A stretch of 64,000 bases of DNA. It comes from Candidatus Uhrbacteria bacterium RIFCSPHIGHO2_02_FULL_46_47 (GTDB lineage: Bacteria > Patescibacteriota > Patescibacteriia > GWA2-47-26). Made by a program: the position numbers and the translations under genes. The stretch is taken from positions 14,277 to 78,276 of the forward strand of contig MGDU01000020.1 of NCBI GenBank assembly GCA_001790815.1, written 5' to 3'. The notes below the pieces were generated by a model. The model was given only the letters and a program-made list of their open reading frames with translations. It was not told the DNA's origin and made no database searches. Of this stretch, positions 1 through 64,000 are shown piece by piece; position 1 is the stretch's first letter; each line of letters starts with the position of its first letter.

Positions 1-347
1 ATGAGTTGTCTGGGTGATGCCGATGCTACAGAAAGTTTCAATCCCTTATCTTGGCAATAAGTAATCGCCTGTTCAAGACCGGGGTTTGGTTTAAGTTTTT
101 TGTGAAAAATAGTTTTAAGAAGTTTAACGCGTTCCTTGATAATCTCTTCCACAGATTGGGGAAGATTAAATTCTTTTTTATAAAAAACGGCAACCTGCGG
201 CTGCGTTTTACCCATTACATATTGTTTAAACTGATCATGATATTCTATTCCATGCCGCGAAAAAAATTCCTGTTCAATTTCTCCCCAAAGCACCTCCGAG
301 TCAACCATTACCCCATCCATGTCCCAGATAACAGCACTAATAGACAT
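1..347 (-). CDS. HAD-IA family hydrolase (phosphatase/beta-phosphoglucomutase-like), 3'-partial at window edge
   Basis: Reverse-strand translation from the ATG at 347-345 gives MSISAVIWDMDGVMVDSEVLW..., with the HAD motif I (DxDGV). The gene runs off the start of the window. The +strand ORF 51..395 is its antisense artefact. Confidence 0.5.
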   Translation of the reverse strand, partial: MSISAVIWDMDGVMVDSEVLWGEIEQEFFSRHGIEYHDQFKQYVMGKTQPQVAVFYKKEFNLPQSVEEIIKERVKLLKTIFHKKLKPNPGLEQAITYCQDKGLKLSVASASPRQL

Positions 348-364
348 ATCTCGCCCTTCGATTT

Positions 365-1372
365 TTATTTTGATGCTAAAATACTGCGCTTATAGGAATC
401 AAGATTTTCAAGCGCCACTCCGGTGCCTTTGGCAACGCAAAGAGCCGGATCATCAGCCATCATGCAAGGCACACCAGTTGCCTCCGAGAAAAGTTCGGGC
501 AAATTGCGCAGCTGGGAAGTTCCGCCGGAAACTACCATCCCTTTTTCCATAACATCCGCGGAAAGCTCTGGAGGAGTACTGTGCAAAACTTCTTTAATGG
601 TGGCCACCATTTGTTCAAGCGCATTTTGGATTGCGTCCGTTACGTCATGTGAGGTTACCGTAATAGTTTTGGGAAGGCCGACAATCATATCGCGTCCAGT
701 AACATCCAGCGTGAGCTTCTCATTCAAATATAAGGCAGAACCAATTTGAATTTTTATTGCTTCTGATGTGCGCTCCCCTACCGCGACATTGTAACGCCGG
801 CGCACATACTCCGCGATAGCGGAATCCAGTTTGTTTCCGCCCACGCGCACGGAGGCGGACGAAACGATTCCGCCCAGTGAAAGCACCGCGGCTTCCATAG
901 TTCCTCCCCCCATTTCAATAATCATGTGTCCTGAAGGAGAACCGATCGGGATGTCCGCGCCAATCGCGGCCACAATCGGTTCTTTGATAATATAAGCGGC
1001 TTTTGCTCCGGCGGCAATTGTTGCGTCAATGACCGCGCGCCGCTCAGTTGAAGTAATGCCGCCCGGAACGGCAACCATGACTTCCGGACGAAACAATTTT
1101 ACCCCGCCAAGCGCCTTATTAATAAAATAACGGAGCATTGCTTCGGTAGTCCGGTACTCGGCAATGACCCCATCCTTCATCGGACGCAAGGCCACAATAG
1201 TGTCTGGCGTGCGGCCAAGCATGTCTTTTGCCTCGCGGCCGACCGCCAGAATTTTTTTATCAATAGTGGAGACTGCCACCACTGATGGTTCATTGATAAT
1301 AATGCCGCGCTTTGGAACATATACGCGGACATTTGTGGTTCCAAGATCAATGCCGATTTTTTTGATAAACAT
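365..1372 (-). CDS. mreB: Rod shape-determining protein MreB (actin-like ATPase)
   Basis: MFIKKIGIDLGTTNVRVYV... The actin-fold phosphate-1 motif and full-length similarity to MreB are clear by eye. Confidence 0.92.
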   Translation of the reverse strand: MFIKKIGIDLGTTNVRVYVPKRGIIINEPSVVAVSTIDKKILAVGREAKDMLGRTPDTIVALRPMKDGVIAEYRTTEAMLRYFINKALGGVKLFRPEVMVAVPGGITSTERRAVIDATIAAGAKAAYIIKEPIVAAIGADIPIGSPSGHMIIEMGGGTMEAAVLSLGGIVSSASVRVGGNKLDSAIAEYVRRRYNVAVGERTSEAIKIQIGSALYLNEKLTLDVTGRDMIVGLPKTITVTSHDVTDAIQNALEQMVATIKEVLHSTPPELSADVMEKGMVVSGGTSQLRNLPELFSEATGVPCMMADDPALCVAKGTGVALENLDSYKRSILASK

Positions 1373-1410
1373 GCCTTGAAAATTTCTAATTCACCTAATT
1401 CCTAATTAAC

Positions 1411-3345
1411 CTAAAACTCCACATAGAATGCCTGATCTTGTCGCAGGTTCGTTTGCCAAGTCAAACGATTTTCTTGGCGAGAGGCGTTCAAACCAGTAGG
1501 ACTCCAGAGCTTTGGTACCTTACCAAAATCAGTTATGACTGTCAAACTGTGCCCGAGCGTTCCCGGCTGTTTTTGTACAGTAAGTTCATAAGCTCCAAGT
1601 GCCACCGCCTCTTCAATATATTCCGGCAAGCGATATATAAACTTCAAACGCTTTACTTCGCCGGCCTGCACTGCCAAAAACGCCCCGAATACGGTTTTAT
1701 CAAACTCTTGCGTAATTACAACTCCGCCCCTCTGCCGCGACTCTTCGTCGCGCATGGGACCCAGTGCGCTTTGAAGAATACTTCCTTTGGGCACATACAC
1801 TCGCGTCCAGCTACGGTATCCTTTTGTTTTCCAGGCCGGTCCTTCCTTGGGGTAAGAATATACGATTTCCACCTCGCCCATAAGACCGTGCTCGCTTCCA
1901 AACGCGTGATAGAAAATACTGCGCGTCACATACGGATCAGTTTTGAGAGAAAATAAATTCGCATCAAATACACCGAGATAATCAACTGAAGATTGCGCTA
2001 GGGTCCCGCTCCAACTATTCATTGTTAAAAGCGATTGCAAATCTTGGTCGGTTGAATATATTAGTATTTGTTTTTCATCAAGCGCATCGCGGATGGCGGC
2101 AAGCGCATCCGGCCATAGTTTGATCGGAAGATCCATCACTTTTGTAATGAGAGCATGTCCAAGCTCTGAGATAATTTCTTTTCGCTGAGGCCGCGGGATT
2201 CCTTTTTGAGCAAATCCAATTTCTACTTCGTACTCTAAAACATCCGTAAGATTTTCAGGAGTAAAGGTTTGATTTCTAACTGTAATAGGTCCGGTAAGTT
2301 TAAGCAATGAACGAATCGCCTCAGGCATTACGGCAATGACACCATGAATAGGAGTTGCGCTTTTGGCGGCGTATGCAAGCGCGGGATTTTTACGAGCGGC
2401 AAAAGGAAGCTCCTCACTGAAAAATTGCATGATCGTCTTTGCAGACTCAGAAAAATCAGGAGACCAATTTGCATCGCGCAGATAAAATTTCGGCTGCTCC
2501 AAATAATAGCGAATCGGATCCGGTGAGGACGGCCGGCTGTAGGAGGGTGCAAACCGATCAATATTATATACATCGTCAGTATAAAACTGCGTGATATGAC
2601 CAGCATCAAATGTCAAAAGCCCCGAGGTACCAATAAATCCGCCAGAGGGGCGCATCTCATCGCTATTTTGCAGGACAAATAAATAATTCTTAATCTCAGG
2701 AAATCCGAAAAGGCGTGGCGCTACTTCAAGAAGCGGAATACCATCGTAAGACAACGCTACGGCAAGATTAACTTGATCTTTAAGCTTTGTAATATCTTCC
2801 TGAAGCGCGTGAGTAAGACCGTCGCGCGGAATTTTCTCCAGTAGATTTTTTGCCTGCTCAAGCTCGCGCTTAGCCTCTTGCAATTTTGGTAGAGATGTTT
2901 GGATGATTTGAAGCGCGCTTTCCCGTTTACCCTTGGGAATTTCACCGATTGTCAATTCGCGCGCGCCTCGAAATGGCTCATACACCTCTCCCGCCACCTT
3001 AAGAGCTATTATAAGCGCGCGTAAGCCATGCTGCGCGGCTAGGGAGGCGGCGCGCGCGGATTTAATGTGAATAGAAACCCATGGAATAACACGCAGAAAA
3101 CTCAGCATCCTCAAATCTTTAGAGGCTGCGTTGAAAATCGATTCTGCCGCCTCCAAATTCTCTCGCGCAAGACTAAAATTCTTTTGCGTAACTAATGCGT
3201 ATTCCGCTTCTGAGATCTTTACGCGCGCGTAATTTATGCCGCGCACCGCGCGTAGGCCAATCGGCAATGAAATTACTCCTAAAATTACAATAATTACCGC
3301 GACGGCGGCGCTTAATTTGACAAGCATGGTAAGCGGACGTGACAT
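1411..3345 (-). CDS. DUF4012 domain-containing protein (N-terminal transmembrane anchor; CPR-typical cell-envelope protein)
   Basis: N-terminal TM helix and the MRPSGGFIG signature typical of DUF4012. Sits next to a GT2 glycosyltransferase, as is common in CPR genomes. Confidence 0.7.
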   Translation of the reverse strand: MSRPLTMLVKLSAAVAVIIVILGVISLPIGLRAVRGINYARVKISEAEYALVTQKNFSLARENLEAAESIFNAASKDLRMLSFLRVIPWVSIHIKSARAASLAAQHGLRALIIALKVAGEVYEPFRGARELTIGEIPKGKRESALQIIQTSLPKLQEAKRELEQAKNLLEKIPRDGLTHALQEDITKLKDQVNLAVALSYDGIPLLEVAPRLFGFPEIKNYLFVLQNSDEMRPSGGFIGTSGLLTFDAGHITQFYTDDVYNIDRFAPSYSRPSSPDPIRYYLEQPKFYLRDANWSPDFSESAKTIMQFFSEELPFAARKNPALAYAAKSATPIHGVIAVMPEAIRSLLKLTGPITVRNQTFTPENLTDVLEYEVEIGFAQKGIPRPQRKEIISELGHALITKVMDLPIKLWPDALAAIRDALDEKQILIYSTDQDLQSLLTMNSWSGTLAQSSVDYLGVFDANLFSLKTDPYVTRSIFYHAFGSEHGLMGEVEIVYSYPKEGPAWKTKGYRSWTRVYVPKGSILQSALGPMRDEESRQRGGVVITQEFDKTVFGAFLAVQAGEVKRLKFIYRLPEYIEEAVALGAYELTVQKQPGTLGHSLTVITDFGKVPKLWSPTGLNASRQENRLTWQTNLRQDQAFYVEF

Positions 3346-3347
3346 AG

Positions 3348-4883
3348 CTAGTTTGCGGCAACTATTTCTTGAATTCCCTCTGGCGTTTGATGCCGCTTGC
3401 GCTTTTTTTCCGTGACATTAAACCCAAGATATTTTCCAAACAGGAGTCGTGTCTGCGCATCAAATGCGGGAAGTGACCCGAAAATAATCAAAGTGACTGG
3501 CAAAAGGAGCCACTGCCAGAAGATGTGCCAGGCGCGATAGAACGCGACCCCTGGCGGGCGCGGCGGAAGCAAGCGTGAGGTTAAAATTGCAGACACAATC
3601 ATACCGACCATTGCCACGCGCATCAGCCATTGAAGCATAAATGGCGTGCTTTGAAAAAATACTGTATCAACAAAATGTCCTCCTCCCAAAAGAAATGGGA
3701 GTTTTCCAAGAAGAAAAATTAAAAGCGGCGCGGTTGCCCATGAATACATGCCTTCGCCAAGATTCCAAAGAAATTTGATTTTTCGCCGCAGAGGAATTTG
3801 TTTGTGCTTGAGAAAATTCCATGCCATGTACGGAAAGTGTTCAATTCCCCAAGCCCAGCGCCTCTGCTGATAATAAAGCGCCTTGAGACTATTCCAGTAA
3901 TTGCCGCTTGTTACAGTATCCATGGATACTGGAAGATACAGCGGTATGACACGATAATCGCCATTATAATGCAAAAAACACTGTAGAAAGATGCGCGAAT
4001 CCTCCGTCACAATATCTTTTTGCCAAAATCCTACGTCCAAAAGTGCTTTAAATGGCATGCTATGAGATGAAAAGGTAAAGAGACGTTCAGTACGCGGGAG
4101 TTCAGTCATCAGCCAAAATGTTGTACCAAGCGCGGCAATACGAATAAGCGCGGGCGAATCCCAAATATTATTATTGTAGAGCGCAATTGGCTGGTATGAG
4201 GCGCGCAAAGGATTAGGAACAGTCAAATACTGATATGAAAGATAGGCAAAATATTGCGGATGTACGATTGTATCAATATCAAGCGATGAGACTATGACAT
4301 CTTCATAAGGAATCTTAAGCTCGTCTATAAACTCCCGCGCGCGATGCCCGGCCCAGTTCAAGTTTGAACCCTTGCCAGGAATTTCATCAGGCAAATTTGC
4401 AGGATGTATAGTTTTAATAAAATGCCCAAATACATTTTTGAATTTTTCCTCAATGAGCGCGGCATTTTGCAAAAAATTCTCGCGGTCGCGCTCCTCTCCC
4501 GCAAATACTATAATTAATTTCTCTTTTGGATATGTTGAGTCAGCTAAGCTTTGGAGGGTCGTGGTTAAAATCTCAATCCCTTCTTTATAAGTAGGCAAAA
4601 ATATCAGATGATATAATTTCTCCCATTGCGGCCTCTCCGCTTTAAGTTTAGAAGTCCAATCACTGCTTGTATCGCGGCGAAACCGCCGCCAAGATATGCT
4701 CAGATAAAACACAAAGTAGACTACGCGAAATAGCCAGTACAAATCAAAGAGCACAATAAAATAAAGCACCCAAAGCGGACGGATAAACGATAAAATGATC
4801 GCCACGGCAAGCGTTATCCAAATAAGGGAACCGGGAATCATTTCAAAAAAACGATACAATTTTGGTTTTGACTTCATCATCAT
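3348..4883 (-). CDS. Processive family-2 glycosyltransferase (cellulose/chitin synthase-like, membrane-embedded)
   Basis: QQRRWAWG (the QxxRW motif) is present with multiple TM helices at both ends. The GT2 catalytic-domain layout is recognisable. Confidence 0.8.
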   Translation of the reverse strand: MMMKSKPKLYRFFEMIPGSLIWITLAVAIILSFIRPLWVLYFIVLFDLYWLFRVVYFVFYLSISWRRFRRDTSSDWTSKLKAERPQWEKLYHLIFLPTYKEGIEILTTTLQSLADSTYPKEKLIIVFAGEERDRENFLQNAALIEEKFKNVFGHFIKTIHPANLPDEIPGKGSNLNWAGHRAREFIDELKIPYEDVIVSSLDIDTIVHPQYFAYLSYQYLTVPNPLRASYQPIALYNNNIWDSPALIRIAALGTTFWLMTELPRTERLFTFSSHSMPFKALLDVGFWQKDIVTEDSRIFLQCFLHYNGDYRVIPLYLPVSMDTVTSGNYWNSLKALYYQQRRWAWGIEHFPYMAWNFLKHKQIPLRRKIKFLWNLGEGMYSWATAPLLIFLLGKLPFLLGGGHFVDTVFFQSTPFMLQWLMRVAMVGMIVSAILTSRLLPPRPPGVAFYRAWHIFWQWLLLPVTLIIFGSLPAFDAQTRLLFGKYLGFNVTEKKRKRHQTPEGIQEIVAAN

Positions 4884-5203
4884 AAAGTAATATTCGGCTC
4901 GCCGCTGTATTTCGCAGACATTTGCCGCTTATCATTCACTTTTATTCCAAGCCCCCAGGCCAGCGCATTTACGGTGGCGATTACTTGCCGCACTCCACTG
5001 AAGGTTGCCTCACGCATATTGACACTTATGCTTTGTATCGCGCGCCTCTTTAGAGCAACCTTAGATATTGCCCACAAAAGCGGTATTTTGTCAAGCCGTA
5101 CTCGCTTTGTGCGCTTACCAAACCGCACCTCCGCTTCTTTTCCAATCACTTCCACGCACAATTCATTCTGCATTCTGCATTTTACATTCTGCATTCTTTT
5201 CAT
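4880..5203 (-). CDS. Hypothetical small basic protein
   Basis: ORF of 107 aa. Its N-terminus is encoded by a CATTCTG tandem repeat at 5151-5183, and the start codon is uncertain. Confidence 0.3.
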   Translation of the reverse strand: MKRMQNVKCRMQNELCVEVIGKEAEVRFGKRTKRVRLDKIPLLWAISKVALKRRAIQSISVNMREATFSGVRQVIATVNALAWGLGIKVNDKRQMSAKYSGEPNITL

Positions 5204-5823
5204 ATTCCCATTCGCGCCGGTTGAGGCAATGTGTCAATGAGTACAATCTTCTTATTTTCGAAAAAATTATAAAGAAATCTATCCATCATCTCTTTGCGCT
5301 CTGTAAATTCTTTTAAAGGCAAGATCGTGTAATTAATTGTTCGCCCGAATTCTTCTTCAAATTCGCGAAATACTTTTGCTGATTTTTCTTTGTTCACGCG
5401 CCCAACAATCATAAGGTCAGTAGGAAATCCTGGAAGATCAACGAAAAAACCGGTAAGCGCTAAATAACGAATTGATCCGATCCCTTTAAGCTGACGCGCA
5501 AGCTCTTCCTGAAGTAGAAGCTGGCCTTTATTCAAAAGAATTCGAAGTTCATTAAAAATGACGCAAGCGGGATTTGCTTCGTAGAATTTTCGACGCAGAC
5601 CGCTTGCGCGATGGGTCTCCGCTTGGTTTTCTTCATGTATCTGAATAAGCCCGATCTTACTGAGATTCGAAAGTTCGCGGCGAACCGAATGAATATGCGA
5701 TCGAGTTAATCGCGTAATTTCCCGAACATAAAATGTTTGATCCGGGTGCTCCAAAAAAAGCTTTAAAAGCCGTACGCGTATTCTTGAACCAAAAATTTGT
5801 TCAAGGGAAGCTTGTTTTTTCAT
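5200..5823 (-). CDS. Winged-helix (ArsR/MarR-like) transcriptional regulator with an uncharacterised C-terminal domain
   Basis: N-terminal ...RLLKLFLEHPDQTFYVREITRLTRSHIHSVRRELSNLSKIGLI... is a typical wHTH. The start overlaps the upstream ORF by 4 nt. Confidence 0.6.
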   Translation of the reverse strand: MKKQASLEQIFGSRIRVRLLKLFLEHPDQTFYVREITRLTRSHIHSVRRELSNLSKIGLIQIHEENQAETHRASGLRRKFYEANPACVIFNELRILLNKGQLLLQEELARQLKGIGSIRYLALTGFFVDLPGFPTDLMIVGRVNKEKSAKVFREFEEEFGRTINYTILPLKEFTERKEMMDRFLYNFFENKKIVLIDTLPQPARMGI

Positions 5824-5913
5824 ACTATGTCTTGGAGTGCTGGGAGTGCTTTACAGTTGATATGATTATAGTATATACTAGCATAATGAATAGCGTCAAA
5901 GGTAACCACGCCC

Positions 5914-7983
5914 ATGCATCAAAAGTTTATTGTGCGAATCGAAATTAATTTTTCCGGTAAAGCATCTCTTCCTTGGGTTGCCATGAGCCGTCGTGGGCGC
6001 CAATTGGTGGAATCCCAATGCTTTGCCTTGCTTGGTTATCCCGAGACAGAGCTCTCAAAGCTTCAGGGTGCTGATTTGGAAAGTGCGCGCGATACTCTTG
6101 AATCCGCACTGCGCTTACTAAGCGCATTTGAATACATTCCAAAGGATGACACTCAAACTGATAGTTTTTTTGAAAAAAAAATTGTGGCTTTTGAAGAGCG
6201 GATCGCGCAATCCAGCACATTGCTTCCACTCCATGCGGCAATCGGAGTGATCCTTGGAACCCGCGTACTTTTTGCAACATCAGGCGACATTCTTGTGCTG
6301 CAAGTCACCCCCTCAAGTATCGTAAACCTTGCAGATTCTGGAAAAGGTGTATCCCTGCACTTTGAAACGTTTCGATCAGGGTTGCTTACACCTCAATCCA
6401 TGCTTCTTTTTATTCCTAAAAATACGGGTACGCTTCTTAAATCTGACGAACTGAAAAGTCTACATACCGCGCGAAGTTCTGAACATAAATTGAAATATCT
6501 TGAGCATCTTTTGGAAAAACGGTCTGCGCTTTCTGGAGCGCTGTGCGCCGTACTTTTGGAAACCAAGTCAAAAGTGGTAAAAACTTTTGAAACGACCGCG
6601 GTTTCTATCGCAAACTTGCTAAATACCGAGGCAAAAACCGAGGAATTGCTCTCCCCTCCACTGCTTAAACCGCTTATTGAACGGGTAAAAATTCTGGTGA
6701 TAAAAAGCTATGAACGTATTGCGGCAATCGTTAAAATTTATACAACTAAAAGCATGCCGGTGCGCACTACAAGATCAAAGCAAGCGCCTCAGGTGGCATC
6801 AAAAACTGAAGTAAATCGCCCGCGAAGCGTAAACCCGTCTCAGGTTGCGGAAAATGCAGCGCGTACTCCTACCCCTATATTTCTTTCTTCCTACTTTATG
6901 CATCTATCGGCATGGAACAAAACCAATCTCAACTGGTTTAATAGAAAATTAGCTTGGGGAGAGAGGCGCGCCCGTATTTTATCGCATTTGAATAGCACTA
7001 CTATTATTTCTCGCTTTAACGCATTACCCCTTAGAAGCAAAATACTCTTTATATTCGTCGCTACCTTTCTTTTTATCTTTGTTGAAAGCGTTTTTCTTAC
7101 CATGCAAAATGCAAAGGTAGTAAAAGCCGATACCGCGCTGCGTGATGAAATTACTGGGATACGAACTTTGATAGACAGCGCCGCCTCCTCGCTGATTTAC
7201 AATGATGAAGAAAAAGCGCGTAAGGAAGCAGACGAAGCAAAACTGCGTATTGCCGGATTGCCACAATTTCAAAAAACAACCGCGCAGAGTCTGCGCTTGA
7301 GATCGCTCCGAGGACTTAGAACTTCAGTCAGTAGAAAAATGATCTCTGAACTTGAAACAGCACTTACACCTGTTGTTGAAAAACTCCGGCATGCGGTTGT
7401 GATTGAAAATCCCACCGTAATTGAAAATCCTCTGCCAAATACAATTCCTAATCTCACCGGAGAAATTCCTACCAAAGTGGTGTACCACAAACGCATGTAT
7501 TCGCTTGAGCCGAGCGCGAATCAAATTTTCAAACACGAACCGGTAAAGGACGGATTTTCCGCCCAAGGCGGATCCGCCTTGGGCGGAGACGCCGGCACGC
7601 CCTGGATTAAAGACGGCACTGATGTGCGCAATGCCATAATGCTCACTGTTGATGGATCGTTTTACGTCACTGACGGAAGTGGCACAGTGATTGAACTTTT
7701 AAAAGGCAAAAAAACTGATTTTGCGCTTAAGTCCATTGATCCGGCGCTTACGCAAATTAAAAAACTTTGGACTAATGAAGGATCTGATTATCTTTACATA
7801 CTTGACCAGACGGAAAAAAGACTTGCTGTATTTACAAAAAAAGACGGGCTTCTCAAAGCGCAGTACACAAGTCCCAAATTCACTGACCTCAAAGACTTCG
7901 CCGTGGACGAAGGCAAAAAACTCGCCTATCTTTTAGACGGTACTTCCGTCATTTCTATCACTCTTTCCCATTTTGGGAAATAA
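5914..7983 (+). CDS. Hypothetical protein with a central TM helix and a Gly-rich C-terminal domain
   Basis: Long ORF with coding-like composition and a TM segment ILFIFVATFLFIFVESVFL. No recognisable family, and the true start is unclear. Confidence 0.5.
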   Translation: MHQKFIVRIEINFSGKASLPWVAMSRRGRQLVESQCFALLGYPETELSKLQGADLESARDTLESALRLLSAFEYIPKDDTQTDSFFEKKIVAFEERIAQSSTLLPLHAAIGVILGTRVLFATSGDILVLQVTPSSIVNLADSGKGVSLHFETFRSGLLTPQSMLLFIPKNTGTLLKSDELKSLHTARSSEHKLKYLEHLLEKRSALSGALCAVLLETKSKVVKTFETTAVSIANLLNTEAKTEELLSPPLLKPLIERVKILVIKSYERIAAIVKIYTTKSMPVRTTRSKQAPQVASKTEVNRPRSVNPSQVAENAARTPTPIFLSSYFMHLSAWNKTNLNWFNRKLAWGERRARILSHLNSTTIISRFNALPLRSKILFIFVATFLFIFVESVFLTMQNAKVVKADTALRDEITGIRTLIDSAASSLIYNDEEKARKEADEAKLRIAGLPQFQKTTAQSLRLRSLRGLRTSVSRKMISELETALTPVVEKLRHAVVIENPTVIENPLPNTIPNLTGEIPTKVVYHKRMYSLEPSANQIFKHEPVKDGFSAQGGSALGGDAGTPWIKDGTDVRNAIMLTVDGSFYVTDGSGTVIELLKGKKTDFALKSIDPALTQIKKLWTNEGSDYLYILDQTEKRLAVFTKKDGLLKAQYTSPKFTDLKDFAVDEGKKLAYLLDGTSVISITLSHFGK

Positions 7984-7987
7984 CTTT

Positions 7988-9517
7988 CTATTCCCATTCC
8001 ATCGTGGCGGGAGGTTTATTCGTAATATCATAGACTACACGGTTTACCTCACGCACTTCATTGGTAATTCGTGTTGAAATTTTTTCCAGGATTTCAAAAG
8101 GTATTTTTGCAAAGTTTGCTGTCATTGCATCTTTTGACTCTAAAATACGCACGACAACAGGATACTTATAACTGCGCGCGTCGCCCTGAATCCCCACACT
8201 TCGAATAGGAAGTAATACTGCAAAACTCATCCATAATTTTTTCCATAATAGTGTCTTTTTCAATTCCTCCTCAATAATCGCACTCGCCTGACGTACAATT
8301 TGAACACGCGTCGGCACTACCTCTCCAATAATACGCACCGCAAGTCCAGGTCCTGGAAATACCTGACGCGTCAGCATTACTTTCGGAAGCTTCAATGCTC
8401 GCGCCAATGTCCTCACTTCATCTTTATAAAGCTCCCGAAGCGGCTCGTATACTTCTAGTTTCAAATTCTTTGGCAATCCGCCAACGTTATGATGAGATTT
8501 AATCGTTGCTGAATGCGCCGTAAGACCGCTTTCGATGCGGTCCGAATAAATGGTTCCTTGCACAAGTACCTGGGATTTTTCCTTCTTTGCGATGGCAGAA
8601 AAAATATCAACAAATAATTTACCGATGATCTTCCGCTTCTTCTCCGGATCTTCAACACCCTTGAGCGCTCTAAAAAACTGCTTCTTGGCATCAATGATTC
8701 TAAGCGCAAGCGGCATTGTTTGAAATACCTTCCGGACATAGGCAGTATCATCCACCCTCATCAATCCTGTATCAACATATACCGCGATCAATTTATTACT
8801 TATGGCTTTTGAAAGAAGCACTGCGGCCACTGAAGAATCAATGCCGCCGGAAAGTCCAATTAAGGCCTTACGATCACCAATTACCTCTTTTGCTTCCTGT
8901 ACAATATCATCTTTCATGCGCGAAGTTGTCCAAGACTTTTTTGCATGGCATATCTGAAATACAAAATTCTTAAAAATTTGCATGCCATATTGCGTATGGG
9001 TAACTTCCGGGTGAAATTGCACGCCAAAAATCTTGCGATCCGGATTTGCAAATGCGGCGATTGGCGAATGCGCGGTATGTGCAAGAGATACAAAACCTGC
9101 AGAAAGCCGCACAACTATATCTCGATGATTCATCCATACCTTTTGATGCGCTGGCAAACTATGTAAAAGGAGCGGATCAGATTTCTGTACGAAGAGATCC
9201 GTAATCCCGTACTCCCCTGCTTTGCCAGAGTTCACTTTACCTCCGAACATATGCGCAATGAGCTGATGCCCATAGCAAATACCAAGAATCGGAAGCGAAC
9301 AATCAAAAAATGCGCGACTAAGCTTCGGCGCATTTTTCTCATATACAGACCGGGCACCACCTGAGAGAATAACTCCTTTTATTGAATCATCATTTTGTAT
9401 CTTTTGGGCAGCCGCCTCTGGAGATATAATCTCTGTCCACACCTGCACATCACGAATCCTGCGTGCAATAAGATGACAATATTGTCCCCCAAAATCTACA
9501 ATGAGGATTTTATCCAT
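7988..9517 (-). CDS. guaA: GMP synthase (glutamine-hydrolysing)
   Basis: MDKILIVDFGGQYCHLIARRIR... is the class-I glutamine amidotransferase start. The ATP-PPase SGGIDSSV motif and the C-terminal dimerisation domain are present. Confidence 0.93.
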   Translation of the reverse strand: MDKILIVDFGGQYCHLIARRIRDVQVWTEIISPEAAAQKIQNDDSIKGVILSGGARSVYEKNAPKLSRAFFDCSLPILGICYGHQLIAHMFGGKVNSGKAGEYGITDLFVQKSDPLLLHSLPAHQKVWMNHRDIVVRLSAGFVSLAHTAHSPIAAFANPDRKIFGVQFHPEVTHTQYGMQIFKNFVFQICHAKKSWTTSRMKDDIVQEAKEVIGDRKALIGLSGGIDSSVAAVLLSKAISNKLIAVYVDTGLMRVDDTAYVRKVFQTMPLALRIIDAKKQFFRALKGVEDPEKKRKIIGKLFVDIFSAIAKKEKSQVLVQGTIYSDRIESGLTAHSATIKSHHNVGGLPKNLKLEVYEPLRELYKDEVRTLARALKLPKVMLTRQVFPGPGLAVRIIGEVVPTRVQIVRQASAIIEEELKKTLLWKKLWMSFAVLLPIRSVGIQGDARSYKYPVVVRILESKDAMTANFAKIPFEILEKISTRITNEVREVNRVVYDITNKPPATMEWE

Positions 9518-9663
9518 AAATTAAATGAGTCCACAATTGTATCATACAATTGGCATCCCCTCCATCCCATTTCTCATTTCTGTAAAATAAGAGACCCTCG
9601 ACCAGCTTGCGCCAATCGAGAGCCATTAGGAACTTTTTGCGTTTCAGGCAATAAAGCGCGGTT

Positions 9664-9852
9664 CTAGTCGCCACTTCCGCAGTCACCGCCACCGTCCGGC
9701 GAGAAATGGAACTCCATTTCGCCGGAGAGAAAGTCGCTCGCGACATGCCCGTCAAGCAAAGCGGTGAACATGGGGCCGCTACGACTCGGCATCGTCTCTG
9801 CCTCTGCCTTGCCTACCCCTTCTTTTACCATTTTTGGAGCGCCGTCAACCAA
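9664..9852 (-). pseudogene. Remnant copy of the rplL 3' end (L7/L12 C-terminal ~20 codons) fused to GC-rich sequence
   Basis: Translation begins [21 protein letters not shown], matching the C-terminus of rplL at 10661..11071. Nucleotides 9791-9850 are an imperfect copy of 10707-10767. Confidence 0.5.
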
Positions 9853-9857
9853 GTCCC

Positions 9858-10196
9858 TTAAGGGTATACACGCCGCGCATCTTTATAAATACGGCGCAAA
9901 TTCGGAGATTCACTTTTTTTAAGATCGGCAAATTCCTTGGCAGTCAGTCCGATAATATCCATTGGCACTTGCAACGCCGAACCGCGGCGCATGCTATTAA
10001 GAAGCTGAAGCCGTTCCATAAGCGGCATACGCGCGAAATCCGGAGAAAGCACAATAAGATCAATATCACTGTCGTAGCGCATCTGACCCCGCGCACTACT
10101 GCCAAACAATACTACCTCCTCTACTTGTACCGCAGAAGCAATACTCTTAGCGTAATCGCGAGCTATTTTTTTTGCATTAATGCGTTCTCTATCCAT
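9858..10196 (-). CDS. Minimal nucleotidyltransferase (MNT) antitoxin of a HEPN/MNT module
   Basis: GSSARGQMRYDSDIDLIV is the nucleotidyltransferase GS...DxD motif. It overlaps the HEPN gene by 34 nt, a typical TA operon arrangement. Confidence 0.8.
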   Translation of the reverse strand: MDRERINAKKIARDYAKSIASAVQVEEVVLFGSSARGQMRYDSDIDLIVLSPDFARMPLMERLQLLNSMRRGSALQVPMDIIGLTAKEFADLKKSESPNLRRIYKDARRVYP

Positions 10197-10573
10197 ATAA
10201 ACAGTTCCTTAGTTTTATTAAGAATATCCTCAGCATTCTTACGGTTATAGGTGAATGAAAATTTTGGCGCAAATGGCAAATCTGGGTACCGTGGGATCAG
10301 ATAATGTGGCTGTAATTCGTCAATAAACTGTACAAATTTTTCTGGAATTTCAAGTTTAGTCGCAGTACGCAGAGCAGTAAGATCATGAATCTTTTTGACT
10401 TCTAAATCCTGCTCCACCAGGTGTGCCTTAAGAATTTTTTCAATCGATTGATGGCAATGGAATACCACTACCTGATACGCGCTCCCCCGCTTTGCTCCAT
10501 ATTGCATCTGCACTTCAGCCGCATCCAAATCAGCTCGCGCAAATTCAACCCACTTTTTGGTAATATCCTTCAT
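10163..10573 (-). CDS. HEPN-domain toxin of a HEPN/MNT module
   Basis: All-alpha protein with the YLIPRYPD (Rx4-6H-type RYP) motif characteristic of HEPN partners of MNT. Confidence 0.75.
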   Translation of the reverse strand: MKDITKKWVEFARADLDAAEVQMQYGAKRGSAYQVVVFHCHQSIEKILKAHLVEQDLEVKKIHDLTALRTATKLEIPEKFVQFIDELQPHYLIPRYPDLPFAPKFSFTYNRKNAEDILNKTKELFIWIENALMQKK

Positions 10574-10660
10574 ATTCGCAGTCTATAAGTATACCACCAC
10601 AAATTTCTATGTCAAATTCAAAAACCCTCCAATCGGAGGGCTTTTTATGAGTTGTGCTGT

Positions 10661-11071
10661 TTACTTCAGGGTCGCCTTCGCTCCCGCCTCTTCCAATTTT
10701 TTCTTCATCGTCTCTGCTTCGGCTTTGCCAACCCCTTCTTTTACCATTTTTGGAGCGCCGTCAACCATGTCTTTGGCATCTTTCAAGCCAAGCTGGGTAA
10801 TCTCGCGTAGCACTTTAATCACGCCGATTTTATTTGAGCCAGATTCAGTAAGCTCCACATTAAACGTGGTTTGCTCTTCAACGGGCGCAGTGGCCGCGGA
10901 GGGAGCGCCAGCGACCGGAGCCCCGACGAATGTCTGGGCGGCTGAAACACCGAACTTGCCTTCCAATACTTTTACAAGCTCCGCAAGATCGGAAACTGTG
11001 AGTTTCTCAATCTGCTCTACAAGGCCCTTGAATTTCTCCGGGACTTCAACATTTTTTTGTTCATCTGCCAT
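10661..11071 (-). CDS. rplL: 50S ribosomal protein L7/L12
   Basis: [10 protein letters not shown]... with the [16 protein letters not shown] dimerisation region and a conserved C-terminal domain ending ...[10 protein letters not shown]. Confidence 0.95.
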
Positions 11072-11169
11072 ATTGATTATGATACGAATCTACAAATGAT
11101 TGGCGAATCTTCGAATATGCGAATTCGTATATTGGTAGATTCGTCATTAATTCGCTGATTCGTATCGTA

Positions 11170-11697
11170 TTACGATTTAGACTCTTTAATTGCATTTAAT
11201 ACCTGCACCAATCCGCGCAAATTTCCAGCCAGTACATTTACAAAACCAGAGATTGGTGCTTTTACCGTGCCAACAAGTTTTGCCAAAAGCTCGACCCGAC
11301 TTGGCAAACTTGCCAGCGCTTTAATTTGGTTTGTATCTACAAACTTTCCTTCAAAAAGGCCGCCCAAAATCTTGAACGCCTCAAATTCTTTAGCTGTGGT
11401 GGCTGCAAATTTCGCCGTAGTCACCTCATCGCTATATCCGGTTACAAGTCCAATATTGCCTTCAAGCTTTTTAGGATCAACAGTGCTTTCCAAGCCGGCA
11501 TTTTTCAACGCGAGTTTCAGAAGTGACTTTTTGATCACTTCATAATCCACCGCTTCAGCCCAAGATTTTTCCCGAATCTTTTGCGCATCCTTAACTTTGA
11601 GTCCCTTGTAATCAACAAGAACCGCTCCTTTCATTTTTTTGAACTTATCAGTCAAGTCCGCAACACTTTGTTCTTTTTGTGTACGTGTCTTTGGCAT
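11170..11697 (-). CDS. rplJ: 50S ribosomal protein L10
   Basis: MPKTRTQKEQSVADLTDKFKKMKGAVLVDYKGLKV... is a typical L10. It lies immediately upstream of rplL. Confidence 0.93.
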   Translation of the reverse strand: MPKTRTQKEQSVADLTDKFKKMKGAVLVDYKGLKVKDAQKIREKSWAEAVDYEVIKKSLLKLALKNAGLESTVDPKKLEGNIGLVTGYSDEVTTAKFAATTAKEFEAFKILGGLFEGKFVDTNQIKALASLPSRVELLAKLVGTVKAPISGFVNVLAGNLRGLVQVLNAIKESKS

Positions 11698-11875
11698 ACC
11701 CGCTCTAAATTTTTCCGCATTATGTGCGGATTATACGATGAATAATTATAGTCAACGGTTCTGTAATTCTATTGTCCCCAACCTATTTACTCCACACTCC
11801 GCTTTGCGGAGTGAAGCGGAAAAATTTAGGCGGGCATAAAATAAATCTGTGGTTATGCCACAGACGCTTTAGGTT

Positions 11876-11946
11876 CCCCTCCCCTTAAGGTAAGGCCCGC
11901 TTCGCCCGCAAAGCGAGGCGAGGGAGAAGGAGGGGTTATGAACCCT
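11876..11946. repeat. Family-C GC-rich palindromic element (CTCCCCTTAAGGTAAGG...GGAGGGGTTATG), intergenic copy
   Basis: Nearly identical to 26144-26215. Related copies occur at 18905-18950, 46190-46245 and 63940-63990. Confidence 0.8.
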
Positions 11947-12194
11947 TGCCTCGGCAGGTCTTAGTCTCTCGAGCTTGTCGAGAGGCGCCTACTGTCTGTG
12001 GCGATTTAATTGTATTTATACACTACAATACTCCTTTATTTGTGTCAAGAGGCCGTGAAAATCTAAACACCTCCCTTGCGGGAGGCGTCCATTCAGGTCC
12101 GATGACCTGGATTCCAGATACCCCTCATCACTATTACTGTATCACAGACCACATTATATGTCAAGTAAATATGTGGACAACTCAAAACCCGAGC

Positions 12195-12275
12195 ATGACA
12201 GGTAAGGGAATCGAACCCTTCTGGATACCTTGATGAGGGGTATCTGGTCCCAGACCACCTGCCATTGCGCGGGTT
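12195..12275 (-). ncRNA. tRNA-like structure (good acceptor stem and T-arm, aberrant D and anticodon arms); possible tRNA pseudogene or att-site remnant
   Basis: The minus strand reads GGCAGGU...AAGGGUUCGAUUCCCUU ACCUGUC A, giving a 7-bp acceptor and a canonical T-loop. The anticodon arm has a 6-bp stem and a 9-nt loop. It overlaps a 17-bp inverted repeat (12113-12129 / 12229-12245). Confidence 0.3.
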
Positions 12276-12291
12276 TAACATTGTAACACAA

Positions 12292-12561
12292 TTATTTGAT
12301 TTTGAAATCTCTTAAAAGTTTGTCTGATTCTTCCCACTCCACATCCACTTTTTCAACCTTTGCCCATTTTGGCCCTTGTTTGCACCAATTTAAAAATTCC
12401 TGCAGTTGCGTTTCTTCTCCTTGCGCTACAATTTCCACTCCACCATTCGCATTTCTTGCCCAGCCAGTCAGTCCCAACTCCTTTGCGCGCTTTTGCGCTG
12501 AAGCCCTAAAAAACACCCCCACCACATCTCCTTTTATTTTTATATGCAGTTGTTTTTGCAT
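12292..12561 (-). CDS. acyP: Acylphosphatase
   Basis: 89 aa. VxGxVQGVxFR-like KGDVVGVFFRASAQ... and the GWARNANGGVEIVAQG motif are present. Confidence 0.85.
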   Translation of the reverse strand: MQKQLHIKIKGDVVGVFFRASAQKRAKELGLTGWARNANGGVEIVAQGEETQLQEFLNWCKQGPKWAKVEKVDVEWEESDKLLRDFKIK

Positions 12562-12585
12562 ACTTTATAATATATCAAATTGCGC

Positions 12586-12640
12586 AAAAAATTAAAGACC
12601 GTCCGGATGGTCGTGGGCTTTTGGCCTACACCCGGACGGT
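12586..12640 (-). terminator. Rho-independent terminator (stem ACCGTCCGG/CCGGACGGT followed by a T-run on the minus strand)
   Basis: Perfect 9-bp GC-rich stem followed, on the minus strand, by TTTAATTTTTT. Confidence 0.6.
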
Positions 12641-12805
12641 GAACTCCTCACTAACGATCTGTGCCACAGATGGGTTGAGCTACGGGGCTGTCCCGTGCCA
12701 TTGCCGGATCTGTGTCAAGACCCATCTTCTGAGCTTGCGCTCTTTACATGCGATTTTCACGCATGCGGCCTGAGAGGTAGGCCTGGTGCCGGCGTCGTCG
12801 TCGGG

Positions 12806-12943
12806 CTACTTGCCGCCGTCGAGGTAGTCGAAAAACTCGGTGGCGAGCGCCTTCGGCGGACCCGTGGCCCCCATGATGAACGCGGTCATGTTGTCCTTTC
12901 TGCCCGTGTGGGCTGCTTCGAGGCGACCACCGTGGCCACCCAT
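12806..12943 (-). CDS. Small GC-rich ORF (45 aa, MGGHGGRLEAAHTGRKDNMTAFIMGATGPPKALATEFFDYLDGGK) with its own promoter and terminator
   Basis: Promoter on the minus strand: TTGACA (12982-12977), 17-nt spacer, TAGAGT (12959-12954), then GAAGGTG 5 nt before the ATG. Rho-independent terminator hairpin at 12640-12599 plus a T-run. It is below the 60-aa cutoff of the supplied ORF track. Confidence 0.45.
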   Translation of the reverse strand: MGGHGGRLEAAHTGRKDNMTAFIMGATGPPKALATEFFDYLDGGK

Positions 12944-13229
12944 TTGCACCTTCACTCTACTCCTTTTTCACCTCTTTGTCAAGCCCAAAAAAAGCCGCCA
13001 GCTGAAGACCGCCGCACCAGAACAAGTTCGGTGCAGGACAGGCCGGCGACTACTTCTTACCTCTCTAGGCTGGCGCGCGGTGGCGGCTTGCAGCAAAAAT
13101 GTTGCGCAGGCCGAACAGGCACGGTGCCGAACGAAGTGAGGCGAGTGAGGCCGAGCACAAAGAGCGGGGTGCACGCTGGGCACCCCGACTCTGGTTTTTG
13201 CGCAAGTTGCCGACGCGCGACAGCCGCCC

Positions 13230-13814
13230 CTATCCCCCCAAACTAAACCGTACAAATCTGCGGACTTGGATATTTTCGCCAAGTTTGGAAATTTTACTTT
13301 TGACTACTTCTTCAATAGTGAGGTCTTCATCTTTGATAAATGACTGGCGCATGAGGCAAACATCCGAATACCATTTGTCCAGTTTGCCTTGCACAATTTT
13401 CTCCACAATATTTGCTGGCTTACCTGTCGTTTCTTCACCGTAGATTGATTTTTCTTTTTCAACCACTTCTTGCGGCACATCTTCCGGCTTTACATACAAA
13501 GGATTGGTGGCCGCAATTTGAAGCGCCAGATCATGGGCCAACTCTTCAAATTCCGGATTGCGCGCCACAAAATCAGTTTCACAAAGAAGCTCAACAAGTA
13601 CGCCAACTTTTCCGCCGCCGTGCACATAAGCGTGCACAACCCCTTCGTTGGTTGCGCGCTCGGCTTTTTTGGCGGCCTTAAGCACACCGCTTTTGCGCAA
13701 ATTCGTAGTGGCTTTTTCAATATCGCCTTGAGTTTCCTCCAGCGCTTTTTTCGCGTCAAGCACACCAGCGCCGGTTTGCTCGCGAAGTTGCATGACAAGT
13801 TTTGGATCGATCAT
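13230..13814 (-). CDS. tsf: Elongation factor Ts
   Basis: MIDPKLVMQLREQTGAGVLDAKKALEE... is the UBA-like N-terminus. It lies downstream of rpsB, as is conserved. Confidence 0.92.
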   Translation of the reverse strand: MIDPKLVMQLREQTGAGVLDAKKALEETQGDIEKATTNLRKSGVLKAAKKAERATNEGVVHAYVHGGGKVGVLVELLCETDFVARNPEFEELAHDLALQIAATNPLYVKPEDVPQEVVEKEKSIYGEETTGKPANIVEKIVQGKLDKWYSDVCLMRQSFIKDEDLTIEEVVKSKISKLGENIQVRRFVRFSLGG

Positions 13815-13856
13815 AATTGTTTGAGTAAATTAAGTAAATCAAGCAAGGCAAGTAAA

Positions 13857-14606
13857 TTAAGCAACCGATACCACTTGATTTACCTGATTTACTTGCGCAC
13901 TTGATTCACTCGTCTTCCCCTCTTCCTTCCCCTCCTGATACGCCTGCGCAATACATTTTACCACAAGTTCAATTGATTTTACAGCATCGTCATTGCCCGG
14001 AATTGGATATTGTACGCGCTCCGGGTTTGCATTGGTATCGCAAAGCGCGATTATCGGAATTTTTTTTTGATTGGCTTCGGCAAGCGCGGTTTCCTCATGC
14101 TTGATATCCACGATAAATAACGCATCCGGCAGTTTGGTCAAGGTGGAAATACCGTGCACAAGCTGGCTCATCCGTTCAATATCTTTTGAAAAATCAAGTT
14201 GTTCTTTTTTGGTATATTTTCCAAGCTCGCCGCGCTCCTGCTTGCCCTTAAGATCAAGATATTTTCTGATGAGCTTGTAAAGTTCGGCCCAATTAGTAAT
14301 TGTTCCGCCCAGCCAGCGATTTTCAACATAGGGCGCTCCGACTTCAGTTGCGTATTTTTTAATAAGCGGCGCGGCCTGCTTTTTGGTGCCCACAAACAAG
14401 AGCACCTTCCCCTCGCGACCCAGCGCCCTGACAAACTCGCAGGCGCGCGCAAGCTCCTCGCGCGTTTTTTCCAAATTAATAAGATGCACCCCGCCGCGCG
14501 CGCCAAAAATAAAAGGCGCCATTTTAGGGTGCCAACGTGATGTCTTATGGCCAAAGTGAACTCCGGCCTTAAGCAAATCCAATAATTCTGGGGTAGTGTT
14601 TGACAT
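13857..14606 (-). CDS. rpsB: 30S ribosomal protein S2
   Basis: ...LLKAGVHFGHKTSRWHPKMAPFIFGARGGVHLINLEKT... is the S2 signature. Confidence 0.95.
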   Translation of the reverse strand: MSNTTPELLDLLKAGVHFGHKTSRWHPKMAPFIFGARGGVHLINLEKTREELARACEFVRALGREGKVLLFVGTKKQAAPLIKKYATEVGAPYVENRWLGGTITNWAELYKLIRKYLDLKGKQERGELGKYTKKEQLDFSKDIERMSQLVHGISTLTKLPDALFIVDIKHEETALAEANQKKIPIIALCDTNANPERVQYPIPGNDDAVKSIELVVKCIAQAYQEGKEEGKTSESSAQVNQVNQVVSVA

Positions 14607-14788
14607 AGTTTGGTCCTTAATTCTTCCGCATGGCCCATCTTTGATTTCCGCTAAAGCGGAAAGCAGGACACGAAAGCCAGACGTGTATTTATTAATTGTT
14701 CCTTAGTCTACCAAACCACCCCAGGCTTGTCAAGCTTTTCAGTTCACAGGGCAGGGGCACGGGCTGCATCTACAAATCCTGGCTCGGT

Positions 14789-14826
14789 GTGTAAATTTTG
14801 AGTCTAAATTTGACTAAAACTTACAC
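14789..14826. repeat. Partial (terminal 37 nt) copy of the 147-bp foldback repeat unit
   Basis: Identical to 15976-16012 (TGTAAATTTTGAGTCTAAATTTGACTAAAACTTACAC). Confidence 0.85.
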
Positions 14827-14902
14827 TGGGAAGTTCTTTGCCAAAATGAAAAAGACCGGCGTCCCGTAGAGAGCCGGCGAGGAAGGAGCGTGGTTGCTGT
14901 GG

Positions 14903-15406
14903 TCAGCGTTGCTGGCGGCCTGCCCGTCGAAGCATGGCGAGAACGTCACGCCGTGCGGTGGCGCCAAGATAATGCTCAGCGTAGAGGTGTTCAATCGCCC
15001 TCTCTGCCTCCTGCATCGTGAGGAGGCTCACTTCAAAGGCGGTGATCAAGACCTTGCCGGTCCGAATCCATGGAAGCCCGAGCTGCTTCGCTGCCGCGAG
15101 TGCCTTGGCATCGTCGATGATCAGAACCGCATCCTCTTCGCGGCCGGCAAGCACAAGGCAAGCTGCTTCGCCCATGTCCAGATCGTAGGTCTGCTCGATC
15201 CCATTGCGCGCCCCAGAGTCTACGGTCATCACCTGGACACAGGTCAGCGAGGCGATCTCAAAGCCGGGACGGGTTTCTCCAGCCCGCGCCACTTCGTTAC
15301 GCACATCTTCCGGAACGATGATAGTTTCAAACAGAACCGGAAGGAGGTCGAGAAGGCCAACCTTGGAAAGCGCGATGATGGGACCGGAATCGACGATGGC
15401 TCTCAT
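14903..15406 (-). CDS. PIN-domain protein (COG2405/DUF3368-type), putative toxin
   Basis: The N-terminal IVDSGPIIALSKVGLLDLL pattern is typical of COG2405 PIN proteins. It overlaps the upstream UPF0175 gene by 4 nt. The locus is GC-rich. Confidence 0.65.
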   Translation of the reverse strand: MRAIVDSGPIIALSKVGLLDLLPVLFETIIVPEDVRNEVARAGETRPGFEIASLTCVQVMTVDSGARNGIEQTYDLDMGEAACLVLAGREEDAVLIIDDAKALAAAKQLGLPWIRTGKVLITAFEVSLLTMQEAERAIEHLYAEHYLGATARRDVLAMLRRAGRQQR

Positions 15407-15777
15407 GCAACTCTGGATCTGCGCTTGGCATGCGCCTTCATTGCACGCACTATACGCCGATCAGACACCGCTGCCGCCTCCGAATCATCCGCGTAGTACA
15501 AGCCCTCGGCTTTGAGGAGTTCCAGAAACTCCGCAAGTCGCATGCCCAGCGTCTTGGCCGCGACCCCAGCGGAGCAGGAACCTCTCTTGAAGAGGGCGAG
15601 TACAAGCTGACGACGACCCTCGCGAGCTGCCTCCGCCTTGAGCTTCGCGCTCACATGCGTGGGCAACTCGAAATCCACATGTACGCGTGTGGCCACAGTA
15701 GAACCTCCTGTTGTGTGTTGCATAGAGTGAACGGCAGCGTGGGCTGCCAGAAATTGAGAACCGACCTTTATCTTCAC
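15403..15777 (-). CDS. UPF0175 (COG2886) family antitoxin
   Basis: LVLALFKRGSCSAGVAAKTLGMRLAEFLELLKAEGL matches the UPF0175 HTH-like core. It is paired with a COG2405 PIN protein. Confidence 0.6.
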   Translation of the reverse strand: MKIKVGSQFLAAHAAVHSMQHTTGGSTVATRVHVDFELPTHVSAKLKAEAAREGRRQLVLALFKRGSCSAGVAAKTLGMRLAEFLELLKAEGLYYADDSEAAAVSDRRIVRAMKAHAKRRSRVA

Positions 15778-15865
15778 AATACACCTTGGTGCGGAACTCC
15801 GTCAATGCCTCGCGTCTCCGTCGTCTCCCTCTTCGTCTCCACCTGAGCATCGTGTTCCCGCCGAT

Positions 15866-16012
15866 TGTAAGTTTTAGTCAAAAATGTATGCATTTTTTAC
15901 AAAAAAATAGAATCGCTCATTGGCGAATATTCGCTAGAATAAGCAATCTTTGACAAGTTTGATATTCTATTTTTTTGTAAATTTTGAGTCTAAATTTGAC
16001 TAAAACTTACAC
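15866..16012. repeat. 147-bp quasi-palindromic foldback repeat unit (copy 1)
   Basis: Near-perfect reverse complement of 16639-16787. Termini are GTAAGTTTTAGTC...GACTAAAACTTAC, with the internal palindrome GCGAATATTCGC. Confidence 0.9.
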
Positions 16013-16022
16013 CTTTCGCTAT

Positions 16023-16613
16023 TCAGCATCGCAGCGCTTCCGTGTAGCGCGCATTCAAGAGGAGCGCGTCAATTTGCGAATCAATCAGTGGAATGAAACG
16101 GCGGTCAATGCGTACGAATTTACGGCAAGGAACCTCGAGAAAGTAAAGCTCGCCCGGCATCTCATCAGGAACCCTGAATCCGGAAAGTCCGCGTTCTGAT
16201 GTGAAGGGATTTCGGTAATCACGAAAGAGAACGTATTGGTTCTGCTCAATCCAGGCGTCCAGACTGCCGAACGGTTCATATGTAGCGGGCTCATGAAAGA
16301 AGAGAAGACTCAAATAGGTGTCGCTGTCTTTCATGGGTGATGGCGCGAGTACAATGAGAGAAATGCGTGTCTGATCTTGTGGGCGCGCGATTAGCCAGCC
16401 GGATGGTACGTCAAAGGCAATTGGACCTAGTTCGATCGACATTGCATCGATGGGGGTGACAGTCGGAGTCGGTCTATGACGGTGGCTTCCGAGTGCCCAC
16501 GCAGTGGGAAGCCCAATGAGGCTGACAAGCGCCAAAAAGGCTGCAACCACCCAGGGTCGCCCGCAAGTGTGTAAGCTGCTACTTGGCACCATATATTTCC
16601 AATTTACTCCCAT
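16023..16613 (-). CDS. Hypothetical secreted protein (signal peptide), GC-rich cassette
   Basis: N-terminal ...VVAAFLALVSLIGLPTAWA. Flanked on both sides by the 147-bp repeat units. Confidence 0.55.
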   Translation of the reverse strand: MGVNWKYMVPSSSLHTCGRPWVVAAFLALVSLIGLPTAWALGSHRHRPTPTVTPIDAMSIELGPIAFDVPSGWLIARPQDQTRISLIVLAPSPMKDSDTYLSLLFFHEPATYEPFGSLDAWIEQNQYVLFRDYRNPFTSERGLSGFRVPDEMPGELYFLEVPCRKFVRIDRRFIPLIDSQIDALLLNARYTEALRC

Positions 16614-16638
16614 GTCGCACGTTGAGTCAAGAGTCTGG

Positions 16639-16787
16639 TCTGTAAGTTTTAGTCAAATTTAGACTCAAAATTTACAAAAAAATAGAATATCAAACTTGTC
16701 AAAGATTGCTTATTCTAGCGAATATTCGCCAATGAGCGATTCTATTTTTTTGTAAAAAATGCATACATTTTCGACTCAAACTTACAG
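16639..16787. repeat. 147-bp foldback repeat unit (copy 2, inverted relative to copy 1)
   Basis: Reverse complement of 15866-16012 with only a few mismatches. Confidence 0.9.
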
Positions 16788-16880
16788 TATAGGGTAAAAG
16801 ATAAAATAAATAAAACTGAATAATTGTTTGGCTGTGGGCTTGCCAAATTTCAGCCCTTTTGCTATACTATTCCCACGAAT

Positions 16881-17165
16881 ATGAAGACCGACCTTCACCC
16901 ACAATATTACCCTCAAGCCAAGATTACATGCGTGTGCGGGGCAATCTATACCACAGGATCAACAGTTCCGGAGATCCGTGTGGAAATTTGCAGTGCCTGC
17001 CATCCATTTTTTACCGGAAAACAAAAGCTTGTTGACACTGCCCGTCGTGTTGAAAAATTCACGCAGCGCGTCGCAAAAAAAGCTACGACCGGAGCACGCA
17101 CAAGCAAAACCGTAAAACGCGCGACCAAGCAAGCCGCGAGAAAATTGAAATTGGAAGAAAAATAA
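16881..17165 (+). CDS. rpmE: 50S ribosomal protein L31
   Basis: [49 protein letters not shown]... contains the CxxC...CxxC zinc ribbon of L31. The track ORF 16824.. is trimmed to the internal Met. Confidence 0.88.
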
Positions 17166-17244
17166 GGGCCCGCTGATTTTGAATACGCGGATATCGCTGA
17201 TATAATAGGTATCAGCGCAATCAGCGCCAAAAGATCAGCGGACT

Positions 17245-18156
17245 TTGTATTTTATGAACCCGGAACTAAAACCATATCAATCCCGCCTTAAAGAACTGGA
17301 AGAGCTTTTCACTTCTCCGGAAGTGCTTTCTGATCCTCAAAAACTTGCGCAGTTAAGCCGTGAATATTCCCAGATCAAAGCTACATTTGCGCGTACTGCA
17401 AAAGCGGGAGATTTAGGCGAGCGTAATGTCATTATGGAAATACGCGCTGGCACGGGTGGGGACGAAGCCGCGCTTTTTGCCGCGCAGCTGTATCGCATGT
17501 ACGCGCGCTTTGCCGAACGGCAAAAATGGGCGGTGCGTGTGGCCTCTTCCAGCCGCACGGATATCGGCGGATTTAAAGAAATCATTTTTTCAATTGAAGG
17601 TAAAGGAGCGTATCGCGCGCTGAAATATGAATCTGGCGTGCACCGCGTCCAGCGCGTTCCGGAAACTGAAAAATCCGGCCGCGTCCATACTTCAACCGCG
17701 ACTGTGGCAGTGCTTCCTGAAGCAGAAGAAGTTGATATTAAAATTGATCCAAAAGATTTGCGCATTGATACCATGACTGCTGGAGGACATGGCGGGCAAT
17801 CAGTCAATACAACCTACTCCGCAGTGCGCATTACGCACATTGCCACCAACCTGGTGGTCATTTGTCAGGATGAACGGTCGCAGCAGCAAAATAAATCCAA
17901 AGCCATGCAAGTTTTGCGCGCGCGGCTTTTTGCTTTGGAGCAGGAAAAAAAGCGGGCAGAAAGAGAGGCGCAGCGGCGCGGACAAATCGGCACTGGCGAG
18001 CGCAGCGAAAAAATCCGCACCTACAATTTTCCCCAAGACCGTGTTACGGATCATCGCGTTAAAGAAAATTTTCACAATTTGCCAAAAATTATGGATGGCG
18101 AAATCAATCCTATCATTGAAACTTTACAAAAAGAAGGAATTGACACACAAAAGTAA
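17245..18156 (+). CDS. prfA: Peptide chain release factor 1
   Basis: GGQ motif ([21 protein letters not shown]) and PxT-region-like sequence. Short CPR-type RF1. Confidence 0.9.
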
Positions 18157-18227
18157 GAGGAGTATTCTCAGGCCAGTCACCGCGGCTCCACTTTGGGGAC
18201 GCGCGGACAAAGATGAGGAGGAGTCCC

Positions 18228-18641
18228 ATGAAGCGAGGGCGATCGAAGACAGAAGCGCTCCGAATCCTGCGGGAACGATTCAAGCGCGGCCAGAAGAACC
18301 GGCACATCCCGAAGGGCGCGAAGTTCCTCTACGGTGTGCGCGGCGGCCATAGCCTGAGGATGCCCTTAGTAGTCTTTCTCATGGCGGATGCGCACGGCAA
18401 GCTCTTCCCTGGAGCCTACGGAGACGTGCCCTTCACGCCCCGTGGCTACAAGCCACCCCCGCGCGAGCGCACGACGCGCGCAACGCCCGCCGCGATACCG
18501 CCCCCGGTCGTGGAAGACCACTCGGGTGATCCCACCACCGCCGACGGTCACGGCTCCGACATGCGCACCGACCGCGACGACACGCGTCAGTCGCCTCTGC
18601 GCCAAACCGGCCCCACCGCCACCGATCCTGCCATCGACTGA
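18228..18641 (+). CDS. Hypothetical basic protein in a GC-rich island
   Basis: Strong SD GAGGAGG 6 nt before ATG 18228. Arg/Pro-rich with no recognisable domain. Confidence 0.4.
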   Translation: MKRGRSKTEALRILRERFKRGQKNRHIPKGAKFLYGVRGGHSLRMPLVVFLMADAHGKLFPGAYGDVPFTPRGYKPPPRERTTRATPAAIPPPVVEDHSGDPTTADGHGSDMRTDRDDTRQSPLRQTGPTATDPAID

Positions 18642-18714
18642 TCTTCCAGTCCACCTGCACAACCAACGAGGAGACCCCGCCCTGCGATCGCACACGCGTG
18701 CTTCGCAGGGCATT

Positions 18715-19806
18715 CTATATTTTGATAATTGCCACACGATCCAATCTTGCCAGATCTTTTACTATTTTTACGCTGGCGCGCGGGAAAAATGTCCGCGCTA
18801 AAATTTTTATGTCGTCGGATTGATGAGGGTCAATTTCGCAAATTACAGACACTCGTAACTCCCCCTCACCCCCTCTTACCCTAAGAGGGGGAATGCCTTT
18901 TGACCCATCTCCTCCCCTTAAGATAAGGGGAGGTTGGGAGGGGTTATGTATTTTTTTCAATTGTTCAAACAATTTTCTATAATAATCCAACCCGGTTTTC
19001 CCTCCATCCAACGCGCCCCTAGGCTCAAAATTGCGCACTTCTGGCATAGCGCCCCGCCATTCACGGGTGGGCAGATACGGAAGATTGGCAGTGATTAGGA
19101 GATGAGTAGGTAGTATGTAGTATGTAGGAGGTAGAAATGGTTTGAGTAGGTTGCCATGGAAAAATTTAATTTTCTCTTCCACACCGTGCTGCTTGGCATT
19201 TTGTTTGGCCACGCGCAATGCCGCACGCGAGATATCAGTGGCAAAAAATGTAATCGCGTCTCCTCGTGGCCAGGCCACGGGTCGCGCCTGCGGCAGTGAC
19301 CTGGCCACTTCCACCGCGATTGCCACCACAATCGCCCCACTGCCAGTTCCAATATCAACAACCGTGTAACGTGTAGCGCGTAACTTGTAACGTGTCATTT
19401 CCTTGAGTGCCTCATCTACCAATATTTCCGTTTCCGGCCGCGGGATAAGCACATTTCTGTTCACTAAAAAATCCAATCCGTAAAATTCTTTGTGCCCGAT
19501 AATATACGCCACCGGCTCATGATTTATCCGTCGCGTGATAAATTGTTTAAAAATTTTGAGCTGCGCAGAGGTCAGTTTTTGCTCCGGATAGCCGTACAGC
19601 CATGCACGCCCCCTCACCTCATTCCTCTCCCTCAGGGAGAGGATGTCCAGTAGGACAGGTGAGGGTGAAACGGCATGCGTCAAAAGCACCTCCGCATCAA
19701 GCGCGGGTGAATCCGTCACTGAGTGATGGGCACCCTTATCACTCAGTGACGACCCGGTTTTTTTCAATTGCGCTATCCCCCACTTTAGCGCTTCGGCAAT
19801 TATCAT
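18715..19806 (-). CDS. prmC: Release-factor glutamine N5-methyltransferase PrmC/HemK
   Basis: VDIGTGSGAIVVAIA (SAM motif I) and the NLPYLP (NPPY) motif. Two in-frame repeat insertions (19611-19674 and 19093-19135). The 3' end reads through family-C elements at 18841-18950, so the native stop is probably near 18960. Confidence 0.8.
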   Translation of the reverse strand: MIIAEALKWGIAQLKKTGSSLSDKGAHHSVTDSPALDAEVLLTHAVSPSPVLLDILSLRERNEVRGRAWLYGYPEQKLTSAQLKIFKQFITRRINHEPVAYIIGHKEFYGLDFLVNRNVLIPRPETEILVDEALKEMTRYKLRATRYTVVDIGTGSGAIVVAIAVEVARSLPQARPVAWPRGDAITFFATDISRAALRVAKQNAKQHGVEEKIKFFHGNLLKPFLPPTYYILPTHLLITANLPYLPTREWRGAMPEVRNFEPRGALDGGKTGLDYYRKLFEQLKKIHNPSQPPLILRGGDGSKGIPPLRVRGGEGELRVSVICEIDPHQSDDIKILARTFFPRASVKIVKDLARLDRVAIIKI

Positions 19807-19812
19807 ATATCT

Positions 19813-21009
19813 CTAATATGACACATTGTATCCGGTTGGCACAATTTCAATCCAAGTTGTGCCGCCGTTAAATTCTATTTCATTGCCTTGCGCGTCATAA
19901 AAGCGCATACGCTCCCGCGCACTTGGCTTTTTCCAAGTGCCAACTGACACGCGCCCGTCTTGGAATACCAATCCTTTGCCTTCGCCAATTGTAGTAAATT
20001 GTTTGCGCCCCAGATCGTCCAGCACTTTCATCTCTTCAAACGCCACCGCGATATTTTTTGTCACAATTTCCCGACCTTGCGCGTCTTTGTGTACCCCACC
20101 CCATTGCATGCGCGTGTATGAATTTCGCGCCTTGTCATAAAGCCACTCCACATTGTATGGCGCGGCATATCCTATCTTAATATCACTTACATTACCGCGT
20201 ACATCCGGCGAGGCATCGCCTTTGAATTTCCATGGATCAATATTTGGAAGCTCAGCTTCCGCAGCTGCGGAAGCTGAGCTTCCAAATATATCATCATATG
20301 CTTTTCTCAAAAGTTCAGAAGAAGTTAATACATTATGCGGCGCAGGACGGCTGGTCACGCGCCGAAAATACTCGCTCTTGTACCATTGATCAAGATCGTG
20401 CACGCCTTCTACTCCCTGTTTTCGAAGCATATCGTATGCCACAGGGCTTGAACCCACATGACCATAAAGCGTATCAAACTCGGAAGCCCAGTCCAGATAA
20501 TATGGTCGTGCTGAGCGTACTGGCCCGATTTCAATGTCCCCCCCTCCCCTAGCCCCTCCCACGGGTGGGGGGGGATTTCCATCTACTTCCTCCACCTTGA
20601 TGGGGGAGGATTGAGGTGGGGGTGGGGGCAATACAAAATATGCTAAAAATCGTGTAATGTTTGCTTCCGTCAGTGCTTCAAAAACAAGATTTGCGTCTGC
20701 AAGACCGGAAATCGGTTGTGCCTCAACCATATTCTCAACCATCACTCCTGCAAACGGCGATTTTTCCTTTCCTGGCTCAACCAGCACTCCGTCAAGCCCT
20801 CTACGCACGGCTGCAACCTCTGCCACTTTTGCCACTTCTGTCACCTTCGGCTTGCGCCAGGGAGCTAATTTCAACATCACCACAAGTACTAAAAAAACAA
20901 GAACCGCAACAAGTACGGTTTCTTTTCGCGCATGATGAAATTTTTTTTTGTTTTTCATTTCTTTATTTTTCTCGTAAAAAGGAGGCGCGGATGCGCGGCG
21001 TTCCCGCAC
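19813..21009 (-). CDS. DUF3048 (YerB-like) domain protein, membrane-anchored
   Basis: N-terminal TM, ...ANITRFLAYF...IGPVRSARPYYLDWA... Contains the in-frame element 20541-20630 and a 48-nt perfect palindrome at 20241-20288. Confidence 0.55.
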   Translation of the reverse strand: MRERRASAPPFYEKNKEMKNKKKFHHARKETVLVAVLVFLVLVVMLKLAPWRKPKVTEVAKVAEVAAVRRGLDGVLVEPGKEKSPFAGVMVENMVEAQPISGLADANLVFEALTEANITRFLAYFVLPPPPPQSSPIKVEEVDGNPPPPVGGARGGGDIEIGPVRSARPYYLDWASEFDTLYGHVGSSPVAYDMLRKQGVEGVHDLDQWYKSEYFRRVTSRPAPHNVLTSSELLRKAYDDIFGSSASAAAEAELPNIDPWKFKGDASPDVRGNVSDIKIGYAAPYNVEWLYDKARNSYTRMQWGGVHKDAQGREIVTKNIAVAFEEMKVLDDLGRKQFTTIGEGKGLVFQDGRVSVGTWKKPSARERMRFYDAQGNEIEFNGGTTWIEIVPTGYNVSY

Positions 21010-21198
21010 GAGGACCCTCGCGCAGCCCCGCCATTGTATTGAGTTCTTTTAAGAGGGGCGCGTTGGCGGGGCGAGCGGGAGCGCAGCGGGGTAAGTTTGA
21101 TTTCACGCATACCGTGCGCTGACGCGTGTCCGAGAAGGGAATGCCGCACGGCTACGCCGACGCGAGTTTTCGTGCGGGCTGGCCGAGGCAGTCGAACA

Positions 21199-21885
21199 CT
21201 ATTTCTTTTCCTTCTCTTCCTCCTCCTTTTCTTTCGCCTTTTTCGCGCGCTCTTCCTCAGCCACTACTTTAATGCCTTCAATGGCTTCTTTTTCAGAGGC
21301 CGGCACCGCCACAACTTCTTCCTCCACGCGCGGCGCTTGCGCGAGAATAATCACCTCTTCCAGCTTGTTCAAAATCACAATGCCGGGCGGCGGCGTAATA
21401 TTTCCAACCGTAATGTTGTTTCCAAATTCTTTAAGCACGACAAGCGGCACTTCAATTTCGTGTACCAAATCCTGCGGCAAACATTGCACTTTCAATTCTT
21501 GCAAATTTTTTACCAAAACCGCGCCCAGTTCTTTGACTGCCGGAGCTTCGCCCGTAAACTTCAAAGGAATATCCGCGGTAAGCTTCTCAGTCATGGACAC
21601 CTTATAAAAATCAGCATGAATGGGTTTGAGTGTCAAGTAATGCTTCGCCACATCTTGAATAAGCACCTTGACCGGCGCTCCCTCGCCAACTTGAAGATCA
21701 ACAAGGGTTGACTCCCCGGCTTGTTTATATATTTTTTCAAAGATTTTGGCATCCATCTCCAGATTCTGCGATTCCACATTATGACCATAAAGCACAGCCG
21801 GAATTACTCCGCTTTTACGAAGGGTTTTGACTTGTTTACCAGCTTTTAAGCGAGGTTGTACCTGAAGCGTAATAGTTTGCTGCAT
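21199..21885 (-). CDS. rplY: 50S ribosomal protein L25 / general stress protein Ctc
   Basis: MQQTITLQVQPRLKAGKQVKTLRKSGVIPAVLYG... is the L25 signature. The track ORF extends 107 aa further upstream in-frame, overlapping the next gene, so the start was set at the MQQ codon. The acidic/Lys-rich C-terminal tail is typical of the Ctc form. Confidence 0.85.
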   Translation of the reverse strand: MQQTITLQVQPRLKAGKQVKTLRKSGVIPAVLYGHNVESQNLEMDAKIFEKIYKQAGESTLVDLQVGEGAPVKVLIQDVAKHYLTLKPIHADFYKVSMTEKLTADIPLKFTGEAPAVKELGAVLVKNLQELKVQCLPQDLVHEIEVPLVVLKEFGNNITVGNITPPPGIVILNKLEEVIILAQAPRVEEEVVAVPASEKEAIEGIKVVAEEERAKKAKEKEEEEKEKK

Positions 21886-21977
21886 ATATGACTGTGACCG
21901 TGCCTTATTGTGAACGATAGGATACCATATGCCTTTATATCGTGTCAATAATAATCCATTGGTGTAAAAGGAACCCA

Positions 21978-23063
21978 TCACACCCGCGCGCGAATTGATT
22001 GCACAATGCCAAGCAATAAAAAATTGGAAAGCATGGCTGAACCGCCTAAAGATACAAATGGCAAAGGCAAGCCCACAATTGGCAAAAGACCAACATTCAT
22101 TCCAATATTCAAAATCATTTGCATGGCCACCAAAATGGCAAATCCAGCGATGCAAAAAAGCGCGAATCCGTCGGTTGTTTTCCTGGAAAGAATCAAAAGC
22201 CGCCACATCATGACTGCGTAGCAGGCCAAAATCAACACCACAATAAAAAATCCCAATTGCTCGGCAAGCACGGCAAAAATAAAATCTGTTTGCGCTTCTG
22301 GCAAAAATCTAAGCTGTGATTGCGATCCCTCCCCCAGTCCGCGTCCCAAAATCCCGCCAGCGCCAACTGCAATTACGGATTGGCGGATATTGTAGCCGCG
22401 ACCGAATGGATCTGAAGCGGGATTAACAAAGCTTGAAACGCGCGCTTTTTGATAATCGTGCAGGAAAAAATTCCACCCAAGCACCAAAGTGACGGCCAGA
22501 AGCATTAATCCAAAAAAAACATAACGGCGCGGCACATTTGTTAAAAGCAGCATCCCGAGCGTTATGCCAAAAAGCGTAAGCGCTGATCCAAAATCCGGCT
22601 GCAAAAGCGTAGGCGCCACATACAATCCCGAAATAATTCCGAGATTTAATATAACCTTAAAATCAATTATGTGCGCTTTGAGCGACAGATATTTTGCCAG
22701 CACAACAATCAAAATTACTTTTGCAAGCTCAACCGGCTGAACGGTAAATGTACCGATTTGAAACCATCCGCGCGTGCCGCGAATAGTGGTTCCAAAAATT
22801 ACCACCGCCAGCAAAATTAGCGCTCCCGCAACATACAAAGTCTTCGAAAGTGAACGAAAGGCGCGATAATCAAAGTAACTTATAAAAAGCACCAGGACAA
22901 TTCCGCCTCCTACAAATGCAATCTGTTTTTGAAAATTGGCAAGCGTCCCGGGTGCTTGCGCCAAATCAACGCTCCAAATTCCAAGAATGCCAAGACCTGA
23001 AAGTATGAGCGTGCACAAAAAAAGGATCCAATCGATCCTCCTAAATATCATCATTAACCGCAT
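21978..23063 (-). CDS. FtsW/RodA/SpoVE (SEDS) family peptidoglycan glycosyltransferase
   Basis: ~10 TM helices and the conserved ...SDPFGRGYNIRQSVIAVGAGGILGRGLGEGSQ...LPEAQTDFIFAVLAEQLGF block. Confidence 0.88.
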   Translation of the reverse strand: MRLMMIFRRIDWILFLCTLILSGLGILGIWSVDLAQAPGTLANFQKQIAFVGGGIVLVLFISYFDYRAFRSLSKTLYVAGALILLAVVIFGTTIRGTRGWFQIGTFTVQPVELAKVILIVVLAKYLSLKAHIIDFKVILNLGIISGLYVAPTLLQPDFGSALTLFGITLGMLLLTNVPRRYVFFGLMLLAVTLVLGWNFFLHDYQKARVSSFVNPASDPFGRGYNIRQSVIAVGAGGILGRGLGEGSQSQLRFLPEAQTDFIFAVLAEQLGFFIVVLILACYAVMMWRLLILSRKTTDGFALFCIAGFAILVAMQMILNIGMNVGLLPIVGLPLPFVSLGGSAMLSNFLLLGIVQSIRARV

Positions 23064-23163
23064 AGCTGTGATGCAAATCTACAAATCTTATGCACATTTA
23101 CGAATTGCGAATAAATTCATTTGTATTTGTAGATTGGCATGAAATTCGTATATTGGCATCATA

Positions 23164-26094
<2,931 letters not shown>

Positions 26095-26097
26095 TTT

Positions 26098-26246
26098 CGT
26101 AACTCCCCCAACCCCCTCTTACCCTAAGAGGGGGTTTTTGTTTGTGCTCCACCCCTTAGGATAAGGCCCGCTTCGCCCGCAAAGCGAGGCGAGGGAGGTA
26201 GGAGGGGTTACGAAATTTGATGTAGCCGCAGGTCTTTAGCCTGCGC
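26098..26246. repeat. Composite of repeat families C and D immediately after the gyrB stop (GTAACTCCCCC...CCCTAAGAGGGGG, ...CCTTAGGATAAGG...GGAGGGGTTACG, then GTAGCCGCAGGTCTTTAGCCTGCGC)
   Basis: Subunits recur at 18841-18950, 11876-11946, 52259-52300, 41722-41746 and 61060-61111. Confidence 0.8.
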
Positions 26247-26327
26247 AAAATTACAACACACAATGCGCGGGGGCTTGCCTGCCCCGCACCGAGCTTTGCT
26301 CTGGTGCGTTGGGTCCCCCGTTAAAAA

Positions 26328-26365
26328 TTATGTCAACTGTGAGCGATCGTTTATATTTGACATAA
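26328..26365. promoter_or_regulatory. Conserved 38-nt palindromic motif TTATGTCAA-N20-TTGACATAA (copy 1 of 4)
   Basis: Identical core at 53858-53895 and 63147-63184, and a diverged copy at 41245-41288. All copies lie next to GC-rich islands. Confidence 0.6.
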
Positions 26366-26366
26366 T

Positions 26367-26882
26367 TTATTTTCCGTGTCGTAATACATATAAGGCCACA
26401 CCGGCGGCGACGGAAACATTGAGAGATTCTTTTTGGCCAAGCATGGGGATTTCAACTACAGCATCTACGCGTTTGAGCACGCCGTCTGATACGCCATTGA
26501 CTTCATTGCCAACCACAAGAGCAAGTGGAAATTTGGGATGCCAACTATCAATTGTAGCCGCAGGCTTTAGCCTGCGTTCTTGTCTTGGTGCGCCGGCTAA
26601 AGACCGGCGACTACGATCGAGCATATTATTTTCCAATGCCACCACATATATGCCTTGCGCTTTTAACTCTTCCACAACTTTCCAAGTCTGTCCCCTTTTT
26701 TCCCATGGCACTGTTTTTTCCGCACCTAACGCAACTTTACTAATTTCTTTTCGCGGCGGCGCTCCTGTATAGCCGCAAAGATAGATTTTTTTTACGCCAA
26801 ACGCGTCCGCAGTACGAAAAAGTGACCCAACATTATAAAGACTGCGAACACGATCTACAATAAGATATACTTCCCTGTGCAT
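26367..26882 (-). CDS. SpoU/TrmH-family RNA 2'-O-methyltransferase
   Basis: ...LIVDRVRSLYNVGSLFRTADAFGVKKIYLCGYTG... is the SPOUT fold. It contains an in-frame family-D hairpin pair (26554-26614). Confidence 0.8.
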   Translation of the reverse strand: MHREVYLIVDRVRSLYNVGSLFRTADAFGVKKIYLCGYTGAPPRKEISKVALGAEKTVPWEKRGQTWKVVEELKAQGIYVVALENNMLDRSRRSLAGAPRQERRLKPAATIDSWHPKFPLALVVGNEVNGVSDGVLKRVDAVVEIPMLGQKESLNVSVAAGVALYVLRHGK

Positions 26883-27051
26883 AGTACCCTAGCTTGACAC
26901 AAAAGTGACTATATTGTAAAGTAATTAACTGGCCCTGGGACGGGGCTTTTTTAGGACAACACGATGCCAATATACGAATTTCATGCCAATCTACAAATAC
27001 GAATTCGCAATTCGTAGATTAGCATAAGATTTGTAGATTTGCATCACAATT

Positions 27052-27237
27052 ATGCCGAAATTGCTGAATTACTTCAAAGAATCAAAGCAGGAAATGAAAA
27101 AAGTGGTCTGGCCTTCCAAAAAGGAAACCACCAATTATACCTTGGCCGTTATCTTTATCAGCTTGGGTCTGGCCGCGTTTTTCGCCATTGTGGATTACTT
27201 CCTCAATCTTGGTTTGGAAAAACTTATTAATAAGTAG
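27052..27237 (+). CDS. secE: Preprotein translocase subunit SecE
   Basis: 61 aa with a single C-terminal TM. It lies directly upstream of nusG, the conserved secE-nusG-rplKA order. Confidence 0.8.
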   Translation: MPKLLNYFKESKQEMKKVVWPSKKETTNYTLAVIFISLGLAAFFAIVDYFLNLGLEKLINK

Positions 27238-27338
27238 CAATGCGGATGATACGGATGACCATGCGGATCTACAGATGATACGAACGAATTATCCGCAGAT
27301 CCGAATGAATCCGTAGATCAGCATTACCAATCTGTAGT

Positions 27339-27884
27339 ATGCCTAAACAAACCTTAGAACTCGGACGGCGCTGGTACGCGCTTCATACTTATTCCGGATA
27401 CGAAGAGAACGTCACCCACAATTTGAAACAACGCATTGAATCCATGGGCATGGAGGATAAAATTTTCAATGTACTGGTTCCGACTGAAAAAAAAATAAAA
27501 ATCAAAAGCGGCAAGCGCAAAATTATTGAGGAAAAAATATTTCCCGGCTATGTCTTGGTGGAAATGGTGGTAACTGACGATTCTTGGTATGTGGTTCGCA
27601 ATACGCCAAATGTGACCGGTTTCGTGGGATCTGGAACCACTCCTACCCCCATTGCCGATGAGGAAGTTAAGTCGCTCATGAAGCGCATGCAAATTGAAGA
27701 GCCAAAGTACACTATTGACGTAACAGTCGGTTCTCCTGTACAAATAACCGACGGTCCGTTCAAAAACTTTGAAGGCAAGGTATCGGCAGTAGATGAAGCC
27801 CGCGGCAAAATTAAAGTTATGGTAACCATGTTCGGCCGCGAAACTCCGGTTGAATTAGACTTCTTACAGATTAAAAAGATATAA
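27339..27884 (+). CDS. nusG: Transcription termination/antitermination factor NusG
   Basis: ...[14 protein letters not shown]... is the NGN domain, with a C-terminal KOW domain (...[20 protein letters not shown]). Confidence 0.92.
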
Positions 27885-27978
27885 GCCCGCTGATCGGAAG
27901 ACACTGATAACGCTGATAGTAAAGCGTAGTCAGTGTAATCAAGATCAGCGATATCAGCGACTAAATAATCAGCGGACT

Positions 27979-28401
27979 ATGGCAAAGAAAGTAAAGACAG
28001 TCATTAAACTCCAAATTCCCGCAGGCAAGGCAAACCCCGCGCCTCCGGTTGGTCCAGCACTTGGTCAACATGGTCTTAACATTTCCGAGTTTTGCCAAAA
28101 ATTCAACGCCGCGACATCAAAGCTGGGCGATGATATTATTCCGGTTGAAATTACGGTTTTTGAAGACCGCACCTATACTTTCAAAACCAAAACTCCACCG
28201 GCATCTGAACTTTTGAAAAAAGCCGCCGGCATTACAAAAGGTTCTGGCAAGGCGCTTGTTGAAAAAGTCGGCAAAGTAACACGCGCGCAAATTCGCGAGA
28301 TTGCGGAGCGTAAACTTCCGGACTTAAATACTAAAGATGTTGAAGCCGCGATGCGCACCATTGAAGGCACCGCGAAACAGATGGGACTGGAAGTAGTATG
28401 A
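27979..28401 (+). CDS. rplK: 50S ribosomal protein L11
   Basis: [35 protein letters not shown]... is the L11 signature. Confidence 0.95.
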
Positions 28402-28504
28402 TACGAATCACCGAATATCTGACGAATCTGCGAATATACGAATTCGTTGATTCGCATATTTGTTGATTCGCCTAAAATTTGTAGATTCGTATCACATATA
28501 TTAT

Positions 28505-29182
28505 ATGCCAGGAAAAAAATATCAGGAAGCAGTAAAGTTAGTGGATGCCAAAAAATTATATTCGCCGAGCGAGGCGCTTGAGCTTGCCAAAAAAACTTCA
28601 ACTGTAAAATTTGACGCCTCAATTGAGGTGCATTGCCATCTTGGAATTGATCCGGCAAAAAGCGACCAAGCTGTGCGCGCAACACTGACTTTTCCGCATG
28701 GAACCGGGAAAAGTAAGCGCATTGCCGCGTTTGTAGATGCGGCAAACGAAAAAGCAGCAGAAGAAGCCGGCGCGGATATTGTGGGAGGCGATCGGCTTAT
28801 CGATGAGATCGCGTCCTCTGGGAAAATTGATTTTGACGTGGCAATCGCAACACCGCCTATAATGGCGAAACTTGCAAAGGTTGCAAAAGTGCTTGGGCCT
28901 AAGGGACTGATGCCAAACCCAAAATCAGAAACCGTTACTACAGATGTGAAAAAAACTATTGCGGAGCTTAAACGCGGCAAAGTAACTTTCAAAAATGACG
29001 ATACTGGAAATGTGCACCAAGTTCTTGGCAAAGTTTCTTTTGATACCCAAAAACTTCTTGAAAATTTCCAGACACTTCTGGAAGCTTTGCGAAAAGCAAA
29101 ACCATCTTCTTCAAAAGGAATATATCTTCAATCTTGCACAATAAGCGCATCCATGGGCCCGGCGATTAAAGTTTCCATTTAA
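28505..29182 (+). CDS. rplA: 50S ribosomal protein L1
   Basis: MPGKKYQEAVKLVD...GKSKRIAAF... The start was trimmed to the ATG at 28505, in frame with track ORF 28460. Confidence 0.92.
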   Translation: MPGKKYQEAVKLVDAKKLYSPSEALELAKKTSTVKFDASIEVHCHLGIDPAKSDQAVRATLTFPHGTGKSKRIAAFVDAANEKAAEEAGADIVGGDRLIDEIASSGKIDFDVAIATPPIMAKLAKVAKVLGPKGLMPNPKSETVTTDVKKTIAELKRGKVTFKNDDTGNVHQVLGKVSFDTQKLLENFQTLLEALRKAKPSSSKGIYLQSCTISASMGPAIKVSI

Positions 29183-29189
29183 ATTAAAC

Positions 29190-29666
29190 ATGGGAAAAAG
29201 GATGAATTATTTATCTTGGGATGAGGCGTTCATGCAAATTGCGCGCCTTATTGCCATGCGATCCAAAGACCCGAATACGCAAGCCGGAGCGGTTATTGTT
29301 GATGAAAATAATGTTATAGTCGGACTTGGCTATAATGGCTTTCCGCGCGGATGCTCGGATGACACGCTCCCGTGGGAAAGAACCGGCGACTTTTGCGACG
29401 CAAAATACGCTTATGTGGTTCATGCCGAAGCCAACGCGGTTTTCAACTCCAATAAACCAACTCGCGGGTGCAAAGCATATTGTACGCTTTTCCCCTGCAA
29501 CGAATGCGCGAAAATCATCATCCAAAACGGCATCACCGAGGTAATTTACGCGGAGGATAAATACCACGACGAAAAAATCTGGCAGGCCTCGCGGAAAATG
29601 CTTGAGATGGCCGGCATTAAATACACGCAATTTACGCCAAAATTCAAACTAAATCTGACCGTTTAA
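29190..29666 (+). CDS. dCMP deaminase (ComEB/cytidine-deoxycytidylate deaminase family)
   Basis: HAEANAV...CTLFPCNECAKIIIQ is the zinc-binding H(A)E...PCxxC motif. Confidence 0.88.
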   Translation: MGKRMNYLSWDEAFMQIARLIAMRSKDPNTQAGAVIVDENNVIVGLGYNGFPRGCSDDTLPWERTGDFCDAKYAYVVHAEANAVFNSNKPTRGCKAYCTLFPCNECAKIIIQNGITEVIYAEDKYHDEKIWQASRKMLEMAGIKYTQFTPKFKLNLTV

Positions 29667-29681
29667 GACATTTTTTACGCT

Positions 29682-30227
29682 ATGGTTATTGGCATTACCG
29701 GTACCACTGGCGCGGGCAAAGATACAATCGCGGATTATTTAAAAACTCTGGGTTTTGCGTATCATTCTCTTTCGGATATCATTCGCGATGAATGCGCCAA
29801 GAAAAACATTCCGCTTGACCGCGACAATCTCATCGCGATGGGTAATGAATTGCGAGGGAAACTCGGTCCGGGCGTATTGGGAAAACTCACTGCGGAAAAA
29901 ATACAAAACCTTGGCGAAACAAAAGCTATCGCGGTAAGCATACGAAATCCGGCAGAAGTCGCGGAACTTAAAAAAATGCCCGGCTTTTTTTTAATTTCCG
30001 TTGATGCGCCAATTGATATCCGCTATAACAGAATAAAAACTCGCGGACGAATTGAAGACTCCGTAACATTTGAAAAATTCAAGGCGCAGGAAGAGACTGA
30101 ACTGGCCGGTTCGGCAAATCAACAACAATTGAACAATGTAATGACTCTGGCGGATTTCCGGATAAAAAATGACGAGACATTTGAAAATCTTCACCGCCGC
30201 GTTGATGAAATTTTGAAAAAAACTTAA
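29682..30227 (+). CDS. P-loop nucleotide/nucleoside kinase (dephospho-CoA-kinase-like/dNMP kinase family)
   Basis: MVIGITGTTGAGKDT is a Walker A motif. The protein is small and sits between the dCMP deaminase and dut. Confidence 0.45.
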   Translation: MVIGITGTTGAGKDTIADYLKTLGFAYHSLSDIIRDECAKKNIPLDRDNLIAMGNELRGKLGPGVLGKLTAEKIQNLGETKAIAVSIRNPAEVAELKKMPGFFLISVDAPIDIRYNRIKTRGRIEDSVTFEKFKAQEETELAGSANQQQLNNVMTLADFRIKNDETFENLHRRVDEILKKT

Positions 30228-30232
30228 GGAAT

Positions 30233-30661
30233 ATGAGAGTGAAAATATTCCGCAAAGATCCGTCGGTTATTTTGCCCGCCTACCACACTTCGGGTTCAGT
30301 GGCGTTTGATTTGGCCGCAAACGAGGATATGGTTATTCCACCCCGCGAAATACGGCTAATTCCGACCGGACTGGTCATTTGTACTCCGGAAAATCACATG
30401 CTTCTTGTGGCCGCGCGCTCATCAACCCCGATGAAAAAAGGTTTAATGCTGGCAAACGGCATTGGCATAGTGGATCAGGATTTTTGCGGACCGGATGATG
30501 AAATCAAAATTCAAGTCTACAATTTCACCGACAAACCGGTGGAAGTTAAAAAAGGCGACCGCCTTGCCCAAGGACTATTTCTCCACCTTGAACGCGTGGA
30601 ATGGGAGGAGATTACTTCACTTCCTGAAAAATCTCGCGGAGGATTTGGAAGTACCGGATAG
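30233..30661 (+). CDS. dut: dUTP diphosphatase
   Basis: ...AYHTSGSVAFDL...GIGIVDQDFCG... are the dUTPase motifs. Confidence 0.9.
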   Translation: MRVKIFRKDPSVILPAYHTSGSVAFDLAANEDMVIPPREIRLIPTGLVICTPENHMLLVAARSSTPMKKGLMLANGIGIVDQDFCGPDDEIKIQVYNFTDKPVEVKKGDRLAQGLFLHLERVEWEEITSLPEKSRGGFGSTG

Positions 30662-30674
30662 AATAAAAAGAAAC

Positions 30675-31001
30675 CTATTCCGTCGGTTTACTCTTCTTTT
30701 TTAATTGCTCTTCTCTTATTTTTTCTCTCAACTCCCCTGTTGCCATCTGCCCTAAAAGCGTCTTAGGTCTTGCTGGAGCCTCGCCTTTTTTATAAACACC
30801 ATGATTGCGCAAATCTTCTTCCGTTAACCCACCTTGCTTGCTTAACAACTTTCTCAACTCTAGCAAACCAAACATGGAGGATTTAGGCCTGCCCCATTCA
30901 TAGTCACCCTCTTCTGCTCCAATTTTACTTAGTTGTTCCTCACTTATAATTACAAAATCAGGTTGATGTTCTCTCATTTCGCTCATAGAAAAATTTTTCA
31001 A
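30675..31001 (-). CDS. Hypothetical small protein, paralogous promoter class A
   Basis: 108 aa. Its upstream region shares a DnaA-box/TTGCAAT/SSR promoter module with the gene at 54058..54423. Confidence 0.45.
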   Translation of the reverse strand: MKNFSMSEMREHQPDFVIISEEQLSKIGAEEGDYEWGRPKSSMFGLLELRKLLSKQGGLTEEDLRNHGVYKKGEAPARPKTLLGQMATGELREKIREEQLKKKSKPTE

Positions 31002-31171
31002 AAATTAATCCTACTAAAATCCTACTATATATATATATATGGATTGCAAGGGGGGGTGTGGATAACATAATAAACAGGGCGCAAACAAACCGCACGTACT
31101 TTGCGTTTGCGTCTTTAAACAAAAATCAAGCCCAGCCGGGCTTGCCTTTACAAAAAGCTTGCTAACTACTT

Positions 31172-31471
31172 TTAGAGAAACAATTGCGGGAATGGCTCTA
31201 GAGAAAGAATGCGTTTTATATCCGGATCGGTTAGCACTTTCTTTTCGCGCAAAATTTCAACCAGTGTCCGCAATTTTACATCTTCTTTGCGCACAGTCAA
31301 AATAATATCTCCTTTTGTATTAAATAGTTTTTTATCCATATCATCTTGGGTTGGTATGGTAGTTAAAGTAGCATTAATCTTTACAAACTGCTGGTCTACT
31401 TTGGTTGCAAACTCATTCATGGCTTCAAGAATCTCAGCATTCGTTGGTTCTCCATTTATATTAGCAGACAT
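31172..31471 (-). CDS. Hypothetical protein
   Basis: 99 aa. Followed by a terminator hairpin (31105-31125, CAAGCCCGGCTGGGCTTG on the minus strand) and a T-run. Confidence 0.45.
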   Translation of the reverse strand: MSANINGEPTNAEILEAMNEFATKVDQQFVKINATLTTIPTQDDMDKKLFNTKGDIILTVRKEDVKLRTLVEILREKKVLTDPDIKRILSLEPFPQLFL

Positions 31472-31476
31472 ACGGA

Positions 31477-31674
31477 TTATTCTTCAGATTTTTCCAATTT
31501 AAAATACCTTTTAGTGTATTGCGCTAATCTTGTTCCACATTTATCACACAAATCAAAATAAAGATTCAGTCCTTGTCCGCGAATACTGCCACCTATCCAA
31601 GGCGCCCCCTTTTCAAATCCCCATGTGTTTTGAGGCTTATCCTTTTTACATTTATTACATTTCGTAATATTCAT
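31477..31674 (-). CDS. Small Cys-rich zinc-ribbon protein
   Basis: CNKC...CDKC pairs (65 aa). Confidence 0.4.
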   Translation of the reverse strand: MNITKCNKCKKDKPQNTWGFEKGAPWIGGSIRGQGLNLYFDLCDKCGTRLAQYTKRYFKLEKSEE

Positions 31675-31727
31675 ACATTCGTCATTATATCAACTGTAAA
31701 CACCGTGTCAAATTATTGTAAACAGCA

Positions 31728-32606
31728 TCATTTTGGTTCTAGATAAAAATCAATCTCTCGCTTACCGGCCATGTCCGCAGTAAATGGCTGGTTCAAAATT
31801 TGATACTGATTAGCAAGAGAAGGTGGCGGAGCAATCCAAAAGAAATCTATTTGCGATTGTGTAATTGTTCTGTGTGCTGAATTTGAAGCAACAAACTGAT
31901 AAAACCCGCCTGCATTCGCATCTGCTCTAATATTGCCAATTTTATTTTTTAAATAAACATATACCATAGGATCTGGAATTGGCGCTCCGGAGGCGGCATC
32001 TGTAACGTGCCCATAAAAAATCGCATCCGGCATTGGTTCAGTCATGGTCGTGTTGAAAATCAAAATATCAAATTGTTGCGTTTTTGAAGCATCAATAACA
32101 ACTCCTTCTGCGCTATAAGTTTGATAATTGACTCGTTCCAGTTCTAATTCATTCGGTGGGGCTGCCCAAATTGTGTATCGTCCGGATGGATAAGGAAATG
32201 GGTCATTTGAAGGCAATTGCTTTAATTCGTAGCGTCCACTTGCGTCAGTGCGCAATGGAACACTAATTCTACTCAGATATTCTTCTTCAAAATACAGATT
32301 CACAAACGCATTGGCAAAAGGTTGATTCGTCTTTGAATCGCGCACATAACCAAAAAGAATCACATCATTTGCGCGTGACCTTTGAATAATGGGCTGAGGC
32401 GATGAAAAATTTGTTGCGTTAGTAGGTTGTGGTTCAGCAACAGAAGGCACAGGCAATGTCTCTATATCTGCCACAGGGGCAGATATATCCTCGGGGGAGG
32501 ATATATTATCAGAAGGCGCGGATATTTCTGAAACGGGTGCGCTTGCACACTGAGCGCCAAAAAGCAAAAGTGCGGCAAAAAAGATAAAAAAATATAGCAA
32601 CCTCAT
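31728..32606 (-). CDS. Secreted protein with carboxypeptidase-regulatory-like beta-sandwich repeats
   Basis: Signal peptide MRLLYFFIFFAALLLFGAQCASA; ...NAFVNLYFEEEY...DASGRYELKQL... resembles a CarbopepD_reg-like fold. Confidence 0.45.
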   Translation of the reverse strand: MRLLYFFIFFAALLLFGAQCASAPVSEISAPSDNISSPEDISAPVADIETLPVPSVAEPQPTNATNFSSPQPIIQRSRANDVILFGYVRDSKTNQPFANAFVNLYFEEEYLSRISVPLRTDASGRYELKQLPSNDPFPYPSGRYTIWAAPPNELELERVNYQTYSAEGVVIDASKTQQFDILIFNTTMTEPMPDAIFYGHVTDAASGAPIPDPMVYVYLKNKIGNIRADANAGGFYQFVASNSAHRTITQSQIDFFWIAPPPSLANQYQILNQPFTADMAGKREIDFYLEPK

Positions 32607-32645
32607 ATCTTTTTATATATCATATAAAATCACGACTGTCAATAT

Positions 32646-33347
32646 CTAGAGCTTTTGTAATTTATATACAACATCCTTTCTTTCCACCACAATTTCCCAT
32701 CCTTTTTTCTTGGCCACTTGGTACAAGCCGCTTGAAGGATTAAAAGCAATTGGCCGATCAACTATTTCAAACATTGAAATATCGCTTTCTGTATCCCCGA
32801 CCGCGATTGACCCGCGCAAGGTAACATTGTATTTTTCCAGCACATGCTTGATAAGCAAATGTTTGTTCCGCACGGAATAGATGTATTTCATATTTCCTGT
32901 ATAGCGGCCGCTTTTGTCAGTTTCAAGAACCCAGCCGTAGGTCTTATCAAATCGCAGGAAACGATTGTACCAACGCACAATTTCAAATGGCGATCCGGAT
33001 ATGGCCACAATAAAGTAATTCTTTTTCTTTAGCTCTAAAATAAGATCGCGCGTAAAGCGATACACATGCGACTTTTCACTGGATACAATTTTACGACTAA
33101 TGCGCCGTATATCGCTTTGCTTTTTCCCTCTGATATGCGCGATAAATACTTTTACTAATTTTTCAAGATACACATCATATGATCCTTTGCGATTAAGCCA
33201 GGCGCGCAAATACGGATCCACTTCTTCCCGTGCGCCTTTTGAAAAAATTCCTTCATTCACTAAATAGGAAAAAAGCCGGCGGGTTAAACTGCTTCTAAAA
33301 ATCGTTCCATCCACATCAAACACCGCTAATTTCCGCAATTTCTGCAT
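32646..33347 (-). CDS. HAD-superfamily hydrolase (HAD-IB-like)
   Basis: LAVFDVDGTI is HAD motif I. C-terminal ...GDTESDISMF is motif IV. Confidence 0.6.
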   Translation of the reverse strand: MQKLRKLAVFDVDGTIFRSSLTRRLFSYLVNEGIFSKGAREEVDPYLRAWLNRKGSYDVYLEKLVKVFIAHIRGKKQSDIRRISRKIVSSEKSHVYRFTRDLILELKKKNYFIVAISGSPFEIVRWYNRFLRFDKTYGWVLETDKSGRYTGNMKYIYSVRNKHLLIKHVLEKYNVTLRGSIAVGDTESDISMFEIVDRPIAFNPSSGLYQVAKKKGWEIVVERKDVVYKLQKL

Positions 33348-33465
33348 AGATGTGATGCAAATCTACAAATCTTATGCTAATTTACAAATTGCGAATTTGT
33401 ATTTGTAGATTTGAATGACATTTGTATATTGGCATTGTAGCACAGTTATGATATAGTCCCCTAAT

Positions 33466-34338
33466 ATGCAAGCTTATTTAGATATTGTCCGTCATATTTT
33501 AGAGCATGGAGAAATGAAGGAAAACCGTACTGGCGTGCGTGCGCTCACAGTTGCGGGCGCGATGTTTGAGCATGACATGGCGCAGGGCTTCCCCCTGCTC
33601 ACTACCAAAAAAATGCCGTTTAAAGTCATGGCCACGGAATTGGAATTTTTTATTAAAGGCGTGACAGACAAACAGTGGCTTAAAGATCGCAATTGCCATA
33701 TTTGGGATGAATGGGCTTCTCCTAAAAAAGCTCCGTATGGCCATGATGAGCAGTCAAAAAAACGCATGGCGCAGGAGCGAGATTTAGGGCCAGTATACGG
33801 TTTTCAATGGCGGCATTTTGGCGCGCCTTATCATAGCCATGATACAAACTATGATGGACAAGGCGTAGATCAACTGGCAAATCTTGTACAAAAACTCAAA
33901 ACCAATCCAGACGATCGTCGTATGATTGTCTGCGCTTGGAATCCAGTGGCTTTGCCGGAAATGGGTTTGCCGCCTTGCCATTACGCCTTTCAAGTAACAG
34001 TTATCAATGGCAAACTTAATCTGCTGTGGAATCAGCGTTCAGTAGATACTATGCTTGGTCTGCCCTTTAACATTTCCAGCTACGCGCTTCTTTTACACTT
34101 GCTTGCTAAAGAAGCAGGGCTGAAAGAAGGAAAACTGGTTGGATTTTTAGGCGATGTGCATATTTATGAAAATCATCTGGACGGCGCGAGAGAACAACTT
34201 ATCCGGGATCCGATGACATATGCGCTTCCCACAATCCAAACTGATCCATGGACTGGTATTTTCAACTGGGAAGCCACCCACACCAAACTCCTTGGCTACG
34301 AAAGTTATCCTAAGATTGAATTCCAAATTGCGGTATAG
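33466..34338 (+). CDS. thyA: Thymidylate synthase (ThyA)
   Basis: ...GPVYGFQWRHFGA...RRMIVCAWNPVALPEMGLPPCHYAFQ... contains the catalytic Cys motif. Confidence 0.95.
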   Translation: MQAYLDIVRHILEHGEMKENRTGVRALTVAGAMFEHDMAQGFPLLTTKKMPFKVMATELEFFIKGVTDKQWLKDRNCHIWDEWASPKKAPYGHDEQSKKRMAQERDLGPVYGFQWRHFGAPYHSHDTNYDGQGVDQLANLVQKLKTNPDDRRMIVCAWNPVALPEMGLPPCHYAFQVTVINGKLNLLWNQRSVDTMLGLPFNISSYALLLHLLAKEAGLKEGKLVGFLGDVHIYENHLDGAREQLIRDPMTYALPTIQTDPWTGIFNWEATHTKLLGYESYPKIEFQIAV

Positions 34339-34357
34339 TACAAGCAACGCACACTCA

Positions 34358-34403
34358 ATTAAAATAAAAAGAACTCCCGCACCAGGATGAACCCAGTGCG
34401 GGA
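34358..34403 (-). terminator. Rho-independent terminator (stem CTCCCGCAC/GTGCGGGAG) for the GC-rich gene
   Basis: 9-bp perfect stem with a T-run on the minus strand (A-run 34355-34370 on plus). It also sits after the thyA stop. Confidence 0.65.
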
Positions 34404-34428
34404 GAGTGCAACATGACCGAAACCGATG

Positions 34429-34890
34429 TTACTCGCTGACCGCGACGAGCCAGTGCCAGCCGCCGCTGAAGGCGCTGCCGACCCAGTCGAAGCCCGAGCG
34501 GCCGTAGCCGTGCACGCACGGGAAGGCGGCGTTGCCGTCCGGATCCGACCACGAGGAGTCGGCCACACCGATCTGACCTTTGCCGTCGGGCTTCCGGTAG
34601 CTGGCCTTGAACGCCTGACGCCACTGGCCCTCGGGGATCTTGCCGTGCGGCGCGAGCTTGCGCTTGACCTCCTCAAAGTCTCGGCAGTAACCGATCGCAA
34701 CGAGCTTGAAGCGGCAGGTCTGCGCGCCCTTGACCACACGGCCGTTGTGCTTCCACTTGCCGGTGTAGCCGTCGGTGTGCACCATCGCAAGCGGCTGGTT
34801 GTCGGACGCGTCGCCGTTGAGGGTGAGCTTGAAGACTTCGCCATCAGCCGGGTAGGCGAAGAACGGCTTCACCTCCGCCTCGCCGCGCAC
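34429..34890 (-). CDS. Hypothetical protein in a GC-rich island (possibly the 3' part of a frameshifted gene that continues at 34869..35057)
   Basis: Diverse, Trp/Lys-containing composition, unlike the overlapping Ala/Arg-rich alternative frames. The upstream 62-aa ORF 34869..35057 is in a different frame but contiguous. Confidence 0.45.
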   Translation of the reverse strand: MRGEAEVKPFFAYPADGEVFKLTLNGDASDNQPLAMVHTDGYTGKWKHNGRVVKGAQTCRFKLVAIGYCRDFEEVKRKLAPHGKIPEGQWRQAFKASYRKPDGKGQIGVADSSWSDPDGNAAFPCVHGYGRSGFDWVGSAFSGGWHWLVAVSE

Positions 34891-35545
34891 GACCGGCAGA
34901 GCCCCGCCGCCGTGTTGCCTTCCGAAAGTTTCTCGACGTCGGCGTTGGTCCAGCCGTTGCGACCAAACGCCAACGCCAGCTCGTGTGCCTGTCCTGTTGA
35001 CATCTGGAACGTGTCACCACTCATGACCTGTTCTCCCTTCTCATGCAACTGGTTCATCGCGAACTGTGTTGCAGTTCATGGCCAGAACCCATTTGTCCCA
35101 GCCTTATTTTGAAGGCAATAAAGCCGCCAAAACAAGGCCAGGAATCCTATTCAAAGAACACATTTTATACTACCATATTTTGGACAAAATGTCAAGAGTG
35201 GTGTAAAATGATGAGTGCAGTATGCAAAAACCACTCATCAATTACGCTTTTATTGGTGATTTTTATTGTCTTGTAAAATATTTTCTTAAGCAAAACAAGT
35301 TTGAACGCCTTATTGTACCAAATCGTTATAAATACTCGGTACTCCTGCACCGAGTCTTCTCCGGTTTGCCACAAATCACATTCATGAACGATTTAAAAAA
35401 TATTCTGGAATATAAAAAGAGCAACACCGGGTCTCCCCGGTGAAGCTCATATCGGGGGGTCTATGCAGAGACGGAACCCTGCACATGCCCTACCCGTAGT
35501 AATTCTAAACATAGTATACCATACCCATAAAAACTGTCAAGAGCT

Positions 35546-36157
35546 ATGATATCTATTATTGCCGCGGTTGCAAAAAATGGAGTAATCGGTGCGAAAAATG
35601 ATTTGCCCTGGTATTTGCCCGAAGACTTGAAGCATTTTAAAGAGCTCACTACAGGTAAAACAGTGCTGATGGGGCGCAAAACTTTTGAATCAATTCTGAA
35701 ACGTTTAGGCAAACCCTTGCCCAATCGCAAAAATGTGGTGGTCACGCGGGATCGAAATTATACCCTCTCACCCCCTCCTCAATCCTCCCCCATCAAGGGG
35801 GAGGAAGAAAAAGGAAAAAATCCTCTCCCACAAGGGGAGAGGAAGAACCAAAAAATTCCCTCTCCCTTAATGGGAGAGGGTGCTCCGACCGCAGTCGGAG
35901 CGGGTGAGGGTGTATGTGTACACCACTCGGTTGACGAAGCGCTTGAGCACCACAGTGCCGAAGAAATTATGGTTGCCGGCGGAGGCGAGATATTTAGGCA
36001 AACAATGGACAAAGCAGATACGCTTTATGTTACTGAAGTCGACAAAATTGTAGAAGGCGATGTTTATTTTCCAACGATTGATCCAAAGATCTGGAAAGAA
36101 GTTACCCGCGAACCACATGATGGTTTTTCATTTGTCACCTATATTCGCAATTCGTAG
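35546..36157 (+). CDS. folA: Dihydrofolate reductase carrying a ~55-aa in-frame repeat-element insertion
   Basis: MISIIAAVAKNGVIGAKNDLPWYLPEDLKHFKELTTGKTVLMGRKTFESI is canonical DHFR. The insertion TLSPPPQSSPIKGEEEKGKNPLPQGERKNQKIPSPLMGEGAPTAVGAGEGV is encoded by 35762-35928. Confidence 0.88.
   Translation: MISIIAAVAKNGVIGAKNDLPWYLPEDLKHFKELTTGKTVLMGRKTFESILKRLGKPLPNRKNVVVTRDRNYTLSPPPQSSPIKGEEEKGKNPLPQGERKNQKIPSPLMGEGAPTAVGAGEGVCVHHSVDEALEHHSAEEIMVAGGGEIFRQTMDKADTLYVTEVDKIVEGDVYFPTIDPKIWKEVTREPHDGFSFVTYIRNS
35762..35928. repeat. Composite nested palindromic element (outer CCCTCACCC...GGGTGAGGG; inner family-B core CCCCCTCCTCAATCCTCCCCCATCAAGGGGGAGG; CCCTCTCCC..GGGAGAGGG; GCTCCGACCGCAGTCGGAGC)
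   Basis: Four nested hairpins, GC-rich relative to the flanking folA sequence. Confidence 0.85.
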
Positions 36158-36177
36158 ATTGGCATGAAATTTGTAGA

Positions 36178-36879
36178 TTGGCATCACATATGAAAGGAAC
36201 TTTCATCGTTATTGAAGGCACAGACGGCTCTGGAAAAACAACCCATCTTGAACTGGCTGTAAAAAAACTCACTGCCGACAGCCGTGCAGTTGAAGTTGTG
36301 GATTTTCCACAATACGGCAAAAAAAGTGCTGGCCCGGTTGAAGAATACTTAAATGGGAAATATGGCAGCGCTCAAGAAGTGTCCCCTTATGTGGCTTCAC
36401 TTTTCTATGCAGTTGATCGTTTTGATGCCTCCTTCAAAATCAATAAAGCGCTTACTGATGGAAAAATCGTGCTGGCCAATCGCTATGTTCCGTCTAACAT
36501 CGCGCATCAAGGCGCAAAAATTACGGACATTGCTGAGCGGCAAAAATTCATGCATTGGGTAGAGGAGATAGAGTACGGCATTATGAAACTCCCCAGACCA
36601 GATCGCGTGATTTTCCTGCATGTACCAGCTCATATAAGCTTCGAGCTTGTCGAGAAGAAAAACGAACGCGCCTATTTGCAAGAAGGGAAAAAACGTGATA
36701 TCCATGAATCAGATCTTTTATACCAAAAAGCAGTGGAGCAAAGCTATCTTGAGCTTGCCGCGCATGATACTACTGTAAAGACGATAGAGTGCGCGCCGGA
36801 AGGAAAACTCCTTTACATTGAAGAAATTCATCCTTTAGTCATGAAACAAATTTATGATCTCTTTCAGCAATCTGCTTAA
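36178..36879 (+). CDS. tmk: Thymidylate kinase
   Basis: GTFIVIEGTDGSGKTT is the dTMP kinase P-loop, and the LID region is present. Confidence 0.9.
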   Translation: MASHMKGTFIVIEGTDGSGKTTHLELAVKKLTADSRAVEVVDFPQYGKKSAGPVEEYLNGKYGSAQEVSPYVASLFYAVDRFDASFKINKALTDGKIVLANRYVPSNIAHQGAKITDIAERQKFMHWVEEIEYGIMKLPRPDRVIFLHVPAHISFELVEKKNERAYLQEGKKRDIHESDLLYQKAVEQSYLELAAHDTTVKTIECAPEGKLLYIEEIHPLVMKQIYDLFQQSA

Positions 36880-37555
36880 AAAAACACTGGCTGCTTATTT
36901 TGCGAACTTCAAGGCCATCATGCCATTGCTCGCCGTGTTTGTAATTTGGCAAATCATAATCAATTTATTTTCGGCAGATATCAAAACGGCAATAAGCATA
37001 CTCCCGTATGTCGCGGCTTTCTCGCTTATCGTCGCGGCATTTACCCAACTTTTGCTTTGTCAGACCTTTGGCGATATCTTTAACGGGAAAACTCTGAGTG
37101 CAAGCACGGCGTATAAAGAATCCCTAAAACGTTTTCCGCTTTTTGTGATATTGCTTATATTGCTCGCGGTCATGGTTATCGGCGGACTTTTTTTAGCGCT
37201 TGTGCCCGGCATTATTTTCGCCACTTGGTTTATTTTTTTAGCGCCTGTACTGATGATTGAAAATACCAATATTAGTTCAACCTTCAAGCGCAGCAAATAT
37301 TTGGTCAGCGGAAATTTTTTCCAAGTTCTTTGGCAAACCGCGCTTGTCAGCGTTCTGATAATATTTATTGTAAATATGGCAACTCAAGGGTTGGCGGCAG
37401 TTGCAAAATTGATTACCCCCGGAGTTGCCTTGCCTTATGTATTGACTTTGTCTAACATAGTCGGAGCGTTTTTGGGGGCATTTACCAGCCCTATTATGGT
37501 CGGCTTTCTTGTTGCGCTTTACTTTGAACTGCGGAAATTAAAAAAAGAAATCTAG
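36854..37555 (+). CDS. Hypothetical polytopic membrane protein
   Basis: ~6 predicted TM helices. Overlaps the tmk 3' end by 26 nt. Confidence 0.5.
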   Translation: MISFSNLLKKTLAAYFANFKAIMPLLAVFVIWQIIINLFSADIKTAISILPYVAAFSLIVAAFTQLLLCQTFGDIFNGKTLSASTAYKESLKRFPLFVILLILLAVMVIGGLFLALVPGIIFATWFIFLAPVLMIENTNISSTFKRSKYLVSGNFFQVLWQTALVSVLIIFIVNMATQGLAAVAKLITPGVALPYVLTLSNIVGAFLGAFTSPIMVGFLVALYFELRKLKKEI

Positions 37556-37562
37556 CTTATCT

Positions 37563-39194
37563 ATGAAATATGAACCTATAATCGGGTTGGAAATCCATGT
37601 TCAACTCAAAACTAAAAGCAAGCTTTTCTGCGGTTGCGACAATCGCGGAGAAGACGCGCCGCCAAATACTACCGTGTGCCCTATTTGCATGGGACATCCC
37701 GGGACGCTTCCGGTATTGAATAAACAAGCGCTGGAATTTGGACTGATGGAAGCGCTGGCTTTGAATTGCAAAATTCCGGAAAAAGCAAAATTTGACCGGA
37801 AGAATTATTTTTATCCTGATTTGCCCAAGGGTTATCAAATTTCCATGTTTGATGAGCCAATTTGCGTGGACGGGCTTGTGCCGATTGATATTCAAGCCAC
37901 CGGAGGCGCGCGCAAGTACGCGGAAATCCGCATTACTCGCATTCATCTTGAAGATGATGCGGCAAAGAGTATGCATGCTCCCCCCTCACCCGACCCTCGG
38001 TCTCCATCTCCCGAAGGGGTCGAAGACGGGCCGAGCGAGCGCAGGCCCCGGGGAGGGCAGGGTGAGGGTAAAAATTCCACCTACGTCGATTTCAACCGCG
38101 CTGGGACGCCTTTGACTGAAATAGTGACTGAGCCGGATTTTCGCTCCCCACTTGAAGCCAAAACTTTTTTACACGAATTGCGCCGCATTATGCGCTATCT
38201 TGGAGTATCTGACGCGGATATGGAAAAAGGGCATATGCGTTGCGATGCCAATATCTCGTTACGCCCCCTTTCTTCACAATCTCCCTCTCCCCGTATGGGA
38301 GAGGGCGGGGGTGAGGGGTTATACCCAAAAACCGAAATCAAAAATATCAACTCCTTCCGCGCGGTTGAGCGGGCTTTACAGTATGAAATCCAACGTCAAA
38401 CAAAACTTTGGGAAGCAGGAACGCCACCGACCATTACTACTACCCGCGGCTGGAATGATGCTGAAGGAGTAACTGAGGAACAACGCGTGAAAGAGGAATC
38501 AGCCGATTATCACTATTTTCCTGAACCGGATTTGCCGCCCCTGCTTCTCCATGAAATTGCGGAGCAAGTCCGTCCGCGCATGCCAGAACTTCCCCGCGCA
38601 AAACGCACGCGTTTTCAAGAAGAGTACGGATTTCCGTCCGGGGATGCAATAATTTTAACGGAGGAAAAACAGCTGGCGGATTATGTGGAAAAAGTCATGT
38701 CAGAACTCCAAGCCTGGGTACGCACTCTTGAAACCGAAGGAACAGAAGAGGAAAAATGGGAAACGAATAAAAAGAAACTTACAAAACTATTTTCCGGCTG
38801 GTTTATTTCCAAACTTTTTGGACTTATGGAAAAACATGCAGTTGATATCCGCCGCCTCAAAATTACTCCGGAAAACTTTGCCGAATTTTTAACGCTTCTT
38901 CACGAAAATAAAATTTCGTCTGCGTCAGGACTTAAGCTTCTTGAAGATATGCTTTTGACCGGTGGCCACCCGCGCCTGATGGTTAAAGAGAAAAAACTGG
39001 AGCAAGTAACCAATGAGGAAGAAATTGCCTCTGTGGTGCAAGAAATTATTGATGCCAACCCTGAACCAGTAGCGGATTTTAAAGCTGGCAAGCAAAATGC
39101 ATTACAATTTTTAGTTGGCCAAGTTATGAAAGCGACCAAAGGCCGCGCCAACCCTCCCCTTGCCCAAAAACTACTAAAAAAAATGTTAAAATAG
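37563..39194 (+). CDS. gatB: Asp/Glu-tRNA(Asn/Gln) amidotransferase subunit B with two in-frame repeat insertions
   Basis: MKYEPIIGLEIHVQLKTKSKLFCGCDN... with a C-terminal YqeY-like domain. Insertions at 37987-38069 (PPSPDPRSPSPEGVEDGPSERRPRGGQGEGK) and 38263-38320 (SSQSPSPRMGEGGGEGL). Confidence 0.93.
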   Translation: MKYEPIIGLEIHVQLKTKSKLFCGCDNRGEDAPPNTTVCPICMGHPGTLPVLNKQALEFGLMEALALNCKIPEKAKFDRKNYFYPDLPKGYQISMFDEPICVDGLVPIDIQATGGARKYAEIRITRIHLEDDAAKSMHAPPSPDPRSPSPEGVEDGPSERRPRGGQGEGKNSTYVDFNRAGTPLTEIVTEPDFRSPLEAKTFLHELRRIMRYLGVSDADMEKGHMRCDANISLRPLSSQSPSPRMGEGGGEGLYPKTEIKNINSFRAVERALQYEIQRQTKLWEAGTPPTITTTRGWNDAEGVTEEQRVKEESADYHYFPEPDLPPLLLHEIAEQVRPRMPELPRAKRTRFQEEYGFPSGDAIILTEEKQLADYVEKVMSELQAWVRTLETEGTEEEKWETNKKKLTKLFSGWFISKLFGLMEKHAVDIRRLKITPENFAEFLTLLHENKISSASGLKLLEDMLLTGGHPRLMVKEKKLEQVTNEEEIASVVQEIIDANPEPVADFKAGKQNALQFLVGQVMKATKGRANPPLAQKLLKKMLK

Positions 39195-39225
39195 ATAGCG
39201 GCACTTCATGTGCCGCTATCTATTT
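39188..39225. terminator. Bidirectional rho-independent terminator (perfect palindrome AAATAGATAGCGGCAC-TTCA-TGTGCCGCTATCTATTT)
   Basis: Lies between the convergent gatB and 39206..39970 genes, with A/T runs on both sides. Confidence 0.7.
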
Positions 39226-39970
39226 CTTTGATCTCATCCGGCCACTTTCCTTGATGTTCCTCAAGCCATTGCTTCAATTGACCAAGCCGCAAAGCGTTGT
39301 GCGGGACTGGTATTTCCCCTCCCTCAACCATCTTTTGCAATGCACTCAGATACCAACGATAGGTACGCGGATCAAAAAATACAAGCGTAAAAGCATGGAC
39401 CTGTTTTCCCAATCTTTCTTCCTCCACTGCACCAGGACTCTTTATAACCCAACACTCATTGCTTTGATGCTGTCCCCCGATTGATTCTCCAGCCCACCAT
39501 CCACCCTGACCTCCAGCTTCCTCACTCTCAAAAAATCCAAAATCTCCACGAGTAAAGCCTTCACGAAGAATACCCTTCCCGAAATGCGTTTGGATTCGCG
39601 CTGCCGACCCAAAAAGGCTTGACACATCGGTCTTATGAGCTCCCACTGATCCTAAGTGGGCTTCCTCTCGCACAGGTACTACCGTGCTACGATACCATGA
39701 CAAAAAATCGCGCACTTCACGATCTAACCACTCATATTTAGCGAGATGATCCCTATGCGCCGCTTCCCATTGCGGATCAGGCCCCACTGACGTGCGTTTC
39801 GCTGCCAATTGTACCATCGCCCTTTCCCACTCCTGGACAAACTCATCAGCATCTTTTATGCGTCTGGCGATCTCATTTTGCCACCATCGGCGGCTATATC
39901 GTTCTGCACTTTCACTCTCCATTATTATACGTCCTTCTGCCGACGGTAACGGTGTTCTCGATTCTGGCAT
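39206..39970 (-). CDS. Hypothetical protein
   Basis: 254 aa with coding-like composition. Convergent with gatB. Confidence 0.5.
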   Translation of the reverse strand: MPESRTPLPSAEGRIIMESESAERYSRRWWQNEIARRIKDADEFVQEWERAMVQLAAKRTSVGPDPQWEAAHRDHLAKYEWLDREVRDFLSWYRSTVVPVREEAHLGSVGAHKTDVSSLFGSAARIQTHFGKGILREGFTRGDFGFFESEEAGGQGGWWAGESIGGQHQSNECWVIKSPGAVEEERLGKQVHAFTLVFFDPRTYRWYLSALQKMVEGGEIPVPHNALRLGQLKQWLEEHQGKWPDEIKEIDSGT

Positions 39971-40222
39971 ATTCCACTACATTATCACACAGTACAACAA
40001 AAAGAAAGCCCCTTGCAGGGCTTCCTCTGGGATTCGTGATCCCAAGAAACAGAATCGTCTCATCAGCATTATTAGAATATCACAGGTACAACATACTGTC
40101 AAGCGCGAGCTTATCCACAAACCGGAGATGGATCGTAGAGGATTTTAACCCCTCTGGAATCGCTGATGAAACGTTTCTGGTCCCTAGACCACGACCCCCA
40201 AACCTCCGGCTTCGCCAGTATA

Positions 40223-41206
40223 TCACAAACGAAAATTTCGCACGAGCCGTGCGGCTTCTTTTTTATTTTTCACCCACACAATTCTCTTATCCCTTTTAAA
40301 CCACGTCATCTGTCGGCGGGAATAATCTTTTATCGCGCGAGAAAGCTCTTTTTGCATCGTTCCGAGATTGGCGCGATCGCGAGAATCTCGGAATCCTGTT
40401 TTGGCACGGTAATTTTGCAAATAACGACTTATATGTCGATATTCTAAACCAAAGGATTCTAGGCGCTTCCAGGACACGCCTTGCGCGTGCAAACGCTCAA
40501 CTTCCTTAATCATCCCCTGCTTTAACCGCTCTTTAAGGCGTTTATCAATTCGGGGATCAAGCACATGTTTTGGAAAAGTAAGGCCTAGCATCAGCATCTC
40601 ATAAGGCGGCGGATGTTTTACGCGCTGTTTGGAAAGTGGAATGCCGGTCACCACACAAATCTCAATTGCCCGCTCCAGACGGCGGCGATTATTTTTATCA
40701 ATAGTGCGATATGTTTCCGGATCTAACTTTTTAAGTTTGGCACGCAACTCACGCAATGACATCGTGGCTAATTTTTTTCGTAACTTCAGATCAGGCGATG
40801 CCTCTGGCAAAACATAGCCATCAACCACAGCTTGCACATAAAGTCCAGTGCCACCAACCAGAATTGGCACTTTGCCGCGGCGCAAAATATCATCAATTGC
40901 TCTATATGCGAGCTTTTGATACTGCGCAAGCGTAAAATTCGTCCTTGGACTGACGATGTCAATAAGATGATACGGAATCCCCTCACCCCCGTCCCTCTCC
41001 CCGCGGGAGAGGGTGGCCGCAGGCCGGGTGAGGGCGGGGTGATGGCCATATTCGCTTAAATCTTTCCCCGTTCCAATATCCATGCCCTTATATACCTGCC
41101 GCGAATCCGCGCTTACAATCTCGCCATTAAACTTTCGTGCCAACTCAACCGCGAGTTTTGTTTTACCAGTGGCAGTTGGTCCAACGATTACAATTAATTT
41201 TTGCAT
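40223..41206 (-). CDS. miaA: tRNA dimethylallyltransferase with an in-frame repeat insertion
   Basis: MQKLIVIVGPTATGKTKLAVELA...ADSRQVYKGMDIGTGK... Insertion 40974-41052 encodes LTRPAATLSRGERDGGEG. Confidence 0.9.
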   Translation of the reverse strand: MQKLIVIVGPTATGKTKLAVELARKFNGEIVSADSRQVYKGMDIGTGKDLSEYGHHPALTRPAATLSRGERDGGEGIPYHLIDIVSPRTNFTLAQYQKLAYRAIDDILRRGKVPILVGGTGLYVQAVVDGYVLPEASPDLKLRKKLATMSLRELRAKLKKLDPETYRTIDKNNRRRLERAIEICVVTGIPLSKQRVKHPPPYEMLMLGLTFPKHVLDPRIDKRLKERLKQGMIKEVERLHAQGVSWKRLESFGLEYRHISRYLQNYRAKTGFRDSRDRANLGTMQKELSRAIKDYSRRQMTWFKRDKRIVWVKNKKEAARLVRNFRL

Positions 41207-41244
41207 ATATTCTATCCTACCATATTAAGCATCTACCAAAAAGC

Positions 41245-41288
41245 ATGTTGTCAAAATAGCACGATCGTGTCAATTTGACAACAATTTA
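41245..41288. promoter_or_regulatory. Diverged copy of the 38-nt palindromic motif (ATGTTGTCAA..CGATCG..TTGACAACAATT)
   Basis: Shares the ATGT(T)GTCAA / CGATCG / TTGACA-AATT architecture and abuts the GC-rich island 41290-41650. Confidence 0.45.
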
Positions 41289-41353
41289 AAAAAAGAAAAA
41301 CTGGCGGCCGCAAGCACCACGTAAGTGATGCAAGCGGCGCGCCAGCGTGCAAC

Positions 41354-41590
41354 TCAGCATGAGGATCGATGAGGAGCTTCTTTGCGGAAGCGCCACCAGA
41401 TAATCGGCCATGCGAACAGCACGATCGTGACTCGAGAACTCGTCTGAAACAGAATTCCCTTGTCCTCCGAACCAGTGCGGCGCATCTCCTCCCACGTCAT
41501 TCCTGTGAGCCGCATCTCAAGGCGCACCATGACCACGATGCCGACGACGAGATACATTGCGAACACGAGCGCGATTTGCCAATCCATCAT
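41354..41590 (-). CDS. Small two-TM membrane protein in a GC-rich island
   Basis: MMDWQIALVFAMYLVVGIVVMV...IVLFAWPIIWW. The start was set at the internal MM of track ORF 41354..41617. Confidence 0.4.
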   Translation of the reverse strand: MMDWQIALVFAMYLVVGIVVMVRLEMRLTGMTWEEMRRTGSEDKGILFQTSSRVTIVLFAWPIIWWRFRKEAPHRSSC

Positions 41591-41755
41591 GTACACCTCC
41601 TGCGCGAAGGGTACCACATTTTTGGACTTTTGTCAAGGCCGGGGGGTGTGGTAGAATGAAAAAATGTAGCGCGGGGCTTTATGCCCCGCTTAAGCGGCAC
41701 ACAAGGTGCCGCGCTACCATTGCGCCGGCTAAAGACCGGCGGCTACAATAATCTT

Positions 41756-42649
41756 ATGTCCTCAGCCCATACCACCCATTCCACCACCCGCACACTTTGG
41801 ATTGCGATTGCGCTTGGAATCATTACACTGGTGATTGAAATTATAGGCGGTATTAAAGCCGGAAGTTTGGCCTTGCTTTCAGACGCCAGCCATGTGTTTT
41901 CTGATTTGCTTGCGCTCGGCATTACTCTTTTTGCTTTGCGGCTTGCCGCAAAACCATCAACTTCCCAGCGCACTTTTGGCTATCATCGCGCAGAGATTTT
42001 TGGCGCCCTTATCAATGGCCTGCTTTTGTTAATTATGGCCGCAAGCATTAGCGTTGAGGCATGGCAAAGACTTTCTGTCCCGCATGAAATTAAAGGCGGC
42101 CTTGTCTCGCTTATTGGTTTTATTGGCATAATGCCCAATGTCTGGACTGTACTGCAATTGCGCAAATCAGAAAATCTCAACATAAAAAGCGCGTTTTTGC
42201 ACGCGCTTGGCGACACGTTTTCCTCTGTAGCTGTAGTGGCAAGCGGTATTGCCATTGCCATTACCGGAATTTCTGCGTTTGATGGAGTGGCGAGCTTTTT
42301 TGTAGTATTACTCTTAATTGTTGGCGCCGTGCGGCTTTTGCGGCAGGTTGTTGTGATTTTTCTTGAAGGCACTCCGCCTGGCATTGATAGAGAAAAAATT
42401 TCCAAACTGGTCTGTGCACTCCAGGGCGTGCGCTCAACCCATGATGTGCATCTTTGGACGCTGTGCTCGGACGTGGTTTATTTTACCGGACACCTCGTGC
42501 TTGATGCGCCGGATTTAAAAAACGCGCAGGCAGTAGTTTCTCGCGCGACAGATGCGCTTGATAAAGAAGGCGTGCATCATGTGACACTACAGACAGAAAC
42601 TCCAGACCATGCCTGCACACGAAAGGAGGTCTGCGAGATAATACACTAG
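41756..42649 (+). CDS. Cation diffusion facilitator (CzcD-like) metal efflux transporter
   Basis: HxxxD motifs (HVFSDLLALG, HALGDTFSSV), 6 TM helices and a C-terminal cytoplasmic domain. The start was trimmed to the ATG at 41756. Confidence 0.85.
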   Translation: MSSAHTTHSTTRTLWIAIALGIITLVIEIIGGIKAGSLALLSDASHVFSDLLALGITLFALRLAAKPSTSQRTFGYHRAEIFGALINGLLLLIMAASISVEAWQRLSVPHEIKGGLVSLIGFIGIMPNVWTVLQLRKSENLNIKSAFLHALGDTFSSVAVVASGIAIAITGISAFDGVASFFVVLLLIVGAVRLLRQVVVIFLEGTPPGIDREKISKLVCALQGVRSTHDVHLWTLCSDVVYFTGHLVLDAPDLKNAQAVVSRATDALDKEGVHHVTLQTETPDHACTRKEVCEIIH

Positions 42650-42652
42650 GGG

Positions 42653-42680
42653 TTGACACCATCATCTGTAGGCGTACAAT
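42653..42680 (+). promoter_or_regulatory. Strong sigma70-like promoter (TTGACA-16-TACAAT)
   Basis: Near-consensus hexamers. Drives a ~140-nt unit that ends at the terminator 42806-42837. Confidence 0.55.
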
Positions 42681-42805
42681 GAAAATGAGGACAGGTGAAC
42701 GAGGGGGAGTTCTGTGGATAACACGTATTGTGAAAAGTACATGTTTATTCGGAGAAGCTGACCCTCTGTATCACACCCCCTCTCCTGCCCGACCAAATGC
42801 ATAAT

Positions 42806-42837
42806 AAAAACCCGCCTTTTGGGCGGGATTTTCTATT
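42806..42837. terminator. Bidirectional rho-independent terminator (CCCGCC-TTTT-GGGCGGG plus a T-run)
   Basis: Also lies just 3' of the minus-strand gene 42843..44720. Confidence 0.65.
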
Positions 42838-42842
42838 CAAAT

Positions 42843-44720
42843 CTACGGACACTCGGTCGCGTACTTGGCGTTGAGACAACCCGAATTGCATTTTGACACC
42901 GCGCCGGTGCATTTAGAGAGCGTCCCGATACAAGTATTTATACAATTTGATTTAGTCAGAAGATTGCCTGTCCCCTCGCAACCCGGGGTGCAGGCACTAT
43001 ATTCGGTATAACAATCTTGCGATTCGCCACACCCAGCGACGCAGGTATTATAAGTGGACTCTCTCACTTGCGAACAAGTTGGGCTTGGCTTCGGAACTAG
43101 TTTTGGCGTTGGTGGTGATGGCAAGGGCGTAATAGGCGTTGGTGAAATTGGTTTGGGCGAGGGTGGGATTGGGGCGGGCTTGGGCGGCGGAGCTGGGGTT
43201 GGTTTAATCTCATCATAGCCGCCATTGGCTAGGCCAGTGCCGTCAAACTCCGCGTAGCTGCTATTTTGCGGCAACAGCGCCACATCTACAAACGGCTTAA
43301 ACAGTCCTTCAACCATCTCGTTTGCCAAGAACATAAAATTTTCCGGATTTTTCCAAAGGTCCGCGATTATTTGGCCGGTTTGGAGGATTATGGAGCGTGA
43401 GTCCATACAGCCGCTCGTGGGTAAGGACGCACATGCAAAATCATAAATATCCACGGCCAGCATTAAATCTGCCCAAAAGGCCTTGCCCCCTAGGCGCACC
43501 AGCCGCGAGTCCCTCATTTCGGCGGCAATGGAAGCAACCAGTGTCAGATAAATATTTTTATCAATGCTTTTACCGGAGAGCGCGTTGTCAATTTCAATAG
43601 ACAAAAATGTTGAGAGAAGGATTTGCGATGGCTTGCTCCACTCGGAGGTAAAATATGGGAGAGAAGAAGCGAAAAACGGAATCTCGGCCAGATACTCCCA
43701 TTTAAACCATTTATCATCGGTCTTTTGGCCGACATCAGTACTAGGCTCAAAGATATAACAAATTGTCTTCGCAATCTCAAGCAGATATGTATTATAACCC
43801 TGCTCGTACAAAAGCGCGCTGGTGCAAGCGTCTTCGGTAGCGGCCCGCGCGGCCGGGATAAGCGTCAGCGGTTTTGGTTTAGAAGACTCGATTTGTTTTT
43901 CCACTGTTCCTAAAAAGCTTTTATAGTAAGCATCTATCCAGGCAACGTCTTTTGCGCTGATGTAATCCGTGCTTCCGCTGCCGGTTTTAACCTGGGCAAT
44001 TGCGCCCGGATTTTTAATAATTTTATCCACGGCCGCGAGGAGCTCTTGCATTGCCGTCTGGCCCTTGGCTGTTGCCGCTACTAGCTCTGGCGTCGAAGTC
44101 GCGATTTTTACAGAAAATGCTTTTAGACGTTCTACTGCGAGCGCCACAAACATCCGCGTCACGGCGCCCGTTGGCAAATTTGCCGCTCCTGTATTAGCAT
44201 AGACGCTGGGCAATGGCGGAATTGTAATTACTTTGTCGCGCACCTCGTTAGAAGTTTTGGCAATCAACTTTTTGCCAACTTTCTTCGCCTGAATAATTTT
44301 AACGGAAACTGTGTCCGAGAAAAACGCGCCGCGCGCGTCGCTATATCCAACCAGCGGCACCGGTGCCTCAATGGCATTGCTCGTAACTTTAAGCGCGGGC
44401 ATGAATAACGCTTCGCCTGCGCGGGTAGTGTAGACAATCGAGGTCGCGGCCTCCGGGTCAAACCCCTGACCTTTAATAGTCAAAGTACTAAAAGGCACAA
44501 ACCCAGGCTCGGGGATGGTGATTGCAATCTGCCCGGCCGGAGTAGCCGGAATGGGCTTGGCTGTTTCTGCCAATTCTTGCCCGCCTTTGCGGATTTGCCC
44601 CAACACAACGAACATTAGCGCCGTACCGAGGACAATGGCTCCGGCCAAAATAATCTTGGTAGTTGGTTTAAGTGTCATACTCCTTAATAAAAATCGCCTA
44701 ACGGGCGAGCTTAATGACAT
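42843..44720 (-). CDS. Large secreted/surface protein with a Pro-rich linker and a Cys-rich C-terminal domain
   Basis: N-terminal TM/signal, PTPAPPPKPAPIPPSPKPISPTPITPLPSPPTPK linker and a 14-Cys C-terminal module. Confidence 0.55.
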   Translation of the reverse strand: MSLSSPVRRFLLRSMTLKPTTKIILAGAIVLGTALMFVVLGQIRKGGQELAETAKPIPATPAGQIAITIPEPGFVPFSTLTIKGQGFDPEAATSIVYTTRAGEALFMPALKVTSNAIEAPVPLVGYSDARGAFFSDTVSVKIIQAKKVGKKLIAKTSNEVRDKVITIPPLPSVYANTGAANLPTGAVTRMFVALAVERLKAFSVKIATSTPELVAATAKGQTAMQELLAAVDKIIKNPGAIAQVKTGSGSTDYISAKDVAWIDAYYKSFLGTVEKQIESSKPKPLTLIPAARAATEDACTSALLYEQGYNTYLLEIAKTICYIFEPSTDVGQKTDDKWFKWEYLAEIPFFASSLPYFTSEWSKPSQILLSTFLSIEIDNALSGKSIDKNIYLTLVASIAAEMRDSRLVRLGGKAFWADLMLAVDIYDFACASLPTSGCMDSRSIILQTGQIIADLWKNPENFMFLANEMVEGLFKPFVDVALLPQNSSYAEFDGTGLANGGYDEIKPTPAPPPKPAPIPPSPKPISPTPITPLPSPPTPKLVPKPSPTCSQVRESTYNTCVAGCGESQDCYTEYSACTPGCEGTGNLLTKSNCINTCIGTLSKCTGAVSKCNSGCLNAKYATECP

Positions 44721-44729
44721 TTATCCACA

Positions 44730-46583
44730 CTAAGTCTTATTTTCAATTTCTTTTTTCACACGTTTGATAAACGCACTAACAGCCATTTGCGGCTGTTTTT
44801 GCTGTCCGCGAATGCGCACAGTTAATTTACGAAGTGACTTCTCTTTATCACCTATTACCAGCATATACGGAATCTTTTGCTTTTCTGCTTTGCGAATTTT
44901 ATAACCAACCGTATCGTTGCCATCATCTGTTTCCACCCGCAGCCCTTCGGCGCTGAGCATTTTCCCAAGCTTGCGTACAGCAGTGCTATGTCCTTTGCCA
45001 ACTGAACCCACATATACTTGCACCGGAGCAAGCCATACCGGAAACGCCCCGCCGTAGTGTTCAATAAGAATTGAAAGATAGCGTTCAATAGATCCCATAA
45101 TAGCCGCGTGGATCATGACAATACGCTCTTTTTCGCCTTTTTCATTCACACAAGTAAGATCAAACCGCTCTGGCTGATTCATATCCAGCTGAATAGTAGC
45201 AACTTGCCACTGCCGCCCGAGCGAATCTTTAGCCAAAAAATCAATTTTAGGGCCATAAAATGCCGCCTCCCCTTTTGCCTCTATTGCCTTTTCTCTTTTT
45301 TCTTTTATCACAGCACGTAATTGCCCTTCTGCATTCTGCCATTGCGCTTCTTCTCCAAGATATTTGTCCATCTGTGCGGGATCATGCAGTGAAAGACGCA
45401 CAGTAAGAGAAAATCCGGCAGCTTTATAAAATTTCTTAATAATTTCCCAGATATTGCTTATTTCCTTTCCAATCTGGGATGTTCGGCAAAACACATGCGC
45501 GTCATCTTGAGTAAAGGCGCGCACGCGAGAAAGGCCGTGCAACTCTCCGGTTTGCTCATCACGGTAGCATGTCGTTGTATTAGCATATCTCTGTGGGAGT
45601 TCGCGATAACTAAACTGCCGACGCGCATACAATTGAGTGTGGTGCGGACAATTCATCGGCTTCATCGCAAACTCATGCCCCTCACGCGTGGTAATCTTAA
45701 ATAATTCATCTTTAAACTTTTGCCAATGCCCGCTTTTTTCGTACAAATCTTTTTTGGTAATATGAGGGATTTCCACTTTTTGATAGCCATATGGCGCGCG
45801 CAATTCCCACACAAAATTATCAAGTGTGTTGCGCAAAAATGTACCCTTGGGCGTCCAAAGCGGAAGACCTGGGCCGACTAAATCTGAAAAAGTAAAAAGA
45901 TCTAGTTGTTCGCCAAGTTTGCGGTGATCTCTCTTTTCTGCCTCAGCCATCATTTCCAAATGCTTTTTTAATTCATCTTCAGTATAAAATGCAAGGCCGT
46001 AAATGCGCTGAAGTTGCTTGTTCTTTTCGCTTCCTCGCCAATATGCGCCGGCAATGCTGGTAAGTTTAAATACGCCAATTTGTCCAGAATGTTCCACATG
46101 CGGCCCGCGACAAAGATCAATAAACTTCCCAGTTTCATAAACTGAAACCTTCATAACCCCCTTGTCCCCCCTTATCTTAAGGGGGGTACTTATTTTTTCT
46201 CCCTCCCTTAAGGTAAGGGAGGGTTGGGGAGGGTTATGCAGAATCTCATCCATCTTCGTCGTACCATGCTTCTTGATATCCTCAAGGAGTTCTACCTTAA
46301 AATCCTGCCCGCGCCCCTTAAAATATGCAATCGCTTCCTCAAGCGGCATTTCACGGCGCACAAACTTTTCCTTGCGCTTCTGAATCTCCTTTATCCGCTT
46401 TTCAATTTTAAGCAAGTCCACTGGTGTAAATTTGTGCTCCAAATCAAAATCATAAAAAAAGCCGTTTTCAATCACCGGCCCTACTCCCAATTTTGTGTCG
46501 GGGAATAATTCAAGAACCGCGCCAGCAAGAATGTGGGCGGTTGAGTGGCGTACTGTTTCTATGGGAAAATGCTCGTCGGCCAT
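44730..46583 (-). CDS. thrS: Threonyl-tRNA synthetase with an in-frame repeat insertion
   Basis: Class II motifs (...CRGPHVEHSGQIGVFKL..., ...MIHAAIMGSIERY...). Insertion 46145-46245 encodes PPQPSLTLREGEKISTPLKIRGDKG. Confidence 0.92.
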   Translation of the reverse strand: MADEHFPIETVRHSTAHILAGAVLELFPDTKLGVGPVIENGFFYDFDLEHKFTPVDLLKIEKRIKEIQKRKEKFVRREMPLEEAIAYFKGRGQDFKVELLEDIKKHGTTKMDEILHNPPQPSLTLREGEKISTPLKIRGDKGVMKVSVYETGKFIDLCRGPHVEHSGQIGVFKLTSIAGAYWRGSEKNKQLQRIYGLAFYTEDELKKHLEMMAEAEKRDHRKLGEQLDLFTFSDLVGPGLPLWTPKGTFLRNTLDNFVWELRAPYGYQKVEIPHITKKDLYEKSGHWQKFKDELFKITTREGHEFAMKPMNCPHHTQLYARRQFSYRELPQRYANTTTCYRDEQTGELHGLSRVRAFTQDDAHVFCRTSQIGKEISNIWEIIKKFYKAAGFSLTVRLSLHDPAQMDKYLGEEAQWQNAEGQLRAVIKEKREKAIEAKGEAAFYGPKIDFLAKDSLGRQWQVATIQLDMNQPERFDLTCVNEKGEKERIVMIHAAIMGSIERYLSILIEHYGGAFPVWLAPVQVYVGSVGKGHSTAVRKLGKMLSAEGLRVETDDGNDTVGYKIRKAEKQKIPYMLVIGDKEKSLRKLTVRIRGQQKQPQMAVSAFIKRVKKEIENKT

Positions 46584-47735
46584 TTATTTCTTTATCACAA
46601 TCTTAATACGATCAGGAATCGTAGGAATTCGCTTTTGCCATGAGGGAAATAGTCGAATCTCAACTGCCTCAATCGCATCAAAACTTTGTAAATATTGCTT
46701 CGCCTCATCCGGCAACATTCCTGCGATTTTTACCGGATCCAAAATCGGACTCGCCGCGTTCAGACGCACCTCGCCGTCCGCGTATACCGCAAGCTGGGCC
46801 TCGCCGGTTTGGCTATTCACATTTTTAATGCGGGCAATAATGGCATCTTTATTAAATTTAACCAGTTCGCGATCAGAGGGTATATTGGCGCTAATTTTTT
46901 CCAGCGCAATTTTTTCCAGCGCGGCTTTATCATAGGACAAAAGCTCGGCTTTGATTTTGGCCTTGCCGCTAAAAGTCTGCTTCTCGTCGCCTTTTTTTGC
47001 ATCAAAAATTACCTCTTGCACTTCGGTTGTGGCAACCACTCCGCCAAGCGCCGCCGCCGGGGTTTTTGCAAAATCCTCTTTTACCTTGGCCAATGCTTTT
47101 TCAATAATCGCGCCTTTGGCTTTTTCCAAATCGTCTGCCGTAACAACCCGTACTTGCACTGAAGTATCCCCCGAAAGGCGCTCCGTATTTTCACCATAAA
47201 TCAATTTTTGCTTTGCGACATTAAGGCCTGGAAAAGTAAATTGCGTACCAATATCAAAGCCCCAATCCGGATCAGTTCCATCTTGGTACACATTCACTTC
47301 AACTTTCCCATTTGCCGGAACAGTTGCGCCGGATTTCATGCGCAACAAAACACGTGAGTCGGGTGAAAATAAACGCGTGGTTGCCACCAATGGTTGCGCG
47401 GCAGTCGTGGTATTTACGAGCGTGAGCTTCCCTTCCCAACGCCCGGCACTCTTTGCCACTGTGCCGGTTGCTTCAAACTGCCCTTCATCCTCAACTACCT
47501 TTTCTTCATAATGCCCATTTAAAGTCCCGGGGATTGGTGCAGTTCCATCTTTGACCGTTACTAAAAATTCAGCACTACGTAACTCCTTTTTAGGGGTTAT
47601 TGCCACAGTGGCTTTGGACATTGAGAAAAACGCAATTACCCCGACCAAAAGCACGGTTAAAACCACAAAACTTATGGCAATTTTACGATAAATTATGGAA
47701 AGCGGCGGTAGCGTTGGTTTTTTTTGTTTAGCCAT
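46584..47735 (-). CDS. Hypothetical membrane-anchored protein
   Basis: N-terminal TM (ISFVVLTVLLVGVIAFF), 383 aa, no recognisable family. Confidence 0.5.
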   Translation of the reverse strand: MAKQKKPTLPPLSIIYRKIAISFVVLTVLLVGVIAFFSMSKATVAITPKKELRSAEFLVTVKDGTAPIPGTLNGHYEEKVVEDEGQFEATGTVAKSAGRWEGKLTLVNTTTAAQPLVATTRLFSPDSRVLLRMKSGATVPANGKVEVNVYQDGTDPDWGFDIGTQFTFPGLNVAKQKLIYGENTERLSGDTSVQVRVVTADDLEKAKGAIIEKALAKVKEDFAKTPAAALGGVVATTEVQEVIFDAKKGDEKQTFSGKAKIKAELLSYDKAALEKIALEKISANIPSDRELVKFNKDAIIARIKNVNSQTGEAQLAVYADGEVRLNAASPILDPVKIAGMLPDEAKQYLQSFDAIEAVEIRLFPSWQKRIPTIPDRIKIVIKK

Positions 47736-47802
47736 ATCCCCCTATTTTAGTTATGTTTTATTAAAATCAGTATAACATATTATCCCCTGAAAGCAAACTG
47801 CA

Positions 47803-48228
47803 CTATGCGGCTTTTTTCCAGCGCCGGCACTTTGTGTATAACGGGGATACCTTATTTGCTAAAAACGCGTAAAAAAGATTCTGGGGAGTATCCGCTTGCT
47901 TAGGCGATGATATATCTCTTGCATACTCCAAATCCTGTACCAAGCTCTCTATGCCTTGCGCAAGATCATCATTTATAGTTCGCGCCTGATTCTCCCATTG
48001 CTCCGTGAGTTGCAAATATCTTGTAAAAAGAGTTAAATCTGCATCTGATATATCCTCAAACGCTCCCCGCATGCCATCAAAATGAGCGCCGGCTTGCGCC
48101 TTGAGTTTTGCTAAAAGATGTTCTCGCGGAAACGGTTCACTGTCCTCTTCACCACGTGCACTCTTGGGTTGATGCAATTCTCGCATAATATCCAAAACCC
48201 CCTTTCGGGGGCATAATATTAATTTCAA
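47803..48228 (-). CDS. Hypothetical protein
   Basis: 141 aa. It forms a gene pair with 48231..48725, with the CCCCCGAAAGGGGG hairpin at their junction. Confidence 0.4.
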   Translation of the reverse strand: MKLILCPRKGVLDIMRELHQPKSARGEEDSEPFPREHLLAKLKAQAGAHFDGMRGAFEDISDADLTLFTRYLQLTEQWENQARTINDDLAQGIESLVQDLEYARDISSPKQADTPQNLFYAFLANKVSPLYTKCRRWKKAA

Positions 48229-48230
48229 AA

Positions 48231-48725
48231 TTAACTAACCATTGGCTGATCTGCTTCGTGTCGCGGTCCACGACGCGCGACATATTCATCCATTGTTTCC
48301 TTTAAGGATGGCGAAATAATTTTATCCACTGAATATCTAATCTCTCCGGCAGTTTGCGCTGCTTCGCCATATATCCGTTTCGCTTGTTTCAATGCATTAT
48401 CAAATCCTGGACCTCGTTCACCTAATCCTGCAAACATCTGCTGCAATGCTGCTCTGAATCCCGGTTCAAGACGTTGTTGCTGTCGCCTAATCCATGCTTC
48501 TTTTTCCGCAGTTGTTCTGGGCGCAGTATCTAACATTAACTCCCCTTCGACTTCTGGCCCAAACTCCCTTAATGCCTCAAGCGCCGCATGACCTTCTGCA
48601 ACCCTTGTTTGCGCGGCTTGAGCATCAGAAGATAGTGTTCTCTTATGGCGGGTAACCTCAGATTGAGGTCTTCCTGTATTTTGCATAGCATTTTCTGATA
48701 TAAAATGTTCACTTTGCATATTCAT
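48231..48725 (-). CDS. Hypothetical protein
   Basis: 164 aa with coding-like composition. Confidence 0.4.
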   Translation of the reverse strand: MNMQSEHFISENAMQNTGRPQSEVTRHKRTLSSDAQAAQTRVAEGHAALEALREFGPEVEGELMLDTAPRTTAEKEAWIRRQQQRLEPGFRAALQQMFAGLGERGPGFDNALKQAKRIYGEAAQTAGEIRYSVDKIISPSLKETMDEYVARRGPRHEADQPMVS

Positions 48726-48844
48726 TATGAAATAAGCATACTTTATTTACATAAAAATGTCAAATACTCCAATCTGATGATGATGAGTTCAAAAGCTTGA
48801 CAAGGTAATCAAACTGTGGTAAATCTAACAAGAGGGAGGGACGC

Positions 48845-49225
48845 ATGGCCCAAACACATCGCCCGATAATTGATCGGGCCGTGTTGATTCGGCCCGGTCA
48901 TCTGACCTTTGACATCCTTATGACGAACGAGTGCGCCACTGAGATTCCCTCGGAAATTCAGCACGTGGAGATCTCCTATGCGCTAGACGGCACCACACGG
49001 TCTGAACGATTTGCCGTCATACGAGTGAAAGTGGGGCCACGGCGTAGGTGGCTTTCGCTCACCCTTGTGCCTAGCAGGCCTCGAAACTCCTGCGTACTGG
49101 CCCTGTTTCGGCAGAAGTCTCACCGGATCGCAATGCAATGCATCACAGCTGTAGAGATCAGCTGCCGAAGCGGAACTACGCTTCCCCTGAAGAAACGAGG
49201 CACTTTGCTCTTCCCTAGCACCTAG
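48845..49225 (+). CDS. Hypothetical protein in a GC-rich island
   Basis: Promoter-like TTGACA-17-TAAATC at ~48812-48840 and an SD AGGGAGGG before the ATG. Confidence 0.4.
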   Translation: MAQTHRPIIDRAVLIRPGHLTFDILMTNECATEIPSEIQHVEISYALDGTTRSERFAVIRVKVGPRRRWLSLTLVPSRPRNSCVLALFRQKSHRIAMQCITAVEISCRSGTTLPLKKRGTLLFPST

Positions 49226-49318
49226 CACCGCCTTCCACGGCGTACATCAAAAACGGCGGCCCCTACCAAGAGATCGCCGTTTTTCCAATTTTAACTGGTT
49301 TGATTAACCTGTATTTAT

Positions 49319-49585
49319 TTAACTAAGATCAACATCTATTTCTCCTGTTTCAAAAGCACTAATTTTCGCTTCAAGCGTATCGATCTGTTGTCTTAAGTCA
49401 ATTATTTGATCTGCAAATGCTGACTGCGTTGCCTCATCATCCTCTGGAACTTTCTCCAACTTCGCTTGTGCCTCCGCAAGTTTGCGTTCCACCTCCATTT
49501 TTTTAAGCTCTAGCACGCTTTGCTGTGTCTCAAGACTTGGCCCTGTTCCGCGTGCCACAGGCGGGGGTAATGTTTCTCCGCGCAT
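49319..49585 (-). CDS. Hypothetical coiled-coil protein
   Basis: 88 aa, predicted coiled coil. Confidence 0.35.
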   Translation of the reverse strand: MRGETLPPPVARGTGPSLETQQSVLELKKMEVERKLAEAQAKLEKVPEDDEATQSAFADQIIDLRQQIDTLEAKISAFETGEIDVDLS

Positions 49586-49719
49586 AGTATTTATGGTATT
49601 TAAGATTTATTAAGTATTTTAGTATATCATATATTTCTCTTCTTGTCAAGTTTTTGGGGGTGCTTTGAATAATTTCGTAGCAATGGCGGGTTTGGGCGTT
49701 GTTCTTTGCTCATAGTTTA

Positions 49720-52700
49720 TTATCCTACTATACTTACGGCATCTTTGCCAACTATGGATTTCAAGGATTGCAAAATAGCCGGCAAAGGATCAATGCAAAA
49801 ACTGGTCTCAATAGTGCGTTTTTGTCCATTTTGTTCAAGCACAATAAAGACCGGAAGCGCGCCATGGGTTGATGAAAGGAAAGTGCGCAATGTATCAAGA
49901 ATATTTTTATCTTGAGTGGCAAGGCTAATAAAGATACGCTGACCAGATGACAGAGGACGGATGACAGAGGACGGATCTGTCTTCTGTTTTCTGTCTTCTG
50001 TTTTACGCAAAGGCGCACCCTGAAGACCGGCGGCTACATTGTCATGCGTAAGCGGCATGGCGCGATCGCACACTACTCGTTTTTCCTCTCCTCCGCCTTT
50101 GCCCCACACACAAAGTAATGTGCCATCGGTAAATAATTCCGGACTGACTTTATAGGCCTTGGGAAATACGATAAGTTCGCATGATCCCGCAAGATCTTGC
50201 AGACGCGCGGTTAGCATGGCCTCGCCATTTTTAGTAAAACGTTTTTTGCAATCCACAAGCACCCCAGCCAACATTAGCGGCGTATTGTCTTTCAACTCGG
50301 TTAGGGCACCGGTAGCCACAACTTTGCCTTTGAGTACTTCTTCAAATTCATAAAGCGGATGCGAGGTAACATACAAACCCAGCAATTCTTTTTCCCACTG
50401 CAATTTTTCCTCCTTACTTGCCGGCGGAACATTGTCTTTAAGCGTCAGTTTGCGCACTTGCGGCAAAGCCCCAAACAGCGAACTCTGTTTAGTTGGCATC
50501 TCCGCCGCGCCCCGATTAAACGTGAGCATCACTTCCATGCTTTCCATCATGAAAGCGCGGTCGCCAAAGCGATCCATCGCGCCGGATTTTACCAAACTTT
50601 CCAGCGATTTCTTGTTCAAATTCTTGTGCTGAACGCGTTTTAGACAGTCTTCCAAATCCACAAACAAACCGTTACTTTCACGCTCGGCAATTATTGCCCC
50701 CACTACATCAGTCCCTAAATTTTTAATCGCGAGCAACCCAAAACGAATATGTGTATCATCCACATATGTAAAATCCTTTCCGCTTTCATTAACATCCGGC
50801 GGAAGAACAGTAATTCCGGCTTCACGCGCGCCGGCAATTACTTCCGCAACTTTATCACTATTTCCAGCTTCAGCAGTCAAAATCGCGGTGATAAATTCCG
50901 CCGGAAAATGCGCTTTCATGTAGGCGGTTTGATAAGCTACCATGCCATAGGAGGCGGCATGCGCTTTGTTAAAGCCGTAAGCCGCAAATGGCTCAATAAG
51001 GGCCCAAAGCTCTTCTGCCTTTGTTCGCGGAAGGCCGCCTTTCACACAGCCGGTTAAAAATTTCTCGCGCTGGGCAATCATTTCGCGCGGAATCTTTTTT
51101 CCCATTGCTTTGCGCAGTTTATCTGCCTCTTCCCAACTGTAACCGGCAAGCTCAATAGCAATCAAAAGCACGTCGTCTTGATAAACCAAAATTCCATAAG
51201 TGCGCTCCAAAATTGTCGCCAGGCGCGGATCCAAATATGATACAAGGCGCGGATTATGTTTGCGGCGAATATACTCCGGGATTGATTCCATCGGACCGGG
51301 GCGAAACAGCGCAACCATGGCCATAATATCATGAATTGAAGAGGGCTTGAGTTCTTTTAAATAGCGCGTCATGCCAGATCCGGCAAGCTGGAATACACCC
51401 ATGGTATCCCCGCGCGAAAGCATTTCAAAAGTTTTAGCATCGTGGGACGGAAGTTTTCCAATATCAATCTCCATTCCTTTTGTTTTCTTCACGATTGAAA
51501 CGGCATCTCCAAGAATGGAGAGATTGCGAATGCCAAGCATATCCATTTTAACCAGCCCTGCCGCCTCGGCAGCGTGCATGTCATATTGAGTGATGATATT
51601 GTCGCCATTGGCTTCACGCGCAAGCGGAGTAAAATCCGTAAGTTTGGTAGGCGCGATAACCATACCGGCGGCATGCACTGAAGCATGGCGCGCGCATCCC
51701 TCAACTTTGCGCGCCAGATCAAGCACGCGCTTAACATTTGCATCTTCGTTGTAAAGTTTTCCAAGATCCGGATTTTCCTCAAGCGCGCGATCAACAGTCA
51801 TGTGAAATCCTTGCGCGCCTGGCGGAATCATTTTAGAAATTTTATCACCAAAAGAATAGGGCAGGCCAAGTACGCGCGTTACATCACGCACAGCCGCGCG
51901 TGGTAGCATGGTTCCAAACGTGCAAATCTGCGCCACTTTATCCGCGCCGTACTTTTGACGCACATAATCAATCACCTCATCACGGCGATTATCCGCGAAA
52001 TCCACATCAATATCCGGCGGGGTTGGACGGGTGACAGTTAAAAATCGCTCAAATGGCAGTTTAAAATCCAAAGGATTTATCGTAGTTATATCAATAAGAT
52101 ATGAAACCAGCGATCCTGCGGCTGAACCGCGAGTAGTTACCACAATGCCTTGCTCGCGCGCCCATTTTACATAATCTGACACAATCAAAAAATAAGTAGA
52201 GAAACCAGTTTTCTTAATTACATCAAGCTCGTAATCAATACGCTTTTTAATCTCATCTGTAACTCCCCCTCCCCTCACCCCTCCCACAGGTGGAGGGGAA
52301 TTTATTTTTTCTTCCTCCCCCTTTATGGGGGAGGATTGAGGTGGGGGTGCACCAAATTTTTCCTGCGCCCCCTGCCAGGTAAGCTCCTGCAAATACTCAT
52401 CATGAGTTTTGCCTTGGGTTGGAAATTGCGGAAAAGCCCATTTATTAAGCGTGAGTTCCAGATTGCAAAGCTCGGCCACTTTCAAAGTATTTGCCACCGC
52501 CTCTGGCATGTCAGCCCATTGTTCTTCCACCCGTTTGGGCGAGGCAAACGAAAGATCCGCGCCAGTCATGTTCAGACGGCCTTTGTCAGTGATAAATTTT
52601 CCAGTTTGCACGCAAACCAGTACATCCTGGGCTTCGGCGTCGTCAGCGTGCAAATAATGGCTGTCTACAGTGGCAACCGGAAGCAGGCCCAGTTCTTTAC

Positions 52701-53280
52701 ATAGACGAAACATTCCTTCATTTACGACTTCCTGCTCCGGTAGTTCTGGGTGTTTTTGCACCTCAGCAAAAAAGTTTTCTTTTCCGAAAATTTCTTGAAA
52801 CTCTTGCGCAACACGCTTGGCCTCTTCATATTTGCCGGCCATAAGCGCGCGCGAAATTTCTCCGCGCAAACAGCCTGACAGGGCTATAAGCCCTTTGCCA
52901 TGCACTCTAAGTAAATTTTTGTCTATCCGTGGTTTGTAGTAAAAACCTTCCAGATGCGCAATGGTCGTGAGCATCATGAGGTTGCGATAGCCCTCTTCAT
53001 TGCGCGCCAAAAGCGTTAAATGGTGATAATCCTTGTCCACCCCAGCGCGCTTTTCTTCTTTTTCTCCAAGCGCCATATACGCCTCCATTCCAATAATCGG
53101 TTTCACTCCTGCTTTTTTGCATGCTTGATAAAACTCCAGCGCGCCATACATTACTCCATGATCTGTGAGTGCCAGCGCCGGACATCCAAACTCTTTTGCT
53201 TTTGCCACTAGGTCGTGAATTTTAGGAAGACCATCAAGAAGAGAATAATGGGAGTGGGTATGGAGATGGACAAAAGACAT
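49720..53280 (-). CDS. dnaE: DNA polymerase III alpha subunit with in-frame repeat insertions
   Basis: N-terminal PHP domain (MSFVHLHTHSHYSLLDG), polymerase core, OB fold. Insertions at 52259-52348 (PPPQSSPIKGEEEKINSPPPVGGVRGGGV) and 49948-50040. Confidence 0.95.
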   Translation of the reverse strand: MSFVHLHTHSHYSLLDGLPKIHDLVAKAKEFGCPALALTDHGVMYGALEFYQACKKAGVKPIIGMEAYMALGEKEEKRAGVDKDYHHLTLLARNEEGYRNLMMLTTIAHLEGFYYKPRIDKNLLRVHGKGLIALSGCLRGEISRALMAGKYEEAKRVAQEFQEIFGKENFFAEVQKHPELPEQEVVNEGMFRLCKELGLLPVATVDSHYLHADDAEAQDVLVCVQTGKFITDKGRLNMTGADLSFASPKRVEEQWADMPEAVANTLKVAELCNLELTLNKWAFPQFPTQGKTHDEYLQELTWQGAQEKFGAPPPQSSPIKGEEEKINSPPPVGGVRGGGVTDEIKKRIDYELDVIKKTGFSTYFLIVSDYVKWAREQGIVVTTRGSAAGSLVSYLIDITTINPLDFKLPFERFLTVTRPTPPDIDVDFADNRRDEVIDYVRQKYGADKVAQICTFGTMLPRAAVRDVTRVLGLPYSFGDKISKMIPPGAQGFHMTVDRALEENPDLGKLYNEDANVKRVLDLARKVEGCARHASVHAAGMVIAPTKLTDFTPLAREANGDNIITQYDMHAAEAAGLVKMDMLGIRNLSILGDAVSIVKKTKGMEIDIGKLPSHDAKTFEMLSRGDTMGVFQLAGSGMTRYLKELKPSSIHDIMAMVALFRPGPMESIPEYIRRKHNPRLVSYLDPRLATILERTYGILVYQDDVLLIAIELAGYSWEEADKLRKAMGKKIPREMIAQREKFLTGCVKGGLPRTKAEELWALIEPFAAYGFNKAHAASYGMVAYQTAYMKAHFPAEFITAILTAEAGNSDKVAEVIAGAREAGITVLPPDVNESGKDFTYVDDTHIRFGLLAIKNLGTDVVGAIIAERESNGLFVDLEDCLKRVQHKNLNKKSLESLVKSGAMDRFGDRAFMMESMEVMLTFNRGAAEMPTKQSSLFGALPQVRKLTLKDNVPPASKEEKLQWEKELLGLYVTSHPLYEFEEVLKGKVVATGALTELKDNTPLMLAGVLVDCKKRFTKNGEAMLTARLQDLAGSCELIVFPKAYKVSPELFTDGTLLCVWGKGGGEEKRVVCDRAMPLTHDNVAAGLQGAPLRKTEDRKQKTDPSSVIRPLSSGQRIFISLATQDKNILDTLRTFLSSTHGALPVFIVLEQNGQKRTIETSFCIDPLPAILQSLKSIVGKDAVSIVG

Positions 53281-53396
53281 ATTGATGAGTACGTAGTATG
53301 TAGTAGGTAGTGCGTAGTCATTGAATTCGAGCGTAACACCTACGTACTACTTACTACCTTCTACCTACTGACATGATGCATCCTATCACAGCACTC

Positions 53397-53425
53397 TTGA
53401 CAGGGCAAGAAAAAGTTGGTAGTGT
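53397..53425 (+). promoter_or_regulatory. Sigma70-like promoter (TTGACA-17-TAGTGT) for the small ORF 53446..53598
   Basis: Followed by the SD AAGGAGGA 6 nt before the ATG. Confidence 0.5.
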
Positions 53426-53445
53426 AACGATCAAGGAGGAACCAC

Positions 53446-53598
53446 ATGCGAAAAGTACTCGATCTTGCCAGTCTCATCTTCTTTTTCGGCTTCGGGCTCT
53501 TCGCGGCCTTACACGCGGACATGACCGCGGCACGGCAGGCCGCACAGGCCAACTTCACCGCGCCGGCCGGTTCACCCGACTGCGACTGCATGCCATAG
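53446..53598 (+). CDS. Small hydrophobic peptide (50 aa, MRKVLDLASLIFFFGFGLFAALHADMTAARQAAQANFTAPAGSPDCDCMP) in a GC-rich island
   Basis: Perfect SD, promoter and a downstream terminator (53705-53734). Below the ORF-track cutoff. Confidence 0.5.
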   Translation: MRKVLDLASLIFFFGFGLFAALHADMTAARQAAQANFTAPAGSPDCDCMP

Positions 53599-53704
53599 CG
53601 CCATGCCATGGGCACCCATCCTGACCGCTCCTTCTATTCATTCTGCGATTCCGCGGAATTGCAGAACGCCTCGGCGGACACTCTGCACCTCGTCCGCCAA
53701 ATTC

Positions 53705-53734
53705 AAAAAACCATCTCCTGCGAGGTGGTTTTTT
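53705..53734. terminator. Bidirectional rho-independent terminator (AAAAAACCATCTC-CTGC-GAGGTGGTTTTTT)
   Basis: Stem flanked by an A-run and a T-run. Confidence 0.6.
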
Positions 53735-53857
53735 AATTCTCAAATTTCCTCCGGCCGCTACAAATCTGACACGAAACATAGTGCGCAGATTTTCTGCGCC
53801 CGCAGAATTTTGACTCACTAATTTTCTTACATATCAGGCGAGATACGTCTTTTAAAA

Positions 53858-53895
53858 TTATGTCAACTGTGAGCGATCGTTTATATTTGACATAA
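53858..53895. promoter_or_regulatory. Conserved 38-nt palindromic motif (copy 2)
   Basis: Identical to 26328-26365 over the full 38 nt. Confidence 0.6.
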
Positions 53896-54057
53896 TTCCA
53901 TTTTGCCGTGTACTACTGATCCTGCGGCAGATTCATTACGATCGTGGTATTCTTACCGCAAAATAACAGCACGATGAGATGTAAAAAATACAAAAGATCG
54001 CGGAGACTTTGCCCCGCGACCTAATTTTTCGAAAGTTAGGTTCACTCTAGAAAAAAG

Positions 54058-54423
54058 CTAATGCATTCCTTCAATAATATCAATTTCTGGTTTCTCTTTC
54101 ACATTTTTTTGGCTCATGTTTTTATATGCGGCCGCTTCTGCCATCTGTCTTGCTACATTGCTCTCCTTAATGCGCTTTGAGCCGATTCCCATTGCGGCCA
54201 AAAATTCTAACAATGGTTCTTGTGCCTCTGGCTTATTTGCTAAATCAAGATTAAGCAATTTATCAACAGTTTCTGTGCCAAGTTGTCCAAGAAAGTAATC
54301 AGCCTTTTCAGGTGATTTACCAGTATCTAAACCACTTACTCTCAGTCGAGATTCCTGTGCTTTTTCTGGAGCTTTCCCTGTTTCTGCGCCCGGTGGTCGA
54401 TATTTCCCTTCACCTTCTGGCAT
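54058..54423 (-). CDS. Hypothetical small protein, paralogous promoter class A
   Basis: 121 aa. Its upstream module is homologous to that of 30675..31001 but is interrupted by a MITE. Confidence 0.45.
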   Translation of the reverse strand: MPEGEGKYRPPGAETGKAPEKAQESRLRVSGLDTGKSPEKADYFLGQLGTETVDKLLNLDLANKPEAQEPLLEFLAAMGIGSKRIKESNVARQMAEAAAYKNMSQKNVKEKPEIDIIEGMH

Positions 54424-54483
54424 AAAATGTTTTCCTAAAAATTATTTCCTTACTAAAATCCTACTCTCTCTCTGGATTGCAAG

Positions 54484-54621
54484 CCCAGTAGTAGAAGTTC
54501 AACTTTGTGCGCGTCAAGCGCGCATTATGAAAATCATTTGTTTGACACCACTTTCCCTTTAAAATAAGGCATTTTAGGGCATGCGAATATAGTTATTTGC
54601 CTGTTGAACTTTCACTACTGG
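54484..54621. mobile_element. 138-bp MITE-like insertion with ~19-bp terminal inverted repeats and a 5-bp target-site duplication (GCAAG)
   Basis: TIRs are CCCAGTAGTAGAAGTTCAAC ... GTTGAACTTTCACTACTGG. The uninterrupted paralogous site at 31041-31060 (GGATTGCAAG|GGGGGGTG) shows the empty target. Confidence 0.7.
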
Positions 54622-54900
54622 GCAAGGGGGGATGTGGATAACTTGGATGCCATTGCTTGACAAAAATGCGTAATATGGTATGCTGAATATGGTTATCAAT
54701 CCATGAGCCACACTCCTATCCGGAGTCAAAAAACAGTCCCGCATTTGCGGGATTGTTTTTCATATTCACAATTTTTGCTATACTTAAGAGTGCACGGAGT
54801 GGCTAGGAGGGTATTGCTATACAGTTTTATAGCCATGGATTGATAACCCATTGACCCCGAAAGGGGTGTGGTGCAACTCCACTGCCCTCCGTGTAAAAAT

Positions 54901-54938
54901 CCCCCCGATGTCCATCGGGGGGATTTTTATTTTCCAAA
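54901..54938. terminator. Bidirectional rho-independent terminator (TCCCCCCGATG-TC-CATCGGGGGGA)
   Basis: 11-bp GC-rich stem flanked by A5 and T-rich runs. Lies 3' of gene 54944..55300. Confidence 0.7.
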
Positions 54939-54943
54939 CTTTT

Positions 54944-55300
54944 TTATTCCTTCTCTTCTTCACCTTCAGTCTCCGCTTCTTCCTTTTTCTCGTGCTTTTT
55001 CTTTTTTGTCGTTTTGCGCTCGCCTCTGCGATCCATTAAGTAACTCCCTACGTATTTAACTCCTTCGGCAATTCCGGCAAAAACATTAAGCGAGCGCTCA
55101 AATTTTTCTTTCAAACTCTCAAAAATACCCAGGGCCTTATTTATTTTTTCCCGCACGTCTTTGGTCATCCCCCGCGCCTCACGCATGATGGAAATAAAAT
55201 AATACAAAAGCCAGCACACAAAAATGGTAAACCAGAGCACGGAAAACGCGAGGACTAGGTAAAAAATATCTTTTGCGTCGGAAATCATATGTTTTGTCAT
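54944..55300 (-). CDS. Hypothetical small membrane protein with an acidic/Lys-rich tail
   Basis: Two TM helices near the N-terminus. Confidence 0.45.
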   Translation of the reverse strand: MTKHMISDAKDIFYLVLAFSVLWFTIFVCWLLYYFISIMREARGMTKDVREKINKALGIFESLKEKFERSLNVFAGIAEGVKYVGSYLMDRRGERKTTKKKKHEKKEEAETEGEEEKE

Positions 55301-55377
55301 CCACTAAAATTGGACACGAATAGCACTAAAATATTTCGTGTTTTTTGTGATTTATTTTCGTGGATGTCAATTATTTT

Positions 55378-57963
55378 TTAATTTCTAATCTTTGCCCCAA
55401 ACTTATCCTTTAACATCTTGACCAGTTTCTCGTGCACGCGCTCAGCTTCTTGCGCTGTAAGTGTCCGCTCAGGGCTCACATAACTTAAATGAAAAGCCAC
55501 ACTGCGGCTTCCCTCCGGCACGCCTTTGCCTTCATATAAATCAAATAGCTCGACTTTGTGCAGAAGAGGATCAATTTGCTGTATTGCGGCAACCAGTGTT
55601 GCGTATTCCACAGTCTTTGGTGCCACAAATGCAATATCGCGCTTTACTGGCGGATAAGACAATGGCGCACGATATACCCTCCCGCTTCCAATAAGCGGCA
55701 GAAGCACTTTTGCTTCCCATTCCAAAAATGCTACGCGTTGCTCTATGCCATATGCTTTAAGGAGCGATGGGTGTAATTCCCCTACCACACCTAGTATATC
55801 ACGCCCAGCCTTGCATAACAAAACCCGGCCGGGATGATAGCGGCTGGCCCAGGGTGTCTTTTCTGATTTGGCAATTTTTTCAAATGAAAAATCAGAAAGT
55901 CCAAGCACATATGCTAAATGTTCTGCTATACCCTTGAGTCCAAAAAAGTGCTGACCGTCGCGCTCTTCGCGACCGGCACAGGATACGATAAGTTTTTGTC
56001 GTTCCTCTGGCAACTCACCCATGCGCGGATGGTATTCGCTTGAGAGTTCAAAAAATTTCAACATCTTTCCGGCTTCTTCATTTTTTTTGATTGACAAAAG
56101 CATGGAAATTCCCAGCCATGGCCGCATATGCGTAATTTCAGAGCTTAATGGATTTTGCAAAGCTACTGCATTCTCAACTTTAAGCCCAGCGCGCAATATT
56201 TCATCTGCCGAAATAAATGAGTAAGTATACAATTCAGTAAGACCTGCACCGCGCAAAATTTCCTTTATCATGCGCTCTTGCGCAAATTGTATATTTGGTG
56301 GTTCATCTGGCGGTGCGCCGGCCGGCAATACACTTGGTAGATTATGGTATCCATACATGCGTGCTACTTCCTCCGCAATATCTGCAAGCCCGCCAGCTTC
56401 TATTTCGCGCCAGTATGGAAAGGTCACGCTCCACTTGTTTGCACTGCCAGCAACCTTAAATCCTAATCCAGTTAAATACTTTTTCATCTGTGTTGCCGGT
56501 ATTTCCACGCCGATCATGCGCGAAATATCCTGTGGAGAAACTTTAACCTTGTTCCCCTCACCCTGCCCTCTCCCTAGGGGAGAGGATGGCCGAAGGCCAA
56601 GTGAGGGTTTCCGATCCACAACCTGCACCACTTCCCCGCCAGCCACTTGTTTTGTAAGCTCGGCCAATCGCGCAGCAGCAAATTCCGGCAACTGTGTTGG
56701 CAAACCTTTGTTAAAGCGTGCAGATGAATCGCTGGAAAGGCCAAGCTGATGCTCGCCGCGTCGCACTGTAACCGGATCAAAATTAGCAATTTCATATACA
56801 ATACGCATGGTATCTGCATGCACGCCGGTTTCTTCTCCTCCCATAATTCCAGCAATGGCAACTGGCCGTCCTGCCCCGTAGTGTTGCTTTGCACTACTAC
56901 TGGGGTTGGCATCCGCAATCACTAAAATATTTTCATCAAGATCATAAGTATTTCCATCCAGTGCCAAAATTTTCTCACCCTTCTTCCCCATCCGCACCAC
57001 AATCTCCGTTCGTGTCTGTTCGTCTCCGTTTCGTGTATTGTTCGTGTGTTGCAGCTTTGCTGCATCGAAGGCATGACATGGTTGTCCCCATTCCAAAAGC
57101 ACATAATTTGTAATATCCACGATATTGTTGATCGGCCGCACACCAGAGGCGATCAGTCGTCTTTTCAGCCACCAGGGCGATGGACCAACTTTTACACCCT
57201 CCATCACCACGGCCATATATCGGGGACAAAGTTTCGGCACTTCCACTTTTACCTCTAATGATTTTTGGATTTGGGATTTGGGATTTGTTTGAAATTTGGT
57301 GCTTGGGATTTGGAATTTTACACCCAATATCGCCCCCACTTCCCTTGCCAATCCAATCATTCCCATAGCATCCGGCCGATTGGTAGTGATTTCAATTTCC
57401 ATTACTGTGTCATCAAGACCAAGCGCCTTTGCCAGAGGTGTGCCGGGCTTGGCCTTGGTCCAAGTTAAATCCAAAATCTCGCGTTTCCCACCACCCTCTC
57501 CCTCTCCCCGGGGGAGAGGGTGCAGGGTGAGGGCTTCAAGTCCAATTTCATTTGCCGCGCAAATCATGCCTTCACTTTTTACTCCGCGAATTTCAGTTAT
57601 TTTCATTTCAACCTGTTCTCCTTCTCCATGCCAGCGCACCTTCGCGCCTGGAAGAGCAACAGCCACCAATTGTCCTTCAAACAAATTTGTTCCGCCGCAC
57701 ACAATAGGGACGTTCCCCTTTTTGGTCGCAAAAAGGGGAACGTCCCCTACTTCGACCATCACTACACGCAACTTGTCCGCATTCGGATGTTTTTCAATCT
57801 TCACGATTTTTCCTATCACGATATTTTCCAAACCCTCATCCGTTCTCCACCATCTTTCAACTGAAAAAGCATGCAAAGATAATTTCTGCGCCACTTCTTC
57901 CGGAGACGCTTTTAATCCAGGCAAATATTCACGCAACCAATTGTATGAAACCATTAAATTCAT
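55378..57963 (-). CDS. pheT: Phenylalanyl-tRNA synthetase beta subunit with two in-frame repeat insertions
   Basis: tRNA-binding, B3/4 and B5 domains and the C-terminal FDX-ACB. Insertions at 56546-56612 and 57487-57535. Confidence 0.93.
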   Translation of the reverse strand: MNLMVSYNWLREYLPGLKASPEEVAQKLSLHAFSVERWWRTDEGLENIVIGKIVKIEKHPNADKLRVVMVEVGDVPLFATKKGNVPIVCGGTNLFEGQLVAVALPGAKVRWHGEGEQVEMKITEIRGVKSEGMICAANEIGLEALTLHPLPRGEGEGGGKREILDLTWTKAKPGTPLAKALGLDDTVMEIEITTNRPDAMGMIGLAREVGAILGVKFQIPSTKFQTNPKSQIQKSLEVKVEVPKLCPRYMAVVMEGVKVGPSPWWLKRRLIASGVRPINNIVDITNYVLLEWGQPCHAFDAAKLQHTNNTRNGDEQTRTEIVVRMGKKGEKILALDGNTYDLDENILVIADANPSSSAKQHYGAGRPVAIAGIMGGEETGVHADTMRIVYEIANFDPVTVRRGEHQLGLSSDSSARFNKGLPTQLPEFAAARLAELTKQVAGGEVVQVVDRKPSLGLRPSSPLGRGQGEGNKVKVSPQDISRMIGVEIPATQMKKYLTGLGFKVAGSANKWSVTFPYWREIEAGGLADIAEEVARMYGYHNLPSVLPAGAPPDEPPNIQFAQERMIKEILRGAGLTELYTYSFISADEILRAGLKVENAVALQNPLSSEITHMRPWLGISMLLSIKKNEEAGKMLKFFELSSEYHPRMGELPEERQKLIVSCAGREERDGQHFFGLKGIAEHLAYVLGLSDFSFEKIAKSEKTPWASRYHPGRVLLCKAGRDILGVVGELHPSLLKAYGIEQRVAFLEWEAKVLLPLIGSGRVYRAPLSYPPVKRDIAFVAPKTVEYATLVAAIQQIDPLLHKVELFDLYEGKGVPEGSRSVAFHLSYVSPERTLTAQEAERVHEKLVKMLKDKFGAKIRN

Positions 57964-57965
57964 AT

Positions 57966-59111
57966 TTAAAATTGCTCTAGAAAATTCAGATCCGCAATAT
58001 AAAATGCCCGAATATCGCTGAGTTTCAACTTCATCATAAGCATGCGTTCAATTCCCCAACCGCAGGCAAACCCGCTATATTCCTTTGGATCAATTCCGCC
58101 GGCTTTTAAAACATTGGGGTGTACCATGCCAGCTCCGCCCAGTTCATGCCACCCGCTTTTGCATACTTTGCACCGCTCGCCATGTATTTCTCCAGTGCCA
58201 CCACAAATGCCGCAGGAAATATCAATTTCAAAACTCGGTTCAGTAAACCGAAAATGAAATGGCCGCAAACGCGTGCGCCGATCTTTTCCATAATAAGCGC
58301 GCGCAAAATAATCAAGCGTGCCTTTCAAATGTGTAACCGATACATTGCGATCAATCAACAACCCTTCAAATTGATGAAACATCGGCGCGTGCGTAACATC
58401 AGATTGCCGGCGATAGCATTTTGCAATATTGATCATGCGAATGGGTGGCCGCCGGCGCTCCATCTCGCGCACCTGGCCATTGGAAGTGTGCGGGGTAAGT
58501 ACCATCCTGCCTAACTTTGGATGTTCTGCGGCCCTCACCCTCCCCTCTCTCTCGGGGAGAGGGTGTCCGTTAGGACGGGTGAGGGTCTGCTGCGAGCCAG
58601 CAATGAAGAACGTTTCCCATTCATCGCGCGCTGGATGGCCCTTGGGCATGTTTAAACTTTCAAACGCGTAATAATCCCAATCTATTTCCGGATAACGCAT
58701 ACGCTGAAATCCCAGTTGCGCGAAAATCCGGCTGATTTCTTCAATCGCCTGCGTGGTGATATGCAAATGTCCGTACGGCAGGCGCGCGCCCGGAAGCGTT
58801 ACATCCAGCGCCTCGGCTTCAGCCAGTTTTTCCAAAGCAAGTGTTTGCATTGCATTTTCCCGTTGTTCTAGTGCTCTAGTGATTTCATGCTTTAATGCGT
58901 TAAGCTCCTGCCCTTGCCTTGCCCGCTCATCACCTTTTAATTTTGTAAGCTGCGCAAAAAACTCGGCCACAATCCCCTTGCGGCCCAGATATTTCACCCG
59001 CAATTCCTCCAGCACACTTTGTGATTGTGCTTGCTCAATAGCCTGCTTGGCCTCCTGTAAAATATTATTGGATTTCATATTATTCGTAATGTCGTAGTTT
59101 CGTAGCGACAT
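57966..59111 (-). CDS. pheS: Phenylalanyl-tRNA synthetase alpha subunit with an in-frame repeat insertion
   Basis: Class II core (...FRFTEPSFEIDI..., GWGIERMLM). Insertion 58522-58590. The true start may be the internal Met at ~59078. Confidence 0.93.
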   Translation of the reverse strand: MSLRNYDITNNMKSNNILQEAKQAIEQAQSQSVLEELRVKYLGRKGIVAEFFAQLTKLKGDERARQGQELNALKHEITRALEQRENAMQTLALEKLAEAEALDVTLPGARLPYGHLHITTQAIEEISRIFAQLGFQRMRYPEIDWDYYAFESLNMPKGHPARDEWETFFIAGSQQTLTRPNGHPLPEREGRVRAAEHPKLGRMVLTPHTSNGQVREMERRRPPIRMINIAKCYRRQSDVTHAPMFHQFEGLLIDRNVSVTHLKGTLDYFARAYYGKDRRTRLRPFHFRFTEPSFEIDISCGICGGTGEIHGERCKVCKSGWHELGGAGMVHPNVLKAGGIDPKEYSGFACGWGIERMLMMKLKLSDIRAFYIADLNFLEQF

Positions 59112-59127
59112 TCGTAGATTCGTGACA

Positions 59128-60237
59128 TCATTGTACTATGCCTTTGAAAAACTCCACAATCCTCCCTCCATATCTCCCAAGATCTTTGTACGTAACAAAA
59201 AGCACAAGAAGAATTAAAAGCGCAAAACCAATACTATGAATCCATCCTTCAACTTTTCGCGAAACTGGACGGCGCAGTATTTTTTCTATACCAATAAAAA
59301 GAATGCGTCCGCCGTCAAGCGCAGGAAATGGAAGAATATTAAGAATCGCGAGATTCAGCGATAAAACAGAAACAAACTGCAATAAAAATATAAATCCTTG
59401 CCGAGCGGCCTGGCCAGTTAAAACCGCGATGCCCACTGGTCCGGCCAAATCAGCAGTTACAGGACGGCCAAGTATGGCATCGCGAATCAACTCAAAAATA
59501 GAAAGTACAATTGCTTTCAAAAGCACTCCGGTTAGTACAATTGCCTTTGGCATAGCCAACCAAAAAGGATATTTCACTATTGCCGCGTCGCTAAGCGCTA
59601 CCCCTATTCCCGGCTTATTGGTTTGTTCAAGCAGTTTGGGCGTAACCTCCACTTCACGACGTGCACTATCGCGCTCCAAAGTTAAGCGAATCGGCTTTTC
59701 TAGAAATTCTGTTACAAAGGAACGAAACTCTTCCGCGCTTTGAAATTCTTTGCCATTGCCGGAAATAACACGATCAGTCGGTTTGATTTGAGCGACCTCA
59801 GCCGGAGACCCCGGAAGCACTCCCATAATCTCAATACGCCGATCTTTTATTGTTGCGTATTTTGAAATTCCATTATCAATTGGCTGTGGAAATCCAATCA
59901 TATATCCGCCGGCAATCAGTACTGCCGCAAGCGCCACATTCATAATCACTCCAGCGGCAATAATGCCAATGCGCACTCCTGCGCCGCGATTGGCAAAACT
60001 ATCATGATCTTCTGCTCCTTCACCCGATTCACCTTTAATTTTCACAAATCCGCCAAAAGGCAGGGCATTAATTGAATATAAAGTATCTCCCTTGCGCACC
60101 CCAAAAATGCGCGGCGGAAATCCAAAACCAAATTCATCCACCCGTATTCCGGCTTTTTTTGCAGTAATAAAATGTCCGAACTCGTGGACAAAAACTAGAA
60201 CAGAGAGAACGAGGAGAAAAATAAGGAGAGTAATCAT
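59128..60237 (-). CDS. Site-2 (RIP) zinc metalloprotease RseP-like
   Basis: HEFGH motif, PDZ domain and a C-terminal LDGG motif. Confidence 0.88.
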   Translation of the reverse strand: MITLLIFLLVLSVLVFVHEFGHFITAKKAGIRVDEFGFGFPPRIFGVRKGDTLYSINALPFGGFVKIKGESGEGAEDHDSFANRGAGVRIGIIAAGVIMNVALAAVLIAGGYMIGFPQPIDNGISKYATIKDRRIEIMGVLPGSPAEVAQIKPTDRVISGNGKEFQSAEEFRSFVTEFLEKPIRLTLERDSARREVEVTPKLLEQTNKPGIGVALSDAAIVKYPFWLAMPKAIVLTGVLLKAIVLSIFELIRDAILGRPVTADLAGPVGIAVLTGQAARQGFIFLLQFVSVLSLNLAILNILPFPALDGGRILFIGIEKILRRPVSRKVEGWIHSIGFALLILLVLFVTYKDLGRYGGRIVEFFKGIVQ

Positions 60238-60285
60238 GGTTGAGAGGATTAAGGATTAAGCGAGATAAGCAAGGTAAGCAATTAC

Positions 60286-61053
60286 TTAATCCTTATCTTG
60301 CTTAGTCCTTATCTCGCGCAATTCAATCTTGTGGCCAAGCCAGTTTTGCGCAATTTCTTGAAACTTCGGCGTTTTCTTGCTGACATAGAATTCATGCTTT
60401 GGTAATTTTACATTTTGCATTTTAAATTTTACATTTGCAATTTCCCTTGCCACCGTTTCCGCCGAATCAACAAGCTGTACAGTATTTCCCATAATACTCT
60501 TAATCAATGGTTTAAGTAAGGGATAATGGGTACACCCAAGAATCAGGGTATCAATCCCCGCACGCTTGAGTGGTTCAAGATAGTGCCGCGCAATTTCATG
60601 TGTTGTGGGATGATTAAGATGCCCGGCTTCCACAAGCGGCACAAAAAGCGGACACTCACGCGTATGCATTTTACACCATTTTTGATATGCCCCGCTCCCA
60701 ATTGTAGTGCGCGTGCCAATTACGCCGATCTTCCCATTGCGGGTAACCCGCAAGGCCTCGCGCACGGCCGGAGTAATCACTTCAAAAATCGGCACCTTTG
60801 GAAATTCCTTGCGCAGTTTAAGTCCAGCCACTGCTGAGGCGGTATTACATCCCACTACAATCGCCTTTGCTTTTTTGCGCAAAAGAAATTTGGTATTTTC
60901 AATGGCGTATTGCGCAACAACTTCCGGCGATTTATTGCCGTAAGGAGTGCGCGCGGTATCTCCAAAATACAAAATTTTCTGCCCGGGAAGCGCGCGCATA
61001 ATTTCTTTTGCCACAGTAAGTCCTCCAAGACCTGAATCAAAAATGCCAATCAT
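60286..61053 (-). CDS. murI: Glutamate racemase
   Basis: MIGIFDSGLGGLTVAKEI...VVGCNTAS...GCTHYPLL... are the catalytic Cys motifs. Confidence 0.92.
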   Translation of the reverse strand: MIGIFDSGLGGLTVAKEIMRALPGQKILYFGDTARTPYGNKSPEVVAQYAIENTKFLLRKKAKAIVVGCNTASAVAGLKLRKEFPKVPIFEVITPAVREALRVTRNGKIGVIGTRTTIGSGAYQKWCKMHTRECPLFVPLVEAGHLNHPTTHEIARHYLEPLKRAGIDTLILGCTHYPLLKPLIKSIMGNTVQLVDSAETVAREIANVKFKMQNVKLPKHEFYVSKKTPKFQEIAQNWLGHKIELREIRTKQDKD

Positions 61054-61059
61054 AGTCGT

Positions 61060-61111
61060 GTAGTCGCAGCTCTTTAGGCTGCGCAGTCGCCGGCTAAAGA
61101 CCGGCGGCTAC
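61060..61111. repeat. Family-D hairpin pair (GTAGTCGCAGCTCTTTAGGCTGCGC / GCCGGCTAAAGACCGGCGGCTAC)
   Basis: Same pair architecture as 26554-26614. Single units at 26219-26246 and 41722-41746. Confidence 0.8.
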
Positions 61112-61123
61112 CGTGATAATGTT

Positions 61124-61963
61124 TCATAACACATTGAGCCAAGAGCGAATTAACTGCTTGGTCTCTTCTGGCCCTGTTACTGCTATGCATTCCACACCTG
61201 TCCGCTTGGTAGCATAATCATTGCCACCTTCATATAAAGCATCGCCGACAAACAGCATCTGCGCGCGCGATATTCCCAAAAGTTTTTCAATCTGGTGAAT
61301 CCCATAGGCCTTATCAATTCCTTTGCGCGTTACATCAATGGAAGTGTGGCCTGCCAAACGCACTTCAAACTCAGGCAAGCGGGAAGCTACGGCCGCAGTC
61401 AATTCCTTCAGTTTTTGTTCATGCTTGACACGAAACTCCTTTTTCTGGCGCACGCCTTCTTCGCCCAACACATCAGCAATATCCTGCCCTAACGCCGAAA
61501 AAGTCACTTGCGTGCCGCGATCTTCAACTATTTCTCCATAAACTTTCTCCGGATGTTGATACCCAATATCCTCAAAGGCGCGCTCAAACGCTTCTTTAAT
61601 TTTCCGCCGTTCTTCCACTGTCATCAAATCCGCGTATACTTCAACTAAATCATCACCTTGATATTTATAAAAACGCGTAGCAGAAGTTGGGAAAAGAAAA
61701 AGATTAGCGCATGATTCAGGAGAACACTGTAAAGCCGCAAGCAATTGTTTTTTAAATTGTCCAAAACCGCCACCGGAAATAACCGCCACGCGCTTCTTTT
61801 CCAGCAACTGTCGGAACAGACCAGTCATCTCGCCGTCCATTGGTGATTTGGTTTCGGTCAATGTTCCGTCCAGATCAAAGATAACAATCTTCTTTTGTGT
61901 AATATCCATAGGTGCTTGCATATAATGGTTTCCTATTGTACAATAGTTAAAGCATTTTGCCAA
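61124..61963 (-). CDS. HAD-IIB family hydrolase (phosphomannomutase-like)
   Basis: IVIFDLDGTLTE is HAD motif I, with a cap domain and C-terminal ...FVGDALYEGGND. The start is ambiguous (Met 1, 15 or 19). Confidence 0.55.
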   Translation of the reverse strand: MAKCFNYCTIGNHYMQAPMDITQKKIVIFDLDGTLTETKSPMDGEMTGLFRQLLEKKRVAVISGGGFGQFKKQLLAALQCSPESCANLFLFPTSATRFYKYQGDDLVEVYADLMTVEERRKIKEAFERAFEDIGYQHPEKVYGEIVEDRGTQVTFSALGQDIADVLGEEGVRQKKEFRVKHEQKLKELTAAVASRLPEFEVRLAGHTSIDVTRKGIDKAYGIHQIEKLLGISRAQMLFVGDALYEGGNDYATKRTGVECIAVTGPEETKQLIRSWLNVL

Positions 61964-62007
61964 TAATAATCATAATTCATACTTCATAATTCATAATTCT
62001 CTCAAAT

Positions 62008-62565
62008 ATGCCTACTTATCTTTGGGTCATTATCGCAGTCGCCGCAGTTATAATTCTTTGGCTAATTAGCACCTACAATGGCCTGGTTACGCGCCGAAAC
62101 CGCGTGCAAGAGTCATGGTCTGATATTGATGTGCAACTCAAGCGCCGGTATGATCTGATTCCCAATTTGATGGAGTCCGTCAAGGGCTATATGACCCATG
62201 AACGTGAGACGCTCCAAAAAGTTACGGAAGCGCGTACCGCGGCCATGGGGGCCAAAACTATGACGGAACACGCTAAGAGCGAAAACATGCTTACCGAAGC
62301 ATTAAAATCTATTTTTGCAGTAGCGGAAAATTATCCTGATCTTAAGGCCTCGCAAAACTTTCTGCAACTGCAGGATGAACTGTCGGATACAGAAAACAAA
62401 ATCCAAGCCGCCCGCCGCTTCTACAACCAAAATGTCATGGACTACAATACTCGCTTGCAAAGCTTCCCCGTAAACACAATTGCCAATATGTTCAAATTTA
62501 CCACCCGCGAATTTTTTGAACTCACTGAACCCGCGGCACGCGAGGCGGTAAAGGTCAAGTTTTGA
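62008..62565 (+). CDS. lemA: LemA family protein
   Basis: N-terminal TM plus ...YNGLVTRRNRVQESWSDIDVQLKRRYDLIPNL... is the LemA signature. Confidence 0.85.
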   Translation: MPTYLWVIIAVAAVIILWLISTYNGLVTRRNRVQESWSDIDVQLKRRYDLIPNLMESVKGYMTHERETLQKVTEARTAAMGAKTMTEHAKSENMLTEALKSIFAVAENYPDLKASQNFLQLQDELSDTENKIQAARRFYNQNVMDYNTRLQSFPVNTIANMFKFTTREFFELTEPAAREAVKVKF

Positions 62566-62612
62566 GGGTATGCGCTTGACAGTCAACATCAGGTACAGTA
62601 AACTCAAAATGT

Positions 62613-62927
62613 ATGGCAGAGAGTAATAACGAAATCCTAGAAGCAATCCAAACGCTTTCTACGCATGTGGATGGGCAGATTGGCGAGGTGAGAAAAGAGA
62701 GTGGCGAGGTGAGAAAAGACCTGACCGGTCAAATCGGCAAATTACGCAGCGACCTTATTGATCATGTTACCAAAACCGTAAATAACGCTAAGGGAGATAT
62801 TGTACAAAGTATCAAGACCGACCGCGAGCGACACAAATTGTTTCATGAAAAAGTGCTTAACATTTTTGAGCGCAGCAAAATTGCCGAACCAGAAGAAGTT
62901 GCGGTATTAAGGGAGTTAGTTGTGTAA
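62613..62927 (+). CDS. Hypothetical coiled-coil protein with an internal 21-nt tandem repeat
   Basis: GGCGAGGTGAGAAAAGA occurs twice at 62682-62720, encoding GEVRKESGEVRKD. Confidence 0.4.
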   Translation: MAESNNEILEAIQTLSTHVDGQIGEVRKESGEVRKDLTGQIGKLRSDLIDHVTKTVNNAKGDIVQSIKTDRERHKLFHEKVLNIFERSKIAEPEEVAVLRELVV

Positions 62928-63146
62928 TCAACGCCTTGCCTTAGGGGCCTGTTGTAGAAAATCAAAAACCGCCTAGAAGGGCGGATTTTTCTTTTGACAA
63001 AATTCAGTGCGGCCGCATCGTATTTTGTCATTTGATTTTGGGTCAGATTTCTCACGCCTGCCCGCCGAGTATGCTGGTGTCACAGAGCCGAATGGCCGCA
63101 CGGTGAAATGAGAGGCGGGATCGTGAGGTTTTTGACCCACTAACAT

Positions 63147-63184
63147 TTATGTCAACTGTGAGCGATCGTTTATAATTGACATAA
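63147..63184. promoter_or_regulatory. Conserved 38-nt palindromic motif (copy 3)
   Basis: TTATGTCAACTGTGAGCGATCGTTTATAATTGACATAA; one mismatch to copies 1 and 2. Confidence 0.6.
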
Positions 63185-63221
63185 TTTATTTTTCTGTTTT
63201 TTTACGATTTGGGCATCTGAA

Positions 63222-63283
63222 ATTGAAAAAATGCCCGGGGCGAGTTGCCTGCCTGCGGTAGGCAGGCGCGCTCGCCACCGGGC
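63222..63283 (-). terminator. Rho-independent terminator (nested hairpin CCCGGGGCGAG..GCCTGCC-TGCGGTA-GGCAGGC..CTCGCCACCGGG) followed by a T-run on the minus strand
   Basis: Lies 3' of gene 63298..63756. Confidence 0.55.
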
Positions 63284-63297
63284 TCGGGACTACTTGC

Positions 63298-63756
63298 TCA
63301 CCTCGCGCCGACGAGCTCGTCTGCGGTACGGGCATCAAGCTCGGCTTTGAGCAGATCCCACATTCGCGCGACAAGCGTGGTCGCGGCGAGCATTTCCAAC
63401 CACTTTCGTCCGCTCATGAGCGAATGATGGTGCCACCCACGCGTTCCACCCTCATGCACCATGTGGAGAGTGGTGTGGTCGTTTTCTCTTTCGAAAAAGT
63501 GTCCAGACCCGGTGGCTACGATCTGTCCCAAGGTCCTGGACCTGAGCCGCTTTATCTTGGCTATGACGACATCCCACACCATCTCACGCAGATCCTGCAC
63601 GCTGGCCGTGACGTTGCGCTCTCTCGGCAGCGGATCCGTGCCATCCGAGACGATCCGGATGTACTTGAACTCATCCAGCACGAGGCGGATCTTCTGTCGT
63701 GCGATGATATCTCGGGCGATCTTGTCCACCAGATCCAAGTCACGATGCTTCCCCAT
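63298..63756 (-). CDS. Hypothetical protein in a GC-rich island
   Basis: 152 aa with a balanced composition. The SD AGGAGG lies 7 nt upstream of the ATG. Confidence 0.5.
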   Translation of the reverse strand: MGKHRDLDLVDKIARDIIARQKIRLVLDEFKYIRIVSDGTDPLPRERNVTASVQDLREMVWDVVIAKIKRLRSRTLGQIVATGSGHFFERENDHTTLHMVHEGGTRGWHHHSLMSGRKWLEMLAATTLVARMWDLLKAELDARTADELVGAR

Positions 63757-64000
63757 GGTTGTTCCTCCTGTTGTGTTTTCCGCCGCAAGTACGTGCCCTG
63801 GGAAAAAGGCGCGTGGGGAGGCGCATGCCTCCTGGCGGAGTTATGGCCTTTGGGCCATGACTTATTAAGAATGCGCCAAAATTGCGATTTTGTCAAGATT
63901 GGGGTATTATTGATAGACAATACAGATGGTACAAACGGATTCCCTCCCTTAAGGTAAGGGAGGGTTAGGGTGGGTTATGAACCATGCATATCTCGTAACC

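What the first reader, a model, noticed from the sequence alone, without database searches (positions are those of the whole stretch)
31021..31070. Paralogous promoters with a perfect DnaA-box-like motif and a dinucleotide microsatellite in the spacer, which are candidates for phase variation
Upstream of gene 30675..31001 the coding strand reads GTTATCCACA-CCCCCCC-TTGCAATCCA-(TA)7-GTAGGATTTTAGTAGG...ATG. Upstream of gene 54058..54423 the homologous module reads GTTATCCACA-TCCCCCC-TTGC|MITE|..AATCCA-(GA)5-GTAGGATTTTAGTAAGG...ATG. A simple-sequence repeat lying between a -35-like TTGCAA and the downstream -10 region is the classic architecture of slipped-strand phase-variable promoters. A third GGGGG..TGTGGATAAC motif lies at 42703-42722. 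TTATCCACA is a 9/9 match to the DnaA box.
Basis: partly seen in the sequence, partly recalled or inferred. Interest (0 to 1): 0.7.

Follow-up and report, generated by a model that had tools for sequence, protein, structure and literature searches.

The report
Repeat-tuned promoter cassette with DnaA-like box
Two unrelated small genes of an uncultured groundwater bacterium (Candidatus Uhrbacteria) carry copies of one promoter in which a two-letter DNA stutter forms most of the gap between the two RNA-polymerase contact sites; this is the classic layout of a slippage-controlled on/off switch, but actual switching has not been shown.

Summary
The sequence observation holds. The window is a chromosome piece of Candidatus Uhrbacteria RIFCSPLOWO2_01_FULL_47_24. 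Two regions share, in the same order, GTTATCCACA, a C-tract, TTGCAA, a dinucleotide repeat, TAGGAT and a leader. The second copy is split by a 139-bp MITE with terminal inverted repeats and a CTTG target duplication.

The strongest evidence comes from outside the window. The gene-2 protein has ten distant homologues. Three of them, plus an orthologue of gene 1, have readable upstream DNA with the same layout:
- a box (TTATCCACA or TTTTCCACA) lies 7-11 bp upstream of a -35 hexamer (TTGCAA or TTGACT);
- an (AG)n or (AT)n tract fills the spacer;
- a -10 hexamer (TAGGAT or TACTAT) follows.

Spacers are 13, 15, 15, 17, 17 and 19 bp.

Three points are not supported or not shown:
- The two genes are not paralogues; only the promoters are.
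- Ten assemblies of locus 1 and eight of locus 2 from the window's own lineage show one repeat length each.
- DnaA binding is only inferred, and each module has a single box.

This is a new member of a known kind: a spacer-repeat promoter like Haemophilus hif. I found no report of one in Patescibacteria.

The parts
31057..31066 (-). Module 1: DnaA-box-like 10-mer GTTATCCACA, containing the exact TTATCCACA. Its promoter-proximal end is 7 bp upstream of the -35 hexamer.
   Evidence: conserved in all six alleles
31050..31056 (-). Module 1: C7 linker between the box and the -35 hexamer. It reads C8TCC in the related lineage.
31044..31049 (-). Module 1: -35 hexamer TTGCAA.
   Evidence: It lines up with TTGACT/TTGCAA in homologous promoters that have a 17-bp spacer to TACTAT.
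31025..31043 (-). Module 1: 19-bp spacer TCC(AT)7AG. The repeat itself is 31027-31040.
   Evidence: the relative has (AT)5 and a 15-bp spacer
31019..31024 (-). Module 1: -10 hexamer TAGGAT. It is the first unit of the 11-bp tandem AGTAGGATT.
   Evidence: It lines up with TACTAT of the homologues. TAGGAT is also the -10 of the best dnaE promoter candidate, TTGCCC-17-TAGGAT.
30987..31018 (-). Module 1: 32-nt leader, homologous to the module 2 leader, with no clear Shine-Dalgarno sequence.
30675..30986 (-). Gene 1: 103-aa protein with no known family. Its only relatives are 90-100% identical.
   Evidence: (13 synonymous and 10 non-synonymous codon differences from the relative)
54633..54642 (-). 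Module 2: DnaA-box-like 10-mer GTTATCCACA, now displaced 139 bp upstream of the promoter by the MITE.
54626..54632 (-). Module 2: linker TCCCCCC. Its last C plus the TTG at 54623-54625 form the upstream copy of the CTTG target-site duplication.
54484..54622 (.). 139-bp MITE-like insertion with terminal inverted repeats CCCAGTAGTGAAAGTTCAAC / GTTGAACTTCTACTACTGGG. It is flanked by the duplication CTTG (54623-54626 and 54480-54483).
   Evidence: absent from module 1 and from all homologous promoters
54477..54482 (-). Module 2: -35 hexamer TTGCAA. It was regenerated by the target-site duplication.
54464..54476 (-). Module 2: 13-bp spacer TCC(AG)5. The repeat itself is 54464-54473.
54458..54463 (-). 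Module 2: -10 hexamer TAGGAT.
54424..54457 (-). Module 2: 34-nt leader.
54058..54423 (-). Gene 2: 121-aa protein. It belongs to a very small family (11 clusters at 50% identity among 1.84 billion representatives) with the conserved helical core LDLANKPEAQ..LL.FL.AMG.
42713..42722 (-). Third GTTATCCACA, followed 5 nt later by C5. It is not a cassette copy. It lies at about +26 to +35 of a + strand unit with promoter TTGACA-16-TACAAT (42653-42680) and terminator (42811-42827).
40111..40119 (+). Exact TTATCCACA in inverted orientation, 8 bp upstream of the -35 of the - strand promoter TTGACA-17-TATTCT (40102..40074).
44721..44729 (+). Exact TTATCCACA that fills the 9-bp gap between thrS and the next - strand gene.

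Best explanation
Each module is a self-contained sigma-70-type promoter plus leader with four elements.
- A box, TT(A/T)TCCACA, lies 7-11 bp upstream of the -35 hexamer. It is a binding site for a regulator, most likely DnaA.
- A C-rich linker follows the box.
- The -35 hexamer is TTGCAA or TTGACT.
- The spacer to the -10 hexamer (TAGGAT or TACTAT) is 3 bp plus a dinucleotide repeat.

Strand slippage adds or removes 2 bp at a time. This moves the spacer around the 17-bp optimum and so sets promoter strength. Both window copies are currently off-optimum. Copy 1 has a 19-bp spacer, and one unit fewer would give 17. Copy 2 has a 13-bp spacer and has also lost its proximal box to a MITE that landed in the -35 hexamer.

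The cassette belongs natively to the small gene-2 family, which carries it in four different genomic contexts. Copy 1 is a duplicate of the promoter and leader placed in front of an unrelated lineage-specific gene. That gene-plus-promoter tract has recently moved between lineages.

Shown: the anatomy, homology, conservation, between-lineage length changes and the MITE. Inferred: the transcription start, dependence of expression on repeat number, high-frequency reversible switching, and the identity of the box-binding protein.

The confidence of 0.6 applies to the promoter anatomy with a repeat-set spacer. True high-frequency phase variation alone I put at about 0.3.
For: **Same order of elements in six alleles.**

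| Allele | Spacer (bp) |
|---|---|
| Module 1, window | 19 |
| Module 1 orthologue, L012 | 15 |
| Module 2, window | 13 |
| P0009, L026 | 15 |
| P0012, L028 | 17 |
| P0015, L029 | 17 |

- In P0015 the promoter is the canonical TTGACT-17-TACTAT, ending 8 nt before the ATG.
- All repeat-bearing spacers equal 3 + 2n bp, so they interconvert by unit slippage.

**The organism uses canonical promoters.** TTGACA-16/17-TATAAT promoters occur elsewhere in the window, including a 12-of-12 match. Spacers of 13, 15 and 19 bp are therefore off-optimal for it.

**The repeat persists while the flanks diverge.** The gene-2 proteins are only 33-49% identical in the full alignment. The repeats are the two longest non-CG dinucleotide runs in the window.

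**The box looks functional.**
- Exact matches: 5 against 0.39 expected, and 5 of 5 intergenic.
- It is conserved in all six alleles, with only an A/T change at position 3.
- Another exact box sits 8 bp upstream of a canonical -35 at 40111.

**The genes are unrelated.** The upstream genes are also unrelated.

**The gene-1 tract has a separate history.** It is 92% identical to the relative, against 71% for the adjacent dUTPase gene.
Against: - No repeat-length difference appears among 10 independent assemblies of locus 1 or 8 of locus 2 from the window's lineage. These are consensus sequences only.
- The tracts are short. (AG)5 is below the dinucleotide cut-offs of 6 or 8 units that PMC5953494 gives in its table footnote and its methods. 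(AT)7 passes only the lower one.
- Four of six alleles have non-optimal spacers. This fits decaying promoters of dispensable genes as well as it fits OFF phases.
- Between the window and its relative, the -4 bp change in the AT tract is exactly offset by +4 bp in the C-tract, so the distance from box to -10 is 32 bp in both. That points to a constraint on box-to-core distance rather than free switching.
- There is no transcription-start or expression data.
- Each module has a single box with no partner box 2-3 bp away. In E. coli only 13 of 32 consensus single boxes are bound in vivo.
Confidence: 0.6

Rival explanations
1. The cassette is a real promoter, but the repeats are neutral low-complexity filler. 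On this view the length differences between lineages are slow drift, or decay of weakly selected promoters of dispensable accessory genes. There is no high-frequency reversible switching.
For: - Repeat numbers are identical in every assembly of one lineage.
- The tracts are short compared with the cut-offs used for phase-variable dinucleotide repeats.
- Copy 2 has also been hit by a MITE in its -35 hexamer, as expected for a locus under weak selection.
- One family member (P0015) has only (AG)3 and a fixed 17-bp spacer.
Against: - An uninterrupted repeat is kept at the same position in five of six alleles even though the flanks have diverged strongly.
- All lengths fall on the 3 + 2n series centred on 17 bp.
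- The two longest non-CG dinucleotide runs in 64 kb both sit at this position.
- Neutral tracts of 5-7 units would be expected to become interrupted by point mutations.
Confidence: 0.3
2. The conserved box is the operator of some regulator other than DnaA. The C-tract may be part of that site, and the resemblance to the DnaA box may be coincidental.
For: - A C-rich run follows the box in five of six alleles, and follows the third window site 5 nt later. DnaA is not known to need this.
- No second box lies 2-3 bp away, unlike most sites bound in vivo in E. coli.
- The exact-box density, 5 per 64 kb, is about ten times that of E. coli, which has 32 per genome.
Against: - Four of the six boxes are exact TTATCCACA, a 9-of-9 match to the consensus.
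- The only variation among the six boxes is A/T at position 3, the position that the textbook consensus TTWTNCACA leaves degenerate (the consensus is from my own knowledge).
- DnaA is known to act as a transcription factor from boxes near promoters (PMC8203912).
Confidence: 0.35
3. The functional unit is something other than a -35/-10 promoter. Three versions were considered: an RNA or DNA hairpin CUUGC-AAUCC[repeat]GGAUU-GUAGG; a pair of GTAGGATT direct repeats bound by a response-regulator-type activator; or a + strand promoter TTGCAA-16-CATAAT with the box in its spacer.
For: - The hairpin can be drawn in module 1, its relative and module 2, with two wobble-compatible changes.
- AGTAGGATT is repeated at an 11-bp period.
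- The scan tool flags the + strand site 31044-31071.
Against: - The hairpin energy is no better than that of shuffled sequence (z about +1).
- Neither AATCC/GGATT nor the GTAGGATT repeats exist in the homologous promoters of P0009, P0012 or P0015.
- The + strand spacer becomes 20 bp in the close relative, and module 2 has no -10 there.
- No Rfam family matches.
Confidence: 0.05

Closest known systems
Haemophilus influenzae hifA/hifB fimbrial promoter, with (TA)n in the -35/-10 spacer (van Ham et al. 1993, Cell 73:1187; listed in the reference list of PMC11868660; mechanistic details from my own knowledge)
   Same: A dinucleotide repeat, here (AT)n or (AG)n, forms the -35/-10 spacer. Each unit changes the spacing by 2 bp around the optimum. 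Related strains or loci carry different unit numbers.
   Different: - The tracts here are shorter: 5-7 units, against about 9-11 from memory.
- This is a single promoter, not a divergent overlapping pair.
- No switching has been demonstrated.
- The host is an uncultured environmental CPR bacterium, not a host-adapted pathogen.
- The downstream genes are small cytoplasmic-looking proteins, not surface structures.
- A conserved DnaA-like box lies upstream.
Homopolymer-tract promoters: Bordetella pertussis fim genes (C-stretch between the activator site and -10) and Neisseria meningitidis porA/opc (poly-G/C in the spacer). From my own knowledge.
   Same: A C7-C8 tract lies between the putative regulator box and the core promoter. 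Its length differs between lineages (C7 against C8TCC), which changes the box-to-promoter distance.
   Different: - The tract is shorter than in those systems; PMC5953494 uses a cut-off of 9 or more for poly-G/C.
- It lies upstream of the -35 hexamer, not in the spacer.
- Its change is compensated by the AT-tract change.
DnaA-regulated promoters such as dnaA and nrdAB in E. coli (PMC8203912, PMC11317965)
   Same: An exact consensus box lies next to a promoter. The box is intergenic, enriched and conserved.
   Different: - The box is single rather than a pair spaced 2-3 bp apart.
- The downstream genes are tiny accessory proteins of unknown function, not replication or nucleotide-metabolism genes.
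- Binding has not been tested.
Putative mobile promoters (Matus-Garcia et al. 2012, PMC3488235)
   Same: Homologous upstream regions stand in front of non-homologous downstream genes, and the upstream genes are also non-homologous.
   Different: The identity, 78% over 82 nt after removing the MITE and 83% over 42 nt in the native sequence, falls just short of that paper's threshold of at least 80% over at least 50 nt.

Membership tests
Repeat-mediated phase-variable promoter (spacer type) | The simple-sequence repeat lies between the -35 and -10 hexamers. | tested here: met
   Six alleles line up as TTGCAA/TTGACT - 3 bp + repeat - TAGGAT/TACTAT. Two of them have exactly 17 bp.
Repeat-mediated phase-variable promoter (spacer type) | The tract is long enough to be hypermutable. 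| tested here: inconclusive
   (AT)7 and the (AG)7 of a homologue pass the cut-off of at least 6 units but not the cut-off of at least 8. The window's (AG)5 passes neither. Both cut-offs are from PMC5953494.
Repeat-mediated phase-variable promoter (spacer type) | Repeat number differs between related strains or homologous loci. | tested here: met
   (AT)7 against (AT)5 at locus 1. (AG)5, 6, 7 and 3 in the gene-2 family.
Repeat-mediated phase-variable promoter (spacer type) | Repeat lengths are mixed (n-1, n, n+1) within one population. | tested here: inconclusive
   10 assemblies of locus 1 and 8 of locus 2 are identical. Consensus assemblies cannot show minority variants, and reads were not available.
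Repeat-mediated phase-variable promoter (spacer type) | Expression switches reversibly with repeat number. | not testable with these tools
   This needs reporter fusions or transcript data.
DnaA box / DnaA-regulated promoter | The 9-mer matches TTATCCACA (TTWTNCACA). | tested here: met
   The match is 9 of 9 in both modules. The homologues carry TTATCCACA or TTTTCCACA.
DnaA box / DnaA-regulated promoter | The motif is non-random: enriched, intergenic and conserved. | tested here: met
   5 matches against 0.39 expected. 5 of 5 are intergenic where 10.6% of the window is intergenic. The box is conserved in six alleles.
DnaA box / DnaA-regulated promoter | Boxes come in pairs spaced 2-3 bp apart, the in vivo preference in E. 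coli. | tested here: not met
   By eye, the 9-mers 2-3 bp from the module 1 box match at most 3 of 9 positions (sequence). The rule is from PMC11317965.
DnaA box / DnaA-regulated promoter | DnaA protein binds the site and changes transcription. | not testable with these tools
   This needs gel-shift, footprinting or ChIP.
Putative mobile promoter (PMC3488235) | At least 50 nt at 80% identity or more upstream of the start codons. | tested here: not met
   78.0% over 82 nt with the MITE excised; 83.3% over 42 nt in the native sequence. Homology is clear (E = 6e-14) but below the formal threshold.
Putative mobile promoter (PMC3488235) | The downstream and upstream coding sequences are not homologous. 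| tested here: met
   Downstream genes: BLASTP E > 1 and hhalign probability 0.2%. Upstream genes: no alignment.
MITE | Short non-coding element with terminal inverted repeats and a target-site duplication, absent from the homologous site. | tested here: met
   139 bp, 19-of-21 terminal inverted repeats, CTTG duplication. It is absent from module 1 and from the homologues.
MITE | Multiple copies in the genome. | tested here: inconclusive
   There is one copy in about 84 kb of this genome, the window plus 10-kb flanks. The rest of the genome could not be searched.

The most novel reading that the evidence does not exclude
The cassette is a true contingency locus in an ultra-small CPR bacterium. 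On this reading it is a portable promoter that combines a replication-status input (DnaA bound at the box) with a slippage-set -35/-10 spacer. Small accessory proteins would then be switched on stochastically in part of the population. The cassette would also spread, both to new genes within a genome and between lineages. It would be the first phase-variable system described in Patescibacteria.
Probability: 0.2. Interest if true: 0.75.

Novelty: new member of a known kind. Interest (0 to 1): 0.55.

Why it matters
Repeat-driven promoter switching is known almost only from host-adapted pathogens. CPR/Patescibacteria are uncultured and have minimal regulatory repertoires. A full-text search for 'phase variation' with 'Patescibacteria' found only one paper, which mentions each term once and is about archaeal methylation.

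A conserved cassette with a box, a -35 hexamer, a repeat and a -10 hexamer gives a concrete hypothesis that existing Rifle groundwater read sets could test cheaply. It is also a ready-made promoter model for a phylum with no genetics, and a candidate DnaA regulon member. In addition, it documents promoter duplication onto an unrelated gene and a MITE landing inside a -35 hexamer.

If the repeats turn out to be stable, the finding reduces to an ordinary duplicated promoter.

Tried and rejected
- **Collection scans.** Scans of genome contigs and metagenome contigs with TTGCAATCCAN{0,30}GTAGGATTTTAG gave only four chance hits. Neither collection returned the source genome, so the cassette could not be counted genome-wide.
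- **Viral collection.** The upstream half of the module had no match, and no gene-2 relative was found. Nothing links the cassette to phage.
- **Paralogy of the two genes.** Rejected by BLASTP and profile-profile comparison.
- **Protein function.** There were no Pfam, PHROG or PADLOC hits. The AlphaFold model of gene 2 has a confident helical core at residues 41-109, with block-mean pLDDT 71-90. It has no Foldseek match in the PDB.
- **RNA families.** Nothing was found at either module.
- **Other readings of the sequence.** The hairpin, the GTAGGATT direct repeats and the + strand TTGCAA-16-CATAAT promoter were all rejected, because none is conserved in the homologous promoters.
- **Sigma-54 reading of CCACAC-N5-TTGCA.** Rejected by eye, because there is no GG at -24.
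- **Repeat heterogeneity.** I compared 10 and 8 independent assemblies of the two loci and found none.
- **The 10-kb flanks on each side of the window.** They hold no further cassette or MITE, only one more exact box.

Full report
**Source.** The window matches NCBI contig MGEO01000006.1 of GCA_001791415.1, named Candidatus Uhrbacteria bacterium RIFCSPLOWO2_01_FULL_47_24. This is a candidate-phyla-radiation (CPR) genome from the Rifle aquifer. The gene content is ordinary chromosome: pheT, dnaE, thrS, gatB, miaA, dUTPase and ribosomal proteins. Rfam found nothing at gathering thresholds.

**The observation.** On the - strand, module 1 reads as follows.

| Element | Module 1 coordinates |
|---|---|
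| GTTATCCACA | 31066-31057 |
| C7 | 31056-31050 |
| TTGCAA | 31049-31044 |
| TCC(AT)7AG | 31043-31025 |
| TAGGAT | 31024-31019 |
| 32-nt leader, then ATG | ATG at 30986 |

Module 2 reads as follows.

| Element | Module 2 coordinates |
|---|---|
| GTTATCCACA | 54642-54633 |
| TCCCCCC | 54632-54626 |
| TTG | 54625-54623 |
| 139-bp insert | 54622-54484 |
| C, then TTGCAA | TTGCAA at 54482-54477 |
| TCC(AG)5 | 54476-54464 |
| TAGGAT | 54463-54458 |
| 34-nt leader, then ATG | ATG at 54423 |

The insert has 19-of-21 terminal inverted repeats and a CTTG duplication, and it folds as one hairpin. Excising it restores the module 1 sequence at 26 of 27 positions.

The shared blocks are far beyond chance. 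BLASTN of the two upstream regions gives E = 6e-14. The (AT)7 and (AG)5 tracts are the two longest non-CG dinucleotide runs in the window, and neither is expected by chance. Exact TTATCCACA occurs five times against 0.39 expected. All five lie in the 10.6% of the window that is intergenic, whereas 17 of the 19 one-mismatch variants lie in coding sequence.

**What the genes are.** The two downstream proteins are unrelated to each other, and so are the two upstream genes. Only the promoters are paralogous.

Gene 1 (103 aa) has no family. Its one diverged orthologue, P0003, is 90% identical at the protein level. The two differ at 13 synonymous and 10 non-synonymous codons, so the gene looks coding.

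Gene 2 appeared to have no relatives in the word-indexed search. A full HMMER scan of 1.84 billion representatives then found ten distant relatives at 41-60% identity over the matched stretches. They share the motif DYF.EQLG.ET..KLL.LDLANKPEAQ..LL.FL.AMG. The AlphaFold model has a helical core at residues 41-109 with pLDDT of about 88-90 for residues 51-100. It has no match in the PDB. Pfam, PHROG and PADLOC gave nothing.

**The decisive comparison.** Upstream DNA could be fetched for three gene-2 relatives and for the gene-1 orthologue. Parsed with one pattern, the six alleles are:

| Allele | Box | Linker | -35 | Spacer (bp) | -10 |
|---|---|---|---|---|---|
| Module 1, window | GTTATCCACA | C7 | TTGCAA | TCC(AT)7AG (19) | TAGGAT |
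| Module 1 orthologue, L012/L013 | GTTATCCACA | C8TCC | TTGCAA | TTC(AT)5AG (15) | TAGGAT |
| Module 2, window | GTTATCCACA | TC6 | TTGCAA | TCC(AG)5 (13) | TAGGAT |
| P0009, L026/L027 | GTTTTCCACA | C6TC | TTGACT | TTA(AG)6 (15) | TACTAT |
| P0012, L028 | GTTTTCCACA | C4TCC | TTGCAA | TCA(AG)7 (17) | TACTAT |
| P0015, L029-L032 | CTTATCCACA | ATCTTGCCGT | TTGACT | TTGATGATACA(AG)3 (17) | TACTAT |

In P0015 the -10 hexamer ends 8 nt before the ATG.

This organism uses textbook TTGACA-16/17-TATAAT promoters, often ending 8-12 nt before the start codon. TAGGAT is also the -10 of the best dnaE promoter candidate. I therefore read TTGCAA/TTGACT as the -35 hexamer and TAGGAT/TACTAT as the -10 hexamer, with the repeat as the spacer.

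Every repeat-bearing spacer is 3 + 2n bp. The observed values of n (5, 6, 6, 7, 8) straddle the optimum of 7.

**The box.** The 9-mer is invariant in the six alleles except for A/T at position 3, which is the degenerate position of the textbook DnaA-box consensus TTWTNCACA (my own knowledge). It always lies 7-11 bp upstream of the -35 hexamer. A further exact box sits 8 bp upstream of the canonical - strand promoter at 40102-40074, in inverted orientation. DnaA is known to act as an activator or repressor from boxes near promoters (PMC8203912).

There are three caveats.
- In E. coli, DnaA binds mostly to pairs of boxes 2-3 bp apart, and only 13 of 32 consensus single boxes are occupied (PMC11317965). 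I see no partner box here.
- A C-rich run follows the box in five of six alleles and near the third window site. The true ligand could therefore recognise a longer site.
- Binding is untested.

**Phase variation.** Three things favour it: the geometry, the persistence of an uninterrupted repeat through strong flank divergence, and unit-number differences at both loci.

Four things count against it or leave it open.
- Ten independent assemblies of locus 1 all read C7 and (AT)7 (L006, L007, L018-L024 and the window). Eight of locus 2 all read (AG)5 plus the MITE (L001-L005, L014, L015 and the window).
- The tracts are at or below the dinucleotide cut-offs of 6 or 8 units given in PMC5953494.
- Four of six alleles are off-optimum, which fits decay as well as OFF phases.
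- Between the window and its relative, the loss of two AT units (-4 bp) is exactly offset by +4 bp in the C-tract. The distance from box to -10 is 32 bp in both. This hints at a constraint on box-to-core distance that I cannot explain. It does not hold across the family, where the distance ranges from 26 to 33 bp.

Reads, transcription starts and expression could not be examined.

**History.** The gene-2 family carries the cassette in four unrelated genomic contexts, one of them next to an IS110 transposase. The cassette therefore travels with that gene.

Module 1 resembles the window's own module 2 through the -10 hexamer and leader (TAGGATTTTAGTA...) far more than the other family promoters do. 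It is therefore a duplicate of module 2 placed before an unrelated gene. This fits the 'mobile promoter' idea (PMC3488235), although identity is just under that paper's threshold.

The tract from the 3' end of the upstream gene through gene 1 is 92% identical to the relative, or higher. The adjacent dUTPase gene is 71% identical and the upstream gene 81%. The gene-2 relative found in the same two samples as the gene-1 orthologue (P0009) is about 50% identical in protein (53%, 47%). I infer recent exchange of the gene-1 cassette between lineages.

**Alternatives rejected.** A hairpin with the repeat in its loop, GTAGGATT direct repeats as an activator site, and a + strand promoter using the palindromic TTGCAA all fail. 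None is conserved in the homologous promoters or in the close relative.

The third site at 42703-42722 is a lone box inside a short + strand unit. That unit has a near-perfect promoter (42653-42680) and a terminator (42811-42827).

**Verdict.** The promoter anatomy is well supported by comparative data, gene paralogy is refuted, and DnaA binding and true phase variation remain inferences. This is a new member of a known kind, the spacer-repeat promoter of Haemophilus hif type, in a phylum where I found no report of such a system.

Noticed in passing
window 11055-11173, 23044-23163, 26961-27068, 28393-28519, 33328-33439, 36142-36189: A repeat family made of two units TTYGTAGATTGGCAT about 19-22 bp apart. 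It ends in GCATCACA a few nt before the start codons of housekeeping genes: ribosomal L1 and L12/L10, thyA, a likely thymidylate kinase (assigned by eye from its GTDGSGKTT motif) and a HAD hydrolase. It looks like a lineage-specific strong promoter (-10 TAGATT) for mRNAs with very short leaders.
   Followed up: partly
window 54657-54930 (+ strand): Two short + strand units lie just upstream of module 2, each with its own promoter-like and terminator-like site.
- The second contains ARAGORN's 86-nt 'tRNA-Ile(gat)' at 54806-54891. The Rfam tRNA model does not match it.
- Its 'anticodon arm', CATGGATTGATAACC (about 54836-54850), is perfectly complementary to about 54692-54706 in the first unit. 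This could be a tRNA-like RNA with an antisense partner.
   Followed up: partly
window 42653-42830 (+ strand): A putative small RNA of about 140 nt. It has promoter TTGACA-16-TACAAT (11 of 12 matches) and an intrinsic terminator at 42811-42827, in a convergent intergenic region. It contains the third TGTGGATAAC box at about +26 to +35.
   Followed up: partly
window 15866-16011 and 16641-16786: 146-nt inverted repeats, 99% complementary, flank a 629-nt segment that holds a 196-aa gene with no known family (16023-16613, - strand). This could be an invertible or mobile segment. Related 37-48-nt copies lie at 14790-14826 and 15976-16012.
   Followed up: no
window 26317-26373, 53847-53903, 63136-63192: Three copies, 88-100% identical, of a 57-nt element built around the palindrome ATTATGTCAA...TTGACATAAT. 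Its function is unknown.
   Followed up: no
window 53288-53369, 61966-61999, 13824-13910, 5164-5197: Tandem repeats of 7-9-bp units lie in or near intergenic regions next to gene starts. In the dnaE leader, AGTACGT x4.4 and CTACCTA x4.3 form a long inverted repeat downstream of a TTGCCC-17-TAGGAT promoter candidate.
   Followed up: no
window about 30675-31260, compared with L012: Gene 1, its promoter and the end of the upstream gene are 92% identical to a related lineage, or higher. In that lineage the adjacent dUTPase gene is only 71% identical. This looks like a recent recombination or transfer tract.
   Followed up: partly
gene 1 3' end (window about 30680-30720); protein P0006: One public read-derived variant of gene 1 (P0006, 115 aa, SRR3989338) has a different C-terminus. 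By eye it fits a deletion of about 22 nt between short AAGAG direct repeats, so some population-level length variation exists inside the gene.
   Followed up: no
L029-L032 (P0015 locus), L028, L026: Gene-2 family members sit in unrelated neighbourhoods: next to an IS110-family transposase, next to an AAA_14/DUF4143 ATPase, and next to a GIY-YIG protein. This suggests an accessory, mobile small-gene family.
   Followed up: partly

What the first reader, a model, noticed from the sequence alone, without database searches (positions are those of the whole stretch)
35762..35928. Dihydrofolate reductase carrying a ~55-residue nested palindromic insertion
DHFR is normally ~160 aa. Here it is 203 aa because a 167-nt composite made of four nested hairpins (outer family-A arms, an inner family-B core and two further palindromes) sits between VVVTRDRNY and HHSVDEALEH. 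This is the largest insertion in the window and it lies in an enzyme whose fold tolerates loops poorly. The question is whether the enzyme is still functional or whether the RNA or DNA structure is the selected entity.
Basis: partly seen in the sequence, partly recalled or inferred. Interest (0 to 1): 0.7.

Follow-up and report, generated by a model that had tools for sequence, protein, structure and literature searches.

The report
Repeat DNA inserted in-frame in DHFR
A dihydrofolate reductase gene of an uncultured Patescibacteria (CPR) bacterium carries a 150-base stack of GC-rich palindromic repeats (partly the long-known BoxC / "intrastrand triplex" repeat) that is read through as a floppy 50-residue surface loop, so the enzyme is probably still working and the repeat is a tolerated DNA-level passenger.

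Summary
ORF 35546-36157 is a 203-aa DHFR. Codons 73-122 (nt 35762-35911) are an in-frame, stop-free stack of four perfect hairpins inside an outer stem (RNA fold z = -9.5).

It lies in the betaC-betaD surface loop of the adenosine-binding subdomain, not in the core or the Met20 or F-G loops. AlphaFold2 gives the core pLDDT >90 and the insert about 43-76, with no secondary structure. Catalytic and ligand-binding residues are conserved. The core is under strong purifying selection (pN 0.08-0.25, pS 0.6-0.8).

Relatives carry different module combinations at this loop; one has the double-hairpin unit in the opposite order, and one site is empty.

The insert belongs to a repeat population found in frame in ten more places in eight other housekeeping genes of the window. 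Its 3' module fits the BoxC/PIT/"TM" consensus except that the second loop is a 21-nt hairpin. That repeat is described as intergenic in E. coli and has no known function. The DNA is conserved and read in several frames; the peptide is not.

Best reading: a selfish or structure-maintained repeat tolerated in a permissive loop, comparable to Rickettsia palindromic elements. How it moves is unknown.

The parts
35546..36157 (+). folA CDS, 203-aa dihydrofolate reductase (stop included)
   Evidence: ORF list; Pfam PF00186 E 9.5e-52 in two stretches; PDB phmmer and Foldseek matches to DHFRs
35762..35911 (+). In-frame insert, codons 73-122 (TLSPPPQSSPIKGEEEKGKNPLPQGERKNQKIPSPLMGEGAPTAVGAGEG). Pro/Gly/Glu/Lys-rich and predicted disordered.
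   Evidence: Absent from 157-aa homologues and from solved DHFRs; pLDDT about 43-76 and no secondary structure
35760..35778 (+). Left outer arm (ATACCCTCTCACCCCCTCC)
   Evidence: Inverted repeat I2, 84% complementary to 35897-35915
35897..35915 (+). Right outer arm (GGAGCGGGTGAGGGTGTAT). It contains the third BoxC block GGGTGAGGG at 35902-35910.
35783..35805 (+). Hairpin 1, 'family B' (TCCTCCCCC-ATCAA-GGGGGAGGA)
   Evidence: It lies in the 35769-35828 stretch that matches the dnaE copy. The module is missing from the closest homologue P0002 and from L081, L084 and L085.
35769..35828 (+). Stretch homologous to the repeat copy in dnaE (52292-52349, minus strand): 42/44 identical at the 5' end, 52/58 overall. 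Same peptide, PPQSSPIKGEEEK.
   Evidence: Local alignment; translations
35821..35843 (+). Hairpin 2 (TCCTCTCCC-ACAAG-GGGAGAGGA), flanked by A-rich spacers 35806-35820 and 35844-35857
   Evidence: On the antisense strand it is followed by a T-run and looks like a terminator.
35858..35910 (+). BoxC/PIT/TM-like module: CCCTCTCCC-N5-GGGAGAGGG-[21-nt second loop]-GGGTGAGGG
   Evidence: Matches the relaxed TM_ECO consensus, with 0 hits in shuffles. Consensus from PMC4666352.
35882..35901 (+). Hairpin 4 (GCTCCGAC-CGCA-GTCGGAGC), which occupies the second loop of the BoxC-like module
   Evidence: There is a compensatory C>A / G>T difference in L084, and stems covary in other loci.
37980..38071 (+). 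Related composite insert in gatB (ppspdprspspegvedgpserrprggqgegk)
38275..38320 (+). Second gatB insert; 38283-38317 matches the strict TM_ECO consensus
18860..18948 (-). Two-hairpin insert in prmC
19608..19668 (-). Double-hairpin unit with both outer arms, in prmC
40977..41040 (-). Double-hairpin unit in miaA
46160..46230 (-). Two-hairpin insert in thrS
52268..52349 (-). Family-B insert in dnaE
56552..56612 (-). Double-hairpin unit in pheT
57490..57536 (-). BoxC-like unit in pheT
58529..58588 (-). Double-hairpin unit in pheS

Best explanation
The 150-nt segment is a pile-up of short GC-rich palindromic repeat modules. The 3' part (35858-35910) is a BoxC / PIT / 'intrastrand triplex motif' unit whose second loop has grown into an extra hairpin. 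The 5' part is a 'family-B' hairpin plus A-rich spacer, homologous to a copy in dnaE, followed by a hybrid hairpin.

These repeats are a DNA-level entity. They are selfish or maintained for their structure, and they are dispersed through this Patescibacteria genome. Copies survive only where they keep the reading frame, avoid the TGA frame of GGGTGAGGG, and land in a permissive surface loop.

In folA that place is the betaC-betaD loop of the adenosine-binding subdomain. The ribosome reads straight through and makes a 50-residue Pro/Gly/Glu/Lys-rich disordered loop. The DHFR core is untouched and the enzyme stays functional.

The composite grew stepwise. An older unit (outer arms, CCTCTCCC hairpin and small hairpin) is shared with relatives. 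A module of about 40 nt was added recently.

Shown: the anatomy, the reading frame, the position in the fold, core conservation, DNA-level conservation, and dispersed near-identical copies. Inferred: translation of the insert, retained enzyme activity, and stepwise accretion. Unknown: how the repeats move. Candidates are a trans-acting hairpin-specific enzyme, or template switching or gene conversion between copies.
For: Anatomy and non-randomness.

Frame: all 11 composite elements in the window lie inside long ORFs with family domains on both sides, and none has a stop. The hosts are folA, gatB x2, prmC x2, miaA, thrS, dnaE, pheT x2 and pheS.

Position in the fold: phmmer against the PDB aligns residues 2-73 and 121-192 to Coxiella DHFR residues 3-70 and 72-144. 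In the AF2 model 150 residues have pLDDT >=90, strands are at 62-66 and 123-126, and the insert is a low-confidence coil. Foldseek gives TM 0.92 and rmsd 1.3 A to 3tqa. The alignment to E. coli DHFR puts the insert in the 64-72 loop.

Function: D27, W22, F31, G43, T46, R61, G145-G146 and T163 are invariant in 111 homologues. Core pN is 0.08-0.25 against saturated pS of 0.6-0.8 among insert-bearing alleles. folA sits in a dTMP cluster with thyA, tmk, dUTPase and dCMP deaminase.

DNA-level entity: the same motifs are read in several frames. GGTGAGGG is read as GEG 6 times and as VR 3 times. CCTCTCCC is read in all three frames. The BoxC-like module is 93% identical between the window and L084, although synonymous sites of the flanking core are saturated, and one difference is a compensatory pair. 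Second-loop stems covary across loci.

Mobility and turnover: the dnaE copy is 42/44 identical. Relatives have different module sets at the same loop, one has the double-hairpin unit in the opposite order, and one site is empty.

Family: the consensus and properties of BoxC/PIT/TM come from PMC4666352. The motif is present in all 5426 E. coli genomes searched, in more than 120 metagenome stretches with GC 31-75%, and in more than 120 viral contigs.
Against: There is no direct evidence that the insert is translated or that the protein is active. No transposase or other mobility gene was found in about 60 window ORFs or recurrently next to the motif in 80 metagenome loci. No target-site duplication is visible. 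'Mobile' therefore rests on dispersed near-identical copies and on presence/absence among relatives. Nucleotide conservation well above the synonymous background would also fit a selected cis-acting RNA or DNA function. BoxC/TM elements were described as strictly intergenic in E. coli, and the DHFR module breaks the N3 second-loop rule. The insert starts only about 5 residues after T67-R68. By my alignment to E. coli S63-S64 (from memory of the E. coli structure), those residues should contact the NADPH 2'-phosphate, so an effect on cofactor binding cannot be excluded.
Confidence: 0.72

Rival explanations
1. The nucleic-acid structure is itself selected for a cis function within folA. The possibilities are an mRNA stabiliser, a ribosome pause between the N- and C-terminal halves of the protein, a terminator of antisense transcription, or a replication/recombination signal. 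On this reading the peptide is only a by-product.
For: The module is 93% identical between alleles whose synonymous sites are saturated, and one difference is compensatory. The stems are perfect and the fold is very stable. On the antisense strand hairpins 2 and 3 are followed by T-runs and score as terminator-like. Second-loop hairpins covary across unrelated loci.
Against: Close homologues do without it (157-aa alleles; L082 is an empty site) or carry different module sets and orders. The same repeats sit in many unrelated genes and, in other taxa, between genes. PIT/TM elements showed no promoter or terminator activity in E. coli, according to PMC4666352. Recent insertion, or gene conversion from a conserved pool, explains the conservation equally well.
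Confidence: 0.15
2. The inserted peptide is an adaptive addition to DHFR. It could be a docking or linker loop for a partner such as ThyA, or a CPR-specific interaction surface.
For: The same loop carries insertions in about 10 of the 120 best homologues, some of them not obviously palindromic (P0055, P0111). The insert is next to the cofactor-binding edge of the protein.
Against: Peptides differ in length, sequence, frame and module order between close relatives. The same DNA gives different peptides in other hosts. The loop is predicted to be disordered. Composition is dictated by the C-rich and G-rich arms.
Confidence: 0.06
3. The segment is not translated. It would be bypassed by the ribosome, like the GC-rich 'byp' elements of Magnusiomyces mitochondria or the T4 gene 60 gap, or removed from the RNA like an intron or intervening sequence.
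For: The GC-rich hairpin composition resembles mitochondrial byps and GC clusters (from my own knowledge).
Against: All 11 elements in the window and all 8 insert-bearing folA alleles keep the frame and have no stop. That would not be required if the segment were skipped. Rfam gives no intron or other family match at gathering score, and only noise below it.
Confidence: 0.04
4. The feature is an artefact or a decaying gene: an assembly chimera at a repeat, or a folA pseudogene.
For: Short-read assemblies do break at these repeats. L083 starts 28 nt upstream of the folA insert and ends at the end of the first gatB insert.
Against: An identical sequence occurs in a separate assembly record. The ORF is intact, its catalytic residues are conserved and dN/dS is low. 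Homologous inserts occur in several other metagenomes.
Confidence: 0.03

Closest known systems
BoxC / PIT (potential intrastrand triplex) / TM_ECO repeats of E. coli and many other bacteria (Holder et al. 2015, PMC4666352; earlier Bergler, Bachellier and Maher, as cited there)
   Same: The three 9-nt blocks CCCTCNCCC ... GGGNGAGGG ... GGGNGAGGG are the same, with a 3-6-nt first loop. Both are multi-copy and dispersed, with palindromic two-armed versions. Neither has a linked transposase. In both, the local sequence varies around them. The gatB copy at 38283-38317 fits the published consensus exactly.
   Different: In E. coli the repeats are described as always intergenic. Here every copy is in frame inside a housekeeping gene. 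The folA module has a 21-nt hairpin in place of the 3-nt second loop. It is also stacked with further hairpin modules that are not BoxC.
Rickettsia palindromic elements (RPE) (summarised in PMC10969869)
   Same: Both are palindromic repeats of about 100-150 bp inserted in frame into unrelated metabolic and housekeeping genes of a small-genome bacterium. Both are compatible with the host protein fold. No transposase is known for either.
   Different: No sequence relationship was tested, and none is expected, because by my recollection RPEs are AT-rich. Each RPE family encodes a conserved peptide, whereas here the same DNA is read in several frames and in both orders. The host is Patescibacteria, not Rickettsia. 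The elements here are modular and stack on one another.
Mitochondrial GC clusters, double-hairpin elements (Allomyces) and 'byp' elements (Magnusiomyces) - from my own knowledge, not checked in the library
   Same: All are short mobile GC-rich hairpin or double-hairpin modules in a lower-GC genome, found inside coding regions.
   Different: Byps are skipped by the ribosome and need not keep the frame. Here the frame is always kept. The hosts and sequences are unrelated.
REP/BIME elements with RAYT (Y1) transposases, and MITEs
   Same: Short dispersed palindromes that cluster into mosaics. A structure-specific, single-strand-based mechanism is conceivable.
   Different: No RAYT or other transposase was seen in the window. 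There are no terminal inverted repeats with target-site duplication. The location is genic rather than extragenic.

Membership tests
DHFR (Pfam PF00186, FolA type) | Sequence match to the family profile across the whole domain | tested here: met
   E 9.5e-52 in two stretches: residues 1-74 match profile positions 1-70, and the rest matches after the insert. 173 PDB DHFR sequences match.
DHFR (Pfam PF00186, FolA type) | Fold, and conserved catalytic and ligand-binding residues (Asp27, Trp22, Phe31, Thr46, Arg57, Gly95-96 and Thr113 in E. coli numbering) | tested here: met
   AF2 core pLDDT >90. Foldseek TM 0.92 and rmsd 1.3 A to 3tqa. D27, W22, F31, T46, R61, G145/146 and T163 are invariant in alignment A2. 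Alignment to E. coli DHFR.
DHFR (Pfam PF00186, FolA type) | NADPH-dependent reduction of dihydrofolate | not testable with these tools
   Needs an enzyme assay or complementation. Supported only indirectly, by purifying selection and linkage to thyA.
BoxC / PIT / TM_ECO repeat | Blocks CCCTCNCCC, GGGNGAGGG and GGGNGAGGG in that order, with a first loop of 3-6 nt | tested here: met
   35858-35866, 35872-35880 and 35902-35910; first loop TTAAT. Consensus from PMC4666352.
BoxC / PIT / TM_ECO repeat | Second loop of 3 nt | tested here: not met
   The folA module has a 21-nt second loop that contains an 8-bp hairpin. The gatB copy at 38283-38317 does meet the rule. Hairpin-bearing second loops recur in other loci.
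BoxC / PIT / TM_ECO repeat | Intergenic location (as described for E. coli MG1655) | tested here: not met
   All window copies are inside ORFs and in frame.
BoxC / PIT / TM_ECO repeat | Dispersed, multi-copy, and not linked to a transposon gene | tested here: met
   At least 8 units in 64 kb. No transposase family among about 60 ORFs. No recurrent neighbouring gene in 80 loci.
BoxC / PIT / TM_ECO repeat | Forms an intrastrand triplex as a single strand in vitro | not testable with these tools
   Needs CD or NMR on the 35858-35910 oligonucleotide. ViennaRNA models hairpins only.
Rickettsia palindromic elements (RPE) | Sequence membership in one of the RPE families | not tested
   No RPE consensus was available in the tools. 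The composition (GC-rich arms) and the host differ.
Rickettsia palindromic elements (RPE) | Palindromic repeat inserted in frame in unrelated genes, compatible with the host fold | tested here: met
Rickettsia palindromic elements (RPE) | Each family encodes a conserved peptide | tested here: not met
   The same motifs are read in two or three frames and in both orders. Only the family-B copies in folA and dnaE share a peptide.
Translational bypass elements (byps) | The element interrupts the reading frame or carries stops and is skipped by the ribosome | tested here: not met
   11 of 11 window copies and 8 of 8 insert-bearing folA alleles are in frame and stop-free.
REP / RAYT system | A cognate Y1 (RAYT) transposase gene flanked by REPs | tested here: inconclusive
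   None in the 64-kb window. The rest of the genome was not available.
MITE | Terminal inverted repeats plus a target-site duplication | tested here: inconclusive
   Outer arms exist. No duplication is visible when the filled site is compared with the empty site in L082. The boundaries are blurred because the arms supply host codons.

The most novel reading that the evidence does not exclude
The BoxC/'triplex-motif' double-hairpin may be a structure-defined DNA parasite that crosses phyla. It is also carried on viral contigs. In compact Patescibacteria genomes, and occasionally elsewhere (HsdM, Mfd), it colonises coding sequence in frame and stacks on earlier copies, and so creates new disordered protein loops. 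In this window its orientation follows the genome strand rather than the gene strand. That would point to a mechanism based on single-stranded DNA and coupled to replication, with no element-encoded enzyme.
Probability: 0.22. Interest if true: 0.72.

Novelty: new variant of a known kind. Interest (0 to 1): 0.5.

Why it matters
BoxC/PIT/TM repeats have been known since the 1990s. They are conserved across very distant bacteria and still have no accepted function or mode of spread. Finding them, and relatives with extra hairpins, in frame inside essential enzymes gives a new handle on them. The hosts here are DHFR, DnaE, three aminoacyl-tRNA synthetase genes (thrS, pheS, pheT), GatB, MiaA and PrmC.

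Coding copies carry a built-in selection filter of frame, stop codons and loop tolerance. They also come with a neutral yardstick, the synonymous sites of the host gene. Against that yardstick the repeat is clearly over-conserved.

The case also extends the 'Rickettsia palindromic element' phenomenon to the candidate phyla radiation. It offers a natural experiment on how much foreign loop a small, well-studied enzyme can carry. There is a practical point too: these repeats break short-read assemblies and inflate protein lengths in CPR annotations.

Tried and rejected
- The genome-contig scan with the DHFR alignment returned only relatives of 47% identity or less, none with an informative insert. 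Close alleles had to be fetched one at a time.
- Literature searches for palindromic or in-frame repeats in Patescibacteria/Parcubacteria found nothing relevant. A search by raw motif strings gave only noise. The link to BoxC came from blastn hits in E. coli and then.
- I looked for a recurrent neighbouring gene (transposase or RAYT) in 80 metagenome loci by all-against-all BLAST. The largest cluster covered only 8 loci, and I did not identify what it encodes.
- A Pfam scan of about 60 window ORFs found no transposase.
- Rfam gave no hit at gathering score and only sub-threshold microRNA and snoRNA noise.
- I tested whether the GC-rich island between thyA and folA is a diversity-generating retroelement piece, because L081 has a bAvd-like gene there. 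There is no template/variable repeat pair and no Pfam or PHROG hit. It is left unexplained.
- I considered local tandem duplication as the origin of hairpin 1 (29-nt direct repeat, 83% identical). The 42/44 match to the dnaE copy fits a dispersed-copy origin better.
- dS is saturated, so exact dN/dS values are not meaningful. Only the contrast between pN and pS is used.

Full report
**Observation.** The ORF at 35546-36157 (+) encodes 203 aa. It matches Pfam DHFR_1 at E 9.5e-52, in two stretches separated by a gap in the profile alignment. Between nt 35760 and 35915, the repeat finder reports an outer inverted repeat (35760-35778 / 35897-35915; 19 nt, 84% complementary). Inside it are four perfect hairpins: 35783-35805, 35821-35843 and 35858-35880 (9-bp stems, 5-nt loops) and 35882-35901 (8-bp stem, 4-nt loop). 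As RNA the region folds to -96.8 kcal/mol, against -56.4 +/- 4.3 for shuffles (z -9.45). As DNA z is -8.8, and the antisense RNA gives z -8.8. The finding's coordinates and description are therefore correct, with three adjustments. The insert proper is residues 73-122 (nt 35762-35911, 50 aa). VCVHH belongs to host strand betaD. The hairpins lie side by side within one outer stem. A JGI metagenome contig (L083) is 100% identical to window 35734-38072, so the reading frame is not an accident of one assembly.

**Where the insert sits in the enzyme.** phmmer against PDB sequences aligns residues 2-73 and 121-192 to residues 3-70 and 72-144 of Coxiella DHFR, so about 47 residues have no counterpart. 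An AlphaFold2 model built from 111 homologues has mean pLDDT 86 and pTM 0.77. In it 150 residues have pLDDT of at least 90. Strands are at 62-66 (betaC) and 123-126 (betaD). Blocks 71-120 are a coil with pLDDT about 43-76. Foldseek superposes the model on solved DHFRs (3tqa: TM 0.92 normalised to the target, rmsd 1.3 A). A global alignment to E. coli DHFR puts the insert in the 64-72 loop of the adenosine-binding subdomain. This is a surface loop, remote from the Met20 and F-G loops. It lies a few residues after T67-R68, which align with the E. coli residues that, from my memory of that structure, touch the NADPH 2'-phosphate.

**Is the enzyme likely to work?** In the 111-sequence alignment D27, W22, F31, G43, T46, R61, G145-G146 and T163 are invariant. 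Among nine alleles (eight with inserts, one without) the 154 core codons show pN 0.08-0.25, while pS is 0.6-0.8, which is saturated. Insert-bearing genes have therefore been under strong purifying selection for a long time. folA also sits in a thymidylate cluster with dCMP deaminase, dUTPase, thyA and tmk. A ThyA-type synthase produces dihydrofolate and needs DHFR (established biochemistry). The inference is that the enzyme is functional. This was not shown.

**The insert is one member of a repeat population.** Pattern searches find the same motifs far above chance across the window. CCTCTCCC-N3-8-GGGAGAGG occurs 7 times against 0 in shuffles. CCCTCWCC occurs 26 times against 1.8 expected. A scan for GC-rich perfect hairpins gives 46 raw hits, which include several overlapping stem/loop readings of the same hairpin, against a mean of 2.45 in shuffles. 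All those of the CCCTC type lie in long ORFs, apart from one at 63942-63964 that overruns the end of the ORF call at the window edge. Eleven composite elements sit in frame and stop-free in folA, gatB (2), prmC (2), miaA, thrS, dnaE, pheT (2) and pheS. The recurrent unit is CCCTCACC, then [CCTCTCCC-loop-GGGAGAGG], then [a small GNCC-type hairpin], then GGTGAGGG. The same DNA is translated differently in different hosts. GGTGAGGG is read as GEG six times and as VR three times, and never in its TGA frame. CCTCTCCC is read in all three frames. The unit lies in either order relative to the coding strand. What is shared is DNA, not peptide.

**Relatives.** The best protein hits are unnamed metagenome proteins. 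Those that carry a name are mostly from Parcubacteria, Doudnabacteria and other Patescibacteria. Uninserted alleles are 156-158 aa. About 10 of the 120 best hits have extra residues at exactly this loop. The DNA of eight alleles shows different combinations of the same modules. L084 and L081 share the outer arms, a CCTCTCCC hairpin and a small hairpin. L085 has a family-B hairpin plus the BoxC-like module. L086 has the double-hairpin unit in the opposite order. L089 has a family-B hairpin split by a further insertion. L082 is an empty site (YVAPAEVCLHH). Compared with L081, L084 and L085, the window has one extra module of about 40 nt. The closest homologue, P0002 (81% identical by BLASTP), lacks that module. 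That module and its left flank (35769-35812) match a copy in dnaE at 42 of 44 positions and give the same peptide, PPQSSPIKGEEEK. The composite therefore grew by accretion. The loop has been hit, or remodelled, more than once.

**DNA-level conservation.** The BoxC-like module is 50/54 identical between the window and L084, although synonymous sites in the flanking core differ at 76% of sites. Two of the four differences are the paired change GCTCCGAC/GTCGGAGC to GATCCGAC/GTCGGATC, which keeps the stem perfect. Across all fetched loci the second-loop hairpin appears with many different but complementary stems: GGCC/GGCC, GGCGC/GCGCC, GGCCC/GGGCC, GTCC/GGAC and GATTCTGCG/CGCAGAATC. A stem of at least 4 bp occurs in 23 of 81 cases, against 8% in shuffled loops. 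Either the structure is under selection, or copies are continually renewed from a conserved pool. The data do not separate the two.

**What the repeat is.** A blastn search with a consensus unit hit all 5426 E. coli genomes, with a median of 17 places each. It also hit plasmids of Rhizobium, Klebsiella, Azospirillum and others. This led to Holder et al. 2015 (PMC4666352). They describe BoxC, also called PIT elements or TM_ECO, with consensus CCCTCNCCC-N3-6-GGGNGAGGG-N3-GGGNGAGGG. It forms an intrastrand triplex in vitro and has 23 copies in E. coli MG1655, always intergenic. It is not linked to transposons, phages or plasmids, and showed no promoter or terminator activity. It is associated with local sequence instability and occurs in more than 260 genomes. 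In the window the strict consensus is met at 38283-38317 in gatB. With a relaxed second loop it is met at 35858-35910 (folA), 40980/40993 (miaA) and 57500 (pheT). The metagenome hits came from contigs of 31-75% GC. Some of those copies are also in frame inside genes, for example within the N6_Mtase domain of an HsdM (L102) and between domains of an Mfd (L158).

**Mechanism and rivals.** The best-supported reading is a DNA-level repeat that persists only where translation through it is harmless. In this reading the folA loop acts both as a permissive site and as a landing pad for further modules. Translational bypass or RNA removal is unlikely, because every copy keeps the frame and Rfam finds nothing. 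An adaptive peptide is unlikely, because the peptides are not conserved. A selected cis-acting structure remains possible. The module is over-conserved, and on the antisense strand hairpins 2 and 3 plus their T-runs look like terminators. How the repeat spreads is not known. There is no transposase in the window and no recurrent neighbouring gene in 80 loci.

**Comparison and novelty.** The closest kinds are BoxC/PIT/TM repeats (same motif, but intergenic and single) and Rickettsia palindromic elements (same behaviour, but with family-specific conserved peptides; PMC10969869). I found no description of BoxC-type repeats as in-frame inserts, or of such elements in Patescibacteria. I rate it a new variant of a known kind, of moderate interest.

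Noticed in passing
window 34339-35545: thyA and folA are separated by 1.2 kb. The gap holds a GC-rich island (34355-35112; 57% GC in the 34001-35000 kb block, against about 42-45% in the neighbouring blocks) with an antisense 153-aa ORF (34429-34890). The ORF has no Pfam or PHROG match and has its own strong terminator-like hairpin (34404-34374). A promoter-like site lies at 35181-35209, upstream of folA. In relative L090 thyA and folA overlap. In L081 a bAvd/23S_rRNA_IVP-like gene sits in the gap.
   Followed up: partly
window 37980-38071 and 38275-38320 (gatB): GatB carries two in-frame repeat inserts. The second (38283-38317) matches the published E. coli BoxC/TM consensus exactly and is translated as SPSPRMGEGGGEG.
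   Followed up: yes
window 19611, 35858, 40980, 56555, 58532: All five double-hairpin units have the small GNCC-type hairpin 3' of the CCTCTCCC hairpin on the window + strand, whatever the strand of the host gene. GC skew is negative over almost the whole window. This could mean orientation follows the replication strand, but n = 5 (p about 0.06).
   Followed up: partly
L083 (= window 35734-38072): The ends of this independent short contig fall 28 nt before the folA insert and at the end of the first gatB insert. These repeats therefore break short-read assemblies.
   Followed up: partly
The metagenome contigs have 31-75% GC. Holder et al. reported no link to phages in E. coli. IMG/VR includes prophages, so host flanks may explain some of the viral hits.
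   Followed up: partly
L102 3636-3672; L158 3532-3564: The same motif lies in frame inside an HsdM methylase (within the N6_Mtase domain) and in an Mfd/TRCF protein (between Helicase_C and the TRCF domain) of unrelated, higher-GC organisms. Genic copies are therefore not confined to Patescibacteria.
   Followed up: partly
window 35821-35880, minus strand: On the strand antisense to folA, hairpins 2 and 3 are each followed by a T-run and score as intrinsic-terminator-like. In folA, dnaE and thrS the A-rich spacer is always on the coding strand. This avoids both a sense-strand terminator and poly-Phe codons.
   Followed up: no
window 46201-46223 and 63942-63964: Two identical copies of a further palindrome (CCCTCCCT-TAAGGTA-AGGGAGGG). 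One is in thrS. The other overruns the end of the ORF call 63424-63957 at the window edge.
   Followed up: no
window 29190-36879: A compact deoxynucleotide/thymidylate cluster: dCMP deaminase, a P-loop kinase-like protein (AAA_18), dUTPase, (three minus-strand ORFs plus a HAD hydrolase), thyA, folA and tmk. Relative L090 has a similar set in another order (AAA_18, dUTPase, tmk, thyA, folA).
   Followed up: partly

What the first reader, a model, noticed from the sequence alone, without database searches (positions are those of the whole stretch)
36160..36180. Conserved motif ATTTGTAGATT(G/C)GCATCACA placed 2-8 nt before many start codons, with no SD
The same 19-21-nt word directly precedes the ATG of tmk (36160-36177), secE (27030-27051), rodA/ftsW (reverse complement of 23064-23085), the HAD gene 32646..33347 (reverse complement of 33350-33370), rplA (28481-28504), rplL (reverse complement of 11075-11097) and, in degraded form, nusG and pheS. 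TAGATT resembles a -10 hexamer sitting ~10 nt before the ATG. This suggests leaderless or near-leaderless transcription, or a dedicated translational-control motif, for a subset of core genes. Other genes in the same genome use a classical AGGAGG SD.
Basis: seen in the sequence. Interest (0 to 1): 0.6.

Follow-up and report, generated by a model that had tools for sequence, protein, structure and literature searches.

The report
Conserved promoter repeat abutting start codons
A 19-base repeat sits directly in front of many core genes of this tiny groundwater bacterium and of relatives across the Candidate Phyla Radiation; it is most likely a compact promoter that makes messenger RNAs with almost no leader, which would explain how these genes are expressed without a ribosome-binding site.

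Summary
ATTTGTAGATTSGCATCACA has 11 matches (up to 3 mismatches) against 0 in shuffles. All lie in six intergenic regions. Six copies end 1-8 nt before the ATG of tmk, secE, rodA, HAD, rplA and rplL, with no SD.

The word is the last unit of a larger module: ATTCGCA, one or two 19-bp units, then the CATCACA unit. Modules often sit back-to-back as cassettes of about 110 bp.

The window is from a Rifle-aquifer Patescibacteria (CPR) MAG. The exact 20-mer recurs in Sungbacteria, Liptonbacteria, Moranbacteria, Parcubacteria and Saccharibacteria MAGs and in 93 metagenome stretches. In 58% of unique instances it lies 0-12 nt before the start codon of unrelated housekeeping genes. At the tmk orthologue, 53/53 module bases are identical while the flanks are 68-75% identical.

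Best reading (about 0.55): a promoter cassette giving 5-7-nt leaders, in a genome where SD is rare and ordinary promoters also sit 7-12 nt from ATG.

Caveats:
- 47% of non-ascertained last units lack the A expected of a -10 hexamer; the invariant core is GATTnGCAT.
- 23% of copies face the stop codon of a convergent gene.
- A bound factor or an RNA-level role is not excluded.

No prior description was found.

The parts
36143..36188 (+). tmk module: ATTCGCA (36143-49), distal unit ATTCGTAGATTGGCATGAA (36150-68), then last unit ATTTGTAGATTGGCATCACA (36169-88). ATG is at 36190. The dfrA stop codon is the TAG of the distal TAGATT (36155-57).
   Evidence: 53/53 identical to orthologous locus L110; TTGTCA-17-TAGATT found for the distal unit
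27003..27048 (+). secE module (ATTCGCA, distal unit, last unit). ATG is at 27052.
26960..27004 (-). Partner arm of the secE cassette: ATTTGTAGATTGGCATGAA + ATTCGTATATTGGCATCGTG. It points towards SpoU/TrmH (ATG 26882, about 77 nt further on).
   Evidence: cassette 88-89% identical over 109-112 nt to the HAD/thyA cassette
23067..23112 (-). rodA/ftsW module. ATG is at 23063.
23119..23163 (+). Antisense-facing arm (TAGATT unit + TATATT unit). It ends directly at the stop codon (23164-66) of the minus-strand ORF 23164-23994, and no ORF follows it.
33351..33396 (-). HAD hydrolase module. ATG is at 33347.
33395..33457 (+). thyA-side arm (33395-33440). Its TTGGCA (33429-34) lies 17 nt upstream of TATAGT (33452-57), which lies 8 nt before the thyA ATG at 33466.
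28442..28496 (+). rplA module with three units (TTGATT, TTGATT, TAGATT...GTATCACA). ATG is at 28505.
28400..28443 (-). Degenerate reverse-oriented arm (CGAAT words) abutting the rplK stop codon.
11078..11124 (-). rplL module (ATTCGCAT, ATTCGAAGATTCGCCAATC, ATTTGTAGATTCGTATCATA). ATG is at 11071.
11123..11174 (+). Degenerate arm in the opposite orientation, reaching the rplJ stop codon (11170).
27238..27338 (+). secE-nusG intergenic cassette built from variant words in both arms (ATT replaced by ATC: ATCCGTAGATCAGCAT). nusG ATG is at 27339.
   Evidence: the orthologous intergenic region in L034 carries two perfect copies back-to-back
59082..59130 (+). Units ATTCGTAG... on the + strand, at or inside the called start of pheS (minus strand). 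They face the stop codon of the M50 protease gene. This is not a pheS upstream motif.

Best explanation
The word is the gene-proximal unit of a compact promoter cassette that is often bidirectional and is shared by several Patescibacteria (CPR) lineages.

**Structure.** One arm is ATTCGCA, then one or two 19-bp units (ATTyG-TAnATT-nGCAT-nnn), then a last unit ending GCATCA(C/T)A.

**Inferred working.**
- RNA polymerase holoenzyme binds the last unit. There TAGATT acts as the -10, nGCAT as the discriminator, and C-A-C as the start site.
- The preceding unit lies 19 bp upstream. This puts its TTyGTA exactly 17 bp from TAGATT, so it can act as a weak -35 surrogate.
- Transcription then starts in CACA. 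The mRNA carries only about 5-7 nt (ACA plus 2-4 nt) before AUG and no SD.
- It is translated by a 5'-end-proximal, SD-independent route, like the many genes of this genome whose ordinary promoters lie 7-12 nt from the ATG.
- Each core gene preceded by the module, including genes inside classical ribosomal-protein operons, would then be its own transcription unit.

**Shown:** the sequence architecture, its orientation, its position, its conservation under purifying selection, the range of lineages and the variety of genes served.

**Inferred:** that it is bound by RNA polymerase, where transcription starts, and how the mRNA is translated.
For: 1. **Non-random and intergenic.** 11 matches against 0 expected. 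All copies in the window lie in six intergenic regions.
2. **Position and orientation.** Of 74 unique instances away from contig edges in CPR contigs, 43 have the start codon of an ORF of at least 60 aa 0-12 nt after CATCACA (mode 2-4 nt).
3. **Many unrelated housekeeping genes are served.** These include L22 (twice), S7, S17, S18, L31, L24, NusA, NusG, DnaJ, ClpP, TGT, NrdD, Mur ligase, MreC, PNPase, SecDF and Tmk. This argues for a general expression signal and against a pathway-specific regulon.
4. **Purifying selection.**
   - Window against L110 at tmk: 53/53 module positions identical, flanks 68% and 75% identical. The longest identical run is 58 nt against 11 for the next.
   - The rpsF start of four organisms keeps GATTnGCATCACA while the coding DNA diverges.
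5. **Lineage range.** The exact 20-mer occurs in Sungbacteria, Liptonbacteria, Moranbacteria, Parcubacteria and Saccharibacteria MAGs. The 4 clearly non-CPR hits match the roughly 4 chance hits expected.
6. **Geometry.**
   - The 19-bp period dominates (138 pairs).
   - It yields a 17-bp spacer between TTyGTA and TAGATT.
   - T at -35 and ATTnGCAT at -28..-21 are the best conserved non-ascertained positions.
7. **Genome context.** SD 5-mers precede 8 of 71 genes. Canonical TTGACA-N16-17-TAnnnT promoters lie 7-12 nt from the ATG.
8. **No gene-less locations.** Modules occur only in intergenic regions that contain a gene start, never in a convergent one.
9. **Not a structured RNA.** There are no Rfam hits, and the fold z-score is +1.3.
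Against: 1. **The -10 reading is not general.** In last units not selected by the search word, the hexamer is TAGATT 13, CGGATT 9, TTGATT 4, CTGATT 3, CATATT 2, TATATT 2 and TAAATT 1. So 47% lack the A at -11 that sigma-70 -10 recognition needs. L027 has CGGATT where its rpsF orthologues have TAGATT. The invariant core is GATTnGCAT.
2. **Unexplained spacer conservation.** The best conserved upstream piece (ATTnGCAT at -28..-21) falls in what would be the spacer, where sigma-70 holoenzyme makes no base-specific contacts.
3. **Copies with no ORF to drive.** 17 of 74 exact copies face the stop codon of a convergent gene.
4. **Spacings that fit no -35/-10 geometry.** Octamers also occur at 11-, 9- and 8-bp spacings.
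5. **The hexamer is too far from the ATG for a true leaderless mRNA.** The gap is 10-17 nt here, against 7-12 nt for the canonical promoters in this window.
6. **No 5'-end data were available.**
Confidence: 0.55

Rival explanations
1. The module is an operator array for a conserved sequence-specific DNA-binding protein, either a global regulator or a roadblock/insulator protein. The protein recognises the 11-mer core (nn)GATTnGCAT in tandem and inverted copies. The array overlaps, or substitutes for part of, the promoter of growth-related genes.
For: - The invariant part is GATTnGCAT and not the TA of a -10.
- The same octamer is the best conserved part of the upstream unit, in the supposed spacer.
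- Copies occur at 19, 11, 9 and 8 bp, and as arrays of 3-5 octamers after the last unit (L076, L116, L120).
- Both orientations occur, and back-to-back cassettes are frequent: 58% have a reverse unit within 150 nt.
- The conservation of about 40 contiguous positions exceeds what a sigma-70 promoter normally needs.
- Parcubacteria RNA polymerase alpha is reported to lack its C-terminal domain (PMC8321222, citing Nelson and Stegen 2015), so promoter recognition may be unusual.
Against: - No candidate protein was identified.
- The narrow distance of the last unit to the ATG (2-4 nt in about 65% of cases) and the special CAYA ending of the last unit alone are not explained by a factor site.
- In most copies there is no other -10-like hexamer between the module and the ATG, so the module must still contain or replace the core promoter.
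Confidence: 0.2
2. The last unit acts at the RNA level. Transcription starts at the upstream unit or further upstream. GAUUnGCAUCACA-N2-4-AUG is then a short, unstructured leader that marks the start codon for SD-independent initiation, or a processing site that creates a near-leaderless 5' end.
For: - The distance to AUG is tightly clustered.
- CGGATT-type last units still precede start codons at 0-5 nt, and some are immediately preceded by a TAAATT or TATATT unit that could be the real -10.
- The distal tmk unit has a good -35 (TTGTCA) at 17 bp.
- In L027 three adjacent genes each carry the element (units at 1857, 2409 and 2972). Two are rpsF and rpsR. The middle one is assumed from the usual rpsF-ssb-rpsR order to be ssb and was not annotated.
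- The region is unstructured.
- The terminal ACA next to AUG recalls MazF-type cleavage sites (own knowledge).
Against: - 23% of exact copies face stop codons of convergent genes, and one lies in a 23S rRNA insertion, where no start codon follows.
- The upstream units and ATTCGCA are conserved too.
- CAUCACA is not complementary to the canonical 16S 3' tail (own knowledge; the 16S of this genome was not available).
- The gap ranges from 0 to 12 nt.
Confidence: 0.12
3. The cassette of about 110 bp is a selfish, MITE-like repeat that carries outward-facing promoters, as Correia elements do in Neisseria. It has spread within and between CPR genomes, and its position next to genes reflects insertion and retention.
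For: - Back-to-back arms give an inverted-repeat element with ends TGTGATGC...GCATCACA.
- Cassettes in one genome are about 89% identical over 109-112 nt.
- Near-identical cassettes precede unrelated genes.
- One copy lies in a 621-nt insertion in a 23S rRNA gene.
- The exact word is patchy: 27 hits among 185,579 species genomes.
- The position is labile: perfect copies lie before nusG in L034, while the window has them before secE.
Against: - No target-site duplications are visible at the three window cassettes.
- Single arms occur without a partner, for example at tmk.
- Orthologous positions are kept across organisms at 68-75% DNA identity, with locus-specific features such as the TTGATT distal unit of rpsF.
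- The element is spread over class- to phylum-level CPR lineages, unlike known MITE families.
- There are no hits in viral contigs.
- Strain-level contigs L001-L006 are identical, so no presence/absence polymorphism could be seen.
Confidence: 0.08

Closest known systems
Promoters of leaderless genes in Actinobacteria and Deinococcus-Thermus (a -10 TANNNT about 6-7 nt before the start codon; own knowledge)
   Same: There is a -10-like hexamer close to the ATG and no SD. Many core genes are affected. The same window also has canonical promoters 7-12 nt from the ATG.
   Different: - The hexamer ends 10-17 nt before the ATG, so a leader of 5-7 nt is expected rather than none.
- About 40 contiguous positions are conserved instead of 6.
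- The units are tandem with a 19-bp period.
- The A of the hexamer is dispensable in 47% of independent copies.
Bacteroidetes sigma-AB promoters, TTTG-N19-21-TAnnTTTG (-33/-7 elements; own knowledge)
   Same: TTyG at -35..-32, a 19-nt gap, then TAGATTnG reproduces the pattern and the spacing. G at -5 is conserved. These organisms also make little use of SD.
   Different: - The T at -6 is fully degenerate here.
- The organism is a CPR bacterium that also has canonical TTGACA/TATAAT promoters.
- The conserved GCAT, the CAYA ending and the spacer octamer have no Bacteroidetes counterpart.
Correia repeat-enclosed elements of Neisseria and other promoter-bearing MITEs (own knowledge)
   Same: These are intergenic elements of about 100-150 bp with inverted ends, present in many copies per genome, that carry outward-reading promoter elements next to genes.
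   Different: - No target-site duplication was seen.
- Single arms exist.
- The element is conserved at orthologous positions and across phylum-level lineages.
Pho boxes and OmpR/PhoB-type direct-repeat activator sites that replace the -35 element (own knowledge)
   Same: They are tandem direct repeats with an 11-bp sub-period, placed immediately upstream of or overlapping a promoter with a poor -35.
   Different: The main period is 19 bp. The last repeat overlaps the -10 and start region. The genes served are general housekeeping genes, and no regulator is known.
-35-independent '-10 plus downstream GGGA' promoters of Thermus, and extended -10 promoters (own knowledge)
   Same: Conserved bases directly downstream of the hexamer, with G at -5, could compensate for a weak -35.
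   Different: The downstream sequence is nGCAT, not GGGA. The TG lies at -14/-13, one position off the canonical extended -10.

Membership tests
Sigma-70-type promoter | -10 hexamer with A at position 2 and T at position 6 | tested here: inconclusive
   All six window sites have TAGATT. Of 34 independent last units elsewhere, 16 have CGGATT, TTGATT or CTGATT.
Sigma-70-type promoter | -35 hexamer resembling TTGACA, 16-18 bp upstream | tested here: inconclusive
   TTyGTA (3 of 6) lies at exactly 17 bp, and T at -35 is conserved. The near-consensus TTGGCA of the unit is only 9 bp away. The scan accepts only tmk's distal unit and thyA.
Sigma-70-type promoter | Lies upstream of, and points towards, a gene or RNA start | tested here: met
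   43 of 74 copies lie within 12 nt of a start codon. The antisense-facing copies lie only in intergenic regions that also contain a gene start.
Sigma-70-type promoter | Primary transcript 5' end 6-9 nt downstream of the -10 | not testable with these tools
   No transcript data were available.
Leaderless-gene promoter | -10 ends 6-8 nt before the start codon, so that the 5' end is the A of AUG | tested here: not met
   The gap is 10-17 nt in the window and 9 + (0-12) nt elsewhere, with a mode of 11-13.
Leaderless-gene promoter | No SD between promoter and start | tested here: met
   Only 1-8 nt follow the word, and none is purine-rich.
Bacteroidetes -33/-7 promoter | TAnnTTTG with TG at -6/-5, and TTTG 19-21 nt upstream | tested here: not met
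   Position -6 is degenerate (A 25, G 21, T 20, C 7 of 73). The G at -5 and the 19-nt gap do fit.
Shine-Dalgarno-like ribosome-binding element | Complementary to the 16S 3' tail; found only before start codons | tested here: not met
   23% of copies face stop codons, and one lies inside 23S. Complementarity was judged only against the canonical tail (own knowledge); the 16S of this genome was not available.
MITE / Correia-like element | Terminal inverted repeats | tested here: met
   Back-to-back arms occur in about 58% of instances, and window cassettes are 89% alike.
MITE / Correia-like element | Target-site duplication and presence/absence polymorphism | tested here: inconclusive
   No flanking direct repeats are seen at the three window cassettes. 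Strain contigs L001-L006 are identical, so polymorphism could not be assessed.
Structured cis-regulatory RNA (riboswitch or leader) | Match to a known family, or a stable conserved fold | tested here: not met
   Rfam gives 0 hits in the window. The fold z-score is +1.34.
Transcription-factor operator array | Repeated recognition core at fixed phasing | tested here: met
   GATTnGCAT recurs at 19 bp (138 pairs) and 11 bp (63 pairs).
Transcription-factor operator array | A cognate DNA-binding protein | not testable with these tools
   No candidate was identified. No sigma factor or regulator gene was recognised in the window.

The most novel reading that the evidence does not exclude
GATTnGCAT units are not read as a sigma-70 -10 or -35 at all. 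They are the recognition code of a CPR-specific initiation system. This would be either a dedicated conserved factor or an unusual holoenzyme; Parcubacteria alpha is reported to lack its C-terminal domain. It would dock on tandem 11- or 19-bp units, fire in both directions, fix the transcript 5' end a few nucleotides from AUG, and so turn classical operons into strings of monocistronic, SD-less genes.
Probability: 0.2. Interest if true: 0.8.

Novelty: new variant of a known kind. Interest (0 to 1): 0.6.

Why it matters
Almost nothing is known about how Candidate Phyla Radiation bacteria start transcription and translation.

- **A concrete element to test.** This is a module of about 45 bp, kept base-for-base between organisms whose flanking genes have diverged by 25-30%. 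It is placed 2-4 nt from the start codons of ribosomal, chaperone, cell-wall and nucleotide-metabolism genes that lack an SD. That makes it directly usable for transcript 5'-end mapping, in vitro transcription and pull-downs.
- **If it is a promoter.** Many core genes would be made as near-leaderless monocistronic mRNAs, and classical ribosomal-protein operons would be broken up. It would also offer a portable strong promoter for the new genetic systems in Saccharibacteria.
- **Practical uses.** It is a marker for correcting start-codon calls in CPR genomes: the two gene-caller lengths for RodA, 361 and 328 aa, are resolved in favour of 361. It also helps recognise CPR contigs that carry other labels, such as L027.

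Tried and rejected
- **Known RNA families.** The Rfam gathering scan of the window found none.
- **RNA structure of the module.** No fold was found (z +1.34).
- **RNA genes as a test of promoter against translation signal.**
  - tRNA genes in related loci use plain TATAAT and no module.
  - The two rRNA-linked cases are ambiguous: L124 lies inside a 23S insertion, and L126 lies 34 nt before a group I intron hit.
- **Viral contigs.** No copies were found.
- **Strain-level polymorphism.** L001-L006 are 99.9-100% identical to the window.
- **RNA hairpin between the two arms of a cassette.** The degenerate n positions of paired arms do not co-vary in the three window cassettes (read), so this was dropped.
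- **Alternative register** (-35 = TTnGCA of the upstream unit, -10 = CATCAY, 17-bp spacer). The -35 is good, but C at the last -10 position is frequent and the hexamer ends only 2-6 nt before the ATG. This was kept only as a caveat.
- **Resemblances considered from memory and dismissed on spacing or sequence:**
  - sigma-54 promoter (TGGCAC-N5-TTGCA);
  - DnaA box;
  - CRP-like TGTGA-N6-TCACA;
  - LexA, Fur, NrdR and CtsR boxes;
  - TIGR arrays (PMC12045711).
- **Coding potential of the motif.** The frame relative to the ATG varies (gap 0-12 nt), and in-frame stops occur.
- **Literature searches** by sequence and by topic found no description of the motif. The TM7x transcript-start paper (PubMed 35975994) is not held.
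- **Organism name.** The name of GCA_001791415.1 could not be retrieved.
Full report
**1. The observation**

The 20-mer ATTTGTAGATTSGCATCACA has 11 matches with up to 3 mismatches, against none in 100 dinucleotide shuffles. The core TANATTNGNAT has 21 exact matches against 3.45 expected.

Six copies end 1-8 nt before an ATG:

| Gene | Word (strand) | ATG |
|---|---|---|
| tmk | 36169-88 (+) | 36190 |
| secE | 27029-48 (+) | 27052 |
| rodA | 23067-86 (-) | 23063 |
| HAD | 33351-70 (-) | 33347 |
| rplA | 28477-96 (+) | 28505 |
| rplL | 11078-97 (-) | 11071 |

- The nusG 'degraded form' is a systematic variant, with ATT changed to ATC in every word of both arms.
- The pheS case is reverse-oriented and overlaps the called start, so it is not an upstream motif.

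**2. Anatomy**

Each word is the last unit of a tandem array: ATTCGCA, then one or two units of 19 bp (ATTyG TAnATT nGCAT nnn), then the unit that ends CATCACA.

Three further arms end TATATTGGCAT. Two point towards SpoU and thyA. One faces the stop codon of the minus-strand ORF 23164-23994.

Arms are commonly back-to-back, giving cassettes of about 110 bp. The secE/SpoU and HAD/thyA cassettes are 88-89% identical over 109-112 nt.

Over 762 kb of related CPR DNA, the same-strand spacing of ATTnG[CT]AT peaks at 19 bp (138 pairs). There are secondary peaks at 11 (63), 9 (37) and 8 (32).

**3. Source and spread**

The window is contig MGEO01000006.1 of GCA_001791415.1, a Rifle-aquifer MAG.

*Species-representative genomes.* The exact word ATTTGTAGATTNGCATCACA occurs in 27 places among 185,579 genomes. 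These include:
- Sungbacteria, Liptonbacteria, Moranbacteria, Parcubacteria-group, Patescibacteria and Saccharibacteria MAGs;
- four clearly unrelated hits, about the number expected by chance for 19 specified bases;
- one contig labelled Bdellovibrionales (L027), whose several further units and rpsF match the CPR loci.

*Other collections.* The metagenome collection gave 93 stretches. Viral contigs gave none.

*Limit.* The exact word is thus spread over several CPR lineages but is patchy. How general relaxed versions are could not be measured.

**4. Conservation**

Positions were numbered with TAGATT at -12..-7, using 73 unique CPR instances.

- The positions not fixed by the search show ATTnGCAT at -28..-21 (1.2-1.4 bits each; n fully degenerate, as at -6).
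- T at -35 carries 0.92 bits. ATTCGCA near -43..-37 is weaker.
- Nothing is conserved beyond -45 or +6.

At the orthologous tmk locus of another organism (L110; Tmk 72% identical), all 53 positions from TATATTCGCA to the ATG are identical. The flanking coding DNA is 68% and 75% identical. The longest identical run is 58 nt, against 11 for the next longest.

At the rpsF start of four organisms, GATTnGCATCACA-yyTT-(A/G)TG is kept while the n position and the coding sequence vary.

**5. Context**

74 unique instances away from contig edges were classified:

| Context after CATCACA | Instances |
|---|---|
| Start codon of an ORF of at least 60 aa within 0-12 nt (mode 2-4) | 43 |
| Abuts the stop codon of a convergent ORF | 17 |
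| Start codon 13 nt downstream (L017, NusA) | 1 |
| Other | 13 |

- The 'other' class includes further octamer arrays and rRNA-linked cases.
- Across the 53 ORF-linked instances, which used looser limits (ORF of at least 50 aa within 40 nt), the start codons are ATG 40, TTG 9 and GTG 4.

The seven antisense-facing copies for which one search found no partner arm were examined. Wherever both flanks could be read, they lie between co-directional genes, in regions that also hold a gene start. None was seen in a convergent region.

The genes served are diverse housekeeping genes: L22 (twice), S7, S17, S18, L31, L24, NusA, NusG, DnaJ, ClpP, TGT, NrdD, Mur ligase, MreC, PNPase, SecDF, PolX and Tmk. 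They include genes that are internal to ribosomal-protein operons in other bacteria. In the window, rplA and rplL likewise have their own modules.

**6. The genome around it**

Of 71 called genes:
- 8 have a unit upstream;
- 8 have a 5-mer SD at -19..-4, against 2-5 in control windows;
- GGAG or GAGG occurs in 10 of 71, against 7% of random 16-nt windows.

Ordinary TTGACA-N16-17-TAnnnT promoters exist and lie 7-12 nt before the ATG. Examples are the genes starting at 31674, 32606, 41206, 16592, 62613, 48725 and 24040.

Across 541 ORFs of the CPR loci, TANNNT is about threefold enriched 6 nt before the start. Very short or absent leaders are therefore a general trait here. The motif marks one hyper-conserved class of upstream region.

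**7. Mechanism**

*Most economical reading: a promoter.*
- The last unit supplies the -10 (TAGATT), a discriminator with G at -5, and a C-A-C start site.
- The 19-bp period places TTyGTA of the preceding unit exactly 17 bp upstream, as a weak -35.
- The mRNA then begins ACA-N2-4-AUG.

*Against a simple sigma-70 reading.*
- In last units found through the tail alone (nG[CT]AT[CG]A[CT]A), the hexamer is TAGATT 13, CGGATT 9, TTGATT 4, CTGATT 3, CATATT 2, TATATT 2 and TAAATT 1.
- L027 carries CGGATT where its rpsF orthologues carry TAGATT.
- What is invariant is GATTnGCAT, which also stands in the supposed spacer.
- Other registers exist. At thyA the unit's TTGGCA is a -35 for a TATAGT 8 nt before the ATG. 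The distal tmk unit has its own TTGTCA -35.

These points keep two alternatives alive: a bound factor, or a transcribed leader element. They are not mutually exclusive with a promoter.

*Other readings.*
- A purely translational role is hard to reconcile with the antisense-facing copies and with a copy inside a 621-nt insertion in a 23S rRNA gene.
- A MITE-like origin is suggested by the inverted-repeat cassettes and the patchy distribution. It is not supported by target-site duplications, and it is opposed by conservation at orthologous positions.

**8. Prior knowledge**

- Full-text searches by sequence and by topic found no description of this element.
- A 2025 survey of bacterial core promoters includes one CPR species, with 188 RNA-seq-inferred starts. 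It notes an unusually variable -10-to-start distance there (PMC12641261).
- Parcubacteria RNA polymerase alpha is reported to lack its C-terminal domain (PMC8321222).
- Comparisons with Bacteroidetes -33/-7 promoters, actinobacterial leaderless promoters, Correia elements, Pho boxes and Thermus -10+GGGA promoters rest on my own knowledge.

**9. Verdict**

The feature is real and strongly selected. It is a lineage-spanning module lying between the promoter and the start codon. It is best explained as a compact, often bidirectional promoter that gives near-leaderless mRNAs (confidence about 0.55). How it is recognised is unresolved. It is a new variant of a known kind of element. Interest: 0.6.

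Noticed in passing
window 1381-1414, 5164-5197, 13824-13861, 53288-53369, 60245-60281, 61966-61999: Many other intergenic regions just upstream of start codons consist of imperfect tandem arrays of 7-9-nt words that differ from region to region: AATTAGG, CATTCTG, AGTAAATCA, AGTACGT/CTACCTA, AGGATTA and ATAATTC. The finding's motif may be the most conserved member of a general 'word-array' style of upstream region in this genome.
   Followed up: partly
window 27943-27981 (before rplK) and 17211-17256 (before prfA): A second word family, ATCAGCG, is repeated three times and ends ATCAGCGGACT, 0-9 nt before the ATG. In the nusG-rplK spacer a reverse-oriented arm also abuts the nusG stop codon. The architecture is the same as for the main motif, but the word differs.
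   Followed up: partly
window 16592, 31674, 32606, 41206, 48725, 62613 (start codons): Canonical TTGACA-N16-17-TAnnnT promoters lie only 7-9 nt before these ATGs. This suggests leaderless or 1-3-nt-leader mRNAs for ordinary genes too.
   Followed up: partly
window about 12300-16000: This stretch has higher G+C (0.50 against about 0.46). It carries toxin-antitoxin-like genes (UPF0175/DUF3368 here, and HEPN/nucleotidyltransferase at 9858-10573). It also holds three of the eight genes that have a classical AGGAG-type SD (starts 12522, 12949 and 15696). It may be acquired DNA.
   Followed up: no
window 54806-54891: ARAGORN calls an 86-nt tRNA-Ile(GAT), but Rfam's tRNA model does not reach threshold anywhere in the window. 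A similar anticodon-arm-like piece lies nearby at about 54690-54720.
   Followed up: no
window 35781-35879: A 37-nt unit is repeated 2.6 times. Each copy forms a G+C-rich hairpin followed by a T run on the minus strand, so these look like tandem terminators, inside or next to dfrA.
   Followed up: no
L124:2350-3455 and L126:7797-8537: In L124 the module lies near the 3' end of a 621-nt insertion in a 23S rRNA gene (model position about 2621), 27 nt before the rRNA sequence resumes. In L126 a full module lies 34 nt upstream of a group I intron hit, downstream of a complete 23S gene.
   Followed up: partly
L037, L061, L111, L112 (about 110 nt directly upstream of the last unit): A shared hairpin-forming element of about 100 nt (cccgcctgctttgaaatgc ... 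gcatttcgggcagg) replaces the first half of the distal unit in several unrelated loci. It may be a small mobile insertion or a small RNA.
   Followed up: no
L076, L087, L106, L116, L120 (regions around the module): Here the modules are embedded in long fields of other word arrays (TTATCTC, GATTTATCYGA, TTTACACAAYG) and are followed by 3-5 ATTCGCAT octamers at a 9-bp spacing. Some words resemble DnaA boxes, so these may be replication-origin-like regions.
   Followed up: no
L027 (contig CAZFIH010000029.1): The contig is labelled 'uncultured Bdellovibrionales'. It nevertheless carries at least five units and an rpsF that aligns closely with the Moranbacteria locus L024, so it is probably a CPR contig or a mis-binned one.
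   Followed up: partly
window 21978-23063: Gene callers give RodA as either 328 or 361 aa in identical contigs. The module ending 3 nt before the upstream ATG (23063) supports the 361-aa start.
   Followed up: partly
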